A DNA stretch of 64,000 bases from Acidimicrobiia bacterium. GTDB taxonomy: Bacteria > Actinomycetota > Acidimicrobiia > Spongiisociales > ZC4RG35. The stretch lies in NCBI GenBank assembly GCA_965215185.1, contig OZ244034.1, positions 341,863 through 405,862 on the forward strand. The letters run 5' to 3'. This document shows positions 1 to 64,000 of this stretch, in pieces. The translations under genes were made by a program, and so were the position numbers. Each line of letters starts with the position of its first letter. Position 1 is the stretch's first letter. The notes beneath the pieces were generated by a model. The model saw only the letters and a list, made by a program, of their open reading frames with translations, was not told the DNA's origin and did not search any database.

Positions 1-272
1 CATTCGACGACTACCTCCTTCCCGAGGCGGTGCTGGGATTCCGGCAGGGCGCCGGTCGACTGATCCGCTCCCCCCGTGATCGAGGGGTATTGGTGGTGAT
101 GGACAAACGCCTGGGCTTTGCCCGCTATGCCTCCGCTTTCCTGGACAGCCTCACCGGCTCCCCTCCGGTGTTGAAAGCCGCCCTGCCCAATCAGTGTTAT
201 CAGGCCATTGCCCGACACTTGGGGGCGGAAACGGGTGCGATCAAATCGGACGGCGACGCCGGGAGGAAATGA
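1..272 (+). CDS. C-terminal end of an ATP-dependent DinG/XPD-like helicase (partial; gene starts upstream of window)
   Basis: The translation '...GFRQGAGRLIRSPRDRGVLVVMDKRLGFARYASAFLDSL' matches the helicase motif VI region 'QGxGRLIRxxxDxGvvvilDxR' of DinG-family proteins. The ORF runs open to the window edge. Confidence 0.4.
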   Translation, partial: FDDYLLPEAVLGFRQGAGRLIRSPRDRGVLVVMDKRLGFARYASAFLDSLTGSPPVLKAALPNQCYQAIARHLGAETGAIKSDGDAGRK

Positions 273-744
273 CGCCGGTATTGAAGCCGGCACAGTGCAG
301 TCCGCCGGCGAACCGGGCGTGCTCTATTTTCAGGCAGCGATCCTGCACAACTTGCATTCCTGCCTCTCGGGCGCGCCGGGCGGCTTCCTCGTGGCGAAGC
401 CCCAACTGGAACCAGACCACCTTGGCGCCGACTTCGATAGCCTCCTCCACCACTGCGGGGAGTTGATCCTGGCGGCGGAACACGTCGACGATGTCGGGAG
501 GCTCGGGAAGGTCGGCCAGGCTCGGGAAGGTGGGGATCCCCAGCACTTCGGAGTAGGCGGGGTTGACCGGGCGAACTATGTAGGGGGTGCGGACCAGGTA
601 GGTGGCCACGAAATTAGAAGAGCGAAGCGGATTGGCGGAGACCCCCACCAACGCCACGCTGCGCGCTCGGCGGAGTATGGCTAACCGCTCGGCGGCGGTG
701 GCGTCGTGAGCAAACTCAGACACGGGCGGCCTCCGACAGCGCAC
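241..744 (-). CDS. CoA-binding domain protein (YccU-like)
   Basis: 167 aa with a Rossmann-like 'SVALVGVSANPLRSSNFVATYL' N-terminus typical of CoA-binding (succinyl-CoA-synthetase-like) small proteins. Its start overlaps the metY stop region. Confidence 0.55.
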   Translation of the reverse strand: MRCRRPPVSEFAHDATAAERLAILRRARSVALVGVSANPLRSSNFVATYLVRTPYIVRPVNPAYSEVLGIPTFPSLADLPEPPDIVDVFRRQDQLPAVVEEAIEVGAKVVWFQLGLRHEEAARRAREAGMQVVQDRCLKIEHARFAGGLHCAGFNTGVISSRRRRPI

Positions 745-2125
745 CGTCCAAGTCGGCCAGAATGTCCTCGATGTCTTCCAATCCCACTGAGATGCGGATG
801 GTATCGTCCCCCACGCCTGCCGCGGCTCGGGCTTCGGGAGAGACCTGTTGGTGGGTGGTGGAGGCGGGATGGATCACCAGCGTCTTGGTATCGCCCACAT
901 TGGCCAGGTGACTGGCAAGGCGTACCGACTCGATGAAGCGCACGCCCGCCGCGTAACCCTTGTTGAGCCCGAAGGTGAACACGGCGCCCGGGCCAGCCGG
1001 GGTGTATTTTTCGACGAGTTCCCTCCCCGGACTGTCGGGAAATATCGGATAGCTCACCCACGACACGGCTGGATGCTCAGCCAAGAAGACCGCAACCTCC
1101 CGGGCGTTTTGGACATGACGTTCCATCCGCAGGGACAGGGTCTCCAGCCCCAATAGCAAGAAGAAAGAGTTGAAAGGGGAGATGGCGGCGCCCACGTCGC
1201 GCAGCAACTCGGCGCGTGCCTTGGTGAGGTAGGCGTATTCGCGGAAATTCTCCCAGAAGCGCAGGCCGTGATAGGCGGGGGAAGGGTCGGTCAACACCCC
1301 GAACCGGCCGTTGTCCCACGGGAAAAGGCCCGACTCCACGATCACTCCCGCGATCACCACCCCATGTCCACCGATGAATTTGGTGGCCGAGTGGACCACT
1401 ACGTCCGCTCCCCACTCGAAGGGCCGGCATAGCCAGGGGGAGGCGAAGGTGTTGTCGATCATCAGGGGGATCCCGTGGTGGTGGGCGAGCTCTGCGATCG
1501 GCTCGATGTCCAAGATATCCCCTCGGGGATTGCCGATCGTTTCTCCGTACACCAGCTTGGTTCGATCGGTTATGGCCTCTTCGATGTTCTCCAACCGGGA
1601 GGCGTCCACGAAGGTGGTGTGGATTCCCATGCGCCGAAGCGTGACGTCGAATTGGGTGATGGTGCCGCCATACAGGTTGCGGGCTGCCACGATCTCATCG
1701 CCTTCTTGACAGAGCGTGAGCACCGCCACCAACTGGGCAGCCTGTCCCGAAGCGGTGGCCAGTCCCCCCAAACCGCCTTCGAGCGAGGCTATCCGCTCCT
1801 CAAAGGCGGCGGTGGTGGGGTTGCTGATCCGTGTGTAGATGTCCCCGTAGTTCTGGAGAGCAAACAGGTCGGCAGCCGACTGAGCGTCCTCGAAGACGAA
1901 GGAACTGGTGGCGTAGATGGGCATGGCTCGGGCCCCGGTCTCGGGGTCGGGTCGTTGTCCGGCGTGTATGGAGCGGGTGGCAAAACCCGCCAAGTATTCA
2001 GAAAAGGCCACGGGCCGGAGTTTAGGGACTTTCGCCCACCCCCGACCCGCGGCTGGGGCGGTTGATTGGCTACTGGTCGTTGTGGCTGGCCACCGGGTTC
2101 TTACGAGGCCGGGACGAGGCCGCAA
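716..2125 (-). CDS. metY: O-acetylhomoserine aminocarboxypropyltransferase / sulfhydrylase (PLP-dependent)
   Basis: The 469-aa ORF has 'SIHAGQ...', 'SATKFIGGHG' (PLP-lysine region) and 'DNTFASP' motifs of the Cys/Met-metabolism PLP family. The first ~30 codons are probably an over-extension; the true start is likely near 'VAFSEYLAGFATRSIHAG'. Confidence 0.85.
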   Translation of the reverse strand: MRPRPGLVRTRWPATTTSSQSTAPAAGRGWAKVPKLRPVAFSEYLAGFATRSIHAGQRPDPETGARAMPIYATSSFVFEDAQSAADLFALQNYGDIYTRISNPTTAAFEERIASLEGGLGGLATASGQAAQLVAVLTLCQEGDEIVAARNLYGGTITQFDVTLRRMGIHTTFVDASRLENIEEAITDRTKLVYGETIGNPRGDILDIEPIAELAHHHGIPLMIDNTFASPWLCRPFEWGADVVVHSATKFIGGHGVVIAGVIVESGLFPWDNGRFGVLTDPSPAYHGLRFWENFREYAYLTKARAELLRDVGAAISPFNSFFLLLGLETLSLRMERHVQNAREVAVFLAEHPAVSWVSYPIFPDSPGRELVEKYTPAGPGAVFTFGLNKGYAAGVRFIESVRLASHLANVGDTKTLVIHPASTTHQQVSPEARAAAGVGDDTIRISVGLEDIEDILADLDGALSEAARV

Positions 2126-2351
2126 CCGGGATGTTGAGAATCAGAACGCCGTTTTCATAGCTGCTGGTCGTCTCTGAAATGTCGAGGTCGTTTCCAATTA
2201 CGAACTTGCGGCGAAAGCTCCCACTGGGGCGTTCCACGAAGAAAACGCGAGCGTTCTCCGGGCGGGCGCTGGCGGTGTCCCTATGGGCGGAGACGGTGAG
2301 GGTGTTCTTGGACACCTCCACATCAATCAACTCGGGGTCCATCCCCGGCAT
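2070..2351 (-). CDS. Hsp20/alpha-crystallin small heat-shock protein, N-terminally truncated or with a non-ATG start
   Basis: Alpha-crystallin-domain motifs are present: 'DVEVSKNTLTVSAHRD', 'ERPSGSFRRKFVIGNDLD', 'ENGVLILNIPV'. An in-frame TGA lies only ~21 codons upstream of the first Met, so the N-terminal arm seems to be missing. Confidence 0.5.
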   Translation of the reverse strand: MPGMDPELIDVEVSKNTLTVSAHRDTASARPENARVFFVERPSGSFRRKFVIGNDLDISETTSSYENGVLILNIPVAASSRPRKNPVASHNDQ

Positions 2352-2442
2352 GAACCAGAGAAGTGAGACTTCTCTCTTCCCTGAAATGGATCGATTGAGG
2401 CAGTCGCTGTTGCCTCAGGAAGAAAACAGAAGCAATGTGGGT

Positions 2443-3018
2443 TCAGCGGGGGATGGTGGTGTGTTTGTATTCGTTAAGCCGGTTCCAGGAGAGGAGATCG
2501 AGAGCCCGATCGAGGTCGTCCAGGCGGCCTTGCTCCATGAAGCGGATGAACACGGCCTGATCTTCGGTTATGAAGGTGGGTACCCCGAAGGCCATCCAAT
2601 CTTCAACACTTTTCATGTGTTCCCCGGCGATCTTGCATAGGGGCTCCCCGGTAGCGACCACCCTCGCCACTGCGTCGGGGTCGCATCCGGCGCTGGCCAC
2701 TGCATCTGCCAGCACCGCGGTGTCCTTGAGATCGAGTCCATGGTCGTGTCGGGCCGCGAACAGGGCAAGGTGGGCTTCTCCGAACTGCTGCGGCCAGTGG
2801 TCGCGGATAGCCACCCCCCATTGCAGGGCTTCGAGGCCCGACTGTCCCGCAGGGTTGTACCAGACTGCTGTGTCTTCCTCGCTGGTGTGGGCCTGGGCGA
2901 GGGAGAAGGCCAGGAAGTCGACTTTCCAGGGTCTGCCCTCCTGCAGACCTCTCACCACCGCTTCATGAGCGTTGCGGGCAAAGGGGCAAAGGTAGTCGAA
3001 GGTGATTCCGAATTTCAT
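2443..3018 (-). CDS. DsbA-like thioredoxin-fold protein
   Basis: The N-terminal 'KFGITFDYLCPFA' resembles the DSBA/2-hydroxychromene-2-carboxylate isomerase family active-site region. 191 aa. Confidence 0.45.
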   Translation of the reverse strand: MKFGITFDYLCPFARNAHEAVVRGLQEGRPWKVDFLAFSLAQAHTSEEDTAVWYNPAGQSGLEALQWGVAIRDHWPQQFGEAHLALFAARHDHGLDLKDTAVLADAVASAGCDPDAVARVVATGEPLCKIAGEHMKSVEDWMAFGVPTFITEDQAVFIRFMEQGRLDDLDRALDLLSWNRLNEYKHTTIPR

Positions 3019-3033
3019 CTCTTTGGTTCTCCT

Positions 3034-4272
3034 TCAATCCCACACGTAGGGTTCGGGTACGAATCCGGGGTTGAAACGTCCTATTTCGGCTCTTGCCACC
3101 GCCCGCTTGTGCACTTCGTCAGGTCCGTCGGCCATCTGTAGCCAGCGGCCCATAGCGTAAAATGAGGCGAGAGGGAAATGGTCGGTGAAGCCTGCCCCTC
3201 CGAACACCTGAATGGCCCGGTCGGCCACATAGCAGAGGGTCTCGGGCACCACCACCTTGATGGCTGAGATCTCCACCCGGGCTGCTTTAACTCCCACCTT
3301 GTCGATCATCCACGCGGTCTTCAATACCAGTAGCCTGGCCTGCTCGATCCTCATGCGCGACTCGGCAATCCATTCCCGGACCACACCCTGTTGGGCGACG
3401 GTCTTCCGGAAGGCGGTCCGTGCCTTGGCGCGGCTTACCATCATGGCAAAGCACCGTTCGGCTGCTCCGATGGCCCGCATGCAATGGTGGATACGCCCCG
3501 GTCCCAGTCGGGCTTGGGCTATGGCAAAACCCGATCCCTCCGATCCCAAGAGGTTCTCGGCCGGCACCCGCACCCGGTTGTAGTGGATGGTGACGTGGCC
3601 CCCTCGGTGCTGATATCCGTACACAGTGGGAGTTTCTTCGATTATCACTCCCGGGCTGTCCAGTGGTACCAGGATCATGCTTTGCCGCCGATAGGGATCG
3701 GCGTCGGGATCGGTGACTCCCATCACAATGGCCACCTTGGCCCGCGGAGAGGCGCCGCCCGAGGAGAACCACTTACGTCCCCTGATCACATAGTGATCCC
3801 CATCTCTTTCAATGCGGGTGCGGATATTGCGGGCGTCGCTGGAGGCGACATCGGGCTCGGTCATCGAAAAGATCGAGCGGATCTTTCCGTCCAGCAATGG
3901 GTGTAGCCAGCGTTCCTGCTGATAAGGGGTTCCGAACATGTGGAGTATCTCCATGTTTCCCGTGTCCGGCGCCGAGCAGTTGATGGCCTCGGGAGCGATT
4001 TCGGGGCTGTGTCCGGTTATCTCGGCCAGGGGAGCGTATTCGGAGACGGTAAGCCCTCCACCCAATTCGGAATCGGGCAGGAACAGGTTCCACAGTCCCT
4101 GGGCGCGGGCTGCTGATTTGAGGTCCTCTATGACCTGGGGATGGTGATGAGGATTGCCGGAGTCCTTGATCTGTTGTTCATACAGAGGTTCTGACGGGAT
4201 CACCCGCTCCTCGACAAATGTCGAGAGTTTTTTTCGGAGGGCCTCAACCTTTGGTGTGTAAGCAAAATCCAT
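3034..4272 (-). CDS. acyl-CoA dehydrogenase
   Basis: 412 aa with ACAD middle-domain 'DGDHYVIRGRKWFSSG' and a C-terminal 'QVFGGAGF' FAD/CoA region. Confidence 0.8.
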   Translation of the reverse strand: MDFAYTPKVEALRKKLSTFVEERVIPSEPLYEQQIKDSGNPHHHPQVIEDLKSAARAQGLWNLFLPDSELGGGLTVSEYAPLAEITGHSPEIAPEAINCSAPDTGNMEILHMFGTPYQQERWLHPLLDGKIRSIFSMTEPDVASSDARNIRTRIERDGDHYVIRGRKWFSSGGASPRAKVAIVMGVTDPDADPYRRQSMILVPLDSPGVIIEETPTVYGYQHRGGHVTIHYNRVRVPAENLLGSEGSGFAIAQARLGPGRIHHCMRAIGAAERCFAMMVSRAKARTAFRKTVAQQGVVREWIAESRMRIEQARLLVLKTAWMIDKVGVKAARVEISAIKVVVPETLCYVADRAIQVFGGAGFTDHFPLASFYAMGRWLQMADGPDEVHKRAVARAEIGRFNPGFVPEPYVWD

Positions 4273-4510
4273 ATCCCTGATACATTATCGGGAATTAGGG
4301 GTGACCCGACCCGTCACGGGCCACTGGAGAATGTCAGGAGGAAGCTCTAAAGGGAGGCTTGGAGTGTGGTGTTACCGGGTTTTGGAGGGGGATGCGTATT
4401 TCTACGCGTAAATTGTTGAGGTTCCACCGGCAAAGCTGCTGACCAGCCTGCCCGTGGAACCTTGATGAATCCGCCGGTACTGTCCTCTCAGGGAGGAGAG
4501 GGCCGCGCAG

Positions 4511-5167
4511 TTAGTCCTGCTTGGGAATGATCTTATCCCACCACCTTCGCGCGGCGGGGATACCGCCCACGCCGAAGGCGATGGCAAGGGATACCCCCAC
4601 TGTGCCGACGATGGCGATGAACAGGGTGTTTACGATCTCCTCGGCGATGTTCAGGGTGTTCAGAGCAGCAAGTGCACCGAAGCCGACCACCATCCAGCGC
4701 GCCACTTCGGGCAGCCAGCGTATGCTGTGATCCTGTGACCAAGGAGTCGAAACCTCGGCGATAAAAGCGCCGATGGCCGCGGCCACGATCACAATGATGA
4801 TCGCCACCACTATCAAAGGCAGATAGGAGATAAGCGCAGTCAGCAGGTCGCTCAGGTTATCCACTTCCAGCGTTTGTGCGGCGAGCAGCAGCACCACCAG
4901 CAAGGTGGCCCAGTAGATAACGCGGGCTACCAGATCCGTGGCGGTGATGCCGGCGGCCTTGATCCGCTCAGCGAGCCCCGCACGTTCCAGTATCCGGTCC
5001 AAGCCGACCCCCTGCAGAAGCCGGGCAGCCCCCCGGTGGATGACCCGGGCGGCTATCCAACCAACAAAGAGAATTAAGAGGGCCCCTAAGAACTTGGGGA
5101 CGAATGTGATGACATCTTGCCATGCCTCTTCAAGGCCGTCTGAGATGCCATCAAGAAAGTCACTCAT
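4511..5167 (-). CDS. membrane protein with conserved TM-helix repeats (mechanosensitive-channel-associated family)
   Basis: 218 aa with several hydrophobic helices and repeated 'LxxLLxAL..YLPL/IVxAI' units typical of the PF05552-like TM_helix repeat. Confidence 0.4.
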   Translation of the reverse strand: MSDFLDGISDGLEEAWQDVITFVPKFLGALLILFVGWIAARVIHRGAARLLQGVGLDRILERAGLAERIKAAGITATDLVARVIYWATLLVVLLLAAQTLEVDNLSDLLTALISYLPLIVVAIIIVIVAAAIGAFIAEVSTPWSQDHSIRWLPEVARWMVVGFGALAALNTLNIAEEIVNTLFIAIVGTVGVSLAIAFGVGGIPAARRWWDKIIPKQD

Positions 5168-5442
5168 CAGAGAGCAATCCTTTCGATAGTGGGGAAACGC
5201 CTTACTGGGTTCCCCTGTAACAGATACCTATTCATTGTAGTTGCCAAGGATCCTGTCAGGCGTCGATGTTGCGTTTCCTTGCTGTGGGCCGACCCGCCTC
5301 CCGGAGTGGATGCGATTAGGAGGACCATGACCAACATTTGGAACAATGTGGTCGTGGCTGAGGGATTCCGAGTCGAAACGTCTTGAACCGAAACCGGAAG
5401 AGTCGCGCTTTTGGAAGTTCAAGGTGATCCGTAAGGAAAGGC

Positions 5443-6276
5443 TTATTGGTTCAAATGGTCTGGACGATGGTCGCGACCTGAGGGAGGAGGATGGAGTAGA
5501 AAGTGCTCGGAGGGGGGTGGAGCCATGGGAGGACGGGGCTTCGGCGTGACCGCCAGGAGACGTCGCACTTCCATGATGAGCATGTAGACGGCAAACAAAC
5601 CGGCTATCGGGAAGTCCAGGCGAAAAGCCAGCAGTGCGGCGGCCGTCGACGAACATAGGAAAAACACGTTGGTGATTCTGTCGGAGCGTCTCGGCCACAC
5701 CACATCAATGACTGCTTGAAAGATGTGGCCTCCGTCCAGGAGACGTACGGGTAGCCAATTGATCAGGCCCCAGCCCAGATTCACCCACACTATCCAGCCC
5801 AGGGTGAGAGAGAGCAGGTCTGTGCCGGGTCCTACCAGCTTCCACAGCGGGTAGGCGGCTGCGCCCACCACCAGCCCCAGTGCCGACCCGGCCGCGGCAA
5901 TAGCGGCTCGCCGAATGGGGGTGATCTGCCGGGCGCCGGGCTTCCAGGAGGTGAGACCCCCCAGGGCCCACAACTCCATGGACACCGTCGCTCCGAAACG
6001 CCGGGCCAACAGGGCGTGTCCCAGTTCATGGATGATCACCGACACCACCACCACCGCCACCCAGATTCCCAGCCTTCCGAGCAGCATTAGCGGGTCGACG
6101 GTGACGTTGCGGACCAGCGGCATCCCCAACAGACATATCACTATCACGAAGGAGAGCTTGACCCGAAGCGGGATGCCGAGCAGTCTCACGGTCACTGTGA
6201 TCCCCAATGATGGCTGGACGCTGAGGCTATACCAACCGGTTTGGTATGAGTAATCTTGCCGGTTGTGAGAAGCCAA
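5443..6276 (-). CDS. site-2 protease family (peptidase M50) membrane metalloprotease
   Basis: 'HELGHALLARRFG' HExxH zinc motif embedded in a TM helix, plus multiple other TM segments. The start codon is uncertain and may be downstream of the first Met. Confidence 0.65.
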   Translation of the reverse strand: MASHNRQDYSYQTGWYSLSVQPSLGITVTVRLLGIPLRVKLSFVIVICLLGMPLVRNVTVDPLMLLGRLGIWVAVVVVSVIIHELGHALLARRFGATVSMELWALGGLTSWKPGARQITPIRRAAIAAAGSALGLVVGAAAYPLWKLVGPGTDLLSLTLGWIVWVNLGWGLINWLPVRLLDGGHIFQAVIDVVWPRRSDRITNVFFLCSSTAAALLAFRLDFPIAGLFAVYMLIMEVRRLLAVTPKPRPPMAPPPSEHFLLHPPPSGRDHRPDHLNQ

Positions 6277-6407
6277 GCAATGGGAGGGCGTGGTCCCGGC
6301 CGGCCTGCAGGTGGCTGTCCGACCCGGTCACTCCCCAGCGTCATGAGCTACCGGTGGGTGAGGGAGGAATACTCATTACCGATAGAGATTTCAGGAGTAT
6401 TCCATTA

Positions 6408-7769
6408 ATGAGCCAGGATTTGACGTCACACCAGGATTTGCGGGATGCCGTAGCATCCTTTTTTCCTGATCTGGTTCAGGATCTAGCGGGATTGGTCGCC
6501 ATTCCTTCGATCAGCGCGTCCGGGTTCGACCCCGGTGAGGTGAGACGATCAGCGCAGGAATGTGCCCGTCTTTTGACCGAATCCGGGTACCAGGACGTCC
6601 GGTTGTTGGAGATAGAAGACGCCCATCCCGCCGTTTACGGTCATATTCCCGGCCCCGAAGGCGCCCCTGCCGTTCTCCTCTACGCCCATTATGATGTCCA
6701 GCCGGTCGGCGATCTCCAGGTGTGGGAGACCGATCCGTTCGATCCGGTGGTGAAGGGAGGCCGGATGTACGGTCGAGGGACATCCGACGACAAATGCGGA
6801 GTGATCGTTCATTCGGGTGCCGCCCGGGCCTTCGGCGGATCGCCGCCGGTGGGGATGAAAGTGTTTCTGGAGGGCGAGGAGGAGATCGGCTCGCCCAATC
6901 TGGCTGCCTTTTTGGATCGGTATGGGGATGAGTTGGCGGCCGATGTGGTGGTGATAGCTGACTCCAGCAATTGGGGAGTGGGGATTCCCGCCATCACCAC
7001 CTCGCTTCGGGGATTGGTGGGTTGTGTGGTGGAAGTGCGGACTGCTCGGGTGGGAGGACATTCAGGATCCTTCGGGGGCTTGTTTCCAGACGCATTGATC
7101 ACGCTGGCGCGCCTTCTGTCCACCCTTCACGACGATGAGGGAGCGGTGGCGGTGAAGGGACTGGTCCGAAACGAGGCTCCGGATCTGGAGGTACCGGTGG
7201 AGAAGCTGGCGCAGGAGTTGGGGGCCGTCGACGGTCTTCACACCATAGGAAGCGGTTCGGCCGCCTCTCGGCTGTGGACCAAGCCGGCCATCTCGGTGCT
7301 GGCGGTGGATGCCCCCCGGATGTCGGAGGCTATAAACCTGTTGGTCCCCGTGGCCCGGGCCAAGGTGAGCATGCGCATCGCCCCGGGTCAGGATCCCGCT
7401 TTGGCCAGCCAGGCCCTGCAGCGACATCTGATGCAATACTTGCCGTGGGGTGCGCAGTTGACGGTGAGTTTCGGGGAGGAGGCCGAGGGTTTCCTTCAGG
7501 TCTCCCAGCATGCGGCCATCGATGCCTGGCGTCAGGGTCTGGAGGTCGCCTGGGGTGTTTCTCCTGTTGAAATGGGGCAGGGTGGAACCATCCCTTTCCT
7601 GGCGTTCTTTGCCAAGAAGTTTCCCCAAGCTCCGCTGTTGCTGGCCGGCATCGGGGATCCCACCTCGGCGCATCATGCTCCCAACGAGAGCCAGGATCTG
7701 GGGGAACTGGAGAAAGTGATAGTGGCCGAGGCGGTGGCGCTGAGGATCCTGGGGACGGGTTCCCTCTAA
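6408..7769 (+). CDS. M20/M25/M40 family metallopeptidase (dipeptidase-like)
   Basis: 'YAHYDVQPV', '[10 protein letters not shown]' and 'EGEEEIGS' are M20 metal-binding signature regions. The ORF track starts at 6246, but that part overlaps the M50 gene, so the ATG at 6408 (MSQDLTSH...) is the more plausible start. Confidence 0.75.
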
Positions 7770-7771
7770 CC

Positions 7772-8431
7772 ATGCGGCTGGTGATCGCCGACTGCACGGT
7801 GGACTACCATGGGCGGCTCGACGCTCATCTTCCCCGCTCCCGGCGGCTGATCATGATCAAAGCGGATGGGTGCGTGGCGGTGCATGCCGACGGGGGCGCC
7901 TACAAACCCCTCAATTGGATGGCAGCCCCCAATAACTTGGAGGAAGGGGAAGGTCTTTGGCTGGTAACCAATCCCAAGGGGGAGAGATTGGAGATCACAA
8001 TCCATGAGGTGTGGTCAGATGACACCCATGACCTGGGGATCGACCCCGGCTTGGAGAAGGACGGGGTGGAAATGCATCTACAAGAGCTACTGGCGGAGAA
8101 TCCTGAAGTGATCGAGCAAGGCCTGAAGCTGATCCGCCGGGAATATCCCACCGCTATCGGACCCATCGATCTGCTGTGCGCCGATCCCGAAGGAGGCACG
8201 GTGGCGGTGGAGGTAAAGCGCCGGGGGGAGATATCGGGAGTGGAGCAGTTGACCAGGTACATAACCCAGCTGAGGCTGGATCCGAGGCTGACGCCGGTGC
8301 GTGGAGTGCTGGTGGCCACCTCTGTGACTCCCCAGGCGCGGGTGCTGGCCGAATCCCGTTTGCTGGGGGTGCGGGAAGTGGACTACCAGTTACTTCGCGA
8401 TCCGGATTCGGGAACGCCCCGGCTTTTTTGA
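7772..8431 (+). CDS. nucS: endonuclease NucS (EndoMS, mismatch-specific)
   Basis: 219 aa. '[21 protein letters not shown]...' plus the C-terminal RecB-like nuclease region '[20 protein letters not shown]' match actinobacterial NucS. Confidence 0.85.
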
Positions 8432-8444
8432 CCATTACCATGGA

Positions 8445-8560
8445 GGGAGCAGACACGGGAGCTCGGTGAAATCGGGCTGAGAGGGAGGATTTGATCCTCC
8501 GACCGTTAGCACCTGATCCGGGTAATGCCGGCGAAGGAAGCTTTCGTTGGTCACAAACTT
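8445..8560 (+). ncRNA. TPP (THI-box) riboswitch upstream of the thiamine-type ABC substrate-binding protein
   Basis: Conserved THI-element cores are present: 'gggctgagag' (8474-8483) and 'acctgatccgggtaatgccggcgaaggaag' (8511-8540). The element sits in the leader of the 8606 gene, with an SD 'aaggag' ~15 nt before the ATG. Confidence 0.8.
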
Positions 8561-8605
8561 CGGGTTTCTCGGGGCTCCCCATCAAAGAAGTAAGGAGCGC
8601 CGTTC

Positions 8606-9637
8606 ATGTGCAGAAAACTGACGATTGGGATAATCATGCTCTCGCTGGCCCTGGCGGCCTGTGGCGGAGAGTCAGGTCCGCAGACTTTGACCATCATCAG
8701 TCACGACTCCTTTGCCGGAGGGGTGACCGAGGAGACATTTGCCGCATTCACCGCCGAAACCGGCATTGCGGTGAAGATGGTTCCGGCGGGAGACGCCGGT
8801 TCGCTGGTCAACCAGGCGATCCTGACCAAGGACAATCCCTTGGCGGATGTTCTCGTCGGCGTGGACGACACCTTCCTGTCCAGGGCCCTGGATGCCGACA
8901 TCTTCCGTCCTCACCGTTCCTCCTTGCTGGACAAGACGCCTGAGAACATCCGGCTTGACTCCGAATACCGAGTGACGCCCGTCGATTTCGGGGATGTATG
9001 CCTGAACTACGACCGGGATGTAATCGGGGATGCCGAGGCGCCCCGCAGCTTGGATGATTTGACCACCGCTGCGTTTCGCGGGCAGTTGGTGGTGGAGAGT
9101 CCGGCCACCTCGTCTCCGGGGTTGGCCTTTCTTCTGACCACCATCGCCGTCTACGGGGAAGAGGGCTGGAAGGATTACTGGCAAGCCTTGGTCGACAACG
9201 AAGTGGAAGTGGTGTCTGATTGGGACACGGCCTATTACGCTTCCTTTACCCGATACGGCGGTGACCGGCCCCTGGTGGTCTCCTATGCGTCGTCACCTCC
9301 GGCCGAGGTCATTTACGCCGATCCTCCCACCGATGTGGCGCCCACCGGTGTGGTGGTGGAGGGCTGCTATCGACAGATCGAGTTCGCTGGGATCCTGGAG
9401 GGGACCGATTATCCTACCGCCGCCGGGGAATTGATCGACTTTCTGCTGTCGGTGGAGTTTCAGGAGCAGATCCCTCTTACCTGGTTTGTCTTCCCAGCTA
9501 ACACCGAGGCTTCCCTGCCGCCCGAGTTTGTGGAGCACACCGCCCTGCCTGATCAGCCCTCTTCGCTGGATCCGGCGCTCATCGACGCCAATCGGGAGCG
9601 GTGGATACAGGAATGGACCCAACTGGTGCTGGGATGA
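8606..9637 (+). CDS. ABC transporter substrate-binding protein (thiamine/TbpA- or Fe3+-type family), lipoprotein
   Basis: 343 aa with a signal peptide and lipobox 'LALAAC'. The fold-family call rests on the TPP riboswitch context and SBP-type sequence. Confidence 0.7.
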   Translation: MCRKLTIGIIMLSLALAACGGESGPQTLTIISHDSFAGGVTEETFAAFTAETGIAVKMVPAGDAGSLVNQAILTKDNPLADVLVGVDDTFLSRALDADIFRPHRSSLLDKTPENIRLDSEYRVTPVDFGDVCLNYDRDVIGDAEAPRSLDDLTTAAFRGQLVVESPATSSPGLAFLLTTIAVYGEEGWKDYWQALVDNEVEVVSDWDTAYYASFTRYGGDRPLVVSYASSPPAEVIYADPPTDVAPTGVVVEGCYRQIEFAGILEGTDYPTAAGELIDFLLSVEFQEQIPLTWFVFPANTEASLPPEFVEHTALPDQPSSLDPALIDANRERWIQEWTQLVLG

Positions 9638-9741
9638 GGCGTCGGCGGGTCTTGAGTTTATTGGGTACGGCCAGAGCCGAATAGGACCTAGACGGTGCGA
9701 CGGATGCCGCCCGGTATGGTGACCCTGCGGGTGAGGGACCT

Positions 9742-11304
9742 GTGAGCTATAGGTGGTTAACCGGGGGGGTGGCGGCGGTCTTTTTGGGCTACCTTTTCCT
9801 GTACCCCATGGCCCGAATCTTTGGGTTGTCGCTGGGAGAGGAGGGCGCTTTCGGGGCGTTCGGGCAGGTGCTGGTCAACCCCGGCCTGAGAAGCGCTCTC
9901 TGGTTTTCGATATGGCAGTCGGCCGCTTCGGTGGCCCTCACCCTGGTGATGGCAGCTCCGATCACGTGGGCGATTTCCCGATTCCAGTTCCCGGGTCGCT
10001 CCCTGGCCAGAGCACTGGTAACAGCTCCCTTTGTGCTGCCCACTGTGGTGGTGGGATCGGCCTTCTTGGCGCTGGGTGTCGAGGGGAGCGTCTGGGCGAT
10101 CCTGGCTGCCCATGTCTTCTACAACCTGGCAGTGGTGGTGCGGACCGTGGGAGGGGTGTGGGCTCGGATCGACCGGTCCCTGTTCGAAGCGGCGCGAACG
10201 CTGGGAGCCGGTCCTCGACAGGTCTTCTGGCGACTTACCCTCCCCCTGCTGCGTCCCGCGTTGGCCGCTTCGGCCGCCATCGTCTTTTTGTTCACCTTCA
10301 CCTCTTTTGGGGTGGTGCTGATTCTGGGCGGCCTTCGCTACCGGACGTTGGAGGTGGAGATCTGGCAGCAAACGGTGGTGTTTCTGAATCTTCCCGTCGC
10401 CGCCGCTTTGGCCATTGTCCAACTGGTGGGGGTGACCGCGGTGCTGGCCTGGTATTCCCGATACCAGGAGCGCAAGTCGGTGGGGTTGGAATTGGCCGCA
10501 GAGAGCCGGAACCTTCGCAGGCCCTCCACCTCTGGTGAGAGACTGGGGGTGGCGGCGGCGGTGTTGGGCACGCTGGGGGCCATCTCTATTCCGCTGGTGA
10601 TGCTGGTGGCGCGATCGCTGCGGGGAGGTGGGGCGGGTTGGCGTTTCTTGGCGGATCCGGGTGAGCTGGCAGTCACACCTGGTAGGGCGATGGCCAACTC
10701 GCTGTGGTATGCCCTGGCCACCGGGGTGATTGCGGTGACGGTGGGACTGTGCGCTTCGACGGTAATCGTCTCCGGCAAAGGCCGTCCGGCCCGATGGTTT
10801 GATGTGGTGTTGATGCTGCCGCTGGGCGCCTCGGCCGTGACCGTGGGATTCGGGATGTTGGTGGCCCTGGATTGGCCGGTCGACCTGCGGGCCACGGTAG
10901 TGCTCGTGCCGCTGGCGCACGCTTTGGTGGCCACCCCCTTTGTGGTGCGCACGGTTACCCCGATGCTGCGCTCGGTCGGCGCAGGGCTACGGGAGGCCGC
11001 CTCGGTGTTGGGCGCCTCACCGTGGCGAGTTTTTCGGGAGATTGATCTGCCCATAGCGGCCCGGGCGGCGGCGGTGGGGGCCGGTTTTGCCGCAGCGGTT
11101 TCCCTGGGCGAATTCGGAGCCACCTCCTTTATTGCCCGGCCCGACACGATCACGGTTCCCGCTCTCATCTTCAGGCTGCTGGGACGTCCGGGAGCGGTCA
11201 GCTACACGGGCGCCATGGCCATGGCAGTAGTGCTGGCGGCCATGGTGACGTTTCTGATCATGGCGGTTGATCGGGTCCGGCTGGGAGATCTGGGGAGCTT
11301 TTAA
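9742..11304 (+). CDS. ABC transporter permease with two fused permease domains (ThiP-like)
   Basis: 520 aa with ~12 predicted TM helices and two ABC-permease EAA-like loops ('EAARTLGAGPRQVFWRLTLP', 'EAASVLGASPWRVFREIDLP'). No ATPase gene follows it in the window. Confidence 0.8.
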   Translation: MSYRWLTGGVAAVFLGYLFLYPMARIFGLSLGEEGAFGAFGQVLVNPGLRSALWFSIWQSAASVALTLVMAAPITWAISRFQFPGRSLARALVTAPFVLPTVVVGSAFLALGVEGSVWAILAAHVFYNLAVVVRTVGGVWARIDRSLFEAARTLGAGPRQVFWRLTLPLLRPALAASAAIVFLFTFTSFGVVLILGGLRYRTLEVEIWQQTVVFLNLPVAAALAIVQLVGVTAVLAWYSRYQERKSVGLELAAESRNLRRPSTSGERLGVAAAVLGTLGAISIPLVMLVARSLRGGGAGWRFLADPGELAVTPGRAMANSLWYALATGVIAVTVGLCASTVIVSGKGRPARWFDVVLMLPLGASAVTVGFGMLVALDWPVDLRATVVLVPLAHALVATPFVVRTVTPMLRSVGAGLREAASVLGASPWRVFREIDLPIAARAAAVGAGFAAAVSLGEFGATSFIARPDTITVPALIFRLLGRPGAVSYTGAMAMAVVLAAMVTFLIMAVDRVRLGDLGSF

Positions 11305-11443
11305 ACAGCAGGCCCAGGCCTGCAAGGCCTATTAGGACGCCTTCTTCGGTTTCTCATCCAATCTTCAGGCCTGTTTCAGGAAAGGTTCAGGTTTGATGAA
11401 ACAGATTGTTAGTGCATAGCCCACTGCAGAAAGGAGAAGGTGC

Positions 11444-11899
11444 ATGCGTAAAGCAATCTTTGCGGGGGCGGTGGTTCTGCTGCTCGGCATTGGATCTGTG
11501 GCGTTGGCGCATCCTGGAAATGGTCTGTCCGAAGATGGAGACGCCGCCCATCGAGGCAGCTTCCTGGAAGAGGTCCTGACCGATCTGGTGTCCGACGGCA
11601 CTATCACCCTAGACCAGCTTGACGCCATCACCGCCGCCCTGCAAGAAAAGAGGGAGGTGATAGCGGCGACGAGGCAAGAGGCAAAAGAGCAACTCGAGTC
11701 CTTCTGGGAGGACGACGTGCTGACCGAAGATGAAATCAACCAGCTTGCCTTTGCGGATCGCATTCTCGAAATGGATGGCGTTTCCGACGCTCTTGCGGAT
11801 GGACAGATCACCCGCCAGGAAATGGAGGACCTCCGCCCTGAGGTAAGAAGCGGTCACGGGCGAAGGGGGTTACGAGGTCACGGGGGTGGACGCCGCTAA
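11444..11899 (+). CDS. secreted hypothetical protein, possible LTXXQ-motif (CpxP/Spy-like) periplasmic helical protein
   Basis: Has a signal peptide 'MRKAIFAGAVVLLLGIGSVALA', followed by an acidic helical region with three (I/L)Txx(Q/E)-like units ('ITLDQL', 'LTEDEI', 'ITRQEM'). Weak family call. Confidence 0.3.
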   Translation: MRKAIFAGAVVLLLGIGSVALAHPGNGLSEDGDAAHRGSFLEEVLTDLVSDGTITLDQLDAITAALQEKREVIAATRQEAKEQLESFWEDDVLTEDEINQLAFADRILEMDGVSDALADGQITRQEMEDLRPEVRSGHGRRGLRGHGGGRR

Positions 11900-11932
11900 G
11901 CAATTCAATCCCCTTCCCGCCGCTTGATCGGT

Positions 11933-11975
11933 GAACGGGCCCTGGGACTATCCCCGGGGCCCGTTTCCGCTTTAA
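11933..11975. terminator. GC-rich hairpin with a T-tract between convergent genes (putative bidirectional terminator)
   Basis: The inverted repeat 'gaacgggccctggg...ccccggggcccgttt' is followed by 'ccgcttt'. It lies between the 11444(+) and 12020(-) genes. Confidence 0.4.
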
Positions 11976-12019
11976 GGTCGCAGGAGCGGGAGCAAAAGTC
12001 CGGCTGATCTGGCCGTCCC

Positions 12020-12858
12020 TTATGCTCGCTCGACCGGAAGGCTGAAACCCACTTCGGCGCCAACGCCGGCGCGATTGCGGGCGAAAACCGTTCCCCCGTG
12101 GGCAGTTATCAGATGTTCCACGATCGCCAGTCCCAGACCGGAGCCGGGGGTGGAGTGGGCTTGGCGGGACCGGTAAAAGCGCAGGAAGATGTGGGGAAGG
12201 TCATCCTCGGGAATGCCGGCGCCGTCATCTGAGACCGTCACCCTCCCACCCTCCAGGTTGATCTCCACTGTCGGAGCGGCCCACTTGACGGCGTTCTCGA
12301 CCAGGTTGCCCAAGGCCCTTTCCAGCTGGGACCGCCGTCCCCTCACTGACGAACCCTCTCCGGAAACCTCCACTTCCTTGGCGCCCATCCGGCGGAACCG
12401 GAGGGCCACATCGGAGGCCAGTTCATTGAGATATATGTTGGTGAGATCCTCGTCGTGGTGTTGTACGTCGGTGGCCAGATCTACCAGTTCGGTCGTCAAC
12501 CCCGCCAACTGGTTCGATTGGGTCAGGGCAGCCTCCAGCAATTCGCGGCGTTGAGCGTCGGCGAGCCCCCGGTCTTGGCGGAGCAGAGTCTCCAGGTTGG
12601 TCTTGACAGCGGTGATCGGGGTACGGAATTCATGACCTGCGTCGGCGACAAGTCGCTGCTGTTCCCGTCTTGAGGCCGCCAGTGAGGCGACCATCGAAGA
12701 GAAGGCGCCGGCCAGCCGTCTCCGATTTCCGCAGGCGCCTCCAAGTCGAGATGCTCTCCCGCGTCCAGCCTCTCCGTGGTGGCAATCTGTTCCGCAGCTT
12801 CCGTAAGGTCACTGACCGGTCGGACCGCCCTCGAGGCTAGTACCCAGCCTGTACCCAA
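12020..12858 (-). pseudogene. sensor histidine kinase remnant (HAMP fragment and HisKA+HATPase in different frames; no sensor/TM region, no partner response regulator)
   Basis: ORF 12020-12694 has the H-box 'AGHEFRTPITAV' and the HATPase 'GSGLGLAIVEHLITAHGG' region. ORF 12523-12858, in another frame, carries a HAMP-like 'LASRAVRPVSDLTEAAEQIA'. Upstream of 12858 the sequence becomes repeats and island DNA. Confidence 0.6.
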
Positions 12859-12870
12859 CTGAGACCTACA

Positions 12871-12963
12871 CCCATCGGTTTCCCGTCGTGCCTCCTGAAC
12901 GAGATTGTTTCGATCAAAATGTGACCGGGCCGTCGCCTATCGGTTTCCCGTCGTGCCTCCTGG
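12871..12963. repeat. direct repeat pair (~25 bp, 'c(c/t)atcggtttcccgtcgtgcctcctg') separated by ~40 bp at the left edge of the accessory island
   Basis: Copies read directly at 12871-12897 and 12936-12963. Confidence 0.5.
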
Positions 12964-13144
12964 ATCTCACGCGCCGACGAAGGCAGCAGTGGAGTCCATT
13001 CTTGTGGTGTACGGGGGCCTGGTGGGGTTCAATGGGTTCGATCCTCAACGAAATCCCCTGTGACATGGTGCGGTAGCCAATCTAACTCCTCCCCAGACAA
13101 GATTTACCTTGGCCAGCCTCGACAACGTGAAGCTTCTCCTCCAA

Positions 13145-14128
13145 TCACTGGATATCGCCGGTGAGAGCCTGCCTGGGATTCGTTATAAGAATCGTAGAGA
13201 CAGTTTCATCAGAGACGCCTTGCTTACGCAACTGAGGAACGATTCTGGTCAGAAGATAATCATAACCATTACCGCCTCTAGCCCGCAGAGAGCTCCGAAA
13301 ACAGACATCTTGTGATAGCAGAATATGCCTAGTAAAACCTTTGTCGATCAAGGACACTACATACTCAAGAGCCCTGATATCATCAAACGAAGAAGCCGCG
13401 GTTCCAAAGTGATCAAAGGAGACGAAGGCACCTCGGCGTACCAACGATTCGTGATAGTCAATCACATCATTTGACGACATCCAACCGGCATCTGACACCG
13501 AATCGCAGTGACCGATGATGACGCGACACGGACTCACTCCTTCCTCTTCAAGGAGATCAAGTTGCACATGGCCCACCGGCCAGCGGGCGGCGTGCGTGCT
13601 TATGGTTACCCCGGTTCGACGGTGAGCGCGGGCAGCTGCCCTGAACACGCGTTCTTCATGAGCTGTCAGGAATGCGTCACAACCTATCTCACCAATGATT
13701 CCCGCACGTATTCCTGTACCGTCAATGCCGACCTCTATTTCGTCCACCATCCAGCGAGCGAGCTGATCTACGCTGTTCTGGTCAACCCATTCACTGTCCA
13801 GGTAGGGGTGCCTATAAAGCCCGGTTCCCACAACGATGTTCAAGCCCGTCGCTTCACTGACCTGCTGGACCTGCTGTGGTTGACGGCCCATCCCTCGGAG
13901 AGTGAGATCCACAAGGCTTTGACCCCCGGCACTCTTGAAGCGGCTTAACTCCTCCACAGCTAGAGCACCGTCATTCAGCCAACCATCACCACGATACTCA
14001 GAAATCAAAGTGCAGAACACGTGCTCATGCATCAATGTCACTCCAAGATCGTCTGGTGATATCTCACCGAGCACCGTCGTAATATGCTGCCTGCTATTCA
14101 TGGGTCTGGGGTTACAGCATGAAACCAC
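13145..14128 (-). CDS. phosphotriesterase-family (PTE/PHP, amidohydrolase) protein
   Basis: 327 aa. 'VTLMHEHVF' is the N-terminal metal-binding His pair of the PTE family, and 'IIGHCD' is the later His/Asp ligand region. Confidence 0.7.
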   Translation of the reverse strand: MVSCCNPRPMNSRQHITTVLGEISPDDLGVTLMHEHVFCTLISEYRGDGWLNDGALAVEELSRFKSAGGQSLVDLTLRGMGRQPQQVQQVSEATGLNIVVGTGLYRHPYLDSEWVDQNSVDQLARWMVDEIEVGIDGTGIRAGIIGEIGCDAFLTAHEERVFRAAARAHRRTGVTISTHAARWPVGHVQLDLLEEEGVSPCRVIIGHCDSVSDAGWMSSNDVIDYHESLVRRGAFVSFDHFGTAASSFDDIRALEYVVSLIDKGFTRHILLSQDVCFRSSLRARGGNGYDYLLTRIVPQLRKQGVSDETVSTILITNPRQALTGDIQ

Positions 14129-14233
14129 GGGGTTGAATCACCAGGCACGTGCTTCTCGCTGGATCCAATTTCATTAGGCCAGTCCAAGCTCATTTGCCAT
14201 TGTTGTATACCAAGCACCCAGAATGGTGTATTC

Positions 14234-14274
14234 GTGCTCCAAGGTGAACGCCCTGCGGGTTCACCTTGGAGCAC
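14234..14274. promoter_or_regulatory. perfect 16-bp inverted repeat with a 9-nt spacer, between the amidase 3' end and the PTE gene 5' end
   Basis: 'gtgctccaaggtgaac gccctgcgg gttcaccttggagcac'. It could be the amidase terminator hairpin and/or an operator for the PTE gene. Confidence 0.4.
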
Positions 14275-14342
14275 TGTATCGAGCAGCCTGTTTCTGTGAA
14301 TGGACCTGTCGCTCTGTTGAGATATCATGCCATCGACTTCGT

Positions 14343-15923
14343 TCATACGTCGGCACCAGAAGATCTATCATTAGCAGCCTTTTCTACCTCAAACGCAGCG
14401 TTAAACAACAGATCTTCATCGAAACGCCTACCGATGATTTGTAACCCGATAGGTAAGCCATTGTCACCCGTACCACACGGTACCGTTATTGCAGGATGTC
14501 CCGTCAAGTTCGCAGGACATGTATTGAGATTATTGCGGAACAGGCCACGTTGCTTCGCCTGTCCGACTTCCGACTCCTCCAGGGTAGGAAGCCGAACAGC
14601 CTTCATCGGTGTCGTAGGAGTAACAAGCACATCGTATTCCTTGAACGTATCGTCCAGTTGCTGTGACCAAAAGTGCCGAAGATTCTGGGCCTTCGAAAAG
14701 TAGGTACTGCAATACTCTTGCTGCAGATATTTAGCAAGAATTAGATGTACGATCAGGAGGGGCGATAGAAGACGGCCTGAAGCGCGTCGTGCCTTTCCAA
14801 ACAAGTTCTGCCAACCAGGATCACACATACCAGGCCGGGAATATCCTTCGAGGTCAGAATCGACCATCGCAGCAAGCGAATGAGTCATTATGGTCAGTAT
14901 CACCGATTCGCATTGCTTCCACCACGGAAGGGAGATCTCTTGCACCTCCGCACCTTGATCCCTCAGTCCCTCCACAGCATCTCGGACGCTCGAGTTGACG
15001 TCCGATTCCCCGTCTAGCCAATCCATCGATTCCTTTAGAACGCCAATCCGAAGATTTCCGACGCCCTTCTCCCCAAGGCCCTGACTGTATGCCTGAGATT
15101 GGTATGGAACCCGAACAGACACTGGGCTTCGGGGATCTTCACCAGCCAACACCTCAAGTGCTAAAGCAGCATCCTTCACAGTTGACGCTATGGGACAAAC
15201 ATGGTCAAGCGTGTGGTCCACATAAGCGATGCCGAAGCTTGGCACCAAGCCATGTGTCGCCTTGATCGACACGACACCGCACCAAGCGGCCGGAATACGG
15301 GCGCTACCCCCCTGGTCTACTCCAAGCGCGATGTCAACTTCCCCGGCCGCAACCGCTGCCGCGCTCCCGGACGAAGATCCTCCCGCGGAATACGCTGGAT
15401 CATGAGGATTCCTCGCTGGACCAAATTCGCTGGACTCTCCTCCCGCGCCGAAGCTGAAACTATCCATGTTCAGTTTGCCCACGATTGTCCCGCCCGCATC
15501 AAGAATCCTCTCAACGACAGTCGCGTCCATGGATGGCACATACCCGTCCATCAGCCGTGAACCGTTGGTCATCGGGACACCAGCGAGCTTAATGTTGTCT
15601 TTTAAACCAACTCGTTTCCCTAACAGCTTGCCCGATTCTGAGCCTCTCACTAAACAGCGCCGAATGTATACGTTGAACGGATCGCTCTCGTTATCGGACG
15701 GCTCGCCTATCTCACGTTCAGGATATCTGACTGGAACTGAAGGAATGTCTAGGTCATTAATTTGGTCGATTTGCGACAGTATGTTCCAGATCTGATCCAT
15801 ATAGGACTCGGCCTCGTTAGCGGACAAGCGAATATACTGAGAGGCCGCAAGTTCCTGTACCTCGGACAGCTCTGGACACCGCAGCCGCCCATGCAATCTA
15901 TCACGATGCTCCATCTGTGTCAT
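14343..15923 (-). CDS. amidase (amidase-signature family)
   Basis: 526 aa with the AS-family signature 'GGSSSGSAAAVAAGEVDIALGVDQGGSARIPAAWCGVVSIKATHGLV' (Ser-cisSer-Lys triad region). Confidence 0.8.
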   Translation of the reverse strand: MTQMEHRDRLHGRLRCPELSEVQELAASQYIRLSANEAESYMDQIWNILSQIDQINDLDIPSVPVRYPEREIGEPSDNESDPFNVYIRRCLVRGSESGKLLGKRVGLKDNIKLAGVPMTNGSRLMDGYVPSMDATVVERILDAGGTIVGKLNMDSFSFGAGGESSEFGPARNPHDPAYSAGGSSSGSAAAVAAGEVDIALGVDQGGSARIPAAWCGVVSIKATHGLVPSFGIAYVDHTLDHVCPIASTVKDAALALEVLAGEDPRSPVSVRVPYQSQAYSQGLGEKGVGNLRIGVLKESMDWLDGESDVNSSVRDAVEGLRDQGAEVQEISLPWWKQCESVILTIMTHSLAAMVDSDLEGYSRPGMCDPGWQNLFGKARRASGRLLSPLLIVHLILAKYLQQEYCSTYFSKAQNLRHFWSQQLDDTFKEYDVLVTPTTPMKAVRLPTLEESEVGQAKQRGLFRNNLNTCPANLTGHPAITVPCGTGDNGLPIGLQIIGRRFDEDLLFNAAFEVEKAANDRSSGADV

Positions 15924-16025
15924 CCGACTCCTTTACAGGCGAGCTCGATAGCTAGCCGTCTTTCCGATCTTATGCTATTCACTTGTGCAACGCTGGCATG
16001 CATTTCATTATCCTTACAGCACGAA

Positions 16026-16853
16026 TCATTCGCGGTTGTCTTGCAGAGTCTCTCCAGTCTCTATGAGACCGGTTCTTTTTGGCACGTTGACTACACTAGA
16101 AAGAAGAGCTTTTGTGTAATTGGATTGTGGATTAGATATGACGTCTCTTGTGGCTCCAGTTTCTAATATTGTCCCTCGTTGCATCACCGCTATCCGATCA
16201 CTTATGAAACTGACAACGCCTATGTCATGTGCAACAAACAAATAGGTCAAACCGAGCTCCTCTTGGAGATCCATAAGCAGATTCAAAACCTGTGCTTGGA
16301 TCGAGACATCTAGAGACGAAACGGGCTCATCCAGGAAAACAAACCGCGGCTCGATTACAAGGGCTCTAGCAATGCAGATTCTCTGGGCTTGCCCGCCGCT
16401 GAACTCATGAGGGTATCGGTCTGCGTCTGCGCTTTTGAGGCCAACTAGGTTCAAGACTTCGGCAACACGTTTCCGGCGATGTAGCCGGGAAAAGCCGAAG
16501 TTGATCAGTGGTAACTCGATTGACTGCCCAACGGTCTTGACGGGATTCAACGCCTCCAATGGATTCTGCGAAACCATCTGAATCTCTCTTCGGAGTGGCC
16601 TCAATGCCTTTTCAGAGACTCCCGTGATCGACTGGCCTCTGTATCTGATCTCGCCGGAGGTTGGTCTGACTAGTCCCATGATCATCAGTCCTAAGGTGGT
16701 CTTCCCGCCACCCGACTGCCCGACGAGACCGAACGTTTCGCCTCGCAGTATTTGAAGATTGGCGTTCTCGACTGCGACAAATGTGCGGCCTTTGTACCCT
16801 TGGAACTCCTTCGATACGTCAATTACCTGAAGGAGAAACGAGTGCTCACTCAT
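16026..16853 (-). CDS. peptide/nickel-type ABC transporter ATP-binding protein (DppF/OppF-like)
   Basis: Walker A 'GQSGGGKTT', signature 'FSGGQAQRICIARAL', Walker B 'VFLDEPVSSLD'. Confidence 0.85.
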   Translation of the reverse strand: MSEHSFLLQVIDVSKEFQGYKGRTFVAVENANLQILRGETFGLVGQSGGGKTTLGLMIMGLVRPTSGEIRYRGQSITGVSEKALRPLRREIQMVSQNPLEALNPVKTVGQSIELPLINFGFSRLHRRKRVAEVLNLVGLKSADADRYPHEFSGGQAQRICIARALVIEPRFVFLDEPVSSLDVSIQAQVLNLLMDLQEELGLTYLFVAHDIGVVSFISDRIAVMQRGTILETGATRDVISNPQSNYTKALLSSVVNVPKRTGLIETGETLQDNRE

Positions 16854-17902
16854 GTCGGTGAACCCGTTTCAAAGAGCCAACACTTCACTAGTGTGTCATC
16901 GGCTAGTCTAAATTCTGGAGGCGAGGATTGAAAACATCTCTCCATGGCATGTGGGCATCTCGGAGCGAATCTGCAACCTCGAGGGAGATTCTGAGGATCG
17001 GGTAGGCTTCCCTGAATTTGAGGGAGCCGCTTTCCCTTAGTTTCTAGGTCAGGAACGGAATCTCTAAGTCCGATTGTGTATGGGTGTTTCGGAGAGGTGA
17101 GAATCTCGCCAGTTGATGCCTGTTCCACTCGCTGGCCCATGTACATCACGACCACTCGATCAGATACCTGAGCTACGACACCGAGATCATGGCTTATTAG
17201 AAGAACCGACATTCCCGTTTCACGCTGTACCTGATCAATGAGCTCGAGTATCTCGACTTGAGTGAGAGAATCAAGCATCGTCGTTGGCTCGTCAGCTATC
17301 AATAGTTGCGGCTCACCTATCAATGCAAGCGCGAGCATGATGCGTTGATTGATACCTCCGCTTACCTGAAAAGGGCGCAAACTAACAATCCGCTCCGGGT
17401 CCTCAAGATCAAGGTACGATAGTAGTTCAAGGCTCAACTCCCGACCCTCGTCTTTAGTCACTGCTCGGTGCTTCCTAGCTGTCTCGATGAGCTGATCTCC
17501 AAGGCGAATTACCGGATTTAATGCGGCGTAAGGATTTTGAAAGATCATCGCGATCTGTTTGCCTCGAATCTCTTGCATCTCTTTATTGCTCTTTTTCATC
17601 AGGTCATGTCCTTTGAACATCAGCCGACCGTCGACTATTCGACCCTGATGCTGCGGAAGGAGCCTAAGAATGGACAATGCGGTTACGCTCTTGCCTGATC
17701 CTGACTCCCCGACAACAGCAACCACTTCGCCGCGCTCAACCTCCAAACTCATCCCGTCAACCGCCTTCAAGACACCATTTGGTAAGAAGAAGTGCGTGTG
17801 AAGATCGTCGACCTTGAGAAGGGCCCCGCCCCCATTGTCTTCGAGCATTGATGACCTGCTCAATACGACAGAGTCCGTTGTTTCGCTTATCCGGTTGTCC
17901 AC
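16850..17902 (-). CDS. peptide/nickel-type ABC transporter ATP-binding protein (DppD/OppD-like)
   Basis: Walker A 'GESGSGKSV', signature 'VSGGINQRIMLALAL', Walker B 'LIADEPTTMLD', and a C-terminal oligopeptide-ABC extension with 'CRFAPRCP' cysteines. There is a 4-bp overlap with the downstream ATPase gene. Confidence 0.85.
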   Translation of the reverse strand: MDNRISETTDSVVLSRSSMLEDNGGGALLKVDDLHTHFFLPNGVLKAVDGMSLEVERGEVVAVVGESGSGKSVTALSILRLLPQHQGRIVDGRLMFKGHDLMKKSNKEMQEIRGKQIAMIFQNPYAALNPVIRLGDQLIETARKHRAVTKDEGRELSLELLSYLDLEDPERIVSLRPFQVSGGINQRIMLALALIGEPQLLIADEPTTMLDSLTQVEILELIDQVQRETGMSVLLISHDLGVVAQVSDRVVVMYMGQRVEQASTGEILTSPKHPYTIGLRDSVPDLETKGKRLPQIQGSLPDPQNLPRGCRFAPRCPHAMERCFQSSPPEFRLADDTLVKCWLFETGSPT

Positions 17903-18834
17903 GTCCTCGTCCTATGTCTCGGATCGAGAGCGTCCCTGAGGCCGTCTCCTACAACGTTGAAAGCGAGTGCTACGACAATGATCAAGAATCCTGGAACGGT
18001 TGCGATATGGGGCAGTTCCTGCAGAACCACTCGTCCGCCAGCGGTCATGATTCCCCAGTCGGGAGTCGGAGGTTGAACACCAACCCCAAGAAAGCTGAGT
18101 CCAGCCGCCATGACGATCATCCCTCCCACTCCCGTCGATGCGTAAATGATGACAGGAGGAATCACATTGGGAAGCACCTCCCGCAGTAGCTTCCTCCTTT
18201 GAGGGGTGCCAGCTACCTGCGCTGCTCTCAAGTAGTCACTCCCGCGAACTGAAACCGCCTCGACAAACACCACGCGGGTCAAATATGGGATGGATACCAC
18301 GCCGATTGCAAGCATCAGGTTCATCATGCCTGGTCTCAAGATTGTCGCTACTGCTATGGCCAGTAGCACAGGAGGGAACGCGAACATCACGTCCAGGATC
18401 CTCATCGCCAGACCACCAATCCAGCCTGCCGAAAAAGCTGCCATCAGCCCTATCGCGAGCGAGGCTGCTAACGCGCCGAGAACAGGTAGGACTGCTACTG
18501 GAATTGAAACCCGTCCCCCCCAGAGAAGCCTTGTGAACACATCCCGTGCCTGTCCGTCGGTTCCTAAGAAATGGCCCGGGGTTCCCAAAGGGGCATAACG
18601 CCCGACTTCTCTATGAGCTTCATTTGGGCCGTAGGGGGTTAGGAGATCGGCCCCGAACGAAGCAGCCACAACAACAACAATGAGGATTAGGCCGGTAAGT
18701 GCAAGCCGGTCACGAGCGAACGTCCGGATAATGAGTCTGAACTGTCCGGTTTGCGTTGTCGTGAGCGGATCAGTCTGCCGGGTCCCTTTGTCTCGAGCTA
18801 CCGCTCCTTCCAGCACATCTCCCTCTTTTCTCAT
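17887..18834 (-). CDS. ABC transporter permease (DppC/OppC-like)
   Basis: 315 aa, about 6 TM helices, with a BPD_transp_1 region 'YLRAAQVAGTPQRRKLLREVLPNV'. Confidence 0.8.
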   Translation of the reverse strand: MRKEGDVLEGAVARDKGTRQTDPLTTTQTGQFRLIIRTFARDRLALTGLILIVVVVAASFGADLLTPYGPNEAHREVGRYAPLGTPGHFLGTDGQARDVFTRLLWGGRVSIPVAVLPVLGALAASLAIGLMAAFSAGWIGGLAMRILDVMFAFPPVLLAIAVATILRPGMMNLMLAIGVVSIPYLTRVVFVEAVSVRGSDYLRAAQVAGTPQRRKLLREVLPNVIPPVIIYASTGVGGMIVMAAGLSFLGVGVQPPTPDWGIMTAGGRVVLQELPHIATVPGFLIIVVALAFNVVGDGLRDALDPRHRTRTWTTG

Positions 18835-18880
18835 TGCTCTTGGCCGAATTCAGGCTCAACGGGTTCTGAAACTGATAGCT

Positions 18881-19849
18881 TCACGTTCCAGCACCGACCG
18901 AAGCCATCGTTCGCGGGTCGACTAGTCCTTGAATAACGTCGCTGACGAGACTGATCGCGACGAACAAGAGACCGGTGAACAATACGACAGTCTGGATGAC
19001 GGGTATGTCTCGCGCCGCAATCGCCTGAAAGACGAGAAAGCCCACACCCGGCCATGCAAAGACGACCTCAACAAACAAAGTGGCCGTGAATATAAACCCA
19101 AGCTGTAAACCGCTCACGTTTGCGATGGGGGCCACGATGTTTCTAACACCGTGACGAAACACGATAGAGGCTTCGGTTATACCTCTTGCTCTCGCTGCCT
19201 GAATGTACGGTTGATCCAATGCATGAGCTAGCTCGGACCTCGTCAAACGGAAGATCACTGCCATCGGAATTAGGGCAGCCGTCACTGATGGAAGAGCGGC
19301 GTGATGGAGCAAGTCCACTACGTCTGACTCGGCTCCCACCGTGCCAATCCCTGACACAGGGAAGATTCCCAGCCTTACACTGAAGATCCACACAAGAACC
19401 AAGCCGAGCCAGTACACCGGGGCACTCGCCAGTACGACAGCGAATGTAGTCATGATTCTGTCAACCGGAGAAAAGCGCTTCACTGCTGCCAGGATCCCAC
19501 CAAAGAAGCCGAGAACGAACGCTATGGCAAAACTCAAGGCAACCAAGATCGCGCTGTTTACAACTGCTTGTCCGAAGATCTCTGAGACGGGTGTCTGGTA
19601 TCTAACGGACGTACCAAAATCACCTTGAACGAAGAGACCGAGCCATTTCACATACTGTACCGGCCAAGGCTGGTCCCATCCCAGACTCCTTAGCAGCGCT
19701 TCACGAGCCTCTGGTCCAGCGAAGGGACCAAGAAGGAAGGAACTTGGATCCCCTGGCACAAGCTTCATAAGAAGGAACCCAACAACCGAGATACCGACCA
19801 GCATCGGCAAGATAGCAAGCGCCCGCCTGCCTATCATTGGTACTATCAC
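18881..19849 (-). CDS. ABC transporter permease (DppB/OppB-like)
   Basis: 322 aa with 'YIQAARARGITEASIVFRHGVRN' and a typical OppB TM layout. Confidence 0.8.
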   Translation of the reverse strand: MIVPMIGRRALAILPMLVGISVVGFLLMKLVPGDPSSFLLGPFAGPEAREALLRSLGWDQPWPVQYVKWLGLFVQGDFGTSVRYQTPVSEIFGQAVVNSAILVALSFAIAFVLGFFGGILAAVKRFSPVDRIMTTFAVVLASAPVYWLGLVLVWIFSVRLGIFPVSGIGTVGAESDVVDLLHHAALPSVTAALIPMAVIFRLTRSELAHALDQPYIQAARARGITEASIVFRHGVRNIVAPIANVSGLQLGFIFTATLFVEVVFAWPGVGFLVFQAIAARDIPVIQTVVLFTGLLFVAISLVSDVIQGLVDPRTMASVGAGT

Positions 19850-20034
19850 GCTGATAACTTAATCGTTTCCTCAAGACTGCCACAGAACGTGGAGATCTGG
19901 TTTAGCTGAGAGGACCCCGGTTCATCAAGTGCCCGCTGGGGCTGAACTGGAACCACCTGCACCCTCTTTCATCGGACGATTGCCACCATGCTCCGGTCTC
20001 CTGAGCAACTGTGGATGACCGCTCTCGCATGGGA

Positions 20035-20066
20035 TGGGGCCGAGACCCCATCCCATGCGATTACGA
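20035..20066. other. 13-bp-arm GC-rich stem-loop in the SBP-permease intergenic region of the peptide ABC operon
   Basis: 'gcatgggatgggg ccgaga ccccatcccatgc'. The position fits an intra-operon mRNA-stabilising or attenuating hairpin downstream of the SBP gene. Confidence 0.35.
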
Positions 20067-20085
20067 GACAGACTTGAGTCAACTA

Positions 20086-21813
20086 TCAACGGTCAAGCCA
20101 CACAATGGAGTAGTCCACAACCCAGTCCCCGGTTCGAATGAAGCCATTGACATCCGCCGCCATCGCGAGAGGGAAAGTATCTGACACGATGGGGGCATGG
20201 AAGGCCAGTTCGTGACCTCTACGAGCGGCTGCTTCGATGAACTCACTGGCTTCTTCTTGACTTGCAGCTTCATTGGCAGCTATCAAGAGCGAGTCATATT
20301 CTCCATCAATCAGCCCTCCCGAGTTGATACCTGCAGACGGTGACGTGGACTCATACAGCCAGTAGTCGGAGTTGTCCCCCCACGATATCTGGTTCATATC
20401 GACGTCATCCGGCATACCTGTGTACCACCGGCCAACGTACGTATTCCATTCGTAAGTACGAAGCTCCAGATCTATTCCGATTTCGGCCAGGTCTCGCTGA
20501 ATCCATTCAGCCATCTGTACAGGCAAGATCTGCCCGGATCCCGATGTCGACGTCTCAAACACCGCGTCAAACCCACCCTCATAGCCTGCTTCGGCAAGGA
20601 GCTCGCGCGCTCGCTCTGGGTCGTACTCATACCCCGCCCAATCTGGTACAGGGTTGAATGTCGCCGACGTAGACGAGCAGAAGCAGATAGCCGCCTCAAC
20701 TGTACCGACAAGCAGTTCCGCCGCCATGCCATCTCTGTCGATCGCCAGATTGACGGCTTGTCGAACTCTCGGATCGTCAAAGGGTGGCCGCCTGTGCTGG
20801 AATTCTATATACCAAAGATGCGGAGTCGGGCCCGATGCAATCTTGAAACCGTCGTCTTCAAGCTCAAGTATCTGATCCGGAGGCACGACACGGATCATGT
20901 CGACTTCGCCGGCCCTCAGGGCGTTGACGCGACCAGACTCATCTTCAATCGGTCGGAATATCAGTTCATCCACGTAGGGATGGGGAGTCCTCCAATAGTC
21001 CCGGTTTGCCTCCAGAGTCAAATGCTGTCCTCTTACCCACTCGACGAACTTGAAGGGACCGGTGCCAATGGGATGATCCGCGACCTCTTCGCCATACTCA
21101 ATAACAGCTGCGGGGCTAATCATCCATGGATGACCCAGACCTGTTGTGGTGGCGAGCTTCTCAATGAAGAACCCAAAGGGTGCTGACAGGACGAACTGAA
21201 CCGTGAATTCATCAACGACTTCAACAGCCTCGAGATTCTGGAATACTGTCGCGGCAAGCCCTGACAGTCCTTCTCCGATGTAATGATCGAAGCTTGGATC
21301 CCACACCCTGCGCACATTGAACTCGACAGCTCCCGCATCAAAGGGCGTCCCATCATGGAAGGTCACACCCTCGCGCAGTGAGAATGTGTGGATCAAGCCA
21401 TCCGGACTCGATTCCCACTCGGTGGCTAGCCGTGGCACGATCTCGGGCGGGCTGCCATCGTTTGGAACGGTGTAATCGGCAGTAATGAGCTTCTCAAAGA
21501 TCTGCTCGTTGACTTCATGCGTCTGTCCTCCCGAACTCCGATGTGGATCGAGAGTGCTGATCGTTGCTTCCAGCGCTACTATGAGAGTCCCTCCCTGCTG
21601 AGCCTCTGAATCGGCGCTTGTCTCAGCGGGCGCCGTCGTCTCAGGGGGCGCCGTCGTCTCAGGGGGCGCCGTCGTCTCAGGGGGTGCCGTCGTCTCAGCG
21701 GGCGCCGTCGTCTCAGCAGCAGCATCTGCCGCTTCGTCCCCGTCGTCGCCGCAGGCCGCAGCCAGCAACGCCAAGACAGCCATAAGGGCAATGGCTACTT
21801 TGAATTTCTTCAT
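20086..21813 (-). CDS. ABC transporter substrate-binding lipoprotein, family 5 (DppA/OppA-like), with a low-complexity ETTAPP linker
   Basis: 575 aa with a signal peptide and lipobox 'LLAAC', then '(A/P)ETTAP' x5, then an SBP_bac_5-type body. Confidence 0.85.
   Translation of the reverse strand: MKKFKVAIALMAVLALLAAACGDDGDEAADAAAETTAPAETTAPPETTAPPETTAPPETTAPAETSADSEAQQGGTLIVALEATISTLDPHRSSGGQTHEVNEQIFEKLITADYTVPNDGSPPEIVPRLATEWESSPDGLIHTFSLREGVTFHDGTPFDAGAVEFNVRRVWDPSFDHYIGEGLSGLAATVFQNLEAVEVVDEFTVQFVLSAPFGFFIEKLATTTGLGHPWMISPAAVIEYGEEVADHPIGTGPFKFVEWVRGQHLTLEANRDYWRTPHPYVDELIFRPIEDESGRVNALRAGEVDMIRVVPPDQILELEDDGFKIASGPTPHLWYIEFQHRRPPFDDPRVRQAVNLAIDRDGMAAELLVGTVEAAICFCSSTSATFNPVPDWAGYEYDPERARELLAEAGYEGGFDAVFETSTSGSGQILPVQMAEWIQRDLAEIGIDLELRTYEWNTYVGRWYTGMPDDVDMNQISWGDNSDYWLYESTSPSAGINSGGLIDGEYDSLLIAANEAASQEEASEFIEAAARRGHELAFHAPIVSDTFPLAMAADVNGFIRTGDWVVDYSIVWLDR
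21613..21716. repeat. tandem 18-bp repeat (about 5 units of 'gcgccgtcgtctcagggg') encoding the ETTAPP linker
   Basis: Read directly in the sequence. Confidence 0.6.
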
Positions 21814-21924
21814 TGCTTATTCCTTCCTGCCGGGTGCTCGTCGGGCCAACGGCACTCGACTAAAAAAAGTGACCTGGGTCGGCAGATCAGCCGACCTCCA
21901 GTTCTAAATATATAGCTGGGTCTA

Positions 21925-22330
21925 TCAATTCTTCCCTCGCAGGGGCATTATTTCTTGGGCACATCTCAAAAATTGAGTGTTGTTGGGGTTGGTGAATCCG
22001 TGAGCGACGCGTCGTGGGACCTGGAGGAGGTTGTTGATCCCTTCGATGGGTCCGTTCGATGCTCGTCTGCTGGTGTGGTAGGCCAAGATCTCTTCTCCCC
22101 ACGCGATGATCGTGTCCACGATGTCGCGGTATTCGCGGATCTGGCCTGTGGCGTAGAGATCAGCGAACCGTCCCAGAGCCTCGTTGGCCTGATCGAGGTC
22201 GCCGGCTTCGTAGAGTTGGTAGAGTTCCTGGAGCGCGTCCCACGCGGTACGGAGACGTGGATGAGCGTCGACCAGCCGGTCGAGGTGCGCCTGGTGGGCG
22301 TCGCTGAGATGATCCAGTACACTACATCAG
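21925..22330 (-). mobile_element. ISL3-family transposase 3'-end fragment (C-terminal ~130 codons only), left copy
   Basis: Encodes '...DTIIAWGEEILAYHTSRRASNGPIEGINNLLQV..RRVAHGFTNPNN', the conserved ISL3 C-terminal motif. About 355 bp are near-identical in inverse orientation to 26657-26992. Confidence 0.6.
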
Positions 22331-22368
22331 TTACAATCGTCTGGAGAGTCAAAGTGATTGATCTTGAT

Positions 22369-24099
22369 ATGAGGCTAGACCCGATTCAGTTTGAGGTGAT
22401 TCGAAATGCTCTGCTTGAGATCACCGAAGAAATGAGCGCCACCGTTAGGCGTAGCGCGTATTCCACGAACATCAAGACGAGAGCCGATTTCTCATGTGCC
22501 CTGTATGACGAGCACCTTCGCGTCGTCGCTCAGTCGTTCGCCCAGCCGACCCACCTTGGATCGGCCGTCGAAGTGGTGCCCAACGCCATCCGCGAATACG
22601 GTGCTGACAACATTGGACCTGGCGATAGCATCGTCCTGAATCACCCTTACATCGGTGGAGGACACCTAAACGATGTGACCCTCATCTCTCCGGTGTGGTA
22701 CAAGAATCGTCGACTCGGATATGTAGCCAACATCGCCCATCACGTTGACGTCGGCGGGGGAGCTCCATCCAGTATCGGAGCATTTACGGAGGTATTCCAG
22801 GAGGGGGTGATCATCCCGCCTCTGAAATTGGTGCGTAGCGGAGAGGTCGTTGACGAGATCTTCCAACTCATTCTGTCTCAGATACGCTCGAAGCGGGAGT
22901 TCGCGGGCGACTTTCGTGCCCAGATCGCCTCAAATCAAGCTGGAATCCATAGGCTAACGGCATTACTAGACCGTTTCGGCCCTGAAGTAGTCGAGACTGG
23001 GATCGAACAGATTCTGTCCTACACGGAACAGCGTATTCGAGTCGAGGTGGGAGCTCTTCCGCGTGGCGTTTTCACGGCAGAGGGCTACGTGGATACTGAC
23101 GGGTACACGGCTGATCCTGTTCGACTTGCTGTCAAGGTTGTCGTCGATGACGACGGTGTGCTATTTGATTTCGATGGCTCGGATCGTCAGCGGAAAGCGC
23201 CAGTGAACGCTACGTTCGCGATGACGTTCGCGACGTGTGCGTACGTCCTCAAGGCATTGACCGATCCCGATGTGCCAGTGAATGCGGGATTCTACGGCGC
23301 AGTACGCATAAACGCACCCGCAGGGTCCGTCGTGAATTGCGTGTATCCTGCTCCCGTAGTGGGGGGATGGGAAACTCAGATGAGACTCACAGACATCATT
23401 TTCAAGGCGTTGTCCCCCGCACTGCCTGAGATGATTCCCGCAGGTACAGAGGGGATGATCTGCCACGCTGGTTTTGGCGGAGAGGACCCTCGTACTGGCG
23501 AGTATTACTGCTTCCTTGAGACGCTCGCTGGCGGTTATGGGGGTAGGGCTAAGAGTGACGGTCCCGACGCAGTCCAATGCCATGGGAAGAACACTGAGAA
23601 CGCTCCAATCGAGGAGACCGAATCGAGTTACCCCGTCAGGATCGTTCGTTATGAGTTGGTAGAGAACTCAGAAGGTGCGGGAAGACACAGGGGGGGACTT
23701 GGGCTACGACGTGACTATCTTTTTCCCGATCATGAAGTGTCCTTCACAGTCCTCGCTGACCGGGATCGCTGGGGCCCACACGGGCTGTTCGGAGGACTTC
23801 CGGGAACTAAGGCTGAGTACGTACTCGTCTCGAAAGGCGAGACCAGCAAGGTCGGCGCTAAGTCAACCTTGCAGTTGAAGCCAGGGGACCTCGTCAGTTA
23901 CCGAACCTGTGGCGGTGGGGGCTTTGGCCCGCCAAGTGAGAGGGATCCGGTCAGTGTTCTTGCCGACGTAAGAGATGGAAAAGTCAGTGCCGAGAGAGCA
24001 CGAGAGGTCTACCGCGTGATGATTGATCCCAAGGATCTGGTCATAGACGAAGAGCAAACCAGTGTTCTTAGGGGTTCCAATAGCGTGGATAAGCAGTGA
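22369..24099 (+). CDS. hyuB: hydantoinase B / oxoprolinase / caprolactamase beta-type subunit (HyuB family)
   Basis: 'MRLDPIQFEVIRNALLEITEEMSATVRRSAYSTNIKTRADFSCALYD' is the canonical HyuB N-terminus. The ORF track extends to 21955 only because the antisense of the IS fragment is open. Confidence 0.85.
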   Translation: MRLDPIQFEVIRNALLEITEEMSATVRRSAYSTNIKTRADFSCALYDEHLRVVAQSFAQPTHLGSAVEVVPNAIREYGADNIGPGDSIVLNHPYIGGGHLNDVTLISPVWYKNRRLGYVANIAHHVDVGGGAPSSIGAFTEVFQEGVIIPPLKLVRSGEVVDEIFQLILSQIRSKREFAGDFRAQIASNQAGIHRLTALLDRFGPEVVETGIEQILSYTEQRIRVEVGALPRGVFTAEGYVDTDGYTADPVRLAVKVVVDDDGVLFDFDGSDRQRKAPVNATFAMTFATCAYVLKALTDPDVPVNAGFYGAVRINAPAGSVVNCVYPAPVVGGWETQMRLTDIIFKALSPALPEMIPAGTEGMICHAGFGGEDPRTGEYYCFLETLAGGYGGRAKSDGPDAVQCHGKNTENAPIEETESSYPVRIVRYELVENSEGAGRHRGGLGLRRDYLFPDHEVSFTVLADRDRWGPHGLFGGLPGTKAEYVLVSKGETSKVGAKSTLQLKPGDLVSYRTCGGGGFGPPSERDPVSVLADVRDGKVSAERAREVYRVMIDPKDLVIDEEQTSVLRGSNSVDKQ

Positions 24100-24121
24100 A
24101 GACGCGCCCTTCACGACCTGA

Positions 24122-26239
24122 TTGAATGGGAGCAAGGCGAGCATGACAAGCCGGATTGGAATTGACATTGGTGGCACGTTCACAGATGCAATTGTGATTA
24201 ACGAAGCAACTGGCGAGATTTTCATCGACAAGGTCACTTCCACTCCTCGTGATCCATCGATTGGTTTTCTACAGGCGACCAATCGGATATTGGAACGCAA
24301 TGAGCTGGACCCAAGCTCTATAGCATATCTAGTTCATGGTACGACTGTTGCTACCAATGCAATTATTGAGAATAGTCTGGCGAAATCTGCGTTTATCACG
24401 ACGGATGGATTCAGGGATATGCTTGAGATTGGACGGCAGAATCGCCCCGTACTGTATGACCTTGGGTTTGAGAAACTTCGACCGCTGGTACCGCGCTATT
24501 TGTGTTTTGAGATACGAGAGCGGCTCGATGCCTCGGGCAATGTTGTCGTTCCAATTCATGTGGAAGATGTCAAATCAGTGGCCCGAAAGATAAAGGAGGA
24601 GGAAGTTGAGTCAATCGCTGTGTGTCTTCTGCATGCACATATCAATCCAGTTCATGAGGTAACCGTTGGCGAAATACTACGGTCCATGCTTCCAGAGACG
24701 GCCGTTTCGCTTTCGAGCGAGGTGGCACCAGAATTTCGGGAGTATTTCCGCGCCAGCACCACAACGATCAATGCTGGAATTCGCCCAATCGTTTCGCGAT
24801 ATCTTGAGAGTATCGAGAGTCGCCTTCGAGCTGAAAGCATGACAGGTGAGCTTCTTGTGATGCAAAGCAATGGGGGACTGCAGACGTTCGAGGTAGCGGC
24901 CGAGAAGCCAGTATTCATGGTGGAGTCGGGGCCGGCCGCCGGAGTCATGGCGGCGACCTACCTCGGAGAATCGCTCGGGTTCAGCAACATGATCTCGCTG
25001 GATATGGGCGGGACCACGGCAAAAGTCGGCCTGATTCTGGATGGCGTACCGAACGTGACAAAGGATTACGAGGTGGGCGCAACCGCCCGACCAGGAATGG
25101 GGAGTGGTCGCGGTTCGGGCTATCCGATTCGTACTCCTGTCATTGACCTGGTTGAGATCGGAGCCGGAGGTGGATCAATCGCTTGGGTGGATTCAGGCGG
25201 TGCACTAAGGGTGGGGCCAAGAAGTGCTGGCGCTGATCCGGGCCCAGCGTGCTACGGCTGGGGCGGCCTGGAGCCGACGGTGACTGATGCCAACCTCGTC
25301 CTCGGACGGCTGAACCCCGAGTACTTCCTCGGCGGCGAGATAAAGCTCGACGTCGAGAGGGCTTCGGAGGCGATCGAAGGATTGGCATCCCAGTTAGGCA
25401 TGGATCTAATCGATGCAGCTTACGGAATCTTGGAGATTGCCAATGCCGCAATGGTGAATGCCCTGAGGTTGATCTCCATACAACGTGGATATGACCCGCG
25501 CGAATTCGCTCTTGTCGCCTTCGGTGGAGCCGGTCCTTTGCACAGTGGAAGAATCGCCATCGAACTCGGATTCTCTCACACCATCGTGCCGCTTAGCCCT
25601 GGCATCTTCTCGGCATTGGGACTTCTCGTGACTGATCTGAAGCACGACTTCTCGAGAACGGTTCTGCAGAACGTCGAAAGACTTGATCTGACGATCATCG
25701 AAGGGCTTTTTCAAGAGCTGGAAAAAGAGGGCCGTGACCTACTTGGGCGTGAAGGCGTCAAGGAGGAGGATGTTCAAGTTCGACGTTACGCTGAAATGCG
25801 CTACGTCGGTCAGAGCTATGAGCTCTCCCTCGACCTTCCAGATGGCGTTCTCACTCATAGCGACTTGGATCAGATCCTCGACCAGTTCGCCAAAGAGCAT
25901 GATCGGGTCTACGGGTTCAGCGTCCCAGGTGAACCCGTAGAGATCGTCAACATACGTTTGAGTACCCTCGGCGACATTCGCAAGCCTAGACTGAGAGAAA
26001 TCGGGAACAGTGGAACTGGGTTGGAATCTGCACACAAGGGAGCCCGATCTGTCTATTTCGACGAGAGCGGCGGATACATTGAGTGCCCCATATTCGACCG
26101 TTACAAGCTTGCTCAGGGCATTTCACTGATCGGTCCAGCCATAATCGAAGAACCGGATTCTACGACGGTTGTGCATCCCGGCTACAGCGTGAACATCGAT
26201 CAATATGGAAACCTGTTGTTGACCTCGGATGACGGATAG
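24122..26239 (+). CDS. hyuA: hydantoinase A / N-methylhydantoinase A-type ATP-dependent subunit (HyuA family)
   Basis: The N-terminal 'IGIDIGGTFTDAIV' (ASKHA fold) and the internal 'ISLDMGGTTAKVGLI' second sugar-kinase-like motif are both present. 705 aa. Confidence 0.85.
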   Translation: MNGSKASMTSRIGIDIGGTFTDAIVINEATGEIFIDKVTSTPRDPSIGFLQATNRILERNELDPSSIAYLVHGTTVATNAIIENSLAKSAFITTDGFRDMLEIGRQNRPVLYDLGFEKLRPLVPRYLCFEIRERLDASGNVVVPIHVEDVKSVARKIKEEEVESIAVCLLHAHINPVHEVTVGEILRSMLPETAVSLSSEVAPEFREYFRASTTTINAGIRPIVSRYLESIESRLRAESMTGELLVMQSNGGLQTFEVAAEKPVFMVESGPAAGVMAATYLGESLGFSNMISLDMGGTTAKVGLILDGVPNVTKDYEVGATARPGMGSGRGSGYPIRTPVIDLVEIGAGGGSIAWVDSGGALRVGPRSAGADPGPACYGWGGLEPTVTDANLVLGRLNPEYFLGGEIKLDVERASEAIEGLASQLGMDLIDAAYGILEIANAAMVNALRLISIQRGYDPREFALVAFGGAGPLHSGRIAIELGFSHTIVPLSPGIFSALGLLVTDLKHDFSRTVLQNVERLDLTIIEGLFQELEKEGRDLLGREGVKEEDVQVRRYAEMRYVGQSYELSLDLPDGVLTHSDLDQILDQFAKEHDRVYGFSVPGEPVEIVNIRLSTLGDIRKPRLREIGNSGTGLESAHKGARSVYFDESGGYIECPIFDRYKLAQGISLIGPAIIEEPDSTTVVHPGYSVNIDQYGNLLLTSDDG

Positions 26240-26439
26240 CCGGAGAGGCTCGTCACGCCGAACAGAGAGCTGACTGCTTCGCCAAGGTTGCTCTAACGCA
26301 AATCACGCGCACGCCGGAAACCAGTTGGCCCTGCGCGGAAATGTGGGGTTGGGTGGGTTGAAATCCTTGGATTGGGGGTGAGGCCTCGCTGGAATCGGTA
26401 AAGTACCAACTCGCCGATTCGAGGAGGCCTCGATGTCTG

Positions 26440-27050
26440 ATGTTATGTCTGTTCGTCTGCACTTGTCGGGTTCGCGTTAGGAGCGATCGCGCAGTATCTA
26501 CCGGACGGTCTTCACGTACTCGATCGTTTTCACGTGGCGCGCTGGTTCACCGAAGGCCTCACCCTGGTACGACGCGAGATACAACGCCGCCCCCTGATCA
26601 GCGTCCGCCGACCTACGAACCGGATCTGTTCCGGGCCCGCTTCACGCTCCTGCGGCGCGCGGATCATCTCAGCGACGCCCACCAGGCGCACCTCGACCGG
26701 CTGGTCGACGCTCATCCACGTCTCCGTACCGCGTGGGACGCGCTCCAGGAACTCTACCAACTCTACGAAGCCGGCGACCTCGATCAGGCCAACGAGGCTC
26801 TGGGACGGTTCGCTGATCTCTACGCCACAGGCCAGATCCGCGAATACCGCGACATCGTGGACACGATCATCGCGTGGGGAGAAGAGATCTTGGCCTACCA
26901 CACCAGCAGACGAGCATCGAACGGACCCATCGAAGGGATCAACAACCTCCTCCAAGTCCTATGACGCGTCGCTCACGGGTTCACCAACCCCAACAACTAC
27001 GCAGCCCGAGCGATCCTCGTAACATGACCTCAACACCGAGCACAGCATGC
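26440..27050 (+). mobile_element. ISL3-family transposase 3' fragment (longer remnant), right copy, inverted relative to 21925-22330
   Basis: Encodes '...LYATGQIREYRDIVDTIIAWGEEILAYHTSRRASNGPIEGINNLLQVL' and then continues in another frame. The N-terminal two-thirds of the transposase are absent. Confidence 0.6.
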
Positions 27051-27351
27051 CAAAACCCACGATTTCGCGCAGCCTCATCCGTTCCACTACTGGCTAGAGA
27101 CCCTCTGAGTCATGATGGCTGGCAGGACTGAGTGGTATCACGACACTCACATAGAATGTAGCTCAGACCGGCTACGCACACCCGCATCCCAAGCAGAGGA
27201 GAAACAGCAACACCGTGTCGACGAATCAGACCGGGCGAGCCTACGAGGAAGTGAAGGATCCGTTGCGGCTGGCAGGCGGAATATCGATCAGCATTCCAAG
27301 GCTGAGAACGTGGATTCGGGATCGGAGTAGAAACCTGTTGCTGTCCGGTGC

Positions 27352-27690
27352 CTAATCAGTAGTTATCTTAACTCCGAGGAGTGGAGCGTGCTGCTGACAA
27401 CCGTACACGTCCCGATCCCTGGGGCTACCAGAAACCGCTGGTCGTACGATTGTGATCTTGAGGCCTCGAGCTGAATCGTGCCATGCAAGGTTGATTACAT
27501 CGCTCTTGTCGATTCCGTAGCACCGCGAAACCAAAGAATCGGTAATGATGCCCGACATCTTCACTTGACTAAACGCCTCGGCGCTATCAAAAAATACATC
27601 AAAAGTCAGCAAATACGGCCCAGCATTCTTGCTTCTGAGGATGCTTGCGACCTCGCCCAGGGTCGTGTTCATATCAGCTATAGCTCCCAA
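27352..27690 (-). CDS. DUF4387-domain protein (partner of AtuA-like DUF1446 proteins)
   Basis: 112 aa, translationally overlapping the upstream DUF1446 gene. This pairing is a known conserved two-gene module. Confidence 0.55.
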   Translation of the reverse strand: MGAIADMNTTLGEVASILRSKNAGPYLLTFDVFFDSAEAFSQVKMSGIITDSLVSRCYGIDKSDVINLAWHDSARGLKITIVRPAVSGSPRDRDVYGCQQHAPLLGVKITTD

Positions 27691-29038
27691 CAGCTACTTC
27701 AAAACATTCATCTGGCGAGTCGAGAGTCATCAAGTGATGCACGCTGAACTCATAGACCGGCCCGCACGATAGGGTTCCCGGCGCAAGAGGGTATGCCAAG
27801 TTAGCCGCAGTTGCCTTGATACCAGGATACTTGAAGTGATCGATCGATGACCGGACGAAGGCAACGATGGTATCTGCCAGCGTTTGCGACTCAGCGACAA
27901 CCCTGATTAGGAGGCCTACTTCGTGAGCGGGGATTGGGGTGGGTTCTAGATGTCCCATCACTCCATCTCGTCCATACACTACAAAATCGAGATCAAAGTC
28001 GTCACTAAACCGCTGGGCGGTAGCCTCGTGGACGGCGTCGACGATCAAATCAATATTGGATATGAAATACGGATCTCGTGCGCCAGCAATAGTGATCGAA
28101 CGATATCCACGCTGGGTGGCACCCTCGATGAGCACTTCATACCGATCACTCTCGCACCATTCACTCCCGGAGATGTTGACCCACCCATCCTGGGCTTGCT
28201 CGAATTCACTGTTTCCCATCCAGACGTGCCCACCGGGCAAGTACAATCTGGCTGGGTCTGATTCCTCATAAAAGCTTTGGGCGGCGACAGAACGGGGTGA
28301 GCAGACGATGGAGTGTTTGGGCGAGCCGACCGTGAAATGGTCTTCCCTGATTATTCCCGTCATGGACTCGGCGGCACCATGGTCTGCCTCAGAACACATG
28401 GCACCACATTCGAGAATCTGACCCATGTGCCAAGCTAGGCCCTTGGGATAGCCTTCCCTAATCGCCAAAGCAGCAAAAATTGCGGCATCGCAGCTTCGGC
28501 CAGCGATCACGAGATCTGGTTCGAGATCGAGTGCCTCCACTATTTGTTCGACACCCATTAGGCCGACTATGTGAGTCGTTTCTTCGATCGTTTGGACGGA
28601 AAGTTGCTCCTCTGGCCCCAGACTTCTTATCTTGCCGGCACGGAGTTTTCGCTTGATGTAATCCTTGTGCAGCTCTGAACGAACGGTTGCGATGCGGAGG
28701 CTCCATCCACACTCACGAGCAATTTCGTGGGCGATGTCAAGCATCCATTCGATCCCAAAGTCAGACCCGGACGTTCCAGCGGAGCCGATAACCACGGGAA
28801 TGCGCCGTGAGCGGCTGGCAGTCAGAATCCTGCCTAGGTCGTCGGCCGTTGTGGATCGTGCTGCCTCCACAATGCCCCCACCCAGATTGTGTGGACCAGA
28901 GTCTGTTGAGCCTGCATCAATTCCTATGACGTGCGGGTTCAGAGCTAAGTTCATTTCGAAGCTGTCATCAGGGAATCCGAAACCCAGCATGCCCGTAGGG
29001 ACTAGAGTCCGTAGCTCTCGACTTGCCCTGTGGACCAT
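27674..29038 (-). CDS. acyclic-terpene-utilisation AtuA-like protein (DUF1446)
   Basis: 454 aa, about the right length. It has an N-terminal 'LGFGFP' region and is partnered with DUF4387 immediately downstream. Confidence 0.6.
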   Translation of the reverse strand: MVHRASRELRTLVPTGMLGFGFPDDSFEMNLALNPHVIGIDAGSTDSGPHNLGGGIVEAARSTTADDLGRILTASRSRRIPVVIGSAGTSGSDFGIEWMLDIAHEIARECGWSLRIATVRSELHKDYIKRKLRAGKIRSLGPEEQLSVQTIEETTHIVGLMGVEQIVEALDLEPDLVIAGRSCDAAIFAALAIREGYPKGLAWHMGQILECGAMCSEADHGAAESMTGIIREDHFTVGSPKHSIVCSPRSVAAQSFYEESDPARLYLPGGHVWMGNSEFEQAQDGWVNISGSEWCESDRYEVLIEGATQRGYRSITIAGARDPYFISNIDLIVDAVHEATAQRFSDDFDLDFVVYGRDGVMGHLEPTPIPAHEVGLLIRVVAESQTLADTIVAFVRSSIDHFKYPGIKATAANLAYPLAPGTLSCGPVYEFSVHHLMTLDSPDECFEVAVGSYS

Positions 29039-29096
29039 TTCTCTCCTCTGCCGATCCGCACTCCGTCTTTGGTGTGCCAGTTACTATAGCGGCTCT

Positions 29097-29853
29097 TCGA
29101 TGCTCCTATGGTTGTCAAATCGATGCTTCTATGTTTGCCAAATCGAGTTTTTGGGGTCGGGGTTTAGTTTGGCCGGTTTAGGGGGTTTGGGGTGTTGGTG
29201 GTGGGTTTTGGAGGAGTCGATGCTCCTATGTTTTGCAAATCGGGTTCTGGTGGGTGAGCCAGTGGTGGTATCGGGTGGCGAGTTGATGGTTGTGGTATAG
29301 GCCTCGTTCGAGTTGTGAGAGGCGTGTTGGCTGGGTGTGGAGGGCTGTGGCGGCGTGAGTGAGCGATGTTTGGGTGTTTTGGCGTAGGCAGCGGAGATGG
29401 GCGCCGTTGGGTGTTTGGGGCGGGTTGGTCAACAGTTGGTAGACCTGGCGGGCAATGTAGATGCTCCTATGGTTGTCAAATCGAGTTTTGGTGGGGTGTG
29501 AGGGCGGTGAGCCATTGGTGGTATTGGGTGGCGAGTTGGTGGTTGTGGTATAGGCCTCGTTCGAGTTGTGAGATGCGGTTGGGGTGGGTTTGTAGGGCGG
29601 TGGCGGCGTGGGTGAGGGTTGTTAGCGCGTTTTTGCGTAGACAGCGAAGATGGGCGCCGTTGGGGGTTTCGGGTGGGTTGGTGAGCAGGTGGTAGATCTC
29701 CCGGGCGATGTGGCGTTTTAGGCAGCGGATGATCTCCCGGCGGTTTTTGCCTTCTGTTTGTCTTTTTTGGGCGTAGGCGATGGTGGTCTGGTCGTAGCGC
29801 ATGCGGGTGATGGCGATCCGCCACAGGGATGCTTCTATGATTTCCAAATCGAG
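29097..29853. repeat. five dispersed copies of a ~26-nt motif GATGCT(C/T)CTATG(G/T/A)TT(G/T)(T/C)CAAATCG(A/G)G that mark the junctions of truncated IS110 3'-end copies
   Basis: Copies at 29099-29123, 29124-29150, 29219-29246, 29460-29486 and 29828-29853, each followed by G/T-rich sequence. Confidence 0.6.
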
Positions 29854-29900
29854 TTTTTGGGGTCGGGGTGACCAACAGGGCAGCGGCTTGTTTGGCGGGT

Positions 29901-31021
29901 TTAGGGGGTTCGGGGTGTTGGTGGTGGGTTTTCGAGTAGTCGGTAGAGGTGGCGGGCGATGTACCGTTTGAGGCAGCGGCGGGTTTCGCGGGTGGTTTTT
30001 CCTTGGGCGGTGCGTTTGGCGATGTAGGCCCGGGTTTTGGGACAGTGTCGGGTGCGGGTGATGGCGATGGTGTGGAGGGCTCGGTTTAGTTGGCGGTCAC
30101 CGCGTCGGTTTAGTCGGTGGCGGGTTTGTTGTCCTGAGGAGGCTTGGAGGGGGGCTACGCCGGCCAGGCGAGCGAAGGCGGCTTCGTTGCGGTATCGGCC
30201 TGGGTGGGACCAGGCGATGTAGATTTGTGCGGCGGTGATGGGGCCTATCCCGGGTTGGTCGAGCAGCTGGGGAGCGACGGTTTCGACCAGTTTGGCGATG
30301 GGTGTTTGCAGTTCTGCTATTTCGGTGGTGAGCGTGCGGATACGCCGGGCTACAGATCGCATGGCCATTTTGGTGGCGGTGTGTTCGTTTCGGGAACCAG
30401 GGGTTGGTTGACTCGGTCGGAACTTGTGGCACTTGGTGATCAAAGCGGTGGTGGTGAGACTTCGGAGTTGGTCTCTGAGATCGACCGGCGCGGTTACTAC
30501 CAGGGCTTTGAGCGCGTTATGGCTGCTATCCGGGCGGTTTGGGCGCCTTGGCGGGTGGTTTCCAGTACTCGGAGGGCTTCTCGGTCTCCCCGAGCGCGGG
30601 GTACCGAAGGCCGGCGTCCCAGCGCCTGGCGGGCGGCTCGTCGAGCGTCCAGCGCGTCGGTTTTGGCGCCGTCGCGGGTCGGGTAGGGATGGTTGAACTC
30701 TATTACCCACTCGCCAGCAGCGCCAAGATAGGTGGCGGCCCCTGTTCCGTAGCTGTCGGCGCCTTCCACCGCCCACGCCCGTTCTGCGGATGTGTGCTGG
30801 TTTGCCCACTCCAACATCTGGGCATATCCGCCGCTGGTTGTCCCAAACCGTGCGGACGCCAACTCTGCGGTGGTGGAAGCGTCCACCACCGACGCGGTTA
30901 CCCAATCACGATCAGGATCGATCCCGATCACATGGTCTACCATTGTGGCCAACATAAGAAAACCTTCTCTTTCTTGTGAAACTGGGCTGTTCGCCTCACG
31001 AGGCGCAAACCGTGACGGCAA
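29901..31021 (-). CDS. IS110-family transposase, copy c (complete C-terminus; DEDD N-domain and C-domain in different frames, so frameshifted or pseudogene)
   Basis: ORF 30497-31021 = 'MLATMVDHVIGIDPDRDWVTASVVD...' (N-domain). ORF 29901-30905 carries '...LKALVVTAPVDLRDQLR...AARLAGVAPLQASSGQQTRHRLNRRGDRQLNRALHTIAITR...' in another frame. Confidence 0.75.
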
Positions 31022-31136
31022 GACTGTGATGGGTCACACCAATTTTGGTGGACAAGCTTCTGATCAGGCCAGCAACGCAAACGCCCAGAAGGCGCAGTGG
31101 GCGGTATCGGACATATCCCTATAAAAGACACAACGG

Positions 31137-32171
31137 TCATGGTTGTTGTGGGTCACGACACCGCCTACTGACGCCTATCCTGGCAACCTCTAAGGAGGCT
31201 CCCCTAATACTCACAGCGTTGTTGGCTTGGCGGTCGCCGCCCCGGTTGAGCCGGTGGCGTATGGTCCGTCCCGACGACGCCTGGACGGGACTGGCGCCGC
31301 ACAATGCTGCGAAGGACGCTTCCGATTGCATGCGTTCGGGGTTGTCACCAGCGGTGACCAACAGGGCAGCGGCGGTGTCGGCGCCGACTCTGGAGGCGGC
31401 TAACAGCGCCGGGTTGACCTGGGCGCAGAGATGGTTGATCTGGGTGGTGAGTTCTTCGATCTCGGCGGTGAGCGCCTGATATCGGCGGGCCAGGGAACGC
31501 AGCGCCTTTTTGGCGTAGGTGACGGTGATGGTGGCTGTTCGGGGACGGAAACCGGCGCAGGCCTTGACGCGGGCTTTGGCCGGCAGTCTCTCTAGCTGGT
31601 GTTTGACCTGGTCGGGGGCGGTTACCACCAAAGCGTGCAGCTGGTTTATGGCCTGGGTGCGGGCTTTGGTCGCCGAACGGCGGGCCACCGAAAGCATCCG
31701 TATTGCTTCCACCCGACCGTTGCCGCTTTTGGGCACTGCGGTGGCCTGTCCGTTGAGAACCGCCCGTGCCGCTCCTTGGGCGTCGGTGGCGTCGGTCTTG
31801 CCCAACCGGCGGCGCAGCTGCCGGTTGGGACGGTTCACCTCTGTCACCTCGACACCGGCCTCGGTTAGATAACGGGCCAGGCCGGCGCCGTAACTGCCGG
31901 TGCCCTCTATACCGACCCGGACCACTCGACCGTGTGACCCCAACCAGTCGCCCAGTTGCTGATAACCGGCCGTGTCGGCCACGAAGGAGGCTGTTCCCAG
32001 GACCCGACCGGTGCTGTCCACCACCGCCGCCATGTGAACATCCCGGTGGGTGTCCACCCCACCGCACACATCTACCTGCTGACCTACTGACATGAACAAT
32101 CCTCCTTGGATAGAATTCTGGCTAATCACCCAGACCCGGTGGCGGGTGGACAGATCAAGCCAAAGGCACAA
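31137..32171 (-). CDS. IS110-family transposase, copy b (divergent paralogue; C-terminus cut after 'RLNRGGDRQAN' by copy c)
   Basis: 'MSVGQQVDVCGGVDTHRDVHMAAVVD...SFAALCGASPVQASSGRTIRHRLNRGGDRQAN'. The final ~60 residues of a normal IS110 transposase are missing, and the next copy's left end starts there. Confidence 0.8.
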   Translation of the reverse strand: MCLWLDLSTRHRVWVISQNSIQGGLFMSVGQQVDVCGGVDTHRDVHMAAVVDSTGRVLGTASFVADTAGYQQLGDWLGSHGRVVRVGIEGTGSYGAGLARYLTEAGVEVTEVNRPNRQLRRRLGKTDATDAQGAARAVLNGQATAVPKSGNGRVEAIRMLSVARRSATKARTQAINQLHALVVTAPDQVKHQLERLPAKARVKACAGFRPRTATITVTYAKKALRSLARRYQALTAEIEELTTQINHLCAQVNPALLAASRVGADTAAALLVTAGDNPERMQSEASFAALCGASPVQASSGRTIRHRLNRGGDRQANNAVSIRGASLEVARIGVSRRCRDPQQP

Positions 32172-32216
32172 CGGCCAGGTTGAGTTTGGGTCAGACCTGC
32201 CCCGGCCTAGGGGCCC

Positions 32217-33101
32217 TTACAAGTATGAGTGGTTGAGTTGGCGGTCGCCTCGTCGGTTGAGTCGGTGGCGGGTGTGTTGCCCCGAAGACGCTTGGAGAGG
32301 GGCTACGCCGGCCAGGCGAGCGAAGGCGGCTTCGTTGCGGCAGCGGCCTGGGTGGGACCAGGCGATGAGCACTTGGGCGGCGGTGATGGGACCTACCCCG
32401 CGCTGGTTCAGCAGTTGCGGAGCTGCGGCTGTGATCATTTCGGCGATGGGCGTTTTCAGCTCTGCTATTTCATTGTTGAGGTTGCGGATGCGTCTGGCTG
32501 TAGAACGTAGGGCTTGTTTGGTGGCGGTGAGTTCGTTGACGGGTGCGGGTGGGATTCGAAACACCGAGCATTTGGCCACCAGAGCAGTTGTGCTCAGACC
32601 TCGGAGTTGGTCCCGAAGATCGACCGGAGCGGTTACTACCAGGGCTTTTAGCTGGTTGATCGCCGATACTCTGGCCCCTTGGGCGCCCTGGCGGGTGGTT
32701 TCCAACACTCGCAAGGCTTCGCGGTCTCCCCTGGCCCGCGGTACGGATGGCCACGGGCGGCCCAGCACTTGGCGGGCGGCCCGGCGGGCGTCCAGTGCGT
32801 CGGGTTTGGCGCCGTCGCGGGTCGGGGCGGGATCGTTGAACTCTTTCACCAGTTCCCCTCGGGCGATAAGGTAACCGGTCACGCCGGCTCCGTAACTGCC
32901 CGAGCCTTCCACCGACCACACTCGACCGGCGGCCTGGGTGTGCTGGTCGGCCCATTTCAACAACCGGTCATACCCTGACCGGGTGGTTCCGAACACTCCG
33001 GATGCTTGTTCTCCGGTAGTGGCGGTGTCAACTACTGAGGCGGTGACTCGGTCCCGATCAGGATCGATCCCGATCACATGCTTTACCATTGTGGCCAACA
33101 T
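32217..33101 (-). CDS. IS110-family transposase, copy a (C-terminus cut after 'RLNRRGDRQLN' by copy b)
   Basis: 294 aa from 'MLATMVKHVIGIDPDRDRVTASVVD' to '...HRLNRRGDRQLNHSYL*'. In the ORF track it is read through from the upstream host gene as one 685-aa ORF. Confidence 0.8.
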   Translation of the reverse strand: MLATMVKHVIGIDPDRDRVTASVVDTATTGEQASGVFGTTRSGYDRLLKWADQHTQAAGRVWSVEGSGSYGAGVTGYLIARGELVKEFNDPAPTRDGAKPDALDARRAARQVLGRPWPSVPRARGDREALRVLETTRQGAQGARVSAINQLKALVVTAPVDLRDQLRGLSTTALVAKCSVFRIPPAPVNELTATKQALRSTARRIRNLNNEIAELKTPIAEMITAAAPQLLNQRGVGPITAAQVLIAWSHPGRCRNEAAFARLAGVAPLQASSGQHTRHRLNRRGDRQLNHSYL

Positions 33102-33365
33102 AAGAAACCTTCTCTTTCTTGTGCGAACTGGGCTGGTGCCTCGCAAGGCGCAAACCGTGACGGCAGGACTGTGACGGGTCACACCCTGTGGGTGGACAGG
33201 CTTCTGATCAGGCCAGCAACGGAACGCCCAGGGGCGTCGCGGCGGTGTCGGACATATCAAGTCAAAGAAACAAAGGTCAGAGTGGCCTCGGGTCACGACA
33301 CCACCGCTGACGCCAATCCTGGCAGCCTCTACAAGGCCCCCCAATACCCACAGAGCGGCCTGTGA

Positions 33366-34274
33366 CTCCAGCTCCAGCAGGGTTTTTTGGTGTGGTGTGG
33401 CGGCAATCTCCCTTGCCGAGCGATTGGCCAGGGCTTGTGGAAGATCAGCCAGAAGATCCGGCTGCTGGCCGGCTGCCGGTGGGGAATAGCCACCCAACAG
33501 CCTTAACACGGTTCCAAGTTCCATGTACTCCCCATCGCCCAAAGCGATGTTTCTTTCCCCACACAGAGCTACCCCTCCTGCTCCTATGACGCTTAGTTCT
33601 CCTTTTCCGAAGTCGATCACCGCCACGGTGTGTTCATCCACTCCGATTATGCCCAAACCGGCGGGAAGCATGGCTTTCAGCAGTTCAAATCGCCGGCGCC
33701 CCATGTAGCACCGGCTCGTGTCGAAGCCCTGGCCCTCGGTGTTGTTCCAGTGTGGAATGAACACCGCCTCCAGGCCCAGATGGGAGGTGAGGTCCAATCC
33801 TTCCAGCCACCCCAGCCCGGAGCCCACTTTGTAGATCTCGTAGACGGGAAGAGTCTTCACTCCGGCCGTGAGGGCGGCGGCCGACGCCACTGTCACGGTG
33901 GCGCCAGTCGAGAGAAGATCTCGCAGCGCCGAGGCCAGCGGCGTCTCTTTCCACACTCCCAAGGCATAGGTAGGCGATCCCGGTCCGGCGAAGACGTAAC
34001 GGGCGCGGCGGACGGCGGCCAGCATCTCTTCGCAGGCGAGGGCGCCCGCTTCGGCAGAGCGGTAGGAGACCACCCCCGCCTCTATGGACAGGCTGGTGGT
34101 GAAAAAGGTAGCCAGCTTTTCGGAATTGAGGGTGGCGTTCTCCTGGAATCCGTAGGGGGTGTCGAGCACCAGCACTTGATGGGCCTTGGCCGCTTCGATC
34201 CCCAGCCGATGGGCAGCTAGCAGCCGATTGGAGGTCTCTCCAGATCCCATGAGAATCAGGCGTCCCGCTCTCAA
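33366..34274 (-). CDS. GATase1-like/peptidase S51 (cyanophycinase-like) family protein, 3' end disrupted by IS110 copy a
   Basis: N-terminal ~300 aa 'MRAGRLILMGSGETSNRLL...VLVLDTPYGFQ...' reads with no stop into the IS110 left end. The family call is weak. Confidence 0.3.
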
Positions 34275-35129
34275 AAGGACGACTCCTCGGCCAGTCCCTC
34301 AAGCCAACCGGCGGTCAGCCGTGGATATTGGGCATGCAGGTCATGATGGGCGTCCAGCCAGATAACCCGGCCTCTGGGAAGGAGGTCTACAAAGCGGGAG
34401 ACGCTTTCTCGCTTGGCGGCTCTCCTGGCAACGGTCTGGGCAGTAGCCACTACCAAGACCGGGCATCGGAGGTGAGGTGCGATCATGCAGGGCTGGTGCT
34501 TCCACATCTCATGTAGCAGTCGAAAATGGTTTTCTCTCTTCAGGTGTGGACCAGCCGTTCCGTCTGGCGCCACTACGAAGTTGGCTAGTTGTCCCCGTAC
34601 ACCGCTTTCAGGCCAACCCGAGAAGTGTTTCCGAAGTTTTCGCTCCAGATCGGAGTGGAGGACTCCGTCAAAGGAAGGGGGGGCAAGTTCCCGGGCGGTG
34701 GTCTCCCAGTCGGGAAGGGATCTGCTCAAAGTAATGAACCCCCCGTCTATGCAGGCAAAGGGCGGCAATGCGACGCCGGTAGCGGTGGGCAAGCTCCAGC
34801 ACCACGTTCCCTCCCAAGGACTGCCCTGCCGCGATAACCGGCAACTCGGGTTGAAATGTTTTCTCGATCACCTCAACCAGATCTTCGGCCAAAGTGGCGA
34901 AGTCGAAGGGTCCGTCCACCTTGTCTGACCGTCCGTGGGAGCGCTGATCCACAGCCACCGAGAAGTAGCCTCTCGCCGCCAGGTACTCGGCGACCCCATC
35001 CCATAGGCGTGCGTTGGAGGCCAGTCCATGCACCAGCAAGAAGGCCATCGGTCGAGAACCCGAGCGGACCACTGTGCTGAGACCAACCCCCTTTTTGGTA
35101 ATGATGCGCCTCCGCAGGGGCTCTTTCAT
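34271..35129 (-). pseudogene. alpha/beta-hydrolase split by a frameshift
   Basis: ORF 34668-35129 = 'FLLVHGLASNARLWDGVAEYLAARGYFSVAVDQRSHGRSD...AAGQSLGGNVV' (nucleophile elbow GxSxG). ORF 34271-34792, in another frame, carries the C-terminal 'VIWLDAHHDLHAQYP' (catalytic His region). Confidence 0.55.
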
Positions 35130-35214
35130 AGGTTGGTTCCGCCTTTTGTCCCTTCATTCACCCCGGCAACTATGAGTACCAAACATGAGAGAACCATGAG
35201 ATTTACCCTACCCG

Positions 35215-36510
35215 GTGGGTGGGGTAAGATATGTGCCTGTGACAGCCACCATCGTGTTAGGCGCACAGTGGGGCGACGAGGGGAAGGGCCGGGTAACCGA
35301 TTTTTTCGCGAAGTCCGCTGATTTTGTCGTCCGCTATCAGGGAGGGAACAATGCCGGCCATACCATCACCATTGGCGACCGCGTCTATGCACTCTCGGTG
35401 GTCCCTTCCGGGGTGATGTACCCAGGGTGCGTGCCGGTGATTGCCTCGGGCTGTGTGCTGGACCCGGTGGTCCTACTGGAAGAATTGGACATGCTTACCC
35501 ATGAAGGGATCAGCCCCGAGCGCCTCCGCATCTCTTCCAATGCTCATCTGATCATGCCCTATCACCGGGTGCTGGATGGGATAATGGAGCGTTACCTGGG
35601 ACGCAACCGAATCGGCACCACCAAACGGGGAATAGGTCCCGCTTACACCGACAAGTACTCCCGAGTGGGAATCCGCGTTCAGGACCTTTTTGATCCCCGG
35701 ATCTTCCGGGAGAAAGTGGAAGCGGCCCTGGTAGACAAGAACAAGATACTCACCCGGGTTTACAACCGTCTTCCCATGGGCCCCGAGGAAATAGCCACCC
35801 AGTATCTGGAGATGGCCGAGCGCCTCCTACCCTATGTCACCGACACTTCGCTTCTCCTGTGGAATGCGATTGCCGAGGGGCGACAGGTGCTATTCGAAGG
35901 CGCCCAGGGGACGCTATTGGATATCGATCACGGCACCTATCCCTTTGTCACTTCGTCCAATCCCACGGCTGGGGGAGCGTTGATCGGCGCTGGACTAGGT
36001 CCCACAGCGATAGACGCGGTAGTCGGGGTGGCCAAGGCCTATATCTCCCGGGTGGGCAGCGGGCCGTTTCCTACCGAGTTGTCTGACGGGGTGGGGGATT
36101 GGCTGGTGGACCAAGGTCGGGAGTACGGCACGGTAACCGGCCGCCGGAGACGCTGTGGGTGGCTCGACCTGGTGGCCCTCCGCTACGCGGCCAGGATCAA
36201 TGGGTTGACTCAGCTGTTCATCACCAAGCTGGATATTCTCTCCGGTCTGGATACTTTGCGGGTGGCAGTGGGCTATGAGGGTGAGGGACAAAGCTATTCG
36301 GAGTTTCCCCGCCAGCAGCGGGTCCTGTACAAGTGCACCCCGGTGTATGAAGAGCTTGAAGGGTGGTCGCAAGACATAACCGGGGCAAGACGTTTCGAAG
36401 ACTTCCCTGCGGCCGCTCGTCGCTATATAAGGTTCATCGAGGAGGCAGTGGGAGTCCCGGTGGCATGGGTCTCGGTCGGTCCCGAGCGCAGCCAACTGGT
36501 CATTCGATAG
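35215..36510 (+). CDS. purA: adenylosuccinate synthetase
   Basis: 'GAQWGDEGKGR' P-loop, 'GNNAGHT', and C-terminal 'GWLDLVALRYAARINGLTQLFITKLDIL'. The true start may be the GTG near 35233. Confidence 0.9.
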   Translation: MGGVRYVPVTATIVLGAQWGDEGKGRVTDFFAKSADFVVRYQGGNNAGHTITIGDRVYALSVVPSGVMYPGCVPVIASGCVLDPVVLLEELDMLTHEGISPERLRISSNAHLIMPYHRVLDGIMERYLGRNRIGTTKRGIGPAYTDKYSRVGIRVQDLFDPRIFREKVEAALVDKNKILTRVYNRLPMGPEEIATQYLEMAERLLPYVTDTSLLLWNAIAEGRQVLFEGAQGTLLDIDHGTYPFVTSSNPTAGGALIGAGLGPTAIDAVVGVAKAYISRVGSGPFPTELSDGVGDWLVDQGREYGTVTGRRRRCGWLDLVALRYAARINGLTQLFITKLDILSGLDTLRVAVGYEGEGQSYSEFPRQQRVLYKCTPVYEELEGWSQDITGARRFEDFPAAARRYIRFIEEAVGVPVAWVSVGPERSQLVIR

Positions 36511-36530
36511 TTCTGATCGAAAGAGCCTTT

Positions 36531-37769
36531 TTAGAGGTGACGGGAGAGGGGTGAAGCAAGGTCGCCATTGGGAGACACAGTTACTTTCTTCGCACCAAGC
36601 CATTGCGCCATCTCAGAGAGTTCTTCGGCCAGATTCCGGCCCACCCTGTCCACGTCAATGTCGACCTCGCCAAAACTGCCCAACACCCGCAGGCACCTGG
36701 CCTTCCGATCCAGCTTGAGGTCCACGCGGGCGACCATTCTGTCTTCGAGCAGGAAGGGCAGCACGTAGTAGCCGTGAATCCGCTTAGGGCGAGGAACGTA
36801 GATCTCAATCCGGTACCGGAAGTCGAACAGCCTTTCCAGCCTCGGTCGGAACCAGACCAGGGGATCGAAGGGGGAAAGAAGCGCCCGTCCCTCCACCCGG
36901 CGGGGACAAACGGCATCCGGATCCAGATAGGCCGGCTCCGACCAGCCCTCCACCTCCATCTCCCGGATCTCACCGGAGGCGACCAGGTCAGCGAGGGCGG
37001 CGCGGGCTGGCGAAATTCCTATGCGGTAGTAGTCGGCGAGATCGGCGGCGGTTCCCACGCCGCATTGCGCAATCGCCAGCCGCAGTAGCCGACGGTGGGC
37101 CTCCGGCGCCTCGGTCGGCGGCTGGGCCATCGCCCCCGGGGAATGGACCCGCTCGGGAAGGTCATACCATCGGATGAAACGTTGCCGGTCAGCGACGGTG
37201 ACCGCGCCTCTCCAGAACAGCCACTCCAAAGCGCGCTTTCCCACCGAATGTCCCCACCACGATCCGCCGGATTCCCCCGGTTCGCTCAGGTCGGCAGAGC
37301 GCAGTGGCCCCTTTGCCATCACCTCCCGGTACACCTGCTGCACATACTCTGGGTTGTCGTAGTTGACAGACTCGATCCATCCCCGCAGCGGTTGGCGCAT
37401 GCGGTGGACGAAGAGGGGACGATGGGCGATCGGGATCAGGGATCGTTCGTGCCCCCAGTACTCGAACAGTTCCCGCGATGTCCACAGCCATTGATCGAGA
37501 CGATGGCGGGGATAGGAGCCCAGCCTCGAAAAGAACGGGAGGTAGTGGGCTCTGGCCAGCACATTCACTGAATCCAGTTGGATGAGGCCGGTGCTTCGGA
37601 CGACCTTACGATAGTGGCGCACATCCAACTTTCCGGACGGTCGCATGGCCCCCAGTCCGGCTGCGGATATGGCTAACCGGCGGGCCTGGGGGGTGGTGAG
37701 TCGAGTCATGGTTCCAATAGGAGGAGGCCATTTGCGCCGCCGGTGGAAAGAGTCGACGAATCCATTCAA
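36531..37769 (-). CDS. winged-helix DNA-binding protein of the YcaQ/AlkZ (HTH_42) DNA-glycosylase-like family
   Basis: 412 aa. The N-terminal 'TPQARRLAISAAGL' and the overall length are consistent with crosslink-repair glycosylase homologues. Call made from memory of family features. Confidence 0.5.
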   Translation of the reverse strand: MNGFVDSFHRRRKWPPPIGTMTRLTTPQARRLAISAAGLGAMRPSGKLDVRHYRKVVRSTGLIQLDSVNVLARAHYLPFFSRLGSYPRHRLDQWLWTSRELFEYWGHERSLIPIAHRPLFVHRMRQPLRGWIESVNYDNPEYVQQVYREVMAKGPLRSADLSEPGESGGSWWGHSVGKRALEWLFWRGAVTVADRQRFIRWYDLPERVHSPGAMAQPPTEAPEAHRRLLRLAIAQCGVGTAADLADYYRIGISPARAALADLVASGEIREMEVEGWSEPAYLDPDAVCPRRVEGRALLSPFDPLVWFRPRLERLFDFRYRIEIYVPRPKRIHGYYVLPFLLEDRMVARVDLKLDRKARCLRVLGSFGEVDIDVDRVGRNLAEELSEMAQWLGAKKVTVSPNGDLASPLSRHL

Positions 37770-37954
37770 AGGGAGCCTATATGGGCCGACATTCGAGCAA
37801 GGACAGCCCGATCCCCGCAGTGGCTCTTAGGCCAATAGCTATCTGCGGTGTGGAGTGCCCGGGTTCGGGCGCTACCAGGGTTCCGGACAGCGGAACATGG
37901 GGACGATCGTTTACCCATGCAAGCACTTCTGGCAGTGGTGTTTCCATAGACTGA

Positions 37955-38987
37955 GTGTTGAAGTCTTGTTTTTCCCGTGCATCTGGAGGTGCAACGATGA
38001 CTGGTCTTAACGCCGAACAACTGGCCAGTTTTGAAAAGGACGGCTATCTCATTGTTGAGAATGTGCTTTCTGAGGAAGACCTTGCGGGATTGGAGTCCGA
38101 GTATCGGGAGATTGTGGACCGCGTAGCCAAGGATCCTGTGAAAACAAGGGAAGATGGAGGCTTTGACGGGTGACAACTTCTCGGAGCGCTACATCCAGGC
38201 ATTGCAGCAGGTCGATGACATGTGCACCCTTTACCTGCATCTCGATATCTCACTGCGGCTGCTCAACCAACTCGACTTTTCTCACACTATGAACGCCGGG
38301 CCGCAGGTATTTCGTCTGCTGACCAACCCTCGACTGCTCGACATCGTGGAGTCGGTGATAGGGACCGAGATCTATTCCAACCCGGTGCAGCACACCCGCA
38401 TCAAGCCTCCGGCCAACCGTCTGCCCAAATCCATAGTGGACTCCAATGTGGCTGCGACGATGTGGCATCAGGACTCGGCGGTAATTACCTCCGACGCCGA
38501 CGAAACCGACATGCTGACCGTATGGCTGGCGGTAACGGACGCCACGGTCGAGAACGGGTGCCTGATCGCCGAACGGGGAAGCCATCGTGAGGACCTGACT
38601 CTTCATTGCCCGGGTCGGGGCTTCGCCGCAGATATATATCCCGGAGTCGATCATTGAATGGTGAGCAGGTTGTGCCCCCTTGAAGTCGGGGCAGGTGGCG
38701 CCGTCTTGCTTCACCGACTGACCGAGCACGGTTCGTTCGACAATCTCAGTGATGATATCCGGTGGAGCTTTGACTTTCGCTACCAACCGATCGGTCAGCC
38801 CACCGGCCGCTCGGTCTTCCCCGGTTTCGTGGCCCGAAGCACTGCTAATCGCGAGCAGGTGCTCACTGACCACGCCCAGTGGGCTCACTTCTGGTGGGAA
38901 GCTCGGGATGGGATCGCCAACCGCGAAGTGGCGATGAACCTCAACTCCAGGTGGGAGGCAAACGCCCTTCAACCCATTTGTGCCTGA
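37955..38987 (+). pseudogene. phytanoyl-CoA dioxygenase (PhyH)-family Fe(II)/2OG oxygenase broken into three ORFs (one frameshift near 38160 and one in-frame TGA at 38655-38657)
   Basis: ORF1 'LNAEQLASFEKDGYLIVENVL' (PhyH N-terminus); ORF2 '...HQDSAV...' (HxD); ORF3 continues in the same frame directly after TGA: '...GVDH*MVSRL...'. Confidence 0.6.
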
Positions 38988-39051
38988 CGCACCTGTTGCT
39001 GGCAGGTAGTCTCAGGTGGGCAGTGGGAGTAGTTGAGCCCAGCCAAAAGAG

Positions 39052-40362
39052 ATGATTGATCGCTACACGCTTCCGGAGATGAACAGGCTCTGGTCGCCGG
39101 AACGGCGCCTAGCAGCCTGGAAACAGGTGGAAGAATTGGCCTTGGAGGCTTGGTCTAAATTGGGAGTCGTTCCTGCTGAGGCGGCGGAAGAGATTCGGAG
39201 AACTCCGGTTCCCACCCCCGCCCAAGTGGCGGAGAGGGAGGCGGTAACAGACCATGATCTTGCCGCTTTCGTCGATGTGCTTGCTGCTTCTATGGGGCAG
39301 GGAGGGGAGTGGGTTCACTACGGGTTGACTTCTTCCGATGTGATAGACACCGCCTCCGGGGTGGTTATGGGCGAGGCGGCTCGACTTCTCACCGGTGAGG
39401 TGGAGAAGCTATTCGCGGTGGTTAAGGAGGCGGGCCTGGAGCACCAGGAGACCCTGATTCTGGGTCGAACCCACGGGATGTGGGCTGAACCAACCTCATG
39501 GGGTCTCAAGCTGGCCAGCTGGACGTTCCAACTGGCAAGAGATTATGAACGGCTGCAGGCGGCGGGCGAAGCGGTGGCGGTGGGGAAGGTGAGCGGAGCG
39601 GTGGGAACCTATGCGCAGTGCCCTCCCGCCATCGAGGAGATAGTGTGCCGACGGTTGGGAATCGGCTCCGAGCCGGCTTCCACCCAGGTCACCGCCCGAG
39701 ATCGCCACGCCCAGTTGCTGGGAGCGATCGCCCTGGCCGGAGCTTCCCTGGAACGGTTCGCCACCGAGATACGGCTGCTCCAGCGAAGCGAAGTGCGGGA
39801 AGTGTCGGAAGGTTTTCGCCCGGGCCAGAAGGGTTCATCAGCCATGCCTCACAAACGAAATCCCATCGTCTCTGAGAGAATGGCCGGCATGGCCCGGCTG
39901 CTTAGGGGTTACTCGATGACCGCCTTGGAGAACGTGGCGTTGTGGCATGAGAGGGACATCAGTCATTCATCGGTGGAGAGGATCATCATTCCCGATGCCT
40001 GCACGATCCTCCATTACATGTTGGTGACCTTCACCGGGGTGATGCAACGGTTGGAAGTGGACGCCGTGCGGATGCGGGCCAACCTGGATGCGACCGGCGG
40101 GCTGGTGGTGAGTGGCGCATTGTTGTCCGAACTGATCAGCCAGCAGAGATTGAGCCGCAACGGGGCATACCGGATTGTGCAGCGCCACGCCGCGGCGGTG
40201 CTGGAAAGTGGGGGCAATCTCTGGGAGAAGCTGGCCTCCGACCCCGAGGTGACCATCACGGCCGCTCGGTTGGAAGAGCTTTCCGACCCCAAACGTTTCC
40301 TGATGGAGACACGGGTGGTTTTCGACCGACTACGTAATCTGAACCTCCCGTCTGAGAGCTAG
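39052..40362 (+). CDS. purB: adenylosuccinate lyase
   Basis: 436 aa. 'MIDRYTLPEMNRLWSPE' N-terminus and the fumarate-lyase signature 'GSSAMPHKRNP'. Confidence 0.9.
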   Translation: MIDRYTLPEMNRLWSPERRLAAWKQVEELALEAWSKLGVVPAEAAEEIRRTPVPTPAQVAEREAVTDHDLAAFVDVLAASMGQGGEWVHYGLTSSDVIDTASGVVMGEAARLLTGEVEKLFAVVKEAGLEHQETLILGRTHGMWAEPTSWGLKLASWTFQLARDYERLQAAGEAVAVGKVSGAVGTYAQCPPAIEEIVCRRLGIGSEPASTQVTARDRHAQLLGAIALAGASLERFATEIRLLQRSEVREVSEGFRPGQKGSSAMPHKRNPIVSERMAGMARLLRGYSMTALENVALWHERDISHSSVERIIIPDACTILHYMLVTFTGVMQRLEVDAVRMRANLDATGGLVVSGALLSELISQQRLSRNGAYRIVQRHAAAVLESGGNLWEKLASDPEVTITAARLEELSDPKRFLMETRVVFDRLRNLNLPSES

Positions 40363-40730
40363 CCGGCAAGGGGTCAACGTTGACAGCAGACCCGAGGTTG
40401 GTCGGCAAAGTGGGAAAAGACGGCCCGGTCTGAGTTTGACTCGGCCGCATCTTTGGTCACATGATGTGGGTAGCTGCAAAACCCCTTCGGTGCGGGCATC
40501 GGGCTCACCCGGACCGAAAAGCCCGAAGGCACGCATGCGAGAATATCCACAAGCAGGCGCGGCCCTTCTCGCATCCAATCGGTGGTGGCGGCGGGTCACT
40601 GCCAAGGGCAGTGGGCTTGCCTTATGGCCTGCTAGGGGACTGGCGAGTGTTCAATGCGGGTTCTGCGAAGGCTTCGCGACATTACCGGGTGACTTAGCCC
40701 ATATCCCTGCCAAACCTACCAAGAAGCAGT

Positions 40731-40770
40731 GGTTGGGTTTGGTCGGCGGGAGCGCCGACCAAACCCAACC
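40731..40770 (-). terminator. intrinsic terminator hairpin (18-bp perfect stem, GGAG loop) immediately downstream of the minus-strand OpuAC gene
   Basis: 'ggttgggtttggtcggcg ggag cgccgaccaaacccaacc', 13 nt after the stop of the 40783-41712 gene. The minus-strand tail 'actgcttcttgg' is only moderately U-rich. Confidence 0.55.
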
Positions 40771-40782
40771 TGATAGTGAAAG

Positions 40783-41712
40783 TTATCCTCGTGCTGTTGC
40801 CAGCCAGCTGTCGACTTTGTCGCGGTTGGCGGCGATCCAGGCTTGGGCGTCAGCTTCGATGTCAGCCTCGGTGTAAGCTCCGGCGGCCATTTTGGTGTTT
40901 TGAGCTGCGATGTCACTCAACGGAATTGCCATCACCTCGAGGAGACGGCGGATATCCGGGTTGTCATCCAGGAAGTCGGTGTTGGCCACCGCCCGGATGT
41001 CATTCACGGAGGACTGCAGCCATACCGCATTCTCGCCTGCCACCAAAACGGTGTTTGTCCAGTTGGGCGTCCAAGCGTAGAACAGCGCCGGTTCACCAGC
41101 GGCTACCGTCGCCACAACGCCTCGGGCCAAGTCGTCGTAATCACCAGAGACCTGCTCGACGTTGGCGCCCCAACTGAGATCGGCGATCTGTTGGTTGATG
41201 GAGGTTTCGCATCCCCATCCGACGTTGCATCCGAACAGGTCGGCCTTGCCGTCACCGTCGGTGTCGAAGAGGCCGGCGTTGGCGGCCACGCCATCCATCG
41301 AGGTGATTCCCATTCTGTCAGCCGTGGCCTTGTCGACCATCAAGCCGTCGGTAGCCCCATCATCCACCTGCCAGCCGACAGGTTCGATGGGCAACTCGAC
41401 CGCCTGGCCGGTTACATTTTCTCCTTCCAAGTATATGTCGTGGATGGGGAACCAGCCATTGGCCCACAGGTCGTACTGGCCGGTGGCCAGGGCGGGATAG
41501 AACGAGTAGGGGCTCAGTTCGGCGGCGGCCGGATCGGTCACCTCGTGTCCAAGCTCCTCGATTAGCGCGGCGTAGATGGCGGCCTGCATGTAGCCCGAAC
41601 TCCAGTTGGCCCGAGCGATCTTCACCGGCCCGGCAACTTCGTCGGTGGCGCAAGCCGAAAGCATCAGCACGAAAGCCGCAAGAGCGGCCGTCAATACGTT
41701 CGTTTTCTTCAT
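40783..41712 (-). CDS. glycine betaine/choline-type substrate-binding lipoprotein (OpuAC/ProX family)
   Basis: Signal peptide and lipobox 'LMLSAC'; 'VKIARANWSSGYMQAAIYAALIEELGHEV' and 'DLWANGWFP' are typical OpuAC motifs. Its start overlaps the stop of the BCCT gene by 4 bp. Confidence 0.8.
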   Translation of the reverse strand: MKKTNVLTAALAAFVLMLSACATDEVAGPVKIARANWSSGYMQAAIYAALIEELGHEVTDPAAAELSPYSFYPALATGQYDLWANGWFPIHDIYLEGENVTGQAVELPIEPVGWQVDDGATDGLMVDKATADRMGITSMDGVAANAGLFDTDGDGKADLFGCNVGWGCETSINQQIADLSWGANVEQVSGDYDDLARGVVATVAAGEPALFYAWTPNWTNTVLVAGENAVWLQSSVNDIRAVANTDFLDDNPDIRRLLEVMAIPLSDIAAQNTKMAAGAYTEADIEADAQAWIAANRDKVDSWLATARG

Positions 41713-43481
41713 GACTCTTCACCTCCTACTCCCAGTCTCTCGATCAAGCCGCTGTGCTGGGATTGGAAGATGGCTGCGTCGTAGTGACTCTCTAGGAGGT
41801 CGAGCTCTTCATCGAAGGCCTTCTTGAGGCTATACAACATGATCAAAAGCACGAACAGGAATGGCAGTCCGGTAGCCACAGCCGCCGTTTGGAGCGCCGA
41901 CAGGCCACCTCCTATCAGCAACACGACCGCTACCAGGCCTTCCATCAACGCCCAGGCCACTCTCTGGGGCTTGGGCGAGTCGAGTTTTCCTCCTGAGGTG
42001 AGGTGGTCCACCACCAGAGATCCCGAGTCCGAAGAGGTAACGAAGAACGAAACCAACAGTAAAACGCCGACTATCGAGATGAAGTTGGTCCATGGGAAGG
42101 CCTCCAACATCACGAACAGGGCGGTAGCAACGTTTTCGTTGACCGCAGTAGCAACGTCCAGTTCGCCACGCATTTGCAGATCCATGGCCGCTCCGCCGAA
42201 GACCGCAAACCACAAGAAGCACAGTAGGCAGGGAAGGACCATCACACCGAGGATCATTTCCCGCACCGAGCGCCCCTTAGAGATTCGAGCGATAAACATA
42301 CCGACGAAGGGAGACCAAGAGATCCACCATCCCCAGTAGAAGATGGTCCACCACTGTTGCCATTGGGTATCGACCAAGGCGGCGTTCCAGAACGAAAACT
42401 CCGGGAGCACCTGGATGTAGACACCGATGCTTTCAACATACAGCGAGAGAATCAACAAAGTGGGACCCACCGCGAGCACAAAGACCAAGAACGCCCCGGC
42501 CAGCCACACGTTGATCTGGCTCAGCCTCTTGACCCCGGCGTCCAGGCCCGCCACAACCGAGATGGTTGCCAACCCGGTGATAACGGCGATAAGAACGATC
42601 TGAAAACCGGTGCCCGAAGGGAGACCGAAGAGCTTGTTCAACCCCGCGGCCGCCTGTCCGGCGCCGAACCCCAGTGAGGTGGCAAGACCGAAAAGGGTGG
42701 CCACCACGGTGAGGACGTCGATCGCGTTGCCCCATCCACCGTAGATCCTCTTACCGAGAATCGGATAGAAGACCGAACGGAAAGTCAGTGGCAAGCCTCG
42801 GTTGTAGGCAAAGAACCCCAAAGCCAGTGCTACCAGTCCATACAGCGCCCATCCATGGACCCCCCAATGGAGGTAGGAGGTCGCCAGTGCGGCTCTGGCC
42901 GCGCCAGATGACAAGGGTTCCACGTCGAACAAGGGAGGCGGCGCTGTGAGGTGGAAGATTGGCTCTGCCACACCCCAGAACATCAACCCGATGCCAATAC
43001 CGGCGGAGATCAACATTGCGTACCAAGCGCCCGAGGAAAACTCCGGAAGAGCTCTTGGCCCACCTAATCGAATCTTGCCGTACCTGCCAAACGCAAAGTA
43101 GAGCGCGGCACCGATGAAGATGTTGAATGAGATGATGTACAGCCAACCCACCTTCTCGTTGATGAAGTTGAGAATGGTGCCGAAGACACCACTGGCCTGA
43201 TCTGGGTAGAACAAAGTGGCCAGGATGAAGACCAACATGAATCCGGCAGCGGAGAACGTCACCTGCGGATGAATGTCGAATCCATACTTGACGATGTTCC
43301 TGTCACCGGGCTCGCGATCCGCAACATCTGGATAGAAATCGATGTCGGGGTCGATTTGGAGGCCTTCGAACTGGGCTCGATTACGGATCGCCGCCTCGCG
43401 ACGGCTTTCCTCTTTTTCCTCCCAGTCTTCGTAGGCTTCCGCAACCGTGGTGAGATCAAGATCTTGGTCTTTGTCAGCCAT
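41709..43481 (-). CDS. BCCT-family betaine/carnitine/choline transporter
   Basis: 590 aa with ~12 TM helices. The BCCT signature region 'WTIFYWGWWISWSPFVGMFIARIS' is diagnostic. Confidence 0.85.
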   Translation of the reverse strand: MADKDQDLDLTTVAEAYEDWEEKEESRREAAIRNRAQFEGLQIDPDIDFYPDVADREPGDRNIVKYGFDIHPQVTFSAAGFMLVFILATLFYPDQASGVFGTILNFINEKVGWLYIISFNIFIGAALYFAFGRYGKIRLGGPRALPEFSSGAWYAMLISAGIGIGLMFWGVAEPIFHLTAPPPLFDVEPLSSGAARAALATSYLHWGVHGWALYGLVALALGFFAYNRGLPLTFRSVFYPILGKRIYGGWGNAIDVLTVVATLFGLATSLGFGAGQAAAGLNKLFGLPSGTGFQIVLIAVITGLATISVVAGLDAGVKRLSQINVWLAGAFLVFVLAVGPTLLILSLYVESIGVYIQVLPEFSFWNAALVDTQWQQWWTIFYWGWWISWSPFVGMFIARISKGRSVREMILGVMVLPCLLCFLWFAVFGGAAMDLQMRGELDVATAVNENVATALFVMLEAFPWTNFISIVGVLLLVSFFVTSSDSGSLVVDHLTSGGKLDSPKPQRVAWALMEGLVAVVLLIGGGLSALQTAAVATGLPFLFVLLIMLYSLKKAFDEELDLLESHYDAAIFQSQHSGLIERLGVGGEES

Positions 43482-43663
43482 CGCGGCTCCCTTCTAATCG
43501 CAAATCCATCATCGGCGTCTCCTTTCAGTAGCCCAACAACGGCTGACCGCACTGTTCAGGGGCGGCTTGAGAAAGACCATAGCCAATGACGGCCCGCCGA
43601 ATTGCAAAAACCGCACAAAGTTTCTAACCTTCTCCGGTTTTCTTTTTCCTCCCCCTTCCCATA

Positions 43664-45793
43664 TTGGTTGCTAATCTTCGGTCTACCCCTTACCTCTGGA
43701 TGCCGTCCATGCGCCGAATCGTCTTCACAGCCTTGGGAACACTGACGGTCTCTTGGGCACTGCTCCTGGGGGCTGGCATGGCGATAGGCCAGCCCGAGGA
43801 GGACTCATCCGCAGAACCCACCGTGCGGATAGCGCGCGCCACATGGGACACCGGTTGGTTTCAAGCCGAGGTTTACCGGCTGCTCATCCAACGGCTTGGC
43901 TATCGGGTGGAGGGCCCGTTCACCATGGACAATGACGAGTTCTATGAGGCTTTGGCAGCCGGCGAGGTGGATCTTTGGGCCAACGGGTGGTTCCCAACCC
44001 ACGACTCTCACATTCGGGTGGGAGTGGTGGAAACGGTGGGTACTCAGGTCGATGACGGCGCGCTGCAGGGATACTTTGTCGATAAGGCCACTGCCGAGAC
44101 TCATGGCATCACCAGCCTGGGTGACCTGGCCGCTCCGGAGATTGCCGCCCTGTTCGATCGGGACGCCGACGGCTTGGCCGATCTGATCGGGTGTGAAGTT
44201 TCCTGGGGATGTGCGGCGATCATCGAGCATCACCTTGAGGCATATGGGTTGAAGGAGACCGTCGAACAGGTGCAAGGCGCCTACTCGCCTCTGATAACCG
44301 AGACCATAGACCGCTACCACGCCGGTCAACCGGTCCTCTTCTATACCTGGACCCCTAACTGGACGGTGGGGGAGTTGGAGCCGGGTCGGGAGGTTATCTG
44401 GTTGGAGACGCCGTTCCCTTCCCTTCCCGCCGACCAGATCGCCTTCTTGGACCGGACGGCCATTGCCGGGATTCCCGGATGCGCCAATGATCCGTGTCAG
44501 GTGGGCTGGCCTCCCAATGACATCCGGGTGGTGGCCAACTCCGGTTTTCTGGAGAACAACCCTTCGATTCGGAGGCTGCTGGAACAAGTGGTCATTTCCC
44601 TCCACGACATCTCCGCCCAGAACGCGCTGATGGTTGCCGATGAGGGCGATCCTGAGGACATTCGCCGCCATGCTGAGGAGTGGGTGGCGGCCAATGAAGT
44701 AGTGGTTACTCGCTGGATCGAGACTGCCGACCCCAACGCGGTCGGTTTGCAAAACCTCCAAGGGGACGAGTCGGCGTCGGGAGGGACGTTGAGAGTGGCG
44801 GCGCGCGCCCTCCCGCCTTTCGTTATTTATGAGAATCGGGCGTACAACGGCTTTGAGGTGGAATTGGTGCGCCTTCTTGCTGCCCGGTTGGGCATGGAAG
44901 CCGAGATATATGCGGTGGACACTGTCGCCAAGCAAATTGACGACGTTAACCGCGGTGTAGCCCGAGTGGCGTTGGGAGGGGTGGCCATCACGGAGTCGCG
45001 CGAGCAGGTGGTGGACTTTTCTATGCCGGTTCTCGATACGGGTCTGACCATCTTGGCCCCCACTCACGCCTCACGCGGTCTCGGAGACCGGATCGGGACA
45101 TTCTTCACGGCCATCGTCTCCTCGGACCTGCCCTGGTTGCTAGTGCTCTTCGGGGTGGCAGTCCTGATCTCCGCCCATGTGATCTGGTGGTTGGAACGTA
45201 ACCACAACACCGATTTCGCCGTGCCCTACCGGCAGGGTATCTGGGACTCGTTCTATTGGTCGGTCGTGACCATGAGCACGGTCGGATATGGTGACAAGGT
45301 GGCTCGGGGAAGCATGGGGAGAGTATTCGCCCTAGTATGGATCGCCCTGGGGACGCTGGTGTTCGCCAGCTTCACCGCCTCGATAGCCTCCTCGCTGGCG
45401 GTCAACGAGTTGCGCAGTGAGATCTCCGGACCCCAGGACCTGCCTGGTCACCGAGTGGCGACGGTGACGCGCTCTGCCGGGGAGACCTATCTGTCCACCA
45501 TAGGGGTGGGTTCGGTTCCGGTGGATGATATTGAGCAAGCCTATGGTCTCTTGGCGGAGGGCGATGTTGATGCCATCGTGTTTGATGCTCCGGTTCTCCG
45601 TTTTCACGCCGCTCGGGAGGGGCAAGGTGAAGTGGCCACATTCGGGCCGGCGTTCGAGAAGGTGCAATACGGGCTGGCGGTCAGTGAGGATGACGCCGAG
45701 TTCCGAGAACGGCTCAATCTTGCTCTGTTGGATCTGATCGAAAGTGGCGTCTACGGACAACTCCATGACCGGTGGTTCGGCGCTTTGGGCTGA
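43664..45793 (+). CDS. GluR0-type ionotropic-glutamate-receptor-like ligand-gated K+ channel with an extra N-terminal OpuAC (betaine-binding-like) domain
   Basis: aa ~50-355 are paralogous to the adjacent OpuAC protein ('VRIARATWDTGWFQAEVYRLLIQRLGYRV', 'DLWANGWFP'). aa ~370-470 form SBP_bac_3 lobe 1. Next come M1 'LPWLLVLFGVAVLISAHVIWWL', pore helix + filter 'FYWSVVTMSTVGYGD' (TVGYGD = nt 45278-45295), and M2 'VFALVWIALGTLVFASFTASIASSLAV'. aa ~575-709 form SBP lobe 2. Confidence 0.75.
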   Translation: MVANLRSTPYLWMPSMRRIVFTALGTLTVSWALLLGAGMAIGQPEEDSSAEPTVRIARATWDTGWFQAEVYRLLIQRLGYRVEGPFTMDNDEFYEALAAGEVDLWANGWFPTHDSHIRVGVVETVGTQVDDGALQGYFVDKATAETHGITSLGDLAAPEIAALFDRDADGLADLIGCEVSWGCAAIIEHHLEAYGLKETVEQVQGAYSPLITETIDRYHAGQPVLFYTWTPNWTVGELEPGREVIWLETPFPSLPADQIAFLDRTAIAGIPGCANDPCQVGWPPNDIRVVANSGFLENNPSIRRLLEQVVISLHDISAQNALMVADEGDPEDIRRHAEEWVAANEVVVTRWIETADPNAVGLQNLQGDESASGGTLRVAARALPPFVIYENRAYNGFEVELVRLLAARLGMEAEIYAVDTVAKQIDDVNRGVARVALGGVAITESREQVVDFSMPVLDTGLTILAPTHASRGLGDRIGTFFTAIVSSDLPWLLVLFGVAVLISAHVIWWLERNHNTDFAVPYRQGIWDSFYWSVVTMSTVGYGDKVARGSMGRVFALVWIALGTLVFASFTASIASSLAVNELRSEISGPQDLPGHRVATVTRSAGETYLSTIGVGSVPVDDIEQAYGLLAEGDVDAIVFDAPVLRFHAAREGQGEVATFGPAFEKVQYGLAVSEDDAEFRERLNLALLDLIESGVYGQLHDRWFGALG

Positions 45794-45817
45794 GCCGGTC
45801 ACCGTGGGTCAACGCGG

Positions 45818-46516
45818 TTGCCCCTGACGCGGGCAACTGGTAGCCTTCCCCCTATGTCATGGCGCAAGAAGCCCAAAACTGTTCCCGATAAGAATCAGGC
45901 TCTCCCCGGCAGGCAGACTCCCCTTGCGGTATCCGAATTGCACCATGTCTCCGGAGCGCGGATCGTCGCTCCCTTCCCCGAGGACACCGAAGTCATCTGG
46001 TTCGGCATGGGTTGCTTTTGGGGGGCGGAGCGGATGTTTTGGCAGACCGAGGGGGTGTATTCGACCGCAGCCGGCTACCAAGGGGGGTTGACGCCCAATC
46101 CCACCTATGAAGAGGTTTGTTCGGGCATGACCGGACACACCGAGGTGGTGCAGGTGGTGTTCAGGCCCCTTGATGTCAGTCTCGATCAACTCATGCGGGT
46201 CTTTTGGGAGGGACATGATCCCACCCAGGGGATGAAGCAGGGCAATGATTACGGAACCCAGTATCGCTCCGCGGTTTATGTCAGTAGGGAAGAGCACCTG
46301 CCGGTGGTCTGGGCAAGCCTGGAGGCCTATCAGGCAGAGCTTTATCGCAGCGGCTATGACCAGATAACCACCGAAATCGGTGTGGACAAGCCCTTTTACT
46401 ACGCCGAGGACTACCACCAGCAGTATCTATCCAAGAACCCGTGGGGATACTGCGGAATTGGTGGGACCGGCGTTTCCTACTGCACTCCGGCTCAGGCCCA
46501 GCAACCTACCGGATAA
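45818..46516 (+). CDS. msrA: peptide methionine-S-sulfoxide reductase
   Basis: Active site 'GMGCFWGAE'; the rest matches the MsrA fold. The start may be an internal Met. Confidence 0.85.
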
Positions 46517-46528
46517 ACCGGGCGAGCG

Positions 46529-47674
46529 GTGAAGGAGTCTCTCCGCTCCCAAGTTCCTCCGTTCTACGTGATGGAGGTGATGAAGGCTGCCGCCCGCCGA
46601 GAAGTTGCGGGCGGCGACGTGCTTCATTTGGAGGTGGGCCAGCCTATGACGCCTGCTCCGGCACGGGTATTGGAGGCGGCCCGGAGAGGTTTGACGCACG
46701 ATCGTCTCGGCTACACGGCGGCTACCGGGCTAGTGGCTCTCCGGGAGAGGATCGGGCGTTTTTATGGGGAGCGTTACGGATTGGATGTGTCACACGAACG
46801 GGTGGTGATGACAATTGGCGCCTCCGCCGGTTTTGTCCTGGCTTGCTTGGCGCTGTTCGATCCCGGTGATCGGGTGGCCATGACCGTCCCCGGCTATTCG
46901 GCCTATCGCAATGTTCTCACCGCGTTGGGCCTGGAATTGGTGGAAGTCAGGGTGGATGCCGAAACCCGTTTCGTTCCATCGGTAGATTGCCTGGAGATGG
47001 CCGGTCCCTTGGACGGGTTGGTGGTGGCTAGTCCCTCGAATCCCACCGGAGTAACCTTGACGGGCGCCGAAATGAGGACGGTTGCCGACTTCTGCTCGAA
47101 AACGGGAACGGCATTGATTTGCGATGAGATATATCACGGGATCGAATACGGGGAGAGAGCTGTCAGCGCCCTCGAGTTCAGCGATTCGGCGGTGGTGGTG
47201 CAGAGCTTTTCCAAGTACTTCTCCATGACCGGTTGGCGGTTGGGATGGTTGGTAGTGCCTCCCGAGATGTTCCGATCCCTGGAGCGCCTGGCTCAGAACC
47301 TGTTCATCGCTCCCCCCACCATCTCTCAGTTGGGAGCTTTGGAGGCGTTCGATTGCTCAGAGGAGTTGGATGCCAATGTCGCCGCCTACGGGGAGAGCCG
47401 GAATGTTCTGGTGAAGGGGCTGGCAGAGGCGGGTATCGACCGGATCGCTCCACCGGATGGAGCTTTCTATGTGTATGCCGACATCTCCCACCTGGGCATG
47501 GACTCTCCCACCCTGTGCGCCCGTTGGCTGGAAGAGTTGGGGGTGGCCGCCACCCCCGGCATCGATTTCGACCCCGAATATGGCGATAGCTGGATACGGT
47601 TCTCCTACTCCGAATCCACCGCCGATATAGCCGAGGCGGTTCGTCGCCTGAAGAACTGGGCGGTCGGGCGATAG
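46529..47674 (+). CDS. PLP-dependent aminotransferase, class I/II (aspartate aminotransferase-like)
   Basis: 381 aa. 'SFSKYFSMTGWRLGW' is the PLP-lysine motif (SxSK..G.R.G). Confidence 0.75.
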   Translation: MKESLRSQVPPFYVMEVMKAAARREVAGGDVLHLEVGQPMTPAPARVLEAARRGLTHDRLGYTAATGLVALRERIGRFYGERYGLDVSHERVVMTIGASAGFVLACLALFDPGDRVAMTVPGYSAYRNVLTALGLELVEVRVDAETRFVPSVDCLEMAGPLDGLVVASPSNPTGVTLTGAEMRTVADFCSKTGTALICDEIYHGIEYGERAVSALEFSDSAVVVQSFSKYFSMTGWRLGWLVVPPEMFRSLERLAQNLFIAPPTISQLGALEAFDCSEELDANVAAYGESRNVLVKGLAEAGIDRIAPPDGAFYVYADISHLGMDSPTLCARWLEELGVAATPGIDFDPEYGDSWIRFSYSESTADIAEAVRRLKNWAVGR

Positions 47675-47690
47675 CCGGACGCCGGTAGAG

Positions 47691-48110
47691 TTGGCGGTCG
47701 TGTTGGACCCTGCTGTGTTAGGTATCGGCGGTGGATTTGCCGAGATGGTGGGCTTGGTGCTCGACGAGTTCTCCTCCTCGAGGGTGAGAGGGCATGTTGA
47801 AGTGGGGAAGGAGCATCATCAACCCTTCGGGATGGTGAATGCCGGACTGCACGCCACCATGGTGGAGACCCTTGCTTCAGTTGGCGCTTTCATATGGGCG
47901 CAGGAGCAGGGGATGGCGGCCGCAGTGGGAGTGAACAACGCCACCGATTTCTTCCGTTCTCATCGTTTCGGTCGTCTGGACGGCGAGGCAATACCTGTCC
48001 ATCAGGGTCGCAGCCAACAGATCTGGCAGGTAACCATCACCCGGGCCTCTGATGGGAAAATGGTGGCCCAAGGTCGGCTTCGCCTTCAGAACCTGGGTCA
48101 GGTCCGCTGA
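47691..48110 (+). CDS. PaaI/YdiI-type hotdog-fold thioesterase
   Basis: 139 aa. 'HQPFGMVNAGLHATMVETLASVGA' matches the PaaI-family core 'GxxHGG...E' region. Confidence 0.6.
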   Translation: MAVVLDPAVLGIGGGFAEMVGLVLDEFSSSRVRGHVEVGKEHHQPFGMVNAGLHATMVETLASVGAFIWAQEQGMAAAVGVNNATDFFRSHRFGRLDGEAIPVHQGRSQQIWQVTITRASDGKMVAQGRLRLQNLGQVR

Positions 48111-48439
48111 GTAACACCGCTTTCGTTCAAACGAAGGCGCAGAGAATTAGTTTTGGTTTTTTCGCTGATATGGTGGTCTGCCTTTCGGGGGGAGTGATTT
48201 GGAGGGTGCGTTCGGGGGAATCGCAAATAATTACTTCCGGTTTTCCCCAATTGGGCGAGTGTTGGCTATTACTGTCCGTATATCGGAATGTAATTCCGCT
48301 AATTGGACATTTCGAGCAGAGTGCCCCGGTTGAGCGATATCAGTTGGAGTGTTCTGTTCAATGTTTACAGGGAACTAGAGAAGGTAGTAGCACCCGAGCG
48401 ACCGGCATGGTCGCATGGGTCTGGAAGGAGAAATAATCG
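48111..48439 (+). promoter_or_regulatory. unusually AT-rich ~330-bp leader/intergenic region upstream of the LivJ-like SBP gene
   Basis: Base composition is clearly lower in G+C than the surroundings (e.g. 'aattagttttggttttttcgctgatatgg', 'gtatatcggaatgtaattccgctaattggacatttcg'). An SD 'ggaggag' precedes the ATG at 48440. Confidence 0.4.
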
Positions 48440-49675
48440 ATGAGTAAACGCAGATCTTGGGTACGTGCCTTTGTGGTGTTGTCCGTTCTGGCCTTGGTCG
48501 CCGCCTCCTGTGGCGACGGATCAGATGAGGTGGCGCCCACCACGGCCGCGCCCACCACAGCGGCGCCCACCACGGCCGCTCCCGAGCCCATCATGTTGGG
48601 AACCATTTGGTTCAACTCAGGTGTGGCTGTTGGGCTGGGCGACATTATGCGCAATGGGTTCGACCTAGCCGTGAAGCAGCAGAATGAGGCCGGTGGTGTC
48701 TTGGGACGTCAAGTCGAGGTGGTCGACTACGACGAGGGCTATTCGGCTGATGAGTCGGTTGCCTCAGCCCGCAAGGCGATCGCCGATGGTGTGGCTGGCA
48801 TTGCCGGGGGCAACGACGCCACCACTTGTGTGGCGATGAAGGATGTCGCGGCCGAGGCGGGGATCCCCTTGGTGGTGACCGCCTGCGGTTCGGAACTGAT
48901 TACGGCCGAGGGCTATGAGGGAGTGGTGCACGTCCGGGCTCCGGTGAAGCAGAGCCAGTCCGACAGCAACGCCCTATCCGTGTTGGCCCGGTGGATGATT
49001 CAGCAGGGCTACAACCGCGTGCAGGGCGTAGGTGTCGACTCTGACTGGGTGCGACTCACCCATGACGAGTTCACCCGCATCTTCGCGGAGGAAGCTCCCT
49101 CCGACTTTGAGTACACCGGTATGGTGTACTTCCCCTATGGAACGGCTGAAGCCCGGATTGAAGTGACCAAGGGCGTCGGCAATGATCCCGATCTTCTGTA
49201 TCTCGGGCTGTGGGGCAAGGACGTGGTAGTCAACGCCGTGCAAGCCGCCCGCGAGATCGGCTATGAGGGTGACATCATGATCAACGAGGTCGTGTTCACT
49301 CCGCCTGAAGTGGAAGCCTTGGGCGATCTTGCCGAGGGTGTTTACAGTTCGACCGGGTGGATTCTGGATGAGTCCATTCCGGAGGCGGCGGCCTTCTCCG
49401 CGGCGTACGAGGCCGAATACGGGTCGGCCCCGGATTGGTGGTCCGAACTGGGGTATACGGCTGCCCAGCAGTTGATGGCGGCTATCGAAGCAGCCGGCAC
49501 CACCGACTACGCGGCGGTCGCTCCGCTGATGAATGATGAGCATGGATTTATCACCCCTCGTGGTAAGCCGTTGCGTTTCAACGACAAGGGCCTGCGACTG
49601 GTCGACGACTGGATCATCATCCAATCCCAGGGCGGCGTCCTGCTGCCGGTGGATGCCGTTCCTCTCGCTGGCTAG
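48440..49675 (+). CDS. branched-chain-amino-acid/amide-type ABC substrate-binding lipoprotein (LivJ/Peripla_BP_6 family)
   Basis: Signal peptide and lipobox 'LVAASC', an 'APTTAAPTTAAPTTAAP' linker, and a type-I periplasmic-binding-fold body. It lies upstream of a LivHMGF set. Confidence 0.8.
   Translation: MSKRRSWVRAFVVLSVLALVAASCGDGSDEVAPTTAAPTTAAPTTAAPEPIMLGTIWFNSGVAVGLGDIMRNGFDLAVKQQNEAGGVLGRQVEVVDYDEGYSADESVASARKAIADGVAGIAGGNDATTCVAMKDVAAEAGIPLVVTACGSELITAEGYEGVVHVRAPVKQSQSDSNALSVLARWMIQQGYNRVQGVGVDSDWVRLTHDEFTRIFAEEAPSDFEYTGMVYFPYGTAEARIEVTKGVGNDPDLLYLGLWGKDVVVNAVQAAREIGYEGDIMINEVVFTPPEVEALGDLAEGVYSSTGWILDESIPEAAAFSAAYEAEYGSAPDWWSELGYTAAQQLMAAIEAAGTTDYAAVAPLMNDEHGFITPRGKPLRFNDKGLRLVDDWIIIQSQGGVLLPVDAVPLAG
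48533..48580. repeat. tandem 15-bp repeat x3 (gcgcccaccacggcc) encoding the APTTA linker
   Basis: Read directly. Confidence 0.5.
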
Positions 49676-49770
49676 TTAGATCCTTCCATAAATAGTGATG
49701 TATCGGTCTGCGCCCATCTATCTGGGCCAGACCGATACACCCTACGGATAACCAAGGAGGCTGGGCCAAA

Positions 49771-50169
49771 GTGAAGAGAGTTTACGTACCAGTCGAAGAG
49801 GCGCTGTTCAAGGCCATCGGGTCAAAGAGCCGTTGGAACGATGTGGTCCGAGTAGGTAATACCATGTGGGTCACCGGGCAACTGGGCTGGGATCGCAGCA
49901 CCGGAGTGCTGGCGGATACCTTGGAGGAGCAGACGGAACTGGCTCTCCAAAACCTCGAGAATGCCTTGAGCCGCGCAGGGGCCGCCTTGAGTGATGTGGT
50001 GCTGACCAGGATCTATCTGACCGATCATGACCACTACCACCGCTACGAGGTCATCTACAACCGCTATTTCCCCAGCCAGCAGCCCGCTCGGGTCTCGGTG
50101 GTGGTGGCGGAGCTGATCCACCACTCACTGATTGACATCGAAGCCGTAGCAGTGGTGGATGAGGAGTGA
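49771..50169 (+). CDS. RidA/YjgF-family reactive-intermediate (enamine/imine) deaminase
   Basis: 132 aa. 'VVRVGNTMWVTGQLGWD' and 'ARVSVVVAELIHHSLIDIEAVAVV' match the chorismate-mutase-like RidA fold. Confidence 0.8.
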   Translation: MKRVYVPVEEALFKAIGSKSRWNDVVRVGNTMWVTGQLGWDRSTGVLADTLEEQTELALQNLENALSRAGAALSDVVLTRIYLTDHDHYHRYEVIYNRYFPSQQPARVSVVVAELIHHSLIDIEAVAVVDEE

Positions 50170-50226
50170 CTGGTTCCCGACGCATTGGACCTTCTTGGTG
50201 TCGCTCTCTAATCCAATGAGAAGAAC

Positions 50227-50556
50227 ATGATCAAGACGGTGACTTTGCTGAACAGGAGGCCCGACCTGACCAGCGAGCAGTTTCATGAGCATTGGAAGAC
50301 TGTCCATGCTGCTCTGGTGCTGGCCATGCCCAGGGTGCGGCGTTATGTTCAATGTCGACCCTTGGAGGTTCCCGGTCGCGAGGCGCCCTGCGACGGTGTT
50401 GCCGAGGTGTGGTACGAAAGCGTCGAGGATTTTCTGGCCACGGCCGCTTCCGAAGAATACGTCCGGCTCTTAGCCGACGAGAAGAACTTCATGGGCGCCA
50501 AAACTCAGGACTCGGTGTTCGTGATAGTGGAAGAGGACGAGTTTCCTGTTGAATAG
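50227..50556 (+). CDS. EthD-domain / Dabb-like small alpha+beta-barrel protein
   Basis: 109 aa. 'FHEHWKTVHAALV' and the length fit the EthD family. Weak. Confidence 0.45.
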   Translation: MIKTVTLLNRRPDLTSEQFHEHWKTVHAALVLAMPRVRRYVQCRPLEVPGREAPCDGVAEVWYESVEDFLATAASEEYVRLLADEKNFMGAKTQDSVFVIVEEDEFPVE

Positions 50557-50571
50557 ACTCACCGGCCACAG

Positions 50572-51381
50572 ATGACTGCTGCTCCTGACAACCAGCGTGG
50601 ATCTCTATCCAAGGGATTGCGCATCCTGGCCTCTTTCGACGAGAAGTCCCCTGCTCTGACCATCGCCGACATCTCGCGGCGCACCGAGATCAGCCGGGCC
50701 AGCGTCTACCGACTCACCGGCGTCCTGGAGGAATTGGGATACATACAGAGGGATGAACGATTCTTCCGTCCCTCCAGTAAGGTGCTGAAACTGGGAGTGG
50801 CGGCCGTCGAATCCCGGGAGTTCGTTGAGCACATTCGACCCTATCTGGATCAGATAAGCGCATTGCTTCCCCAGGCCACCGCCATCAACTATGGGGTGCT
50901 CGAAGGGACCGACATCATTTACCTAGCCCGTCGGCATCAAGACGACATCATCACCATCAACCTACGGGTGGGGAGTCGCCTTCCCGCTTATCTCAGTTCG
51001 CTGGGCAAAGCAATCCTTTCCGCCATGCCCCCCGCAGATGTGGAGGAGGTGGTGGCGCAAATGAGTTTCGAGCGACGGACCTCCACCACCATCACCAGCG
51101 CAGATCGCTATCGGGCGGAGGTGGAGCAGGCTCGCGTGAAAGGGATCGCGGTTAATGACCAGGAACTAACCATGGGGCTGCGCTCGGTTGCCGCTCCGGT
51201 CTTCCATGGATCGGAAGTGATAGGGGCGGTAGGAGTGGCCACGCTGGTCATAAGAGCGGATCTTGAGACTTTGGAGAACGATTACGGCCCGGTTCTGCAG
51301 TCCTTCACGAAAAAGATCAGCGAGGAGATATCCGCCATAAGGCTCGACAACCGGGTCCCAATCTACGCTAGCCATGAGTGA
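50572..51381 (+). CDS. IclR-family transcriptional regulator
   Basis: N-terminal wHTH 'LTIADISRRTEISRASVYRLTGVLEELGY' and a C-terminal IclR effector domain 'GIAVNDQELTMGLRSVAAPV'. Confidence 0.8.
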   Translation: MTAAPDNQRGSLSKGLRILASFDEKSPALTIADISRRTEISRASVYRLTGVLEELGYIQRDERFFRPSSKVLKLGVAAVESREFVEHIRPYLDQISALLPQATAINYGVLEGTDIIYLARRHQDDIITINLRVGSRLPAYLSSLGKAILSAMPPADVEEVVAQMSFERRTSTTITSADRYRAEVEQARVKGIAVNDQELTMGLRSVAAPVFHGSEVIGAVGVATLVIRADLETLENDYGPVLQSFTKKISEEISAIRLDNRVPIYASHE

Positions 51382-51429
51382 GACAGGTCCGTATAGGTCG
51401 GGTGTTTCAGGCAAGGGGAGGTCTGGACG

Positions 51430-52293
51430 ATGAACTGGGACATCATCGGCCAGCAGCTTTGGAACGGCCTTCTCAACGGCTCCATTTACGTGATTTTCGC
51501 GGCCGGATTGAGCTTGGTGTTCGGAGTGATGCGGGTGATCAACATGGCGCACGGGGAACTAACCATGCTCGGCGCCATGATCTTGTACACGGTGACCAAG
51601 CTGGTGGGTTTGGGGTACTTTGTCGGCGCGGGCGTGGTGGTGGTGATAATGGGCCTGGCCGGTTTCCTAGTCAACCGGGTGGCGGTCCGACCTTTCTTGG
51701 GTCAGTCGGAACTGGTGGTGATCCTCTCCACGGTCGCGCTCAGTTTCATGTTGTTGCATGGCAGTTTTGTGGTGTGGGGGTCGGAGCCGAAGGGTGTGGA
51801 CGAGCCGTTCAATGAAATCCTCAAGGTGGGGGGCGTCTACATCACTACCGCCGGTTTGCTTTTGGTGGGCGTGTGTTTCACTGCGGTGCTGGCTTTGTAC
51901 CTGATACTCACCCACACCAAGCTCGGGAAAATGACCCGCGCCACCGGCCAGAACCTGCTTGGGGCTCGCCTGATCGGCATCAATACAACGGCAATCTACG
52001 ATGCGACTTTGATCATTGCCTCCGGTTTGGCGGCGCTGGCCGGAGTGCTAATAGTCCTTGTGTCGACCGCGTCTCCCAACCTGGGCCAGCCCCTTCTTAT
52101 CACCGGTTTCGCGGTTGTAATTGTGGCCGGAATGGGCAATGTTGGGGGTGCGGTGGCGGTGGGACTGTTCCTGGGTGTCACCGAAGCATTATTCGGCCAG
52201 TTCATCTCCACTTACTATCGGCAGGGTTACCTGTACGTGGTGATGATCATTGTCCTGCTGCTGCGGCCGCAGGGTTTGTTCGGGAGAAGGTGA
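51430..52293 (+). CDS. branched-chain amino acid-type ABC permease (LivH-like)
   Basis: 287 aa with 8 TM helices and LivH-type topology. Confidence 0.85.
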   Translation: MNWDIIGQQLWNGLLNGSIYVIFAAGLSLVFGVMRVINMAHGELTMLGAMILYTVTKLVGLGYFVGAGVVVVIMGLAGFLVNRVAVRPFLGQSELVVILSTVALSFMLLHGSFVVWGSEPKGVDEPFNEILKVGGVYITTAGLLLVGVCFTAVLALYLILTHTKLGKMTRATGQNLLGARLIGINTTAIYDATLIIASGLAALAGVLIVLVSTASPNLGQPLLITGFAVVIVAGMGNVGGAVAVGLFLGVTEALFGQFISTYYRQGYLYVVMIIVLLLRPQGLFGRR

Positions 52294-52294
52294 G

Positions 52295-53317
52295 ATGCGT
52301 TTGAGACTGGGTCCGGGGTTCTGGATCGGGATTCCGACGCTGGTGATTGCGCTGTTGGTGCCGCTCACCCTCTTTACGAACCCCTACAACCGCGGGTTGC
52401 TGGTGTTGATTGTGATCTACGCCATAGCCGGTCTGAGCCTCGACTACATCATGGGGGAGATGGGGCAATTCTCGTTCGGACATGCCGCCTTCTGGGGTTT
52501 CGGTGCTTATGTTTCCGCCAAACTCGCCCTCGACCTGGGCATTTCACCATGGCTCGGTTTTGTGGCCGCCCCTTTGGCGGCCGGCTTGGTGGGTCTATTG
52601 ATCGGCTATGTGGCTTTGCGCAGGACCCGCGGGTTGGAGTTGGCGATCGTCACCCTCGGGTTCGGGGTGCTGGCGTGGACGGTGGCTTTGCGGTGGAGGT
52701 CGGTTACCGGCGGCCCGTCAGGACTGCGCCAGATTCCTCCGCCCAGCCTCTTTGGTTGGGAGATACGTTCGGAATTGGCCTACTTCTATTTCGCCCTCTT
52801 GTTGCTTCTGGGGGTGATCTTCATCTTGGGGAGGTTGCGGAAGTCGCGTTTCGGAAGAGGAGTGCGCAGCATTCACGAAAATGAGGATCTTGCCAGATCC
52901 ATCGGTGTTGCGGCCACCAAATACTACGTATTTGCCTTCGCATTTGCATGCGGGTTGGTGGGGTTTTCCGGAGCGTTGTACGCCCACCATTTCAGATTTG
53001 TCAACCCCAACCTTCTCGGTCTGCAGCCCATGTTCATCTTTTTGATAATTGTCTTGGTAGGCGGAACGGGGACCTTGTGGGGCCCGGTGTTCGGTGCGGC
53101 GATCTTTGTACTGGTGAGTGAGTGGTTGCGAGCTCTTCAGGAGTACCGGTTTTTGATTTTCGGGGTGGTCTTGCTGCTGGTGGTGCTATTCATGCCCAGC
53201 GGCGTGTACCCGGCGCTCCGGAACGCCCTGACGCGGCGTGGGGCGCGACACGGCCCTCAAGCTACCTCCGTATCTGCGGTTGAGGCCCCCGGGCCGGATG
53301 AGTCTGAGGTGAGATAG
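52295..53317 (+). CDS. branched-chain amino acid-type ABC permease (LivM-like)
   Basis: The ATG at 52295 lies 1 nt after the LivH stop; the upstream part of the ORF is an over-extension. TM-rich 340 aa. Confidence 0.8.
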   Translation: MRLRLGPGFWIGIPTLVIALLVPLTLFTNPYNRGLLVLIVIYAIAGLSLDYIMGEMGQFSFGHAAFWGFGAYVSAKLALDLGISPWLGFVAAPLAAGLVGLLIGYVALRRTRGLELAIVTLGFGVLAWTVALRWRSVTGGPSGLRQIPPPSLFGWEIRSELAYFYFALLLLLGVIFILGRLRKSRFGRGVRSIHENEDLARSIGVAATKYYVFAFAFACGLVGFSGALYAHHFRFVNPNLLGLQPMFIFLIIVLVGGTGTLWGPVFGAAIFVLVSEWLRALQEYRFLIFGVVLLLVVLFMPSGVYPALRNALTRRGARHGPQATSVSAVEAPGPDESEVR

Positions 53318-54084
53318 TGCCGATACTGCAAACCACGGGGCTCACCAAGCTGTTCGGTGGCCTGTCGGCGGTCGACGATTTGGATCTTCGTGTGGAGGAG
53401 GGCGAGATCATGGGTTTGATCGGTCCCAACGGCTCCGGGAAAACCACCGCTCTGAACCTGATAACCGGTTTCATCAAACCCACCCGCGGCGGGGTGACTT
53501 ATCAGGGAAACGACATAACCGGCGCTCAGCCTCAAGATCTCGCCCGCGTGGGATTGGTTCGTACTTTCCAGATAACCACGCTCTTTGAGAATCTCAGGGT
53601 TCGGGACAACGTGCTCCACGGCAGCCATCTTGCCAACCCGACATCCTTGGTGGGAGCTTTGACCCGTTCCCGCAAGTACCGGGAGCAGCAGGCCACCATG
53701 GAAGAACGAGTATGGGAATTGCTCGAATTCGTGGGTCTTCAGGGCCGCATCGACGCGATGGCCCGTGACCTCTCGGCGGGTGAGCACCGCTACCTGGAGA
53801 TTGCTATCGCCCTGGCGGCCAACCCCAAGATGCTGCTGCTCGACGAACCGGCGACCGGACTGAACCCGGAAGAGGCCGGCTTTTTGATGAGTCTGATCAG
53901 GACGTTGAGAGATCGGGGGGTGACGGTGCTGCTCATCGAGCACAATATGCGACTGATCATCAACATTTGCACCCGGATCACGGTGCTGAATTTCGGCGCC
54001 AAGATCGCCGAAGGCTCGCCTGAGGAGATCGTGGGCGATGAAGCCGTTGTGGCGGCCTATTTGGGGAAGAGGCGCGGTGCTTGA
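53317..54084 (+). CDS. ABC ATP-binding protein (LivG-like)
   Basis: Walker A 'GPNGSGKTT', signature 'LSAGEHRYLEIAIAL', Walker B 'LLLDEPATGL'. Confidence 0.85.
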   Translation: MPILQTTGLTKLFGGLSAVDDLDLRVEEGEIMGLIGPNGSGKTTALNLITGFIKPTRGGVTYQGNDITGAQPQDLARVGLVRTFQITTLFENLRVRDNVLHGSHLANPTSLVGALTRSRKYREQQATMEERVWELLEFVGLQGRIDAMARDLSAGEHRYLEIAIALAANPKMLLLDEPATGLNPEEAGFLMSLIRTLRDRGVTVLLIEHNMRLIINICTRITVLNFGAKIAEGSPEEIVGDEAVVAAYLGKRRGA

Positions 54085-54781
54085 GGTCAATTCCCTCAAT
54101 GTGGCCTACGGGCGGGTACAGGTGCTATTCGATGTCTCGATCAGCGTCGGAGAAGGCGAATTGGTGACCGTGATCGGGGCCAACGGAGCCGGCAAAACCA
54201 CCCTGCTTCTGACCATCTCTGGGGTGCTCAAGCCCATGGACGGAAGTATCTCATTTGCTGGTGAGGGAATCGACGACCGCCAACCGCATGAGATTTTTAG
54301 TATGGGGCTGGGTCATGTCCCACAGGGCAAAGAACTCTTCCCGGCCATGACCGTCCTGGATAACTTAGAGATGGGCGCCCACTTGGTGAAGGATCGGGTC
54401 GAGTACCAGGAGCGACTGGCTCGGGCTTTCGAGTTCTTTCCTCGTCTCTCCGAACGGGCCCGCCAGCGGGCCGGCACCCTGAGCGGTGGGGAGCAGCAGA
54501 TGCTGGCCATCGCCCGGGCGCTGATGGGCAAGCCCGATTTGCTGCTCTTGGACGAGCCTTCGGCGGGACTGGCGCCGATCATCGTTGATCACCTGGCCGA
54601 GATCATCCTTGACTTGAACGAACAAGGCCTGACGGTGCTCCTGGTTGAGCAGAACGCGTACTTGGCGCTGGAGATCGCCAAGAAGGCCTACGTCATGGAG
54701 TCGGGCCTGGTTGTGGAAAGCGGTGACACAGCAGCGGTGCTCGAAAGTGACCTGGTGCGGCGCGCCTACATGGGGATCTGA
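54038..54781 (+). CDS. ABC ATP-binding protein (LivF-like)
   Basis: Walker A 'GANGAGKTT', signature 'LSGGEQQMLAIARAL', Walker B 'LLLDEPSAGL'. The true start is probably ~54080, overlapping the LivG stop. Confidence 0.85.
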   Translation: MKPLWRPIWGRGAVLEVNSLNVAYGRVQVLFDVSISVGEGELVTVIGANGAGKTTLLLTISGVLKPMDGSISFAGEGIDDRQPHEIFSMGLGHVPQGKELFPAMTVLDNLEMGAHLVKDRVEYQERLARAFEFFPRLSERARQRAGTLSGGEQQMLAIARALMGKPDLLLLDEPSAGLAPIIVDHLAEIILDLNEQGLTVLLVEQNAYLALEIAKKAYVMESGLVVESGDTAAVLESDLVRRAYMGI

Positions 54782-54783
54782 CA

Positions 54784-56841
54784 ATGGGTCTGCGAATCGG
54801 GGTTGACATCGGGGGGACCTTTACCGATTGGGTGATGGTCGATCAACAGGGAAGAGTGGAGGTTATCAAAACACCTACCACCCCGGATGGGTTCAGTGGG
54901 GTGTTCAATGCCATGGACGAGGCCGAGGTGAATGGCCAAAAGTTCAATTTCTTTGCTCACGGAACCACGCTGGGTACCAACGCGCTTATCCAAAGGCGAC
55001 TCCCCCGGGTGGCCATGGTCACCACCAGGGGAGTCACCGCCGTGTTGACCCAGGCTGCCCGGGGCTCCAAGGAGGACATTTGGGACATTTATGACGAATC
55101 TCCCCGACCTTCGATCGTTAAGCCCCGCGATCGTCTGGAGGTCACCGAGAGGACGCTTAGTTCCGGGGAGATCCGCATTCTGTTGGACGAGAAAGAAGCA
55201 AGGAAAGTGGCGCGGGTCCTGCGTGGTCGGGGTATCCGGACCATCGCGATCTGCTTTCTCCACTCCTACACCAACGGTCGGAACGAGCAGAGAATGAAAG
55301 AGATCATCCTGGAGGAGTACCCGGAGGCGCTGGTTCGTACCTCCAATGAAACCATTCCCCGGATTCTCGAATACGAGCGTTTCACCACCACCATCCTCAA
55401 TGTGGCGCTCATCCCGGTGATGATCGATTACCTGCAAGCCCTGGAACAGGGCCTTAGAGCCCGGCATTATGAGGGTGATGTGCTGATTGTGCAGTCGGCA
55501 GGTGGGCTGATGGGAGTCGAGGCCACTGCCAACATCCCGGTGAGGACTGCCAACTCCGGCCCCTCGGCGGGGGCGATCGCCGCCCGGGAAATAGGCTCAC
55601 TGGCCGGCTTCGACAATGTCATCGGACTTGATATCGGGGGCACCAGCACTGATGTCTCGGTAACTCTGGACGGCCAGGTTCGGACCACCGGAGCCTGGGA
55701 GGTGGAGTGGGGTCATCCGATCATGTTCCCCGCAGTGGACATAATCACGGTGGGGGCCGGGGGAGGGTCGGTGGCGTGGTTCGATCCGGGCGGCAAGCTT
55801 CGATCCGGACCTCACAGCATGGGAGCGGTTCCCGGTCCTGCATGCTATAGCAAAGGAGGAGATCACCCCACCAACACCGATGCCCATGTGGTGCTGGGAA
55901 ACCTGAGACCGGGCGCCATGTTGGGCGGAGCGATGGAGATCTCAGCCGCCTTGGCGGGGAAGGTAATCAATGACAAGATCGGTCAGAGGCTCGGCGCTGA
56001 CGCAGTATCCGCCGCGGCGGCGGTGATAGCTGTGGCCGAAGCGAACATGGCCAACGCCATCAGGCTGGCGACCATGAGGCGGGGCCTCGACCCTCGTGAC
56101 TTCGCCATGGTGGCATTCGGTGGGGCCGGCCCCTTTCACGGAGCCAGGGTGGCGGCCGAGTTGCGGATTCCGACGGTGGTGGTGCCTCCCAGTCCGGGAC
56201 TCACTTCGGCCCTGGGGTGTCTGATGGCCGACATTCGTCACGACCTGGGGGCCAGCATGTTCTATGGGGATGCGGCTGCGGTCGACCTCGAGGAGATGAA
56301 TGCCCGGTTTGATGAATTCGATGCCTATGTGAGGGCTGCCCTGGACCGCGAGGGCATTCCCCACGATCGCCAGTTCGTGGAGCGGACCATCGACATGTGC
56401 TACGCAGGGCAGTGGAGGGTTTTCGCAATACCGGTCACCGGCATGATGACCACCGAACGCCTTTCTGAGAGCGTGGAACTCTTCAAGAAGCTGTACCTGC
56501 AGAGGTTCTCCTTCGATCTGGGTGCGCGGGAGGTGGAGATCCATGGGATCAATGTGACTGGAACGGGAATCTCCGATAAGTACCGTCCTCGGCGGGGGAG
56601 AGCCATGCCCACTGCCAGTCCTGTCTCCGACTCCCGTCCGGTGTACTGGAGAGAGGCAGGAGGGTGGGTGGATACACCGGTATGGTCTCGATCTTCTCTA
56701 CCGGCGGGTTTCCGGACAGTGGGTCCGGCAGTCGTGGAGCAAATGGATTCCACCACCCTGGCGCCACCCGGTGTGAGTCTCTACGTAGACGAGTATCTCA
56801 ATCTGGTCTTGGACATCACCGGGAGTGGGGGGACCTTGTGA
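54784..56841 (+). CDS. hyuA: hydantoinase A-type ATP-dependent subunit (HyuA family), second copy
   Basis: 'IGVDIGGTFTDWVMV', 'IGLDIGGTSTDVSV'. 685 aa. Its start lies 3 nt after the LivF stop. Confidence 0.85.
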   Translation: MGLRIGVDIGGTFTDWVMVDQQGRVEVIKTPTTPDGFSGVFNAMDEAEVNGQKFNFFAHGTTLGTNALIQRRLPRVAMVTTRGVTAVLTQAARGSKEDIWDIYDESPRPSIVKPRDRLEVTERTLSSGEIRILLDEKEARKVARVLRGRGIRTIAICFLHSYTNGRNEQRMKEIILEEYPEALVRTSNETIPRILEYERFTTTILNVALIPVMIDYLQALEQGLRARHYEGDVLIVQSAGGLMGVEATANIPVRTANSGPSAGAIAAREIGSLAGFDNVIGLDIGGTSTDVSVTLDGQVRTTGAWEVEWGHPIMFPAVDIITVGAGGGSVAWFDPGGKLRSGPHSMGAVPGPACYSKGGDHPTNTDAHVVLGNLRPGAMLGGAMEISAALAGKVINDKIGQRLGADAVSAAAAVIAVAEANMANAIRLATMRRGLDPRDFAMVAFGGAGPFHGARVAAELRIPTVVVPPSPGLTSALGCLMADIRHDLGASMFYGDAAAVDLEEMNARFDEFDAYVRAALDREGIPHDRQFVERTIDMCYAGQWRVFAIPVTGMMTTERLSESVELFKKLYLQRFSFDLGAREVEIHGINVTGTGISDKYRPRRGRAMPTASPVSDSRPVYWREAGGWVDTPVWSRSSLPAGFRTVGPAVVEQMDSTTLAPPGVSLYVDEYLNLVLDITGSGGTL

Positions 56842-58685
56842 ACCCGCAAGCGCCGAATCCGAACATCGTGCCGGGTGTGGACCCGGTGACCTTTTCCATA
56901 CTCTCCAGCGCATTCGTAAGTCTGGTGGACGAGATGGTGGGCGCGTTGCAGGATGCCTGCCTGTCATTCGTGATCTATGTGGGGGATGTCAGCGGGGGAC
57001 TGCTCAATGCCAGGGGCGAGCTGGTCGCCCAAGGGACACGCGATGTGGCGGTTCACGTGGGGGCGCTGCAACCGAGCACCAAGGCGGTGATCGAGGACTT
57101 CATCGAGGTGGAGGGCGGTATCGAAGAGGGTGACGTGTACGCCTTCAACGAGCCTTATCGGGGTGGAACCCATCTTCCGGATATGACCTTTATCAGTCCG
57201 ATCTTCTGGCAGGACGAACTGATCGCGTTCACGGCCACCAAGGGCCACTGGTCGGATGTTGGCGGCGCCACGCCCGGCTCCATGAATGCCCTGGCTGCGG
57301 ATATTTATGCTGAAGGCCTGGTCGTCCCACCACTCAAAGTGGTCTCCCGGGGTGTTATTCGCCACGATGTCCGCAACCTGATAATGGCCAACATCCGCAT
57401 ACCCATCAACGCCACCGGTGACCTCATTGCCCACATAGAAGCCGCCCGGGTGGGGGAGAGGCGCCTGCATGGTCTCGTAGAGAAATACGGGATCGACACC
57501 GTCCTGGCGTCCATGGAAGGAACCCTCGATCATTCCGAGCGGGAACTGGCCGCCGAGATCCTCCAATGCCCGGAAGGGACCTGGGAGACCGAGGACTTCA
57601 TCGACTACGATCCTCAGGCACCCGAGGATGGCCCGGTCCGCGTCTCATTGAAGATGACCATCGAACACGACCCGCCGCGGGTCATCTATGACATGAGAGG
57701 GTCGGGGCCGCCGGTTCAATCCGGTATGAACGGCACGCGCGGTTCCACCTTCGGCGCCTTGGTGGCCGGGACCCACTACATCTTTCCCAAGCCTCTCATG
57801 AATGCCGGATGGCTTCGCATCATCAAAGCGATCTTTCCCGAGACAAGCGTGGTTAACGCGGTCCGGCCCTACGCGGTCTGCGGGGAGGTGTCGGGGGCCT
57901 ACGAGAAGACCACTGCTTGCATCCAACGGGTGTGGGCCGAAGTCTTGCCCCGAAAGTCCTTTGCCGGCAACTTCAACCTCGAGTACGTGGTGGCAGGGGG
58001 CATAGACGATCGGCCCGGTCGAAACAACAACTACTTCGTCTACTACCACTGGCACACCGGTGGCTGGGGAGGAAAGTACGGCGCAGACGGAAGAGACTGC
58101 GGAGCGGCGATCTTCGGGCTGGGCATCCTGAACCAGTCGAGCGAGGTCATTGAGAGGATGTGGCCGGTCACCTTCGAACGCCTGGCGCCGGTCACCGACT
58201 CCATGGGGGCGGGGAAGTGGAGAGGAGGGGCCGGGCTGGAGTCAGTGCTTAGAGTCGAGAACGCCGGTGGAGTCCGCCTTTCGTACATAGCCGACCGGGG
58301 GGAAGATGGGCCCGGCGGTCCCCGGGGCCTCTTCGGAGGCAGAGACGGCATCCCGATCCGGGTGGTAAAGAACATCAACACGGATGAAGAGGAGAACCTC
58401 CCGATCTATTTTGCCGACGAATTCGTCGGGCAGCACGGAAACTTCTATCACGTCTCCTCGGGAGGCGGAGGATACGGTGATCCCCTCCAACGGGATCCGG
58501 AGGCAGTCTTGGAAGACGTAATGGACAGATATGTTTCGCTCGAGTCCGCCCGTGCCGACTATGGGGTGGTTATCGAGGTTCGAGACGCCGACCTTCTCGA
58601 CTACCGAATCGATATCGAAGCCACAAGAACTTTGCGGGCCAAGCGGCGCCGCGCCCGATCAGACACAGGAGAGAAAAAGCCATGA
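56838..58685 (+). CDS. hyuB: hydantoinase B-type subunit (HyuB family), second copy
   Basis: The GTG start overlaps the hyuA stop ('cttGTGAac'). 'VDPVTFSILSSAFVSLVDEMVGAL' is a HyuB N-terminus. ORF-track 56664 is an over-extension. Confidence 0.85.
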   Translation: MNPQAPNPNIVPGVDPVTFSILSSAFVSLVDEMVGALQDACLSFVIYVGDVSGGLLNARGELVAQGTRDVAVHVGALQPSTKAVIEDFIEVEGGIEEGDVYAFNEPYRGGTHLPDMTFISPIFWQDELIAFTATKGHWSDVGGATPGSMNALAADIYAEGLVVPPLKVVSRGVIRHDVRNLIMANIRIPINATGDLIAHIEAARVGERRLHGLVEKYGIDTVLASMEGTLDHSERELAAEILQCPEGTWETEDFIDYDPQAPEDGPVRVSLKMTIEHDPPRVIYDMRGSGPPVQSGMNGTRGSTFGALVAGTHYIFPKPLMNAGWLRIIKAIFPETSVVNAVRPYAVCGEVSGAYEKTTACIQRVWAEVLPRKSFAGNFNLEYVVAGGIDDRPGRNNNYFVYYHWHTGGWGGKYGADGRDCGAAIFGLGILNQSSEVIERMWPVTFERLAPVTDSMGAGKWRGGAGLESVLRVENAGGVRLSYIADRGEDGPGGPRGLFGGRDGIPIRVVKNINTDEEENLPIYFADEFVGQHGNFYHVSSGGGGYGDPLQRDPEAVLEDVMDRYVSLESARADYGVVIEVRDADLLDYRIDIEATRTLRAKRRRARSDTGEKKP

Positions 58686-60037
58686 ACGACATCCGAGCCC
58701 AATTTGTGGAGCGCTACCGGCAGCGCACCCCCCGATCCCGCCGACTATACGAGCAGGCAAAAGAACATCTCCCGGGTGGAGTTCCCGGTAACGCCGGATA
58801 CCGGCCGCCCCACCCGCTGTATGTGGACCGCGCCAGCGGACCCTTTCTCTGGGATATCGACGGTAACCGGTACATCGACTCTCTGATCGGCGGCGGCCCT
58901 CATATCCTGGGCCATTCTCCACCGGCGGTGATGAATGCGGTGGCGGAACAACTCTCGGCGGGTACCAGCACCATCGCCCCCCCGCCCACCGCCGTGGCTT
59001 TGGCCAGGCGGATCAAAAAGCACATGCCACACATGGAGATGGTGCGTTTCGTGCATACCGGCTCGGAGGCGGTCCACATGTCAATGCGGGTGGCCCGCGC
59101 TTTCACCGGGAGACCGAAGATCGGAAAATTCGAGGGCAACTTCCACGGCGGCTACGACAACCTGCTCGTCAGCGGAACGTCGTTCGGTGGACCCGAGGAG
59201 CGGCCGCTGTCTGTCCCGGAGGGGGCAGGAATCCCTCAGAGTGTTCTTGACGATACGGTGGTGTTGCCGTTCAACAACACCGACGCTACGGTGGCTCTCA
59301 TCGAGCGGCACGCCAGTGAACTGGCCGCGGTGATGGTCGAGGCGGTGGGCGGAACCTGGCTGGGAGGTATTGTGGCCGAACAGGGGTTTTTGGAGGCGCT
59401 TCGGGAGGTAACCGCCCGCCACGGGATCCTGCTGATCTTCGATGAGGTGATCACCGGCTTCCGAGTGGCCCTGGGCGGAAGCGCCGCCGTCACCGGAATT
59501 ACTCCCGATCTGACCGCCTTGGCCAAGACAATCGGAGGAGGGTTCCCGATGGGAGCGTTCGGTGGTCGACGCGATGTTATGGACCAGGTGGTCACTCCCA
59601 AACGGGATGCAAGCGATGACCGCGTCACCATTTTCCAGTCGGGGACTTTTCAGAGCAATCTGGTGTCCTTGACGGCAGGGCTGGCAATGCTCTCGGAACT
59701 GGAGAAACCGGGCGTTTATGAAAAGCTGAACGATCATGGTGATCAAGTGCGCCAGGGGATGGAAAAGATCGGCGCCAATTTGGGCCTCCCCATCCAGGCC
59801 ATCGGGCAGGGATCCATCTTTGGGGTTTATTTTGCCGAGGAACCGGTCCGCAATATCCGGGATGTGGTGCGAAGCGACCGAGAACTGGCCGGGATCTTTT
59901 ATCTGGGACTATTGGCCCATGGAGTGTTTATCACCCCCTATCACCTGGGATTCACCAACGCCGCGCAGACTCAGTCGGAGATTGATGGGATACTCGACAT
60001 CTGTCAAGCCGTGCTGGAAACCATCATGGAGGGCTGA
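58682..60037 (+). CDS. class-III (omega) PLP aminotransferase (GSA-aminomutase / omega-transaminase fold)
   Basis: 451 aa. 'GGGPHILGHSPPAV', 'LIFDEVITGFR' and 'LAKTIGGGFPMGAFGG' (PLP-lysine) are class-III motifs. There is a 4-bp overlap with the hyuB stop. Confidence 0.8.
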   Translation: MNDIRAQFVERYRQRTPRSRRLYEQAKEHLPGGVPGNAGYRPPHPLYVDRASGPFLWDIDGNRYIDSLIGGGPHILGHSPPAVMNAVAEQLSAGTSTIAPPPTAVALARRIKKHMPHMEMVRFVHTGSEAVHMSMRVARAFTGRPKIGKFEGNFHGGYDNLLVSGTSFGGPEERPLSVPEGAGIPQSVLDDTVVLPFNNTDATVALIERHASELAAVMVEAVGGTWLGGIVAEQGFLEALREVTARHGILLIFDEVITGFRVALGGSAAVTGITPDLTALAKTIGGGFPMGAFGGRRDVMDQVVTPKRDASDDRVTIFQSGTFQSNLVSLTAGLAMLSELEKPGVYEKLNDHGDQVRQGMEKIGANLGLPIQAIGQGSIFGVYFAEEPVRNIRDVVRSDRELAGIFYLGLLAHGVFITPYHLGFTNAAQTQSEIDGILDICQAVLETIMEG

Positions 60038-60079
60038 TTGTTTGACTGGCGCGCAGTTGGGTAGGAGACCGGAGTCGGT

Positions 60080-61294
60080 ATGACGGGAATGCTCTCGGGA
60101 GTGACGGTCCTGGAACTGGGCCAAGTGATCGCTGGCACCTATGGCGGCATGATCCTGGCCGATCTGGGCGCCGAGGTGATCAAGATCGAACCTCCCTGGG
60201 GCGACGCGGCCCGGAACCCGACGATTACTCCGGTGGGAGGGGAGAGCGCCATTCATTTGCAGATGAATCGAGGGAAAAAGAGCATGGTGCTCGACCTGAA
60301 GAGCGACGCGGGGCGGGAGATCTTCTATGGTCTGGTCGCCAAATCGGATGTGGTGATCGACAACTTCCGTCCCGGGGTTATGGCACGCCTGCGGATTGGC
60401 CACGAAAGTCTTCGTCGACACAACCCGCGGCTCATCACGGTTTCCATCACTGGGTTCGGCGCCACCGGACCTGCCCGAGACCGGCCGGCTTTCGATCTGG
60501 TGGTGCAGGCTTACAGTGGTCTTCTCAGCATGACCGGACCGGCCGACGGACCGCCCGCTCGAGTGGGGATTCCCATCGCTGACATCTCCGGTGGAATTTT
60601 TGCCTGTCTGGCGGTGCTGGGAGCTCTGGTAGGTCTGCAGCTGCATGGAGAGCCCAAACACGTTGATGTCTCGATGCTCGACGCGCTGGTCTCCATGTTG
60701 TCTTATGACGCCTTCGATCATTTGAACACCGGTGCCCGAATCGAGCGGCGGGGAACCGCCCACGCTCACATCGTCCCGTGGCAGGCCTTGGCGGTCAAGG
60801 ATGGCTACGTGGTGGTGGCCGTCCGCGGTGAGAAGTTCTGGGGAAACCTCTGTGACGCGATCGGTCGTCCCGACCTCAAGGAAGACCCGCGCACCAGGGA
60901 CAACGCCGCTCGTTTGGAGAATCGTTCCTACGTGGAGAAGATCCTGTCCGAAGCATTTGCTAAGCGGACCAAGGACGAGTGGACCGCAATGATGGAGGAG
61001 TACGATCTTCCTGTCGCCCCGGTCAACGACATAGCGGAGGTATTCACCGACCCGCAGGTCCGGGCCAGGGGGATGGTGCAGCAGTACGGGCATCCTTTTT
61101 TGGGGGATCTCTCATACCCGCCCAGCCCCATGAAGATAAGTGAGTGGAGCTATCCCAACCAGCCCGCTCCCATCCTGGGTCAGCACACCGCCGAGGTGCT
61201 CCTGGAAAAGTTGGCCTACTCGACCGAGGCAATTGAGGAGTTGGTGGCTCGCCGAATCGTGCAGACCGGACCAAGTCAAGGCGAGGGGTTATAG
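60080..61294 (+). CDS. CoA-transferase family III (CaiB/BaiF/Frc-like)
   Basis: 404 aa. 'VLELGQVIAGTYGGMILADLGAEVIKIE' N-terminus and the 'DNFRPG' motif, typical of family III CoA transferases. Confidence 0.8.
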   Translation: MTGMLSGVTVLELGQVIAGTYGGMILADLGAEVIKIEPPWGDAARNPTITPVGGESAIHLQMNRGKKSMVLDLKSDAGREIFYGLVAKSDVVIDNFRPGVMARLRIGHESLRRHNPRLITVSITGFGATGPARDRPAFDLVVQAYSGLLSMTGPADGPPARVGIPIADISGGIFACLAVLGALVGLQLHGEPKHVDVSMLDALVSMLSYDAFDHLNTGARIERRGTAHAHIVPWQALAVKDGYVVVAVRGEKFWGNLCDAIGRPDLKEDPRTRDNAARLENRSYVEKILSEAFAKRTKDEWTAMMEEYDLPVAPVNDIAEVFTDPQVRARGMVQQYGHPFLGDLSYPPSPMKISEWSYPNQPAPILGQHTAEVLLEKLAYSTEAIEELVARRIVQTGPSQGEGL

Positions 61295-61370
61295 GAGTTA
61301 TGGACACTGTGTCTGATATACGGACACTTCCCGAGGGATTAACGATCGGCTCGGCAAGGCGTAGGGTGGA

Positions 61371-62420
61371 ATGATGAGCAACGGCACAGGAATCATCCCT
61401 TCAGTCGTCTCCCATCCCGCCGATCCGGGTTCCACCGACCGTCCGGAAACAGGGGAGGCAGTGTTGCACGGTTGGAGCGATGCCCAACTTCACGACATCT
61501 TCCGATCCATGTACACGATCCGACGGTTTGAAGTAACCATGGAGCGGGCCCACCTCGCCGGTGAACTGTATGGTCCCTTTCACTCCTCAATGGGGCAGGA
61601 GGCCATTTCGGTGGGAGTTTGCGCGGCTCTCCGTAGTGATGATGTGGTCACTTCGACTCACCGGGGGCATGGACACGCCATCGCCAAGGGCGCGCAACTC
61701 GGCCCGGTCTGTGCGGAGCTGTGGGGGAGGGCCACCGGTTACTGTGGAGGCAAAGGCGGATCGATGCACATCGTGAGCACCGAGCACGGGTTTATCGGCC
61801 AGAGTCCGATCATCGGGGGAAGCAGCCTGCTGGCCACCGGCGCCGCTCTTTCTTTTGATCTGACCGGGGACTCGCGGGTGGCCGTGGCGTTCTTGGGAGA
61901 TGGCGCGGTGGGACAAGGCGTCTTCCATGAGACGCTCAATCTGGCGGCCATTTGGCATCTTCCGGTGGTATTTGTGGTGGAGAACAACGGATACGCCCAT
62001 TCATTCCGGGCGGATCAGATGCAGTTGAACCCCGACGTAGCCTCCCGGGCGGAAGGCTACGGGATAGCGGGGGTGGTCGTCGACGGTATTGATGTTTTTG
62101 CGGTTTACGCGGCTACCAGGAATGCGGTGGCTCGGGCGCGGGCGGGCAATGGTCCCACGCTGATAGAAGCCAAGTGCTACCGGTGGCGGGGACACAACCT
62201 AGGGGACGCCGAGCATCTGTACCGGGAGCGAGGAGAAGTGGAGGAGGCGCGAAGGAACGATCCGCTGGAAAGATTCCGTCGCGCCGCATCCGAGCGGGTG
62301 CCGTCCGCTATCTGGGCCGAAATCGAGGCGGCGGTGGACAAAGAGATAGATGAGGCGGCCAGATTCGCCGCCGAATCCCCTTTTCCCGATCCGCAAACCG
62401 CGTTGGAGGGAAGTCTCTGA
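61371..62420 (+). CDS. TPP-dependent 2-oxoacid/acetoin dehydrogenase E1 alpha subunit
   Basis: TPP-binding 'GDGAVGQGVFHETLNLAAIWHLPVVFVVENNGYA' motif (GDG...NN). Confidence 0.8.
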   Translation: MMSNGTGIIPSVVSHPADPGSTDRPETGEAVLHGWSDAQLHDIFRSMYTIRRFEVTMERAHLAGELYGPFHSSMGQEAISVGVCAALRSDDVVTSTHRGHGHAIAKGAQLGPVCAELWGRATGYCGGKGGSMHIVSTEHGFIGQSPIIGGSSLLATGAALSFDLTGDSRVAVAFLGDGAVGQGVFHETLNLAAIWHLPVVFVVENNGYAHSFRADQMQLNPDVASRAEGYGIAGVVVDGIDVFAVYAATRNAVARARAGNGPTLIEAKCYRWRGHNLGDAEHLYRERGEVEEARRNDPLERFRRAASERVPSAIWAEIEAAVDKEIDEAARFAAESPFPDPQTALEGSL

Positions 62421-63412
62421 TGCGGGAGATCATGTTCATCGAAGCAGTGCGGGAGGCACAGGCCGAAGCCTTGGTGGCTGATGACCGGGTGTTCGTGATG
62501 GGACAGGAGATCGGTTCCTACGGAGGGGTATTTCGGGCTACGCAGGATTTCGTCCGCCGGTTCGGTGATAAGCGGGTGCGGGACATGCCGATCGCCGAGC
62601 AGTCGATGCTGGGCGCGGGGGTGGGAGCGGCGGTGATGGGGATGCGTCCCATCGTTGAGGTCATGTTCATGGACTTTGTCGCCTGCGGGATGGACGCCAT
62701 CGTCAACCACGCCGCCAAGATGCGTTACATGTCCGGTGACCAGTTGCGGGTGCCGATGGTCATCCGCACCCAGGGGGGCTCCGGCACCCATCACGGGTCA
62801 CAACACTCGCAGACTCTGGAGAGTTGGTTCCTGCACGTTCCTGGTTTGGCGGTGGTGGTGCCCTCCACTCCCCAGGATGTGAAGGGCCTTTTCAAGAGCT
62901 CGATAGATCTTGACCATCCGGTACTGTTTGTCGAACACCGAGCTCTGTACCGGACCAAGGGAATGGTCACGGATCCGGTGGCGCCGATCCCGCTGGGAAG
63001 AGGGGTGATCCGACGCAATGGGCAGGACGTCACGGTGGCCACCATCGGAAAGTCTGTCCGGCAGGCGCTGACCGCGGCCCGGCAAATGGAAGAGGAAGGA
63101 ATCTCGGTGGAGGTTATCGACCTTCGGACCCTGGTGCCCATGGATGTCGAGATCGTGTTGGAGTCGTTGTCCCGCACCCATCGGCTGGTAGTAGCCCACG
63201 AGGCTGTGGAGAGGGGAGGATGGGCCGGTGAGTTGGTCAGCCGGGTGGTCGCGGAGGGATTCGACGAACTCGACGCGCCTCCCCTGCGGGCGGGCAGCCG
63301 GGCGACGCCCATCCCGTTCGCCCGGGAGTTGGAGGCAGCCATGATATGCGATGAGAGACTGATCGCAAAGCGCATACGACAAAGCCTGGGAATGATGGAG
63401 TACTCAACATGA
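62420..63412 (+). CDS. 2-oxoacid/acetoin dehydrogenase E1 beta subunit (transketolase-like)
   Basis: 'VFVMGQEIGSYGGVFRAT', 'EQSMLGAGVGAAVMGMRPIVEVMF'. Its start overlaps the E1 alpha stop. Confidence 0.8.
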   Translation: MREIMFIEAVREAQAEALVADDRVFVMGQEIGSYGGVFRATQDFVRRFGDKRVRDMPIAEQSMLGAGVGAAVMGMRPIVEVMFMDFVACGMDAIVNHAAKMRYMSGDQLRVPMVIRTQGGSGTHHGSQHSQTLESWFLHVPGLAVVVPSTPQDVKGLFKSSIDLDHPVLFVEHRALYRTKGMVTDPVAPIPLGRGVIRRNGQDVTVATIGKSVRQALTAARQMEEEGISVEVIDLRTLVPMDVEIVLESLSRTHRLVVAHEAVERGGWAGELVSRVVAEGFDELDAPPLRAGSRATPIPFARELEAAMICDERLIAKRIRQSLGMMEYST

Positions 63413-64000
63413 GCAGGGCGGCGGTCGATATCGGGGGGACCTTCACCGACGTGGTCACGGTGAACGAGTCCACTGGTGAACTGATTCAGGCCAAAGCCCT
63501 GACCACCTACCCCGATCCCACGCCAGGCTTTCTGACTGCGCTTGCCAAAGCCACCGATCGAGCCGACCTCGATACGGTCGGGTACGGGACCACCCTGGCC
63601 ACCAACGCGGTATTGACCAAATCAGGCGCCAAGACGGCGTTGTTGACCACCGAGGGGTTCCGTGACGTCCTGGAGATCCGGCGCACCCACCGGTCCACCC
63701 TATTCGACATCTATGAAAAGATCCCCCCTCCCATCGTCCCTCGACCATTGCGGTTCGAGATCCCCGAAAGAACTGCTGCGGATGGCAGTGAGGTGACAGC
63801 GCTCGACGAGCGGGCGGTGCGGGCTGCGGCGGTGCGTATGCGCCGGGCCGGGGTGGAGTCGATCGCGGTCTCCTACCTCTTTTCCTTCATGAACCCCGAT
63901 CACGAGCTTCGCACCCGGGAGATACTGAGAGAAGAGTTGCCGGATCTGCGCGATGACATAACCATCTCATCGGAGGCGCTTCCCCTCCACCGCGAATACG
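63409..64000 (+). CDS. hyuA: hydantoinase A-type subunit, third copy (5' partial; continues beyond window)
   Basis: 'MSRAAVDIGGTFTDVVTVNESTGELIQAKALTTYPD...GTTLATNAVLTK...TTEGFRDVLEIRR'. It is open to the window edge and overlaps the E1 beta stop by 4 bp. Confidence 0.75.
   Translation, partial: MSRAAVDIGGTFTDVVTVNESTGELIQAKALTTYPDPTPGFLTALAKATDRADLDTVGYGTTLATNAVLTKSGAKTALLTTEGFRDVLEIRRTHRSTLFDIYEKIPPPIVPRPLRFEIPERTAADGSEVTALDERAVRAAAVRMRRAGVESIAVSYLFSFMNPDHELRTREILREELPDLRDDITISSEALPLHREY

What the first reader, a model, noticed from the sequence alone, without database searches (positions are those of the whole stretch)
29097..29900. Recurring 26-nt motif plus G/T-rich unit at every truncated IS110 junction, a candidate structured non-coding end (bridge-RNA-like?)
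GATGCT(C/T)CTATG(G/T/A)TT(G/T)(T/C)CAAATCG(A/G)G occurs five times (29099, 29124, 29219, 29460, 29828). Each copy is followed by 'ttttggggtcgggg...gggggtttggggtgttggtggtgggtttt'-type sequence, which on the minus strand is the Pro-rich tail and 3' flank of the transposase. In IS110/IS1111 elements the non-coding end encodes an RNA that base-pairs with target and donor DNA. The conservation of this unit across otherwise truncated copies, and its position exactly at junctions, makes it a candidate for that guide/bridge RNA or for the recognised target core.
Basis: inference. Interest (0 to 1): 0.5.

Follow-up and report, generated by a model that had tools for sequence, protein, structure and literature searches.

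The report
Right-end donor site of IS110 elements
The recurring 26-base motif is the conserved right-hand tip of IS110-family jumping genes: one half of a split promoter plus the end sequence that the element's own guide RNA appears to recognise. That guide RNA is encoded at the opposite end of each element, so the finding is ordinary in kind, though it sits in an instructive pile-up of elements that jumped into one another.

Summary
The five motif copies are real: 29099, 29122 (not 29124), 29219, 29460 and 29828, with 0 expected by chance. All IS110 genes here lie on the minus strand, where the motif reads CTCGATTTGACAACCATAGGAGCATC and is the last 26 bases of each element's right end (RE).

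- **Mobile with the element.** Cutting out 29828-31215 (element c, motif included) restores an intact 409-aa transposase ORF.
- **Widely conserved.** 66 of 80 related loci from several phyla end in C-TTGACA-n3/4-ATAGGAGCATC, and conservation stops at the next base.
- **Not the bridge RNA.** The motif region folds no better than shuffled sequence. A covariance model built from other genomes hits only the left ends (31012-31167, 32113-32205, 33157-33307).
- **Seen by that RNA.** The donor loop of the left-end RNA carries a copy of ATAG(G/A)AGC that co-varies with the RE. Its target loop matches each element's own flanks.
- **Split promoter.** TTGACA is a -35 box. Joined to the left end it gives TTGACA-17/18-nAnnnT in 25 of 32 simulated circle junctions, and in none of the integrated contexts tested.

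The G/T-rich unit follows only 2 of 5 copies. The stacked truncated ends reflect guide-directed insertion of sibling elements into each other's transposase genes, probably followed by recombinational collapse. The kind is known; these are new members.

The parts
29099..29121 (-). Solo 23-nt right-end unit (GATTTGACAACCATAGGAGCATC), b-type sequence; it is the last IS-derived bases before host DNA upstream of the AtuA-family gene (27674-29038, minus strand).
   Evidence: It is 23/23 identical to the RE at 29460. The same unit closes a three-unit tandem array in two other assemblies that carry the identical AtuA-family protein upstream region.
29122..29218 (-). 97-nt 3' fragment of a c/d-type element (starts at ..RLLQNPPPTPQTP*), ending in motif copy 29122-29147. 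Contains the G/T-rich unit on the + strand.
   Evidence: (D12).
29219..29459 (-). 241-nt 3' fragment 'a' of a b-type element (starts YIARQVYQLL..., with an HTH-like tail), ending in motif copy 29219-29244.
   Evidence: (D2).
29460..29827 (-). Right part of b-type element b' (LWRIAITRMRYD... to the stop), ending in motif copy 29460-29485. Within the motif: -35 TTGACA = 29474-29479; donor half-site ATAGGAGCATC = 29460-29470. The transposase stop codon TGA lies inside TTGACA.
29828..31215 (-). Element c, 1388 bp, complete but with a frameshifted transposase. RE motif 29828-29853 (donor half 29828-29838; degenerate -35 TTGGAA 29842-29847). Transposase pseudogene 29901-30955. LE 30956-31215.
   Evidence: Removing exactly these bases restores a 409-aa ORF that aligns without a gap across the junction to an intact homologue, 84% identical. 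Pfam DEDD_Tnp_IS110 plus Transposase_20.
31012..31167 (-). Predicted bridge RNA of element c. LTG 31140-31149, RTG+GAU 31115-31127, LDG 31056-31065, RDG 31022-31031. The -10-like GAGTAT of the split promoter is at 31207-31212.
   Evidence: Covariance-model hit of 42.4 bits, E about 1e-8. The LE folds with z = -3.70, 0 of 200 shuffles as good. Coordinates.
31216..32230 (-). Left part of b-type element b': transposase 5' part 31216-32093 and LE 32094-32230. The bridge-RNA remnant is at 32113-32205; an internal ~100-nt deletion between two CTGTC repeats removed the donor loop.
   Evidence: The b' LTG AAACTCAACC matches its left flank CAACTCAACC at 9/10.
32231..33352 (-). Left part of c/d-type element d: transposase 5' part cut after GDRQLN, LE 33102-33352, predicted bridge RNA 33157-33307. 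It is inserted in a host ORF whose N-terminal part runs from 34274 down to 33353.
   Evidence: (46.4 bits, E about 1e-9). The d LTG GAGGCCACTC matches the host flank CAGGCCGCTC at 8/10.

Best explanation
The motif is the right-end (RE) terminus of IS110-group insertion sequences that use a bridge RNA.

Read on the coding (minus) strand it is C-TTGACA-n3/4-ATA-GGAGC-ATC, and it holds two functional modules.
1. **Donor half-site.** The last 11 bases are the left-donor half-site: a short subterminal ATA, the left-donor bases, and the crossover base(s) at the terminal C. The donor-binding loop of the element's bridge RNA, which is encoded in the left end (LE), carries the same 8-mer ATAGGAGC. It would therefore pair with the bottom strand of this site.
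2. **Half of a split promoter.** TTGACA, 15-20 bases from the tip, is the -35 box. When the element circularises, RE joins LE. That places a conserved nAnnnT -10 hexamer 17-18 bp downstream, so the junction would drive the bridge RNA and the transposase. In the integrated state the box has no -10 partner.

The motif recurs at 'truncated junctions' because this locus is a nest of sibling elements.
- Their bridge RNAs are programmed to insert into conserved coding sequence of other IS110 transposase genes.
- Every such insertion puts an intact RE tip against the 3' remainder of the resident element.
- Homologous recombination between directly repeated copies then probably removed the matching left halves. 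What remains is a stack of 3' fragments (368, 241, 97 and 23 nt), each still capped by its RE tip.

**Shown by sequence:** the motif moves with the element; RE conservation across phyla; guide/flank and guide/RE covariation; the location of the structured RNA.
**Inferred:** promoter activity, RNA expression, and the recombinational collapse.
For: **Motif is the mobile RE tip**
- Five copies against 0 expected.
- Excising 29828-31215 restores an intact ORF.
- 66 of 80 related loci (Acidimicrobiia, Dehalococcoidia, Streptomyces, Frankia, Methylobacterium and others) end in TTGACA-n3/4-ATAGGAGCATC. Base composition is mixed from +1 onward.
- Three ~1.3-kb contigs stop exactly at GCATC and a fourth one base later.

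**Bridge RNA is in the LE**
- Model R1 was built without any window, L001 or L002 sequence. It hits only 33157-33307, 32113-32205 and 31012-31167, all on the minus strand.
- The proposed structure is 88% paired, with a covariation score of 0.39 against 0.18 for shuffles (0 of 500 reach it) and at most 0.15 when partners are slid.
- The LE folds with z = -3.70, while the RE regions give z about 0.

**Guides match their own flanks**
- The LTG matches its own left flank with at most 2 mismatches in 32 of 51 loci, against 2.7% of cross-locus controls.
- The RTG predicts the first bases after GCATC with at most 3 of 8 mismatches in 23 of 41 loci, against 3.5% of controls.

**Donor loop co-varies with the RE**
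- The RE variants ATAGAAGC (L027, L059, L080), ATAAGAGC (L075) and ATAGGGGC (L081) are each mirrored in the LE donor loop.
- Window c/d-type REs have ATAGAAGC, and their LE has AU(C)AGAAGC.
- RD/RDG covariation shows up as a pseudo-helix in which 10-14 sequences per pair changed on both sides.

**Split promoter**
- A6 and T10 of the LE are invariant in 33 LEs.
- 25 of 32 simulated RE+LE junctions reach at least 9/12 with 17-18 bp spacing. None of the same REs does so when joined to its genomic flank.
- No promoter is found in the integrated window region.

**Nest**
- b' LTG 9/10 to the d transposase site.
- c LTG 7/10 and RT 4/5 to the b' site.
- In an independent metagenome contig (L084), a b-type element sits in a sibling's CLK(R)|YIA site with LTG 9/10 and RT 5/6, and the rejoined flanks give an uninterrupted transposase alignment.

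**Conventions** for guides, the junction promoter and the ATA/TAT subterminal repeat are from PMC11208160.
Against: - There is no transcript or circle-junction evidence. Promoter and RNA are sequence predictions only.
- The RE profile comes from loci selected with the motif pattern, so conservation inside the motif is partly circular. The drop at +1 and the contig ends are not.
- The exact core is unresolved. The donor guide matches ATAGGAGC but not the following ATC contiguously. Left flanks mostly end in AC or TC while the RE ends in TC.
- Element c's own target guide mismatches its flank at the two core-proximal positions, and its junction promoter is weak (7/12). c is a decayed copy, or it was moved by a sibling's RNA.
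- Junctions J6 (29218/29219) and J7 (29121/29122) cannot be checked against a guide, because the left ends of the inserted elements are gone.
- No element with a guide for the ..AAAACTC|GATTTG site was found.
Confidence: 0.85

Rival explanations
1. One reading: the motif plus the G/T-rich unit is itself a structured non-coding RNA, a bridge/seek RNA encoded at the right end as in IS1111-group elements.
For: - IS1111-group elements do encode their RNA downstream of the transposase (PMC11208160).
- The unit is conserved between two copies (D12).
Against: - No fold signal: z = 0.03, 0.05, -0.69, +1.05.
- No Rfam hit and no hit of the family covariance model.
- The RE is only 73 nt in c, and essentially absent in the b type, where the ORF stops inside the motif.
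- The G/T-rich unit is missing from 3 of 5 copies.
- A well-supported bridge RNA is present in the LE instead.
Confidence: 0.02
2. The motif is a host repeat (REP- or attC-like) that serves as the preferred insertion target, so elements simply pile up next to pre-existing copies.
For: - The copy nearest host DNA (29099-29121) is not attached to an element body.
- Together with the CTC on the far side of the nest, it would reconstitute a full 26-mer.
- IS110 relatives such as IS621 target REP sequences (PMC11208160).
Against: - The motif travels inside element c into a transposase ORF.
- It ends IS110 elements in unrelated phyla with unrelated flanks.
- The window has no copy outside the nest.
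- The solo unit is 23/23 identical to a b-type RE.
Confidence: 0.03
3. TTGACA and the bases around it are conserved as a binding site for the recombinase, or for the HTH-like tail of the b-type protein, rather than as a -35 box.
For: - Many b-type homologues carry a C-terminal HTH_31/HTH_3 domain.
- Subterminal protein sites are common in other IS families.
Against: - The hexamer equals the sigma-70 -35 consensus.
- It sits at a fixed 17-18 bp from an LE hexamer whose A2 and T6 are invariant.
- In IS621, a 22-bp donor suffices for recombination when the RNA is supplied in trans, and sequences further out matter only for the promoter (PMC11208160).
- c/d-type proteins lack the HTH-like tail yet keep the box.
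Confidence: 0.1
4. The stack of 5'-truncated, RE-capped fragments and the 23-nt unit arrays arise from a distinct reaction rather than from full insertions followed by homologous recombination. Candidates are half-match (LD-only) or one-ended 'direct transfer' recombination that deposits only the 3' part of an element.
For: - Half-match insertion at LD-only or RD-only sites is documented for IS621 (bioRxiv 10.64898/2026.08.31.748434).
- A direct strand-transfer pathway has been proposed (bioRxiv 10.1101/2025.10.25.684509).
- At least three different units are all cut at the same point, C|GATTTG.
- An 11-nt ATAGAAGCATC remnant follows an intact RE in L001, and a ~13-nt CCATAGGAGCATC remnant, preceded by unrelated sequence, sits before a repeat of the RT flank in L005.
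Against: - The collapse model is sufficient.
- It has a clear mirror image in L028, where the first 52 nt of the LE (up to the LTG-coding DNA, which by construction equals the target) are tandemly duplicated.
- Two junction pairs in the window (c in b'; b' left flank) and L084 are ordinary guided insertions.
Confidence: 0.2

Closest known systems
IS621 / IS110-group bridge-RNA recombination system (Durrant et al. 2024, PMC11208160; Hiraizumi et al. 2024, PMC11208158)
   Same: - DEDD plus Tnp-domain recombinase.
- Long LE, short RE, no inverted repeats and no target duplication beyond the core.
- An LE-encoded RNA with a target loop (LTG on the 5' side, RTG on the 3' side) and a donor loop (LDG, RDG).
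- Guide sense and strand rules are identical.
- An ATA...TAT subterminal triplet flanks the donor.
- The -35 box is in the RE and the -10 in the LE, so the promoter is rebuilt only in the circle.
   Different: - A different lineage (Actinomycetota, Chloroflexota and others) with only distant protein similarity.
- The RE tip ATAGGAGCATC is nearly invariant across phyla rather than freely co-varying.
- The core is not the IS621 CT and could not be fixed exactly.
- The b type carries a C-terminal HTH-like extension, and its stop codon lies inside the -35 box.
- Natural targets here are other transposase genes rather than REP elements.
IS1111-group elements and seekRNA (e.g. IS4321/IS5075, IS1111-attC)
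   Same: - Same recombinase superfamily.
- RNA-guided, site-specific insertion.
- Some members target other mobile elements (Tn21 inverted repeats, attC sites).
   Different: - IS1111 elements have a long RE that encodes the RNA, and 7-17 bp subterminal inverted repeats.
- Here the RE is 0-73 nt and unstructured.
- The RNA is in the LE, and the only subterminal repeat is about 3 bp.
Junction (circle) promoters of IS elements such as IS492, IS911 and IS30
   Same: An outward -35 at one end pairs with a -10 at the other end only after the ends are joined.
   Different: In those families the promoter drives the transposase of cut- or copy-out DDE or Piv-like elements. Here it also drives the guide RNA, and its -10 overlaps the right-donor bases.

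Membership tests
IS110 family, IS110 group (bridge-RNA elements) | Recombinase with an N-terminal DEDD (RuvC-like) domain and a C-terminal Tnp domain | tested here: met
   - PF01548 plus PF02371 on all three copies.
- NF033542 'IS110 family RNA-guided transposase' scores 206 bits against a cut-off of 140 for the intact b-type protein.
IS110 family, IS110 group (bridge-RNA elements) | Long non-coding LE, short RE, no terminal inverted repeats, no target duplication beyond the core | tested here: met
   - c: LE 260 nt, RE 73 nt.
- b type: LE about 137-227 nt, and the ORF stops inside the RE tip.
- The c insertion restores the ORF with at most 1 shared base.
- LE and RE share no inverted repeat beyond ATA/TAT.
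IS110 family, IS110 group (bridge-RNA elements) | LE-encoded RNA with two internal loops whose guides co-vary with target flanks and with donor ends | tested here: met
   - Structure covariation.
- LTG and RTG against own flanks versus cross-locus controls.
- LDG against RE variants.
- RD/RDG compensatory changes.
- Independent covariance-model hits in the window's LEs.
IS110 family, IS110 group (bridge-RNA elements) | RE-LE junction reconstitutes a sigma-70 promoter (-35 in the RE) | tested here: met
   Tested by sequence only.
- 25 of 32 simulated junctions pass, against 0 integrated contexts.
- A6 and T10 of the LE are invariant.
- Activity was not measured.
IS110 family, IS110 group (bridge-RNA elements) | Bridge RNA is transcribed and binds the recombinase; a circular intermediate exists | not testable with these tools
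   No expression data, binding data or circle-junction reads are available.
IS1111 group (RE-encoded seek/bridge RNA) | Long RE encoding a structured RNA; 7-17 bp subterminal inverted repeats | tested here: not met
   - The RE is 0-73 nt with fold z about 0.
- There is no covariance-model or Rfam hit in the RE.
- No long subterminal inverted repeat is present.
Rfam-curated RNA families | Match to any of the 4227 covariance models | tested here: not met
   0 matches at E up to 10 over 27500-35500, both strands.

The most novel reading that the evidence does not exclude
In this sponge-associated Acidimicrobiia lineage, IS110 elements are systematically programmed to insert into conserved coding sequence of rival IS110 and other transposase genes. 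The tandem 23-nt RE-tip units (each carrying an outward -35 box) that accumulate upstream of a host gene would then be footprints of a recurrent site-specific event at ..AAAACTC|GATTTG. That event could be either an as-yet-unseen guide specificity or natural half-match / one-ended bridge recombination. If so, such arrays would be a readable genomic record of off-pathway bridge-recombinase reactions in nature.
Probability: 0.2. Interest if true: 0.55.

Novelty: new member of a known kind. Interest (0 to 1): 0.3.

Why it matters
**For annotation**
- It fixes the boundaries of three nested IS110 elements.
- It locates their bridge RNAs, which Rfam does not detect.
- It explains five orphan -35 boxes that point toward the AtuA-family gene.

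**For the field**
- It adds a large, phylogenetically broad IS110 subgroup. The right-end tip, split promoter and four guide segments can be read directly from sequence.
- It supplies natural examples of guide-verified insertion into sibling transposase genes: c into b', b' into d, and L084.
- These elements are candidate programmable recombinases from high-GC hosts.

**Open point**
The RE-tip and LE-tip tandem scars may be useful markers of past tandem or half-match events. This remains a hypothesis.

Tried and rejected
- **Rfam** E-value scan of 27500-35500: no hits.
- **Full-text search** for the motif string: only unrelated primer matches.
- **Promoter scan** of the integrated region 28980-29900: no complete promoter. 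The -35 boxes are therefore orphans, and a hybrid promoter for the AtuA-family gene is not supported.
- **Terminal inverted repeat:** rejected, because LE and RE share only ATA/TAT.
- **Fixing the core dinucleotide:**
  - An IS621-like CT core spanning GCATC|N was rejected, because the base after GCATC is variable and pairs with the RTG.
  - TC inside GCATC fits d and the L002 element, but most left flanks end in AC. This is left unresolved.
- **Explaining J5-J7 with guides of elements still present** (c, d, b', the L001 b type, the L002 element): no convincing match. The best is the L002-element LTG against AAAACTC, 6 of 7.
- **Metagenome scan for RE-plus-unit arrays**: it returned no arrays, but it yielded the L084 insertion example.
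- **How common is IS110-in-IS110 insertion?** It was seen in 0 of 30 genome-collection loci with defined ends. It is lineage-specific rather than general.
- **Pfam** on the interrupted host ORF (33353-34274) and on the L005 flank: no hit.
- **Two further contig look-ups** gave one place each, so they did not supply extra guide specificities.

Full report
**1. Observation**

The degenerate 26-mer occurs five times on the + strand, at 29099, 29122, 29219, 29460 and 29828. Shuffled sequence gives none, and there is no other copy in the 64 kb window at up to three mismatches. Copies 1 and 2 overlap by three bases, so copy 1 is a 23-nt unit. The G/T-rich unit follows only the copies at 29122 and 29828. 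The copies at 29219 and 29460 are followed by the antisense of a different transposase C-terminus.

**2. Anatomy**

All IS110 reading frames lie on the minus strand. On that strand the motif reads CTCGATTTGACAACCATAGGAGCATC and always closes the 3' side of an element or element fragment. From high to low coordinates the layout is:

| Coordinates (high to low) | Content |
|---|---|
| 34274 to 33353 | Host ORF, cut by element d |
| 33352 to 32231 | Left part of c/d-type element d |
| 32230 to 31216 | Left part of b-type element b' |
| 31215 to 29828 | Complete but frameshifted element c |
| 29827 to 29460 | Right part of b' |
| 29459 to 29219 | 241-nt b-type 3' fragment 'a' |
| 29218 to 29122 | 97-nt c/d-type tail |
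| 29121 to 29099 | Solo 23-nt unit |
| next ~60 nt | Host DNA, then the start codon of an AtuA-family gene at 29038 |

Left-end boundaries come from aligning c and d and from junction searches.

**3. The motif is part of the mobile unit**

- Deleting exactly 29828-31215 (1388 bp, motif included) joins GDRQANNA to LWRIAITR and restores a 409-aa ORF. This ORF aligns without a gap across the junction to an intact homologue from another assembly that carries the identical AtuA-family protein (84% identity).
- A search of one genome per species with a b-type protein alignment returned 80 loci. In 66 of them the element ends in C-TTGACA-n3/4-ATAGGAGCATC, and base composition is mixed from the next position on.
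- The hosts include Acidimicrobiia, Dehalococcoidia, Streptomyces, Frankia, Methylobacterium, Novosphingobium and a cyanobacterial MAG.
- Three ~1.3-kb contigs (collapsed repeats) stop exactly at GCATC, and a fourth one base later.
- A host-repeat origin and a terminal inverted repeat are therefore excluded.

**4. Where the bridge RNA is**

- Rfam gives nothing.
The LE of c has z = -3.70, with 0 of 200 shuffles as stable.
- Aligning 33 LEs and folding the alignment gave a long stem enclosing a large internal loop. A hand-completed structure with a second loop was then tested.
  - It is 88% paired.
  - Its covariation score is 0.39 against 0.18 for shuffles (0 of 500 reach it), and at most 0.15 when partners are slid.
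- A covariance model built from 32 of these sequences, with none from the window, L001 or L002, finds three significant matches in the window. All are on the minus strand and all lie in left ends:
  - 33157-33307 (46.4 bits)
  - 32113-32205 (42.8 bits; internally deleted)
  - 31012-31167 (42.4 bits)
- Nothing is found in 29097-29900.

**5. What the RNA reads**

Strand conventions are those of Durrant et al. (PMC11208160).

- **Left target guide (LTG).** The ten bases after CUGACYC match each element's own left flank with at most two mismatches in 32 of 51 loci, against 2.7% of cross-locus pairs.
- **Right target guide (RTG).** The bases before GAUCUGUC predict the first bases after GCATC with at most three of eight mismatches in 23 of 41 loci, against 3.5% of controls. 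The target's right half therefore begins immediately after the motif, so the motif's last base marks the crossover.
- **Left donor guide (LDG).** The second loop carries AUAGGAGC, the same sense as the RE tip, as expected for a guide that pairs with the bottom strand. RE variants are mirrored there: ATAGAAGC in L027, L059 and L080; ATAAGAGC in L075; ATAGGGGC in L081. Five loci have an unmatched single change.
- **Right donor guide (RDG).** The 3' side of the same loop is complementary to the first bases of the LE, and 10-14 sequences per pair changed on both sides.
- **In the window.** The c/d-type REs have ATAGAAGC and their LE has AU(C)AGAAGC. The b-type RE has ATAGGAGC, as does the intact b-type LE in L001.

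The last 11 bases of the motif are therefore the left-donor half-site. The exact core could not be fixed. The donor guide does not pair contiguously with the final ATC, and left flanks end mostly in AC or TC.

**6. The TTGACA box**

- TTGACA lies 15-20 bases from the tip.
- In the alignment of LEs, positions 6 (A) and 10 (T) are invariant. They are positions 2 and 6 of a hexamer that would sit 17 bp after TTGACA once RE is joined to LE.
- Simulated junctions reach at least 9 of 12 consensus matches, with A2 and T6, in 25 of 32 loci. The same REs joined to their actual genomic flank never do.
- The integrated window region has no complete promoter.
- The b RE at 29460 joined to the b' LE gives TTGACA-17-CATACT (10/12). 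The decayed element c gives TTGGAA-17-GAGTAT (7/12).
- This matches the split promoter described for IS621. There, removing the -35 box abolishes activity unless the RNA is supplied in trans.
- Promoter function here is inferred, not measured.

**7. Why RE tips pile up**

- **b' into d.** The b' target guide AAACUCAACC matches its left flank CAACTCAACC in d's transposase gene at 9 of 10. Its RTG predicts AAGCCA, against GAGCCC at that site in the homologous element c.
- **c into b'.** Element c's guides match its site in b' at 7 of 10 (left) and 4 of 5 (right).
- **L084, an independent case.** In metagenome contig L084, a b-type element lies in a sibling's CLK(R)|YIA codons, with LTG 9/10 and RT 5/6. 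The rejoined flanks give an uninterrupted transposase alignment. This is within two bases of window junction J5 (29459/29460).
- **Interpretation.** These elements are programmed to land in sibling transposase genes, and each landing places an RE tip against a 3' remnant.
- **Mismatched junction pairs.** Some left and right junctions do not belong to one target: b' left in d but right in 'a'; d left in host but right against a b-type unit. The simplest account is homologous recombination between two directly repeated copies, which deletes what lay between them.
- **A mirror image in L028.** The first 52 nt of the LE, up to the LTG-coding DNA (which by construction equals the target), are tandemly duplicated.
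- **The 23-nt units.** There are two in the window and three in L001 and L002. They would arise the same way, after insertion at ..AAAACTC|GATTTG, the last codons of the b-type ORF.
- **Caveat.** No element carrying a guide for that site was found, so this step is a hypothesis. Half-match or one-ended reactions remain a live alternative.

**8. Comparison and verdict**

Every sequence-testable defining feature of the IS110 group of bridge-RNA elements is met: domains, end asymmetry, an LE RNA with target and donor loops, guide covariation and a split promoter. The IS1111 features are not met. The motif is not a bridge RNA. It is the donor half-site plus the -35 box of the right end. The kind is known since 2024. 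The members, their near-invariant RE tip and their habit of targeting sibling transposases are new details.

Interest is modest (0.3). The scar arrays are the only element that might lead further.

Noticed in passing
window 29867-29887 and 31353-31373: A 21-nt exact repeat, GGTGACCAACAGGGCAGCGGC. In c's 3' untranslated tail it replaces about 3 nt present in the sibling tail at 29150. It equals a piece of the b' transposase coding sequence (AAALLVT) in the same orientation. It may be a templated patch or a conversion tract; unexplained.
   Followed up: partly
window 29476-29847 and 29226-29459 (minus strand); L001 4253-5470 (minus strand): b-type IS110 transposases carry a ~65-aa C-terminal extension with an XRE/HTH_31-like pattern (LRxLRxx..LT..A..L....IS.LERG......LA..Y..WL). 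Many of the homologues listed also carry it. The ORF's stop codon TGA is embedded in the RE's TTGACA box.
   Followed up: partly
window 32113-32205 (minus strand): The LE of b' has lost about 100 nt between two CTGTC repeats relative to the intact L001 copy. The deletion removes the 3' half of the target loop stem and the whole donor loop, so b' could only move with a sibling's RNA.
   Followed up: partly
L001 9871-9940; L002 2485-2554: Two other assemblies that carry the identical AtuA-family protein hold three tandem 23-nt RE-tip units upstream of that gene. They also show a different arrangement of IS110, IS3-family and inverted b-type copies. The locus is a rearrangement hotspot that differs between the assemblies.
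   Followed up: partly
L028 2201-2304: The first 52 nt of an IS110 left end (right-donor bases through the LTG-coding DNA) are tandemly duplicated. The DNA that encodes the left target guide is itself a perfect left-target half-site, so sibling copies can insert there.
   Followed up: partly
L004 3087-3145; L018 about 2365-2400; L001 7170-7205: More small duplications next to ATAGGAGC-type sequence. L004 has a 35-nt direct repeat containing the RE tip. L018 has a 16-nt tandem duplication inside the donor loop. L001 has an 11-nt ATAGAAGCATC remnant directly after an intact RE.
   Followed up: no
L005 2150-2247; L085 962-2971: Relatives are inserted in other transposase genes: at the 3' end of an ISL3-like gene in L005 (judged from the EGINNLL..GF.N..NF sequence pattern only; Pfam gave no hit), and inside an IS256-family (Transposase_mut) gene in L085.
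   Followed up: no
window 33353-34274 (minus strand): A host ORF of about 307 aa is interrupted by element d and has no Pfam hit. Its native 3' end is missing or lies beyond the nest, so the insertion probably inactivated it.
   Followed up: partly
window 29901-31021 (minus strand): Element c's transposase is split into two overlapping frames (30497-31021 and 29901-30905) by a frameshift near 30500. Its target guide mismatches its flank at the two core-proximal bases. c is a decaying copy.
   Followed up: partly

Follow-up and report, generated by a model that had tools for sequence, protein, structure and literature searches.

Binding proteins are thought to be limited to ABC, TRAP and TTT transporters, plus the recently proposed TAXI-GltS system. 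According to a review text, only the ABC, TRAP and TTT families recruited such proteins, and the pair BP0403 and GltS of Bordetella pertussis, whose genes are co-localised and translationally coupled, was put forward on these grounds as a new secondary transporter that depends on a binding protein; GltS and the other binding-protein-dependent secondary carriers are described as elevator-type (PMC12344293). An OpuAC-type compatible-solute binding protein with a non-ABC partner is also found in CosB/CosT of Halobacterium salinarum (PMC8050422). In TRAP (DctPQM) and TTT (TctABC) systems, ion-gradient-driven carriers are fed by an extracytoplasmic binding protein. Carriers of the BCCT family have a LeuT-type fold, and to our knowledge the known ones (BetP, OpuD, TmaT) operate without a binding protein.

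The locus described here lies in a 64,000-nt stretch of DNA (the window) from an Acidimicrobiia bacterium (assembly GCA_965215185.1, contig OZ244034.1, positions 341,863-405,862 of the forward strand). It consists of a BCCT carrier gene overlapping a gene for a ProX/OpuAC-type lipoprotein, followed by a hairpin, and its features are compiled in Table 1. The pairing suggests a new kind of binding-protein-assisted carrier; a literature search found no description of a BCCT plus binding-protein pair or of a ProX-channel fusion. As in TAXI-GltS, the two genes are co-localised and translationally coupled, and an orphan binding protein without TRAP or ABC membrane genes is joined to what would be a Na+ symporter for the same ligand class, the components being a TAXI-type protein with GltS there and a ProX/OpuAC-type protein with a BCCT carrier here. 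The LeuT-type fold of BCCT carriers, set beside the elevator-type precedents, speaks against a carrier with a dedicated binding protein. Any resemblance to TRAP and TTT would be functional only, as neither component is homologous: Pfam identifies only BCCT and OpuAC in the pair, with no DctQM/TctAB and no DctP/TAXI/TctC. The partner of CosB is a chemotaxis transducer, whereas the gene coupled to the binding protein in the window encodes a transporter.

Table 1. Features of the BCCT/binding-protein locus and the neighbouring channel gene (positions within the 64-kb window; the pair and the hairpin lie on the minus strand).
Feature	Position	Strand	Basis or detail
BCCT-family secondary carrier, 590 aa	41709..43481	-	Pfam BCCT, TIGR00842
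ProX/OpuAC-type substrate-binding lipoprotein, 309 aa	40783..41712	-	OpuAC, NCBIfam ProX
Translational-coupling junction	41709..41726	-	GGAGG Shine-Dalgarno 41726-41722 and ATGA stop/start overlap 41712-41709
Intrinsic-terminator-like hairpin	40731..40770	-	Perfect 18-bp stem, 4-nt loop, weak T tail
Leader ORF, 11-12 codons	43474..43512	-	M(M)DLRLEGSRDG, Shine-Dalgarno AAAGGAGA
Divergent intergenic region, BCCT gene to channel gene	43482..43708	.	Direct sequence reading
GluR0-type K+ channel with N-terminal ProX domain	43664..45793	+	OpuAC, SBP_bac_3, Lig_chan, Ion_trans_2
Channel ProX-like domain, aa 53-356	43820-44731	+	
Channel ligand-binding lobe S1, aa 375-470	44786-45073	+	
Channel pore M1-P(TVGYGD)-M2, aa 488-580	45125-45403	+	
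Channel lobe S2, aa 585-707	45416-45784	+	

The BCCT carrier, its binding protein and their junction

The carrier belongs to the BCCT family (TC 2.A.15) by a full-length family-model match above the curated cut-off: it covers 485/485 profile positions of Pfam BCCT (PF02028, E 4e-186, 620 bits) and passes TIGR00842 with 496 bits (cut-off 407). Like BetP, OpuD and TmaT, which are likewise full-length BCCT proteins with a GXGXG motif and a tryptophan box, it carries the latter in TM8 (WWTIFYWGWWISWSPFVGMF) and the former as AGIGIG, a marker of Na+-coupled BCCT members (PMC11708041). The predicted function of the 590-aa protein is Na+-coupled symport of quaternary amines of the betaine type. As the score against the glycine-betaine equivalog NF047988 (546 bits) stays below the cut-off of 650, the substrate is inferred and not assigned by the model. 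Among solved structures, TmaT, a Na+/TMA symporter (8zw8, 507 bits), is nearest, followed by BetP, and alignment to TmaT proceeds almost without gaps across 492 aa; the carrier shows no additional extracytoplasmic docking element and looks entirely canonical. Two differences in detail are an isoleucine at the position of TmaT Met105 and a C-terminal tail of ~30 aa, compared with roughly 55 aa for the osmosensing tail of BetP. The near gap-free match to TmaT, which needs no binding protein, is an observation against the carrier having a dedicated one.

The binding protein has a signal peptide with the lipobox LSAC, matches OpuAC (PF04069) with E 3e-36 and passes NCBIfam ProX (NF008334; 232 bits, cut-off 215). 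E. coli ProX (1r9l) is its best match both in sequence (phmmer, E 1e-41) and in fold (E 4e-17, with an AF2 model of only moderate quality, pLDDT 72). In the binding protein, W, H and C occupy the positions of the E. coli ProX aromatic cage (W65/W140/W188), of His69 and of the Cys pair 136/142, and the same residues are present in the ProX domain of the channel and in homologues, except for a Y at the W188 position of one homologue; the comparison of ligand pockets proposed in the sequence-only reading therefore finds the cage intact in both proteins. A loop of ~33 aa in E. coli ProX is missing from the binding proteins of the window clade. ProU of E. coli (ProVWX) and OpuA of B. subtilis and L. 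lactis contain a ProX homologue with the same Trp cage and Cys pair, and the binding proteins of Gram-positive OpuA systems are also membrane-tethered or fused; the gene in the window differs in being coupled to a BCCT gene with no adjoining ATPase or permease. The protein is tethered to the membrane in every case, in ~19 species through an N-terminal TM anchor and otherwise through a lipobox, and the BCCT-linked proteins are monophyletic (97/100 bootstraps). ProX-type domains of this family are widely reused outside transport, occurring in fusions with Ser/Thr kinases, channels, SLH/LRR and further modules that have no transport role.

At the junction, the Shine-Dalgarno sequence of the binding-protein gene sits inside the BCCT 3' end, and the stop/start overlap noticed earlier can be read directly as ATGA, with both reading frames at the coordinates of Table 1. 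Among 82 homologous junctions the overlap amounts to -4 nt in 58 and to -8 nt in two (60/82 together), the remaining junctions having a gap of at most 31 nt. The hairpin that had been proposed to close the operon stands as well: a 76-nt stretch folds with -43 kcal/mol (z = -7.05, matched by 0/200 shuffles), and almost every relative in which the binding-protein gene is operon-terminal has a similar long hairpin immediately after the stop of that gene, with weaker structures where the channel gene comes next co-directionally.

On the upstream side, the TGA stop of the leader ORF overlaps codons 2-3 of the BCCT gene. Position, length and Shine-Dalgarno sequence of this ORF are kept in essentially all analysable loci of the window clade and in two further loci (L037, L043), and its peptide sequence is variable. 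The leader ORF is the only conserved part of an otherwise poorly conserved intergenic region, in which no sigma-70-like site was found, and a conserved operator or promoter was therefore rejected. The same results give no support to the shared divergent promoter of ~180 bp that was to co-regulate channel and transporter, and neither does the channel gene lying co-directionally downstream or convergent in 10 other species. With the channel starting at ATG 43709, which is most likely the true start since homologues have 694 aa, the region would also measure ~227 bp rather than ~180 bp.

Conservation of the pair and its association with the channel

The pair is carried by sponge-associated and marine actinobacteria of ~80 species. 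A BCCT gene lies directly upstream of the binding-protein gene, and in the same direction, in 77/77 GTDB species loci with adequate upstream sequence, and the pairing is kept down to 53% identity of the binding protein across two actinobacterial classes. It persists while the neighbours change, one locus (L003) lying in a different neighbourhood and another (L080) being flanked by Na+/H+ exchangers. Adjacency in all 77 loci and overlap in 60 of the 82 junctions show that the pairing is no accident. As a control, outgroup ProX sequences were used to seed a scan of metagenomes: among these next-closest ProX relatives, ProW was adjacent in 57/80 loci, in the canonical proVWX arrangement, and BCCT coupling was seen in 0/80; the scan returned canonical proVWX loci and no further BCCT pairs.

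The three-gene synteny with the channel, for which a check in related genomes had been suggested, is conserved likewise: among the species loci with adequate flanks, the channel gene adjoins the pair in 74/75, in three different arrangements. It is missing at L080, the single informative Nitriliruptoraceae locus, and of the two loci of this family that speak for a pair independent of the channel, only this one is flanked by sufficient sequence.

When 1.84 billion representatives were searched with a profile of the binding protein, 967 matches were obtained, among the best 150 of which no BCCT-ProX fusion was present, and numerous other ProX fusions were seen. Fused homologues exist for TAXI-GltS; their absence for the BCCT pair among these 150 representatives is a further observation against a carrier with a dedicated binding protein. 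A 919-aa ORF in L080 that looked like a fusion proved to be a reading-frame artefact caused by the high GC content of the genome.

Partners of the binding protein and alternative explanations

In the sequence-only reading the absence of an OpuAA/OpuAB ATPase or permease from the window was taken as a sign that the binding protein works outside an ABC importer. Indeed, a Pfam scan of 43/60 larger ORFs and tblastn searches with ProV and ProW of E. coli revealed no OpuAA/OpuAB in the 64 kb, the ProV/ProW matches being limited to ATPases of the Opp/Dpp and Liv types and one permease of the thiamine type. Along these lines, no ProVW was found within 10 kb of the pair in 79/80 species loci, in none of which the binding-protein gene has the neighbouring ATPase or permease of a ProU/OpuA operon. 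The one exception, L067, has a neighbouring ProW, which is adjoined by a separate third ProX. In the two loci with visible context, L067 and L165, ProW lacks an adjoining ProV, and in L165 it lies beside a transposase. ProW orthologues are rare in the clades that carry the pair: at 75% identity or above they form ~20 clusters, whereas the binding protein and the channel form more than 100 each, and no complete chromosome from the window clade carries one. This is suggestive, indirect evidence against an OpuA/ProU system elsewhere in the genome. With the BCCT gene upstream in every informative locus and outgroup ProX residing in proVWX, the placement of the binding protein outside the ABC organisation, and its tie to the BCCT carrier, hold.

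These results bear on the view of an ordinary ABC binding protein with ProVW/OpuAA-AB encoded elsewhere, the BCCT adjacency being mere co-regulation of osmolyte uptake. The placement in NCBIfam ProX above cut-off and the ProW-type permeases in some related metagenome-assembled genomes would fit, but the invariant synteny with overlapping codons, the distinct clade of the binding protein, the scarcity of ProVW near the pair and of ProW orthologues altogether, and the fact that ProW, where present, mostly comes with a separate ProX-type gene in the same locus or stands alone without ProV make this improbable. A higher, though still low, probability is given to the free binding protein being a ligand sensor or allosteric regulator that switches the BCCT carrier, the channel or another transducer, and not a substrate donor. 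Orphan OpuAC-type sensors such as Halobacterium CosB/CosT are known (PMC8050422), ProX domains of the family are fused to the non-transport modules listed above, the channel is nearly always adjacent, and the junction overlaps would imply a carrier-coupled, non-excess expression that suits a subunit-like role. On the other hand, the channel has a ProX domain of its own, it is the BCCT gene to which the binding-protein gene is tightly coupled, the channel gene varying in position and orientation, the pair stands without the channel in L080, and no kinase or chemoreceptor gene is conserved near it. It is very improbable that the binding protein alone serves as a tethered surface solute buffer or retention device, or that the linkage is functionally meaningless; the carrier is without visible docking adaptation, which would fit, but order, orientation and overlap are strictly conserved in ~80 species, and unless co-expression is selected for, it is difficult to account for such conservation while the neighbouring genes change.

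A possible osmolyte and K+ cassette

The reading we prefer, to which we give a chance slightly short of even, is a Na+-coupled betaine-type BCCT carrier with a dedicated membrane-tethered binding protein, functionally similar to TRAP, TTT and TAXI-GltS, within an osmolyte/ion-balance cassette. Leader ORF, BCCT gene and binding-protein gene would form one operon, whose products would be a Na+-coupled betaine-type symporter and a dedicated, tethered, high-affinity betaine-binding protein, kept in roughly fixed proportion, as we propose, by translational coupling. The binding protein would capture the quaternary-amine substrate on the external side of the membrane and, instead of working for an ABC importer, would pass it to the BCCT carrier or enrich it locally for the carrier. 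If true, a BCCT partner would extend the binding-protein principle to rocking-bundle (LeuT-fold) carriers, challenge the emerging link between binding-protein dependence and elevator-type transport, and explain how scavenging of low-concentration betaines could proceed without ATP in abundant sponge symbionts.

In Acidimicrobiia the pair would belong to a three-gene cassette, the third member being a GluR0-type K+ channel with a paralogous, putatively betaine-binding domain. The fusion of an OpuAC domain to the divergent channel, already recognised in the sequence-only reading, is confirmed by Pfam matches to OpuAC (2e-50), SBP_bac_3/Lig_chan and Ion_trans_2 in one ORF, and the PDB matches are ProX 1r9l (4e-61) and the bacterial iGluR homologue 2pyy (5e-36). 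With SBP_bac_3 (aa 377-706) split around Ion_trans_2 (aa 498-578), Lig_chan and TVGYGD, the protein is of the GluR0 type; it shares with GluR0 the S1-M1-P-M2-S2 layout and the TVGYGD filter, but has an extra N-terminal ProX domain, which takes the place of the eukaryotic iGluR amino-terminal domain and belongs to another binding-protein class. Given this extracellular domain, we propose that the same external solute could tune K+ flux, which may allow K+/betaine exchange and offset the charge brought in by electrogenic uptake of Na+ and betaine. The fuller claim, namely that this would be the first BCCT (LeuT-fold) carrier with a dedicated binding protein and would form, with a betaine-sensing GluR0-type channel, an osmolyte/K+ exchange module in which the channel ProX domain is a prokaryotic analogue of the iGluR amino-terminal domain, is rather doubtful. 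The ProX-GluR0 channel would connect the sensing of compatible solutes with K+ homeostasis in a testable way and provide a natural three-layer bacterial iGluR architecture. The sole Rfam match in the window is a TPP riboswitch at 8445-8556, far from the pair. Public annotation labels the channel as 'ProX' only, so that it is mis-annotated.

The carrier operon and the divergent channel gene

The carrier gene and the gene of the ProX/OpuAC-type binding protein lie on the reverse strand, next to a K+ channel gene with an N-terminal ProX domain (coordinates are compiled in the table). A sequence-only reading had described a carrier stop overlapping the binding-protein start, a strong hairpin closing the two-gene operon and an OpuAC domain fused to the channel, and all three are present. 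The overlap reads ATGA (41712-41709), with GGAGG 9 nt 5′ of this start. Across loci, hairpins 3′ of the binding-protein gene are strong where this gene is the last one and less so where a co-directional channel gene comes next. Since the channel homologues comprise 694 aa, its true start is probably the ATG at 43709.

Features of the window around the carrier operon, and its ABC systems
Feature	Position	Strand	Remarks
Thiamine-type ABC system behind TPP riboswitch	8445-11304		
Opp/Dpp-type ABC system	16026-21813		
Perfect 18-bp hairpin	40770-40731	-	13 nt past the binding-protein stop; z = -7.05
ProX/OpuAC-type protein, 309 aa	40783-41712	-	passes PF04069 and NCBIfam ProX (232 bits, cut-off 215)
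BCCT carrier, 590 aa	41709-43481	-	whole Pfam BCCT model covered, E 4e-186; passes TIGR00842
Channel	43664-45793	+	N-terminal OpuAC domain, then GluR0-type ligand-binding domain split by K+ pore (TVGYGD)
Liv-type ABC system	48440-54781		

Among solved structures, the carrier comes closest to the Na+/TMA symporter TmaT (507 bits); next in rank are a BCCT-family transporter, a high-affinity choline transport protein and BetP. Because the alignment with TmaT is nearly gap-free, no extra extracytoplasmic docking element is seen in it. The GXGXG motif, which PMC11708041 gives as a marker for Na+ coupling in BCCT symporters, reads AGIGIG, the TmaT-specific Met105 is replaced by Ile, and with 546 the score stays under the NCBIfam betaine equivalog cut-off of 650. 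Judged by its sequence, the carrier looks canonical.

The residues W65, W140, W188, His69 and Cys136/Cys142 of E. coli ProX are identical in the aligned binding protein and recur in the N-terminal domain of the channel and in homologues, such that the aromatic cage is intact in both the free protein and the channel domain; in one homologue, Tyr replaces the W188 equivalent. A loop of ~33 aa in E. coli ProX is shared by the channel domain, but missing from the binding proteins of the window and its closest relatives. The AF2 model is of moderate quality (pLDDT 72), and its best fold match is ProX bound to glycine betaine (1r9l), ahead of ChoX, TmoX, DmpX and OpuAC. The ligand is therefore likely a quaternary-ammonium or sulfonium compound, its exact identity being inferred. 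The signal peptide terminates in the lipobox LSAC, and all orthologues are membrane-tethered; the anchor is a lipobox or, in ~19 species, an N-terminal TM helix that stays uncleaved.

Conservation of the pair and of its neighbours

A GTDB scan with the binding-protein alignment as query, one genome per species, returned 80 loci, which were annotated through tblastn searches using the window proteins plus ProV, ProW and ProX of E. coli. Most belong to sponge-associated lineages (Ca. Spongiisociaceae, Poriferisodalis, Poriferisocius, Aldehydirespirator), and the named homologues derive from metagenome-assembled Acidimicrobiia. In all 77 loci where the sequence extends at least 1.5 kb upstream, the binding-protein gene is immediately preceded by a BCCT gene in the same orientation; of 82 junctions, 58 have a stop/start overlap of -4 and two of -8, with gaps of at most 31 nt in the rest. 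The pairing persists down to 53% binding-protein and 65% BCCT identity, and includes two Nitriliruptoraceae loci, which come from another actinobacterial class. The neighbourhood varies while the pair is kept together: in one locus (L003) the genes are placed among cell-wall and pyrimidine genes, and in a Nitriliruptoraceae locus (L080, 5559-12171) the pair, with its ATGA overlap, is flanked on each side by a Na+/H+ exchanger gene, one of them encoding Usp domains, with neither channel nor ABC genes within 10 kb.

More distant ProX relatives served as a control: a metagenome scan seeded with them gave 80 loci, of which 57 had ProW adjacent (canonical proVWX), one was channel-fused, 17 were too short to judge and none was BCCT-coupled. 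In a neighbour-joining tree the BCCT-linked binding proteins are monophyletic (97/100 bootstraps), as are the channel ProX domains (99/100). Together, the invariant upstream BCCT gene, the proVWX controls and the monophyly identify BCCT linkage as a derived trait that is stable within one clade of binding proteins.

Of the 75 loci whose flanking sequence suffices, 74 have the channel gene next to the pair; it is missing from the one informative Nitriliruptoraceae locus. In 64 loci it lies upstream in divergent orientation, in 8 it follows the binding-protein gene co-directionally, and in 2 it lies downstream in convergent orientation, so that of the synteny looked for among relatives the adjacency holds, whereas the divergent layout is not a conserved feature. 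A shared divergent promoter, also suggested earlier, is not borne out either, as neither a conserved operator nor a sigma-70-like promoter was found between the BCCT and channel genes. A leader ORF of 11-12 codons (43474-43512, reverse strand) with its own Shine-Dalgarno sequence lies 28-31 nt 5′ of the BCCT start, its TGA overlapping BCCT codons 2-3; it recurs at the matching position in loci of the closest relatives and in L037 and L043, variable in peptide sequence, conserved in position, length and frame, and may be a device for translational control or coupling.

Of 725 matches to the channel, at least 120 of those listed are homologues with at least 71% identity, and public records name them merely 'ProX'. 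The channel resembles eukaryotic iGluRs in its three-layer architecture, but its top domain is of a different binding-protein class. Among representative proteins (P0361-P0510), ProX-type domains near this family recur in many non-transport fusions (tandem ProX; Ser/Thr kinase with Peripla_BP_4; SLH/LRR; caspase/PEGA; VWA; other binding-protein families), with a single ProW-ProX case.

The partner of the binding protein

The binding protein might serve an ABC importer of the ProV/ProW type. As the earlier reading had it, OpuAA and OpuAB are absent from the window, none of whose three ABC systems is OpuA/ProU-like, and 79 of the 80 species loci have neither ProW nor ProV next to the pair. In the exception, L067, a ProW-like permease is adjoined by its own third ProX, and ProV is absent. 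This ProW retrieved only ~20 close clusters (at least 75% identity), below which matches (at most 58%) come from other lineages, whereas binding protein and channel each have more than 100 clusters from these clades. No large contig listed among the ProW matches corresponds to a complete chromosome of the closest relatives, and one match on a chromosome bearing all three genes stands alone next to a transposase. More distant ProW homologues occur in ProV-ProW loci encoding their own OpuAC-type gene and genes typical of betaine catabolism. This argues, albeit indirectly, that these genomes can dispense with the ABC route and that it is self-sufficient where present.

From sequence comparison, we think that the binding protein is dedicated to the BCCT symporter: the operon would supply a Na+-coupled symporter of betaine type together with a tethered binding protein of high affinity, which would be made at a coupled ratio and act by substrate hand-over or local concentration. 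The main alternative, a free binding protein acting as sensor or regulator, draws on CosB/CosT and on ProX domains being reused promiscuously in kinases and channels. The canonical look of the carrier and the lack of any BCCT-binding-protein fusion among the best 150 of 967 profile matches count against the carrier-dedicated reading. Recruitment of binding proteins is stated to be known in just three main families, ABC, TRAP and TTT; TAXI-GltS, in which translational coupling links an orphan binding protein to a Na+/glutamate symporter, has been put forward as a new class of transporter that depends on a binding protein (PMC12344293). TAXI-GltS is the closest precedent for the present argument, which would extend the mode of transport of TRAP, TTT and TAXI-GltS to the BCCT pair. 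The pair would be a case of binding-protein-assisted secondary transport, a kind already known; no description of a BCCT and binding-protein pairing, or of a ProX-GluR0 fusion, was found in the incompletely covered literature. The neighbouring ion-transport genes, which in Acidimicrobiia encode a K+ channel with a betaine-binding domain and in Nitriliruptoraceae Na+/H+ exchangers, would match what electrogenic Na+/solute uptake and the replacement of K+ by betaine entail for the ions.

Surrounding DNA

ProW-like permeases of unusual length (587-681 aa) with a TM-rich C-terminal extension occur without adjacent ProV in two genomes bearing pair and channel (L067, 11042-14499; L165, 9001-10764, beside a transposase) and may represent decaying or remodelled ABC systems. 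Relatives have nothing equivalent to the ~370 bp of non-coding DNA (40363-40730) that separates purB from the terminator hairpin, their gap being ~100 bp; this DNA has no repeat elsewhere in the window and no Rfam match. The TPP riboswitch (8445-8556, forward strand; RF00059, 65 bits) precedes a binding-protein gene and a 520-aa permease gene (8606-11304), probably a thiamine ABC importer. The stretch at ~11400-35200 has a lower GC content (0.50-0.57 versus ~0.60 elsewhere) and contains Opp-type ABC genes, an amidase, a phosphotriesterase-family gene, hydantoinase A/B genes and three IS110-family transposase ORFs (29901-34274); as the thiamine ABC genes adjoin purA in the relative L001, it looks like an inserted island.

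Follow-up and report, generated by a model that had tools for sequence, protein, structure and literature searches.

The closest described channels are GluR0 of Synechocystis (slr1257) and its homologue in Nostoc punctiforme (2pyy). Both have an S1-M1-P-M2-S2 layout with a TVGYGD-type filter and no M4 helix, and a ligand-binding domain (LBD) of the SBP_bac_3 type that carries an amino-acid-binding Thr/Arg/Asp set. GluR0 has no domain before S1. In eukaryotic ionotropic glutamate receptors (iGluRs; AMPA, kainate, NMDA and delta), a distal clamshell precedes the LBD clamshell and the pore; this amino-terminal domain (ATD) is LIVBP-like, a type I periplasmic binding protein (PBP) fold. Eukaryotic ATDs act as dimers, and the distal clamshell of the NMDA receptor binds allosteric modulators. 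ProX of Escherichia coli (1r9l), the monomeric, periplasmic betaine-binding protein of the ProU ABC importer, is free of its transporter. Two serial PBP-type modules in one membrane protein occur in GlnPQ (SBD1-SBD2, 6h30), OpuA (fused SBD) and BvgS (VFT1-VFT2, 4q0c), where the output is an ABC importer or a histidine kinase. Finally, an engineered GluR0-EhuB chimera (Bernhard and Laube) established that the ectoine-binding protein EhuB can gate the GluR0 pore (bioRxiv 10.1101/2021.01.27.428399).

In this study, a natural gene combining these elements was analyzed in a 64,000-nucleotide window of an Acidimicrobiia bacterium (contig OZ244034.1). The three-module channel gene (43709..45793, + strand) encodes 694 amino acids in a single uninterrupted ORF: a signal peptide, a ProX/OpuAC domain, a 19-residue linker, S1, M1, a pore helix with the TVGYGD filter, M2 and S2. 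A first-pass annotation had reported a continuous 709-aa ORF at 43664-45793, and the ORF list agrees; this longer form (+ strand) begins at an in-frame TTG (43664) upstream of the ATG at 43709. The ATG is used by most homologues and by a separate gene prediction for a contig of 100% identity, and is the most likely start of the gene. Pfam coordinates below follow the 709-aa form; feature and residue positions follow the 694-aa form. The first-pass annotation had raised the possibility that the N-terminal domain might be a separate ORF, which would make the fusion an artefact of sequencing or assembly that joined adjacent genes for a ProX binding protein and a GluR0 channel. No evidence for this was found, and the unbroken reading frame recurs in at least 239 distinct clusters at 90% identity, including closed long-read MAG chromosomes, and in the cultured isolates Halomicronema sp. 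CCY15110 and Phytoactinopolyspora halophila YIM 96934. The artefact explanation is thus refuted, its probability being practically nil.

The predicted channel core

All core features lie on the + strand. LBD lobe S1 (44786..45073; aa 360-455, with Thr428 and Arg431) was recognized by Pfam as SBP_bac_3/Lig_chan-Glu_bd and by alignment with 2pyy. It is followed by transmembrane helix M1 (45128..45196; aa 474-496, after a pre-M1 helix at 458-471), which is supported by hydropathy, the AlphaFold2 (AF2) model, and the Lig_chan and Ion_trans_2 matches. Next come the pore helix and K+ selectivity filter (45227..45295), M2 (45311..45412; aa 535-568 by hydropathy, helix 535-570 in the AF2 model) and lobe S2 (45431..45781; aa 575-691, with Ser589 and Asp626), which aligns with residues 104-222 of 2pyy. 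The filter reads TVGYGD at nucleotides 45278-45295 (aa 524-529), a perfect K+ filter exactly at the position given in the first-pass annotation; the same motif was present in all 239 full-length family members retrieved. Pfam matches appeared in the predicted order of OpuAC, SBP_bac_3 and Lig_chan. SBP_bac_3 gave a split match at 377-706 (2.3e-25), with Lig_chan-Glu_bd at 375-467, Lig_chan at 491-595 (1.6e-12) and Ion_trans_2 at 498-578 (2.7e-15). The LBD is therefore divided into S1 and S2 around the pore: SBP_bac_3 is interrupted by Lig_chan, and 2pyy aligns in two flanking blocks. Hydropathy revealed only three hydrophobic segments, namely the signal peptide and two around the filter, and the AF2 model places a pore helix (507-523) between helices 474-496 and 535-570. 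Thus, the proposed S1-M1-P-M2-S2 layout, with a filter flanked by two transmembrane helices, is borne out. No hydrophobic segment that could serve as M4 was found after M2 in the hydropathy profile, and the protein stops three residues past S2, which would leave the C-terminus of the channel outside the cytoplasm.

The C-terminal 340 residues match the LBD of the Nostoc homologue (2pyy) at 5e-36, and their identity to two-module GluR0-like proteins is 34-41%; the C-terminal half of the AF2 model also matches AMPA-receptor LBD-TMD chains in Foldseek (E about 1e-16). Compared with eukaryotic iGluRs, the protein has a K+ filter rather than a cation-nonselective pore, and lacks both M4 and a cytoplasmic C-terminus. 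Thr428, Arg431 and Asp626 align with the amino-acid-binding residues of 2pyy and GlnH-type proteins and are conserved in 64, 60 and 64 of 66 homologues, respectively; the LBD thus appears to retain the canonical contacts for an alpha-amino acid. An A-x-F-T-A motif in M2 (SYTANLAAF-like) was considered as a special feature and dropped, as two-module GluR0-like proteins often have it. Taken together, sequence and model indicate that the C-terminal part is a GluR0-type K+ channel core with a two-helix pore.

The distal ProX-type domain and its tether

Where GluR0 has nothing before S1, this protein carries a domain of about 300 residues and a linker. The N-terminus begins with a signal peptide or signal anchor (43709..43789, + strand; aa 1-27, MRRIVFTALGTLTVSWALLLGAGMAIG), in line with the signal peptide of the first-pass annotation; it is seen as a hydropathy peak and, in the AF2 model, as a helix (2-22) after which the chain is disordered. 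It contains no lipobox cysteine; we infer a signal peptide cleavage site. The predicted ProX/OpuAC-type glycine-betaine-binding domain follows (43820..44728, + strand; aa 38-340), and is supported by Pfam, NCBIfam, phmmer, Foldseek and conservation. Pfam OpuAC matches at 53-342 (E 1.6e-50, 172.6 bits) over profile positions 2-256 of 257, and the NCBIfam ProX equivalog NF008334 gives 327 bits (cut-off 215), so that both profiles recognize the OpuAC fold proposed for this part of the protein. The domain is 36% identical to E. coli ProX, and phmmer aligned the two at 4e-61 with the cage residues in register. In the AF2 model it forms a bilobal type II PBP fold that superposes on betaine-bound 1r9l (Foldseek E 9e-27, TMt 0.85, rmsd 2.8 A, 309 columns).

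The ligand site appears to be complete. The aromatic cage consists of Trp94 (43988-43990), Trp166 (44204-44206) and Trp214 (44348-44350), all on the + strand, together with His98. In the 1r9l alignment, these residues, Gly167 and Cys168 fall on the betaine-contact residues of E. coli ProX: the cage of Trp65, Trp140 and Trp188, as well as His69 and the Cys136-Cys142 pair, is kept, and Gly141/Cys142, which with His69 contact the carboxylate, correspond to Gly167/Cys168. There are two cysteine pairs in the domain, 162/168 and 258/263. Among 66 homologues, Trp94, Trp166 and the Cys162/168 pair are invariant, Trp214 is kept in 58 (Phe in the other 8) and His98 in 61. Column conservation of the domain is 0.73, compared with 0.66-0.77 for the LBD and pore. 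These features suggest that a ProX-type binding domain, still intact, makes up the distal clamshell, with glycine betaine or proline betaine as the putative ligand.

The order of distal clamshell, LBD clamshell and pore is the same as in eukaryotic iGluRs. However, the distal folds differ. Pfam detected no ANF_receptor or Peripla_BP_6 match in the channel protein, and the best structural match of the distal domain was 1r9l. A LIVBP fold in one case and a ProX fold in the other indicate that the distal layer was acquired independently. The comparison is also limited by the tether. The flexible linker that joins the ProX domain to the LBD (44729..44785, + strand; aa 341-359) has a pLDDT below 50; in the family it varies from 19 to 35 residues, is predicted to be disordered and has a column conservation of 0.28, compared with about 0.7 in the domains. 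Tight mechanical coupling like that of the eukaryotic ATD layer is therefore not evident, and the data do not establish a rigid allosteric layer of the ATD type; nor was there any sign of the distal-domain dimers known from eukaryotic ATDs. The earlier proposal that a clamshell of the betaine-binding type occupies the ATD position before the LBD stands. The AF2 model used was a monomer built from a 91-sequence alignment that included homologues of 41-52% identity (pLDDT 74.3, pTM 0.47); it replaced a first run with 56 sequences, all at least 71% identical (pLDDT 63.5). With a pTM of 0.47 and a monomer only, inter-domain geometry is unreliable.

These data bear on two alternative roles of the domain. 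One is that betaine itself gates the channel through the ProX domain, as its main or sole agonist site, with the LBD acting mainly as a mechanical transducer that may be ligand-free or permanently occupied. Conservation of the ProX domain is no lower than that of the LBD, and the LBD arginine is replaced in 6 of 66 homologues, as this view would allow. However, each residue of the Thr/Arg/Asp triad is retained in 60-64 of 66, it is the LBD lobes and not the ProX domain that connect to the pore, and a flexible linker is a poor transmitter of force; we regard this role as unlikely. Another is that the distal domain serves only tetramer assembly, stability or localization, and that its ligand site is unused in signaling. 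Assembly roles are known for eukaryotic ATDs, and the monomer model has no defined interface between the ProX domain and the LBD. Against this, the cage and His98 are kept in 58-66 of 66 homologues across distant phyla, which is unexpected if binding is dispensable, and two-module GluR0 channels, which assemble with no such domain, are abundant (70 among the best 150 representatives). A purely structural role is thus very unlikely.

Genomic context and distribution of the family

The channel gene is divergent from a BCCT-OpuAC gene pair on the - strand, in agreement with the first-pass annotation. The gene for the betaine/choline/carnitine transporter (BCCT; 41709..43481, Pfam BCCT 4e-186) is followed by one for a stand-alone OpuAC/ProX lipoprotein (40783..41712; Pfam OpuAC 3e-36, NCBIfam ProX 232 bits, lipobox LSAC), which overlaps the end of the BCCT gene by 4 nt. 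A terminator-like hairpin with an 18-bp stem (40731..40770, - strand), found in a pattern scan as a consensus match only, may end this transcription unit. In the divergent intergenic region defined by the ORF coordinates (43482..43708), Rfam revealed no regulatory RNA or element, the sole match in the window being an unrelated TPP riboswitch; a sigma-70 consensus scan of the same region gave no promoter, an outcome that is uninformative for Actinomycetota. The C-terminal tail of the BCCT protein, inspected in its translation while a BetP-like K+-sensing C-terminal domain was being considered, is short and acidic.

The fused domain is paralogous to the nearby lipoprotein, as had been suggested (42% identity, E 1e-76), but carries an extra Cys-pair loop (aa 235-268) that is missing from that protein. 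A recent local fusion with the neighboring OpuAC gene was considered and excluded: the fused domain shares 46-81% identity with its fused counterparts in other genomes, always above the 42% to the lipoprotein. In a crude neighbor-joining tree, the fused ProX domains fall in one broad clade, with a small number of free ProX proteins and fragments scattered among them; either one fusion with later fissions or several fusions may lie behind this pattern.

Searches of public databases revealed that the combination of OpuAC and Lig_chan, whose possible rarity had been raised at the outset, belongs to a large family spread over many phyla. The full architecture with TVGYGD forms at least 239 distinct 90%-identity clusters and is widespread in marine and saline bacteria. 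Carriers include Acidimicrobiia, Nitriliruptorales, Phytoactinopolyspora, Desulfobacterales, Cyanobacteria, Chloroflexota, Holophagae, Kiritimatiellae and Sericytochromatia, and the fusion has been kept across at least eight phylum-level groups. A BCCT gene followed by a stand-alone OpuAC gene adjoins the channel gene in 29 of 29 loci from Acidimicrobiia and 7 of 10 from Desulfobacterales; a BCCT neighbor also occurs in Nitriliruptorales, Leptofilum and Kiritimatiellae loci. The linkage holds in divergent, convergent and co-directional arrangements, and in one contig from Kiritimatiellae the stop codon of the BCCT gene overlaps the start of the channel gene. However, no BCCT neighbor was found in the cyanobacterial (0 of 10), Phytoactinopolyspora, Holophagae or Sericytochromatia loci, which makes the link lineage-specific.

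This context also bears on the view that the ProX domain is a membrane-anchored, high-affinity betaine trap with no control over the pore, the channel being an anchor or having an independent function. Like lipoprotein SBPs or the SBDs of OpuA and GlnPQ, such a trap would pass betaine to the BCCT carrier or concentrate it at the membrane. The long, flexible and unconserved tether is typical of fused SBDs, and a Foldseek search with the channel model retrieved the GlnPQ tandem SBD (6h30) in addition to BvgS (4q0c). The neighboring BCCT gene is always paired with a separate stand-alone OpuAC gene, which hints that the BCCT carrier uses binding proteins. On the other hand, the carrier already has a dedicated OpuAC protein encoded at its side, a lipobox such as the adjacent gene has would be a far cheaper anchor, and the fusion is kept in 10 of 10 cyanobacterial loci and other lineages with no BCCT gene nearby. 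Moreover, no BCCT carrier is known to require a binding protein. The probability of simple betaine capture is therefore low.

No gene for an ABC ATPase or a BPD_transp_1 permease was found in the 6 kb that flank the channel gene on each side, and no ProV/ProW is adjacent. Source databases name family members only "ProX" or "ABC-type betaine (substrate-)binding protein". Since the domain, in contrast to free E. coli ProX, is covalently joined to a channel, the name "ABC transporter substrate-binding protein ProX" was rejected for the whole protein, and its use there is misleading. A literature search found no description of a ProX/OpuAC-GluR0 architecture; most subscription journals were outside this search, and the absence is not proof. 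The accessible text of a 2010 survey of 100 prokaryotic iGluR-like proteins mentions neither betaine, OpuAC nor ProX, and names no betaine-binding InterPro domain.

Proposed function and significance

We propose, with a probability of roughly 55%, that the protein is a subunit of a GluR0-type ligand-gated K+ channel with an added betaine-binding clamshell, and that an osmolyte modulates or co-gates the pore. The subunits would form a tetrameric, K+-selective channel of the GluR0 (iGluR) type, gated by an extracellular ligand. As in GluR0, the LBD clamshell would open the pore, and a quaternary-ammonium osmolyte in the ProX domain would modulate or co-gate it. The most likely route is that the closed, liganded ProX domain docks on the LBD layer, a route favored by the long and flexible tether. 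If the LBD opens the pore and occupancy of the ProX domain affects it, K+ flux and membrane potential would respond to the availability of external osmolytes. We infer this betaine control of gating from sequence features, and a K+ channel tuned by compatible solutes is a plausible reading, strengthened by the conserved betaine cage and the BCCT linkage across phyla. Like the GluR0-EhuB chimera, the natural protein couples a putative compatible-solute-binding domain to a GluR0 pore; in the chimera, however, the binding protein replaces the LBD and an engineered dimer interface was needed, whereas here the domain is added before an intact LBD. It also differs in its output, an ion channel, from GlnPQ, OpuA and BvgS.

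In Acidimicrobiia and Desulfobacterales, the channel probably cooperates with the neighboring Na+-coupled BCCT carrier and the stand-alone OpuAC protein. It may balance the depolarizing influx of betaine and Na+, swapping K+ for betaine. Alternatively, it may adjust cytoplasmic K+, which is known to activate BetP, a BCCT carrier; according to one report, raised internal K+ is required for full BetP activation (bioRxiv 10.1101/2022.06.02.493408). A fuller version of this proposal, for which we would put the odds slightly below even, is a natural channel controlled by compatible solutes, in which extracellular glycine betaine or a related quaternary amine bound to the ProX domain and an amino acid bound to the LBD would jointly set the open probability of the K+ pore, so that membrane potential and K+ flux would be coupled directly to the supply of osmolytes and to betaine/Na+ uptake by the BCCT carrier. 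Such a channel would be the first three-layer iGluR described in a prokaryote.

In hundreds of database entries, the sole name is ProX or ABC-type betaine substrate-binding protein, and the K+ channel is thereby concealed. Counts of both osmolyte transporters and ion channels will be wrong in surveys of metagenomes from marine, sponge-associated and sediment samples. The cultured carriers Halomicronema sp. CCY15110 and P. halophila make genetics possible, and the family offers small, M4-less, homomeric subunits suited to structural work. Its size and its different distal fold bear on how the LBD-pore core of glutamate receptors gained a distal regulatory layer. If the proposed reading is true, a distal modulatory clamshell was added to this core independently in bacteria, with a ProX fold, and in eukaryotes, with a LIVBP fold. 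Osmoregulating bacteria accumulate K+ first and later exchange it for compatible solutes. With the gene for a candidate betaine-sensor K+ channel lying next to that of a BCCT carrier in two distant lineages, a direct link between the K+ and compatible-solute phases becomes testable.

Domain anatomy of the fused channel

The channel gene occupies an uninterrupted ORF at 43664..45793 (+), which yields 709 aa from a TTG start in the ORF list of the window, as the first-pass annotation had described. However, homologues are mostly 690-694 aa long and thus favour the ATG at 43709, the equivalent of which is the start in an independent gene call on a 100% identical ENA contig. Residues are therefore numbered on the 694-aa protein, and only Pfam coordinates are quoted in 709-aa numbering. 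The domain order proposed earlier was recovered by Pfam: OpuAC at 53-342 (E 1.6e-50; profile positions 2-256 of 257), a split SBP_bac_3 match at 377-706 (E 2.3e-25), Lig_chan-Glu_bd at 375-467, Lig_chan at 491-595 and Ion_trans_2 at 498-578. An OpuAC fold in the N-terminal part, also anticipated, was recognized both by Pfam and by the NCBIfam ProX equivalog (327 bits; curated cut-off 215). In sequence searches, this domain aligned with E. coli ProX (1r9l) over its whole length (4e-61), and the best match of the ligand-binding domain (LBD) was the ligand-binding core of Nostoc punctiforme GluR0 (2pyy; 5e-36).

Hydropathy revealed three hydrophobic stretches only, an N-terminal signal sequence and two helices either side of the filter, in agreement with the suggested signal peptide and M1-P-M2 topology. 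A signal peptide (aa 1-27) is followed by the ProX domain (aa 38-340), a linker (aa 341-359), LBD lobe S1 (aa 360-455), a pre-M1 helix (aa 458-471), M1 (aa 474-496), a pore helix (aa 507-523), the filter TVGYGD (aa 524-529, exactly at nt 45278-45295 as first placed), M2 (aa 535-568) and LBD lobe S2 (aa 575-691). S1 and S2 are both extracytoplasmic, because one clamshell must be built from both. The ProX domain likewise lies outside the cell, since a signal peptide precedes it and two conserved Cys pairs are present. Arg, Lys and His are abundant in the loops flanking the pore helix, a composition that fits a predicted cytoplasmic re-entrant loop in the style of iGluRs.

From a shallow alignment, AF2 at first produced a low-quality model (pLDDT 63.5); 91 sequences at 41-97% identity then raised the pLDDT to 74.3, and most of the ProX domain scored 80-94. 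Fold searches with the AF2 model bore out the expected two clamshells: the N-terminal domain superposed on ProX in its betaine-bound form with a TMt of 0.85 and an rmsd of 2.8 A, at 36% identity, and the C-terminal half matched AMPA receptor LBD-TMD chains (E about 1e-16). The tandem binding-domain proteins GlnPQ SBD1-SBD2 and BvgS were also among the matches. The inter-domain geometry of the model is unreliable and was left uninterpreted because pTM was 0.47. The channel showed all the defining features of GluR0-type proteins that could be tested, and the N-terminal domain showed each testable feature of ProX except the ABC importer partnership implied by its database name. The channel resembles a eukaryote-type three-layer iGluR in layout only and is not one, because it lacks M4, as judged from the AF2 model and the sequence end, and its distal domain does not have the LIVBP-like fold.

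Conserved binding sites and occurrence of the architecture

In E. coli ProX, glycine betaine is held by Trp65, Trp140, Trp188, His69 and Gly141/Cys142. All of these were matched in the alignment of the channel to 1r9l, by W94, W166, W214, H98 and G167/C168, respectively, and C162-C168 corresponded to the Cys136-Cys142 pair. Among 66 full-length homologues out of species-representative genomes, the cage residues W94 and W166 and the disulfide pair C162/C168 were each found in 66/66, the third cage position was Trp (W214) in 58/66 and Phe in 8/66, and the carboxylate contact H98 was kept in 61/66. The LBD residues T428 and R431 (lobe 1) and D626 (lobe 2) were present in 64/66, 60/66 and 64/66, respectively, and TVGYGD in 239/239 full-length proteins matched in two large protein searches. 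In column conservation, the ProX domain (0.73) is on a par with the LBD lobes (0.66-0.70) and also with the pore (0.76-0.77). At 0.28, the linker is unconserved, and its length varies among homologues. Judging by this residue and column conservation, both clamshells and the K+ filter are under purifying selection. The conserved ligand cage argues against a ProX domain that serves assembly only, and the conserved LBD triad, together with a pore wired to the LBD, argues against ProX as the sole agonist site.

A second Cys pair, C258/C263, was conserved in 65/66 homologues within the loop aa 235-268 (window 44411-44512). The paralogous lipoprotein encoded next to the channel has no such loop, and the equivalent in E. 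coli ProX is shorter and without the Cys pair; the loop could be a family-specific surface, e.g., a docking site.

Among 5.8 billion clustered proteins, at least 120 full-length matches had 71-100% identity. With a profile of 14 diverse members, 880 clusters were obtained at E<=1e-30, the best 120 of which had the same Pfam set throughout and 42-52% identity to the window protein. The best 150 of a 1.84 billion-entry library of 50%-identity representatives included 11 ProX+GluR0, 70 two-module GluR0-like and 44 ProX-only proteins; Pfam verified the domain order in nine of the representatives. Among species-representative genomes, the full architecture was found in Acidimicrobiia (including Candidatus Poriferisodalis and Spongiisociaceae MAGs), Nitriliruptorales, the cultured Phytoactinopolyspora halophila and P. 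endophytica, Desulfobacterales, Cyanobacteria (Leptolyngbyaceae, Xenococcaceae and the cultured Halomicronema sp. CCY15110), Chloroflexota, Holophagae, Kiritimatiellae and Sericytochromatia. A sequencing or assembly artefact joining two genes, with the N-terminal domain really a separate ORF, is therefore refuted: the same uninterrupted fusion recurs in many lineages, cultured ones included.

Domain-architecture databases are certain to list such proteins. All source-given names among the search matches were variants of 'glycine betaine/L-proline ABC transporter substrate-binding protein ProX' or 'ABC-type proline/glycine betaine transport system substrate-binding protein', and none mentioned a channel. 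A literature search of incomplete coverage found no published description of the ProX-GluR0 architecture, and betaine, OpuAC and ProX all go unmentioned in a survey of prokaryotic iGluRs from 2010.

The architecture also has a divergent subclade, represented by the library proteins P0123 (1008 aa) and P0133 (689 aa), in which SGREGWG replaces TVGYGD, so that K+ selectivity may be lacking. In P0123, the LBD is preceded by two ProX domains in tandem, and some ProX domains of the subclade have lost the first cage Trp. ProX/OpuAC domains 38-56% identical to the fused one also occur in the metagenomic representatives P0138, P0144, P0153, P0155, P0197 and P0219, where their partners are WD40 propellers, caspase+PEGA, trypsin-like peptidases, SBP_bac_11+VWA and Peripla_BP_6. 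Apparently, the ProX fold has been recycled as an accessory module far beyond ABC transport.

Linkage to betaine carrier genes

The channel gene is divergent from a pair formed by a betaine/choline/carnitine transporter (BCCT) gene (41709-43481, minus strand; Pfam E 4e-186) and a stand-alone OpuAC/ProX lipoprotein gene (40783-41712, minus strand; lipobox LSAC), in agreement with the original description of the neighbours. The lipoprotein also proved paralogous to the fused domain, as claimed (42% identity, E 1e-76). The start of the lipoprotein gene and the stop of the BCCT gene share 4 nt (ATGA at 41709-41712), and the two genes are translationally coupled. No ABC permease or ATPase was present near the pair (window 40783-43481 and surroundings). 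BCCT carriers are not known to rely on binding proteins, so the two genes may constitute either a binding-protein-assisted BCCT system or a separate sensor.

Directly 3' of the lipoprotein gene is a terminator-like hairpin whose stem measures 18 bp (window 40731-40770, minus strand). No comparable hairpin was found between the channel stop (45793) and the following msrA-like gene, which starts at 45818 (ORF list) or about 60 nt downstream (independent gene call); therefore, the two may be co-transcribed in this lineage. Elsewhere in the window, a TPP riboswitch unrelated to the channel was detected at 8445-8556 (+) (Rfam RF00059, 65 bits; gathering score 54.3). The segment at ~14000-30000 has a GC content of 0.505-0.57, versus about 0.60 elsewhere in the window, and the GC skew sign flips; it may have been horizontally acquired.

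Among loci flanked by 4 kb or more on one or both sides, a BCCT gene lay within the flank in Acidimicrobiia (29/29), Nitriliruptorales (1/1), Desulfobacterales (7/10), Leptofilum of the Chloroflexota (1/1) and Kiritimatiellae (1/1), and in 0/10 Cyanobacteria, 0/2 Phytoactinopolyspora, 0/1 Holophagae and 0/2 Sericytochromatia loci. The linkage outlasts rearrangement, being divergent in the window and convergent in other Acidimicrobiia; the order BCCT, OpuAC, channel is co-directional in the locus L025 and in Desulfobacterales, and in the Kiritimatiellae contig the start of the channel gene and the stop of the BCCT gene overlap. Stand-alone OpuAC adjoins BCCT in 28/29 Acidimicrobiia, the Nitriliruptorales locus and the 7 BCCT-bearing Desulfobacterales loci; BCCT occurs without it in Leptofilum, Kiritimatiellae and one Acidimicrobiia locus (L026). 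The pair is listed for the window and the channel-gene loci L001-L028, L029-L032, L036, L038, L042 and L043. The Desulfobacterales OpuAC is of a different subfamily (Pfam 211 bits), for which no close relationship with the Acidimicrobiia lipoprotein could be detected. The recurrent three-gene set argues for a functional tie to betaine uptake in the lineages having it; the channel is also retained without the BCCT-OpuAC set, as in the cyanobacterial loci. The ProX domain might instead be a tethered capture domain feeding BCCT, as the flexible linker and the pairing of BCCT with a binding protein would suggest, but such a role would be redundant with the stand-alone OpuAC and is at odds with the lineages without BCCT.

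Proposed gating and physiology

Sequence and structure comparison identify the channel as a GluR0-type subunit. Its amino-acid-type LBD is intact, it has a K+ filter, and it carries an extra intact betaine-type clamshell outside. GluR0 is reported to conduct K+ upon LBD closing on an amino acid (Chen et al. 1999). The channel subunits would form tetramers and conduct K+ in the same way; the ProX domain would bind betaine-type ligands, and the ligand would alter gating. With so flexible a tether, the likeliest route would be for the ProX domain to close on its ligand and dock onto the LBD layer, rather than for the linker to pass on force. We infer betaine control of the K+ pore. In an engineered chimera, a compatible-solute binding protein was made to gate the GluR0 pore; there, however, the ectoine-binding protein EhuB substitutes for the LBD, and function needed a created dimer interface (bioRxiv 10.1101/2021.01.27.428399).

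With an electrogenic Na+/betaine carrier beside it, a betaine-sensitive K+ conductance could keep the membrane potential clamped, and K+ could exit while betaine enters, as in the classical exchange of K+ for compatible solutes. A switch from KCl to betaine is documented in Halorhodospira (PMC7042295). Alternatively, the channel could increase cytoplasmic K+; full activation of BetP needs raised cytoplasmic K+ (bioRxiv 10.1101/2022.06.02.493408). The direction of K+ flux is set by the membrane potential relative to E_K and is not derivable from sequence. In sum, the ProX-GluR0 architecture is real, widespread and misnamed, and is relevant to two fields, iGluR evolution and bacterial osmoregulation.
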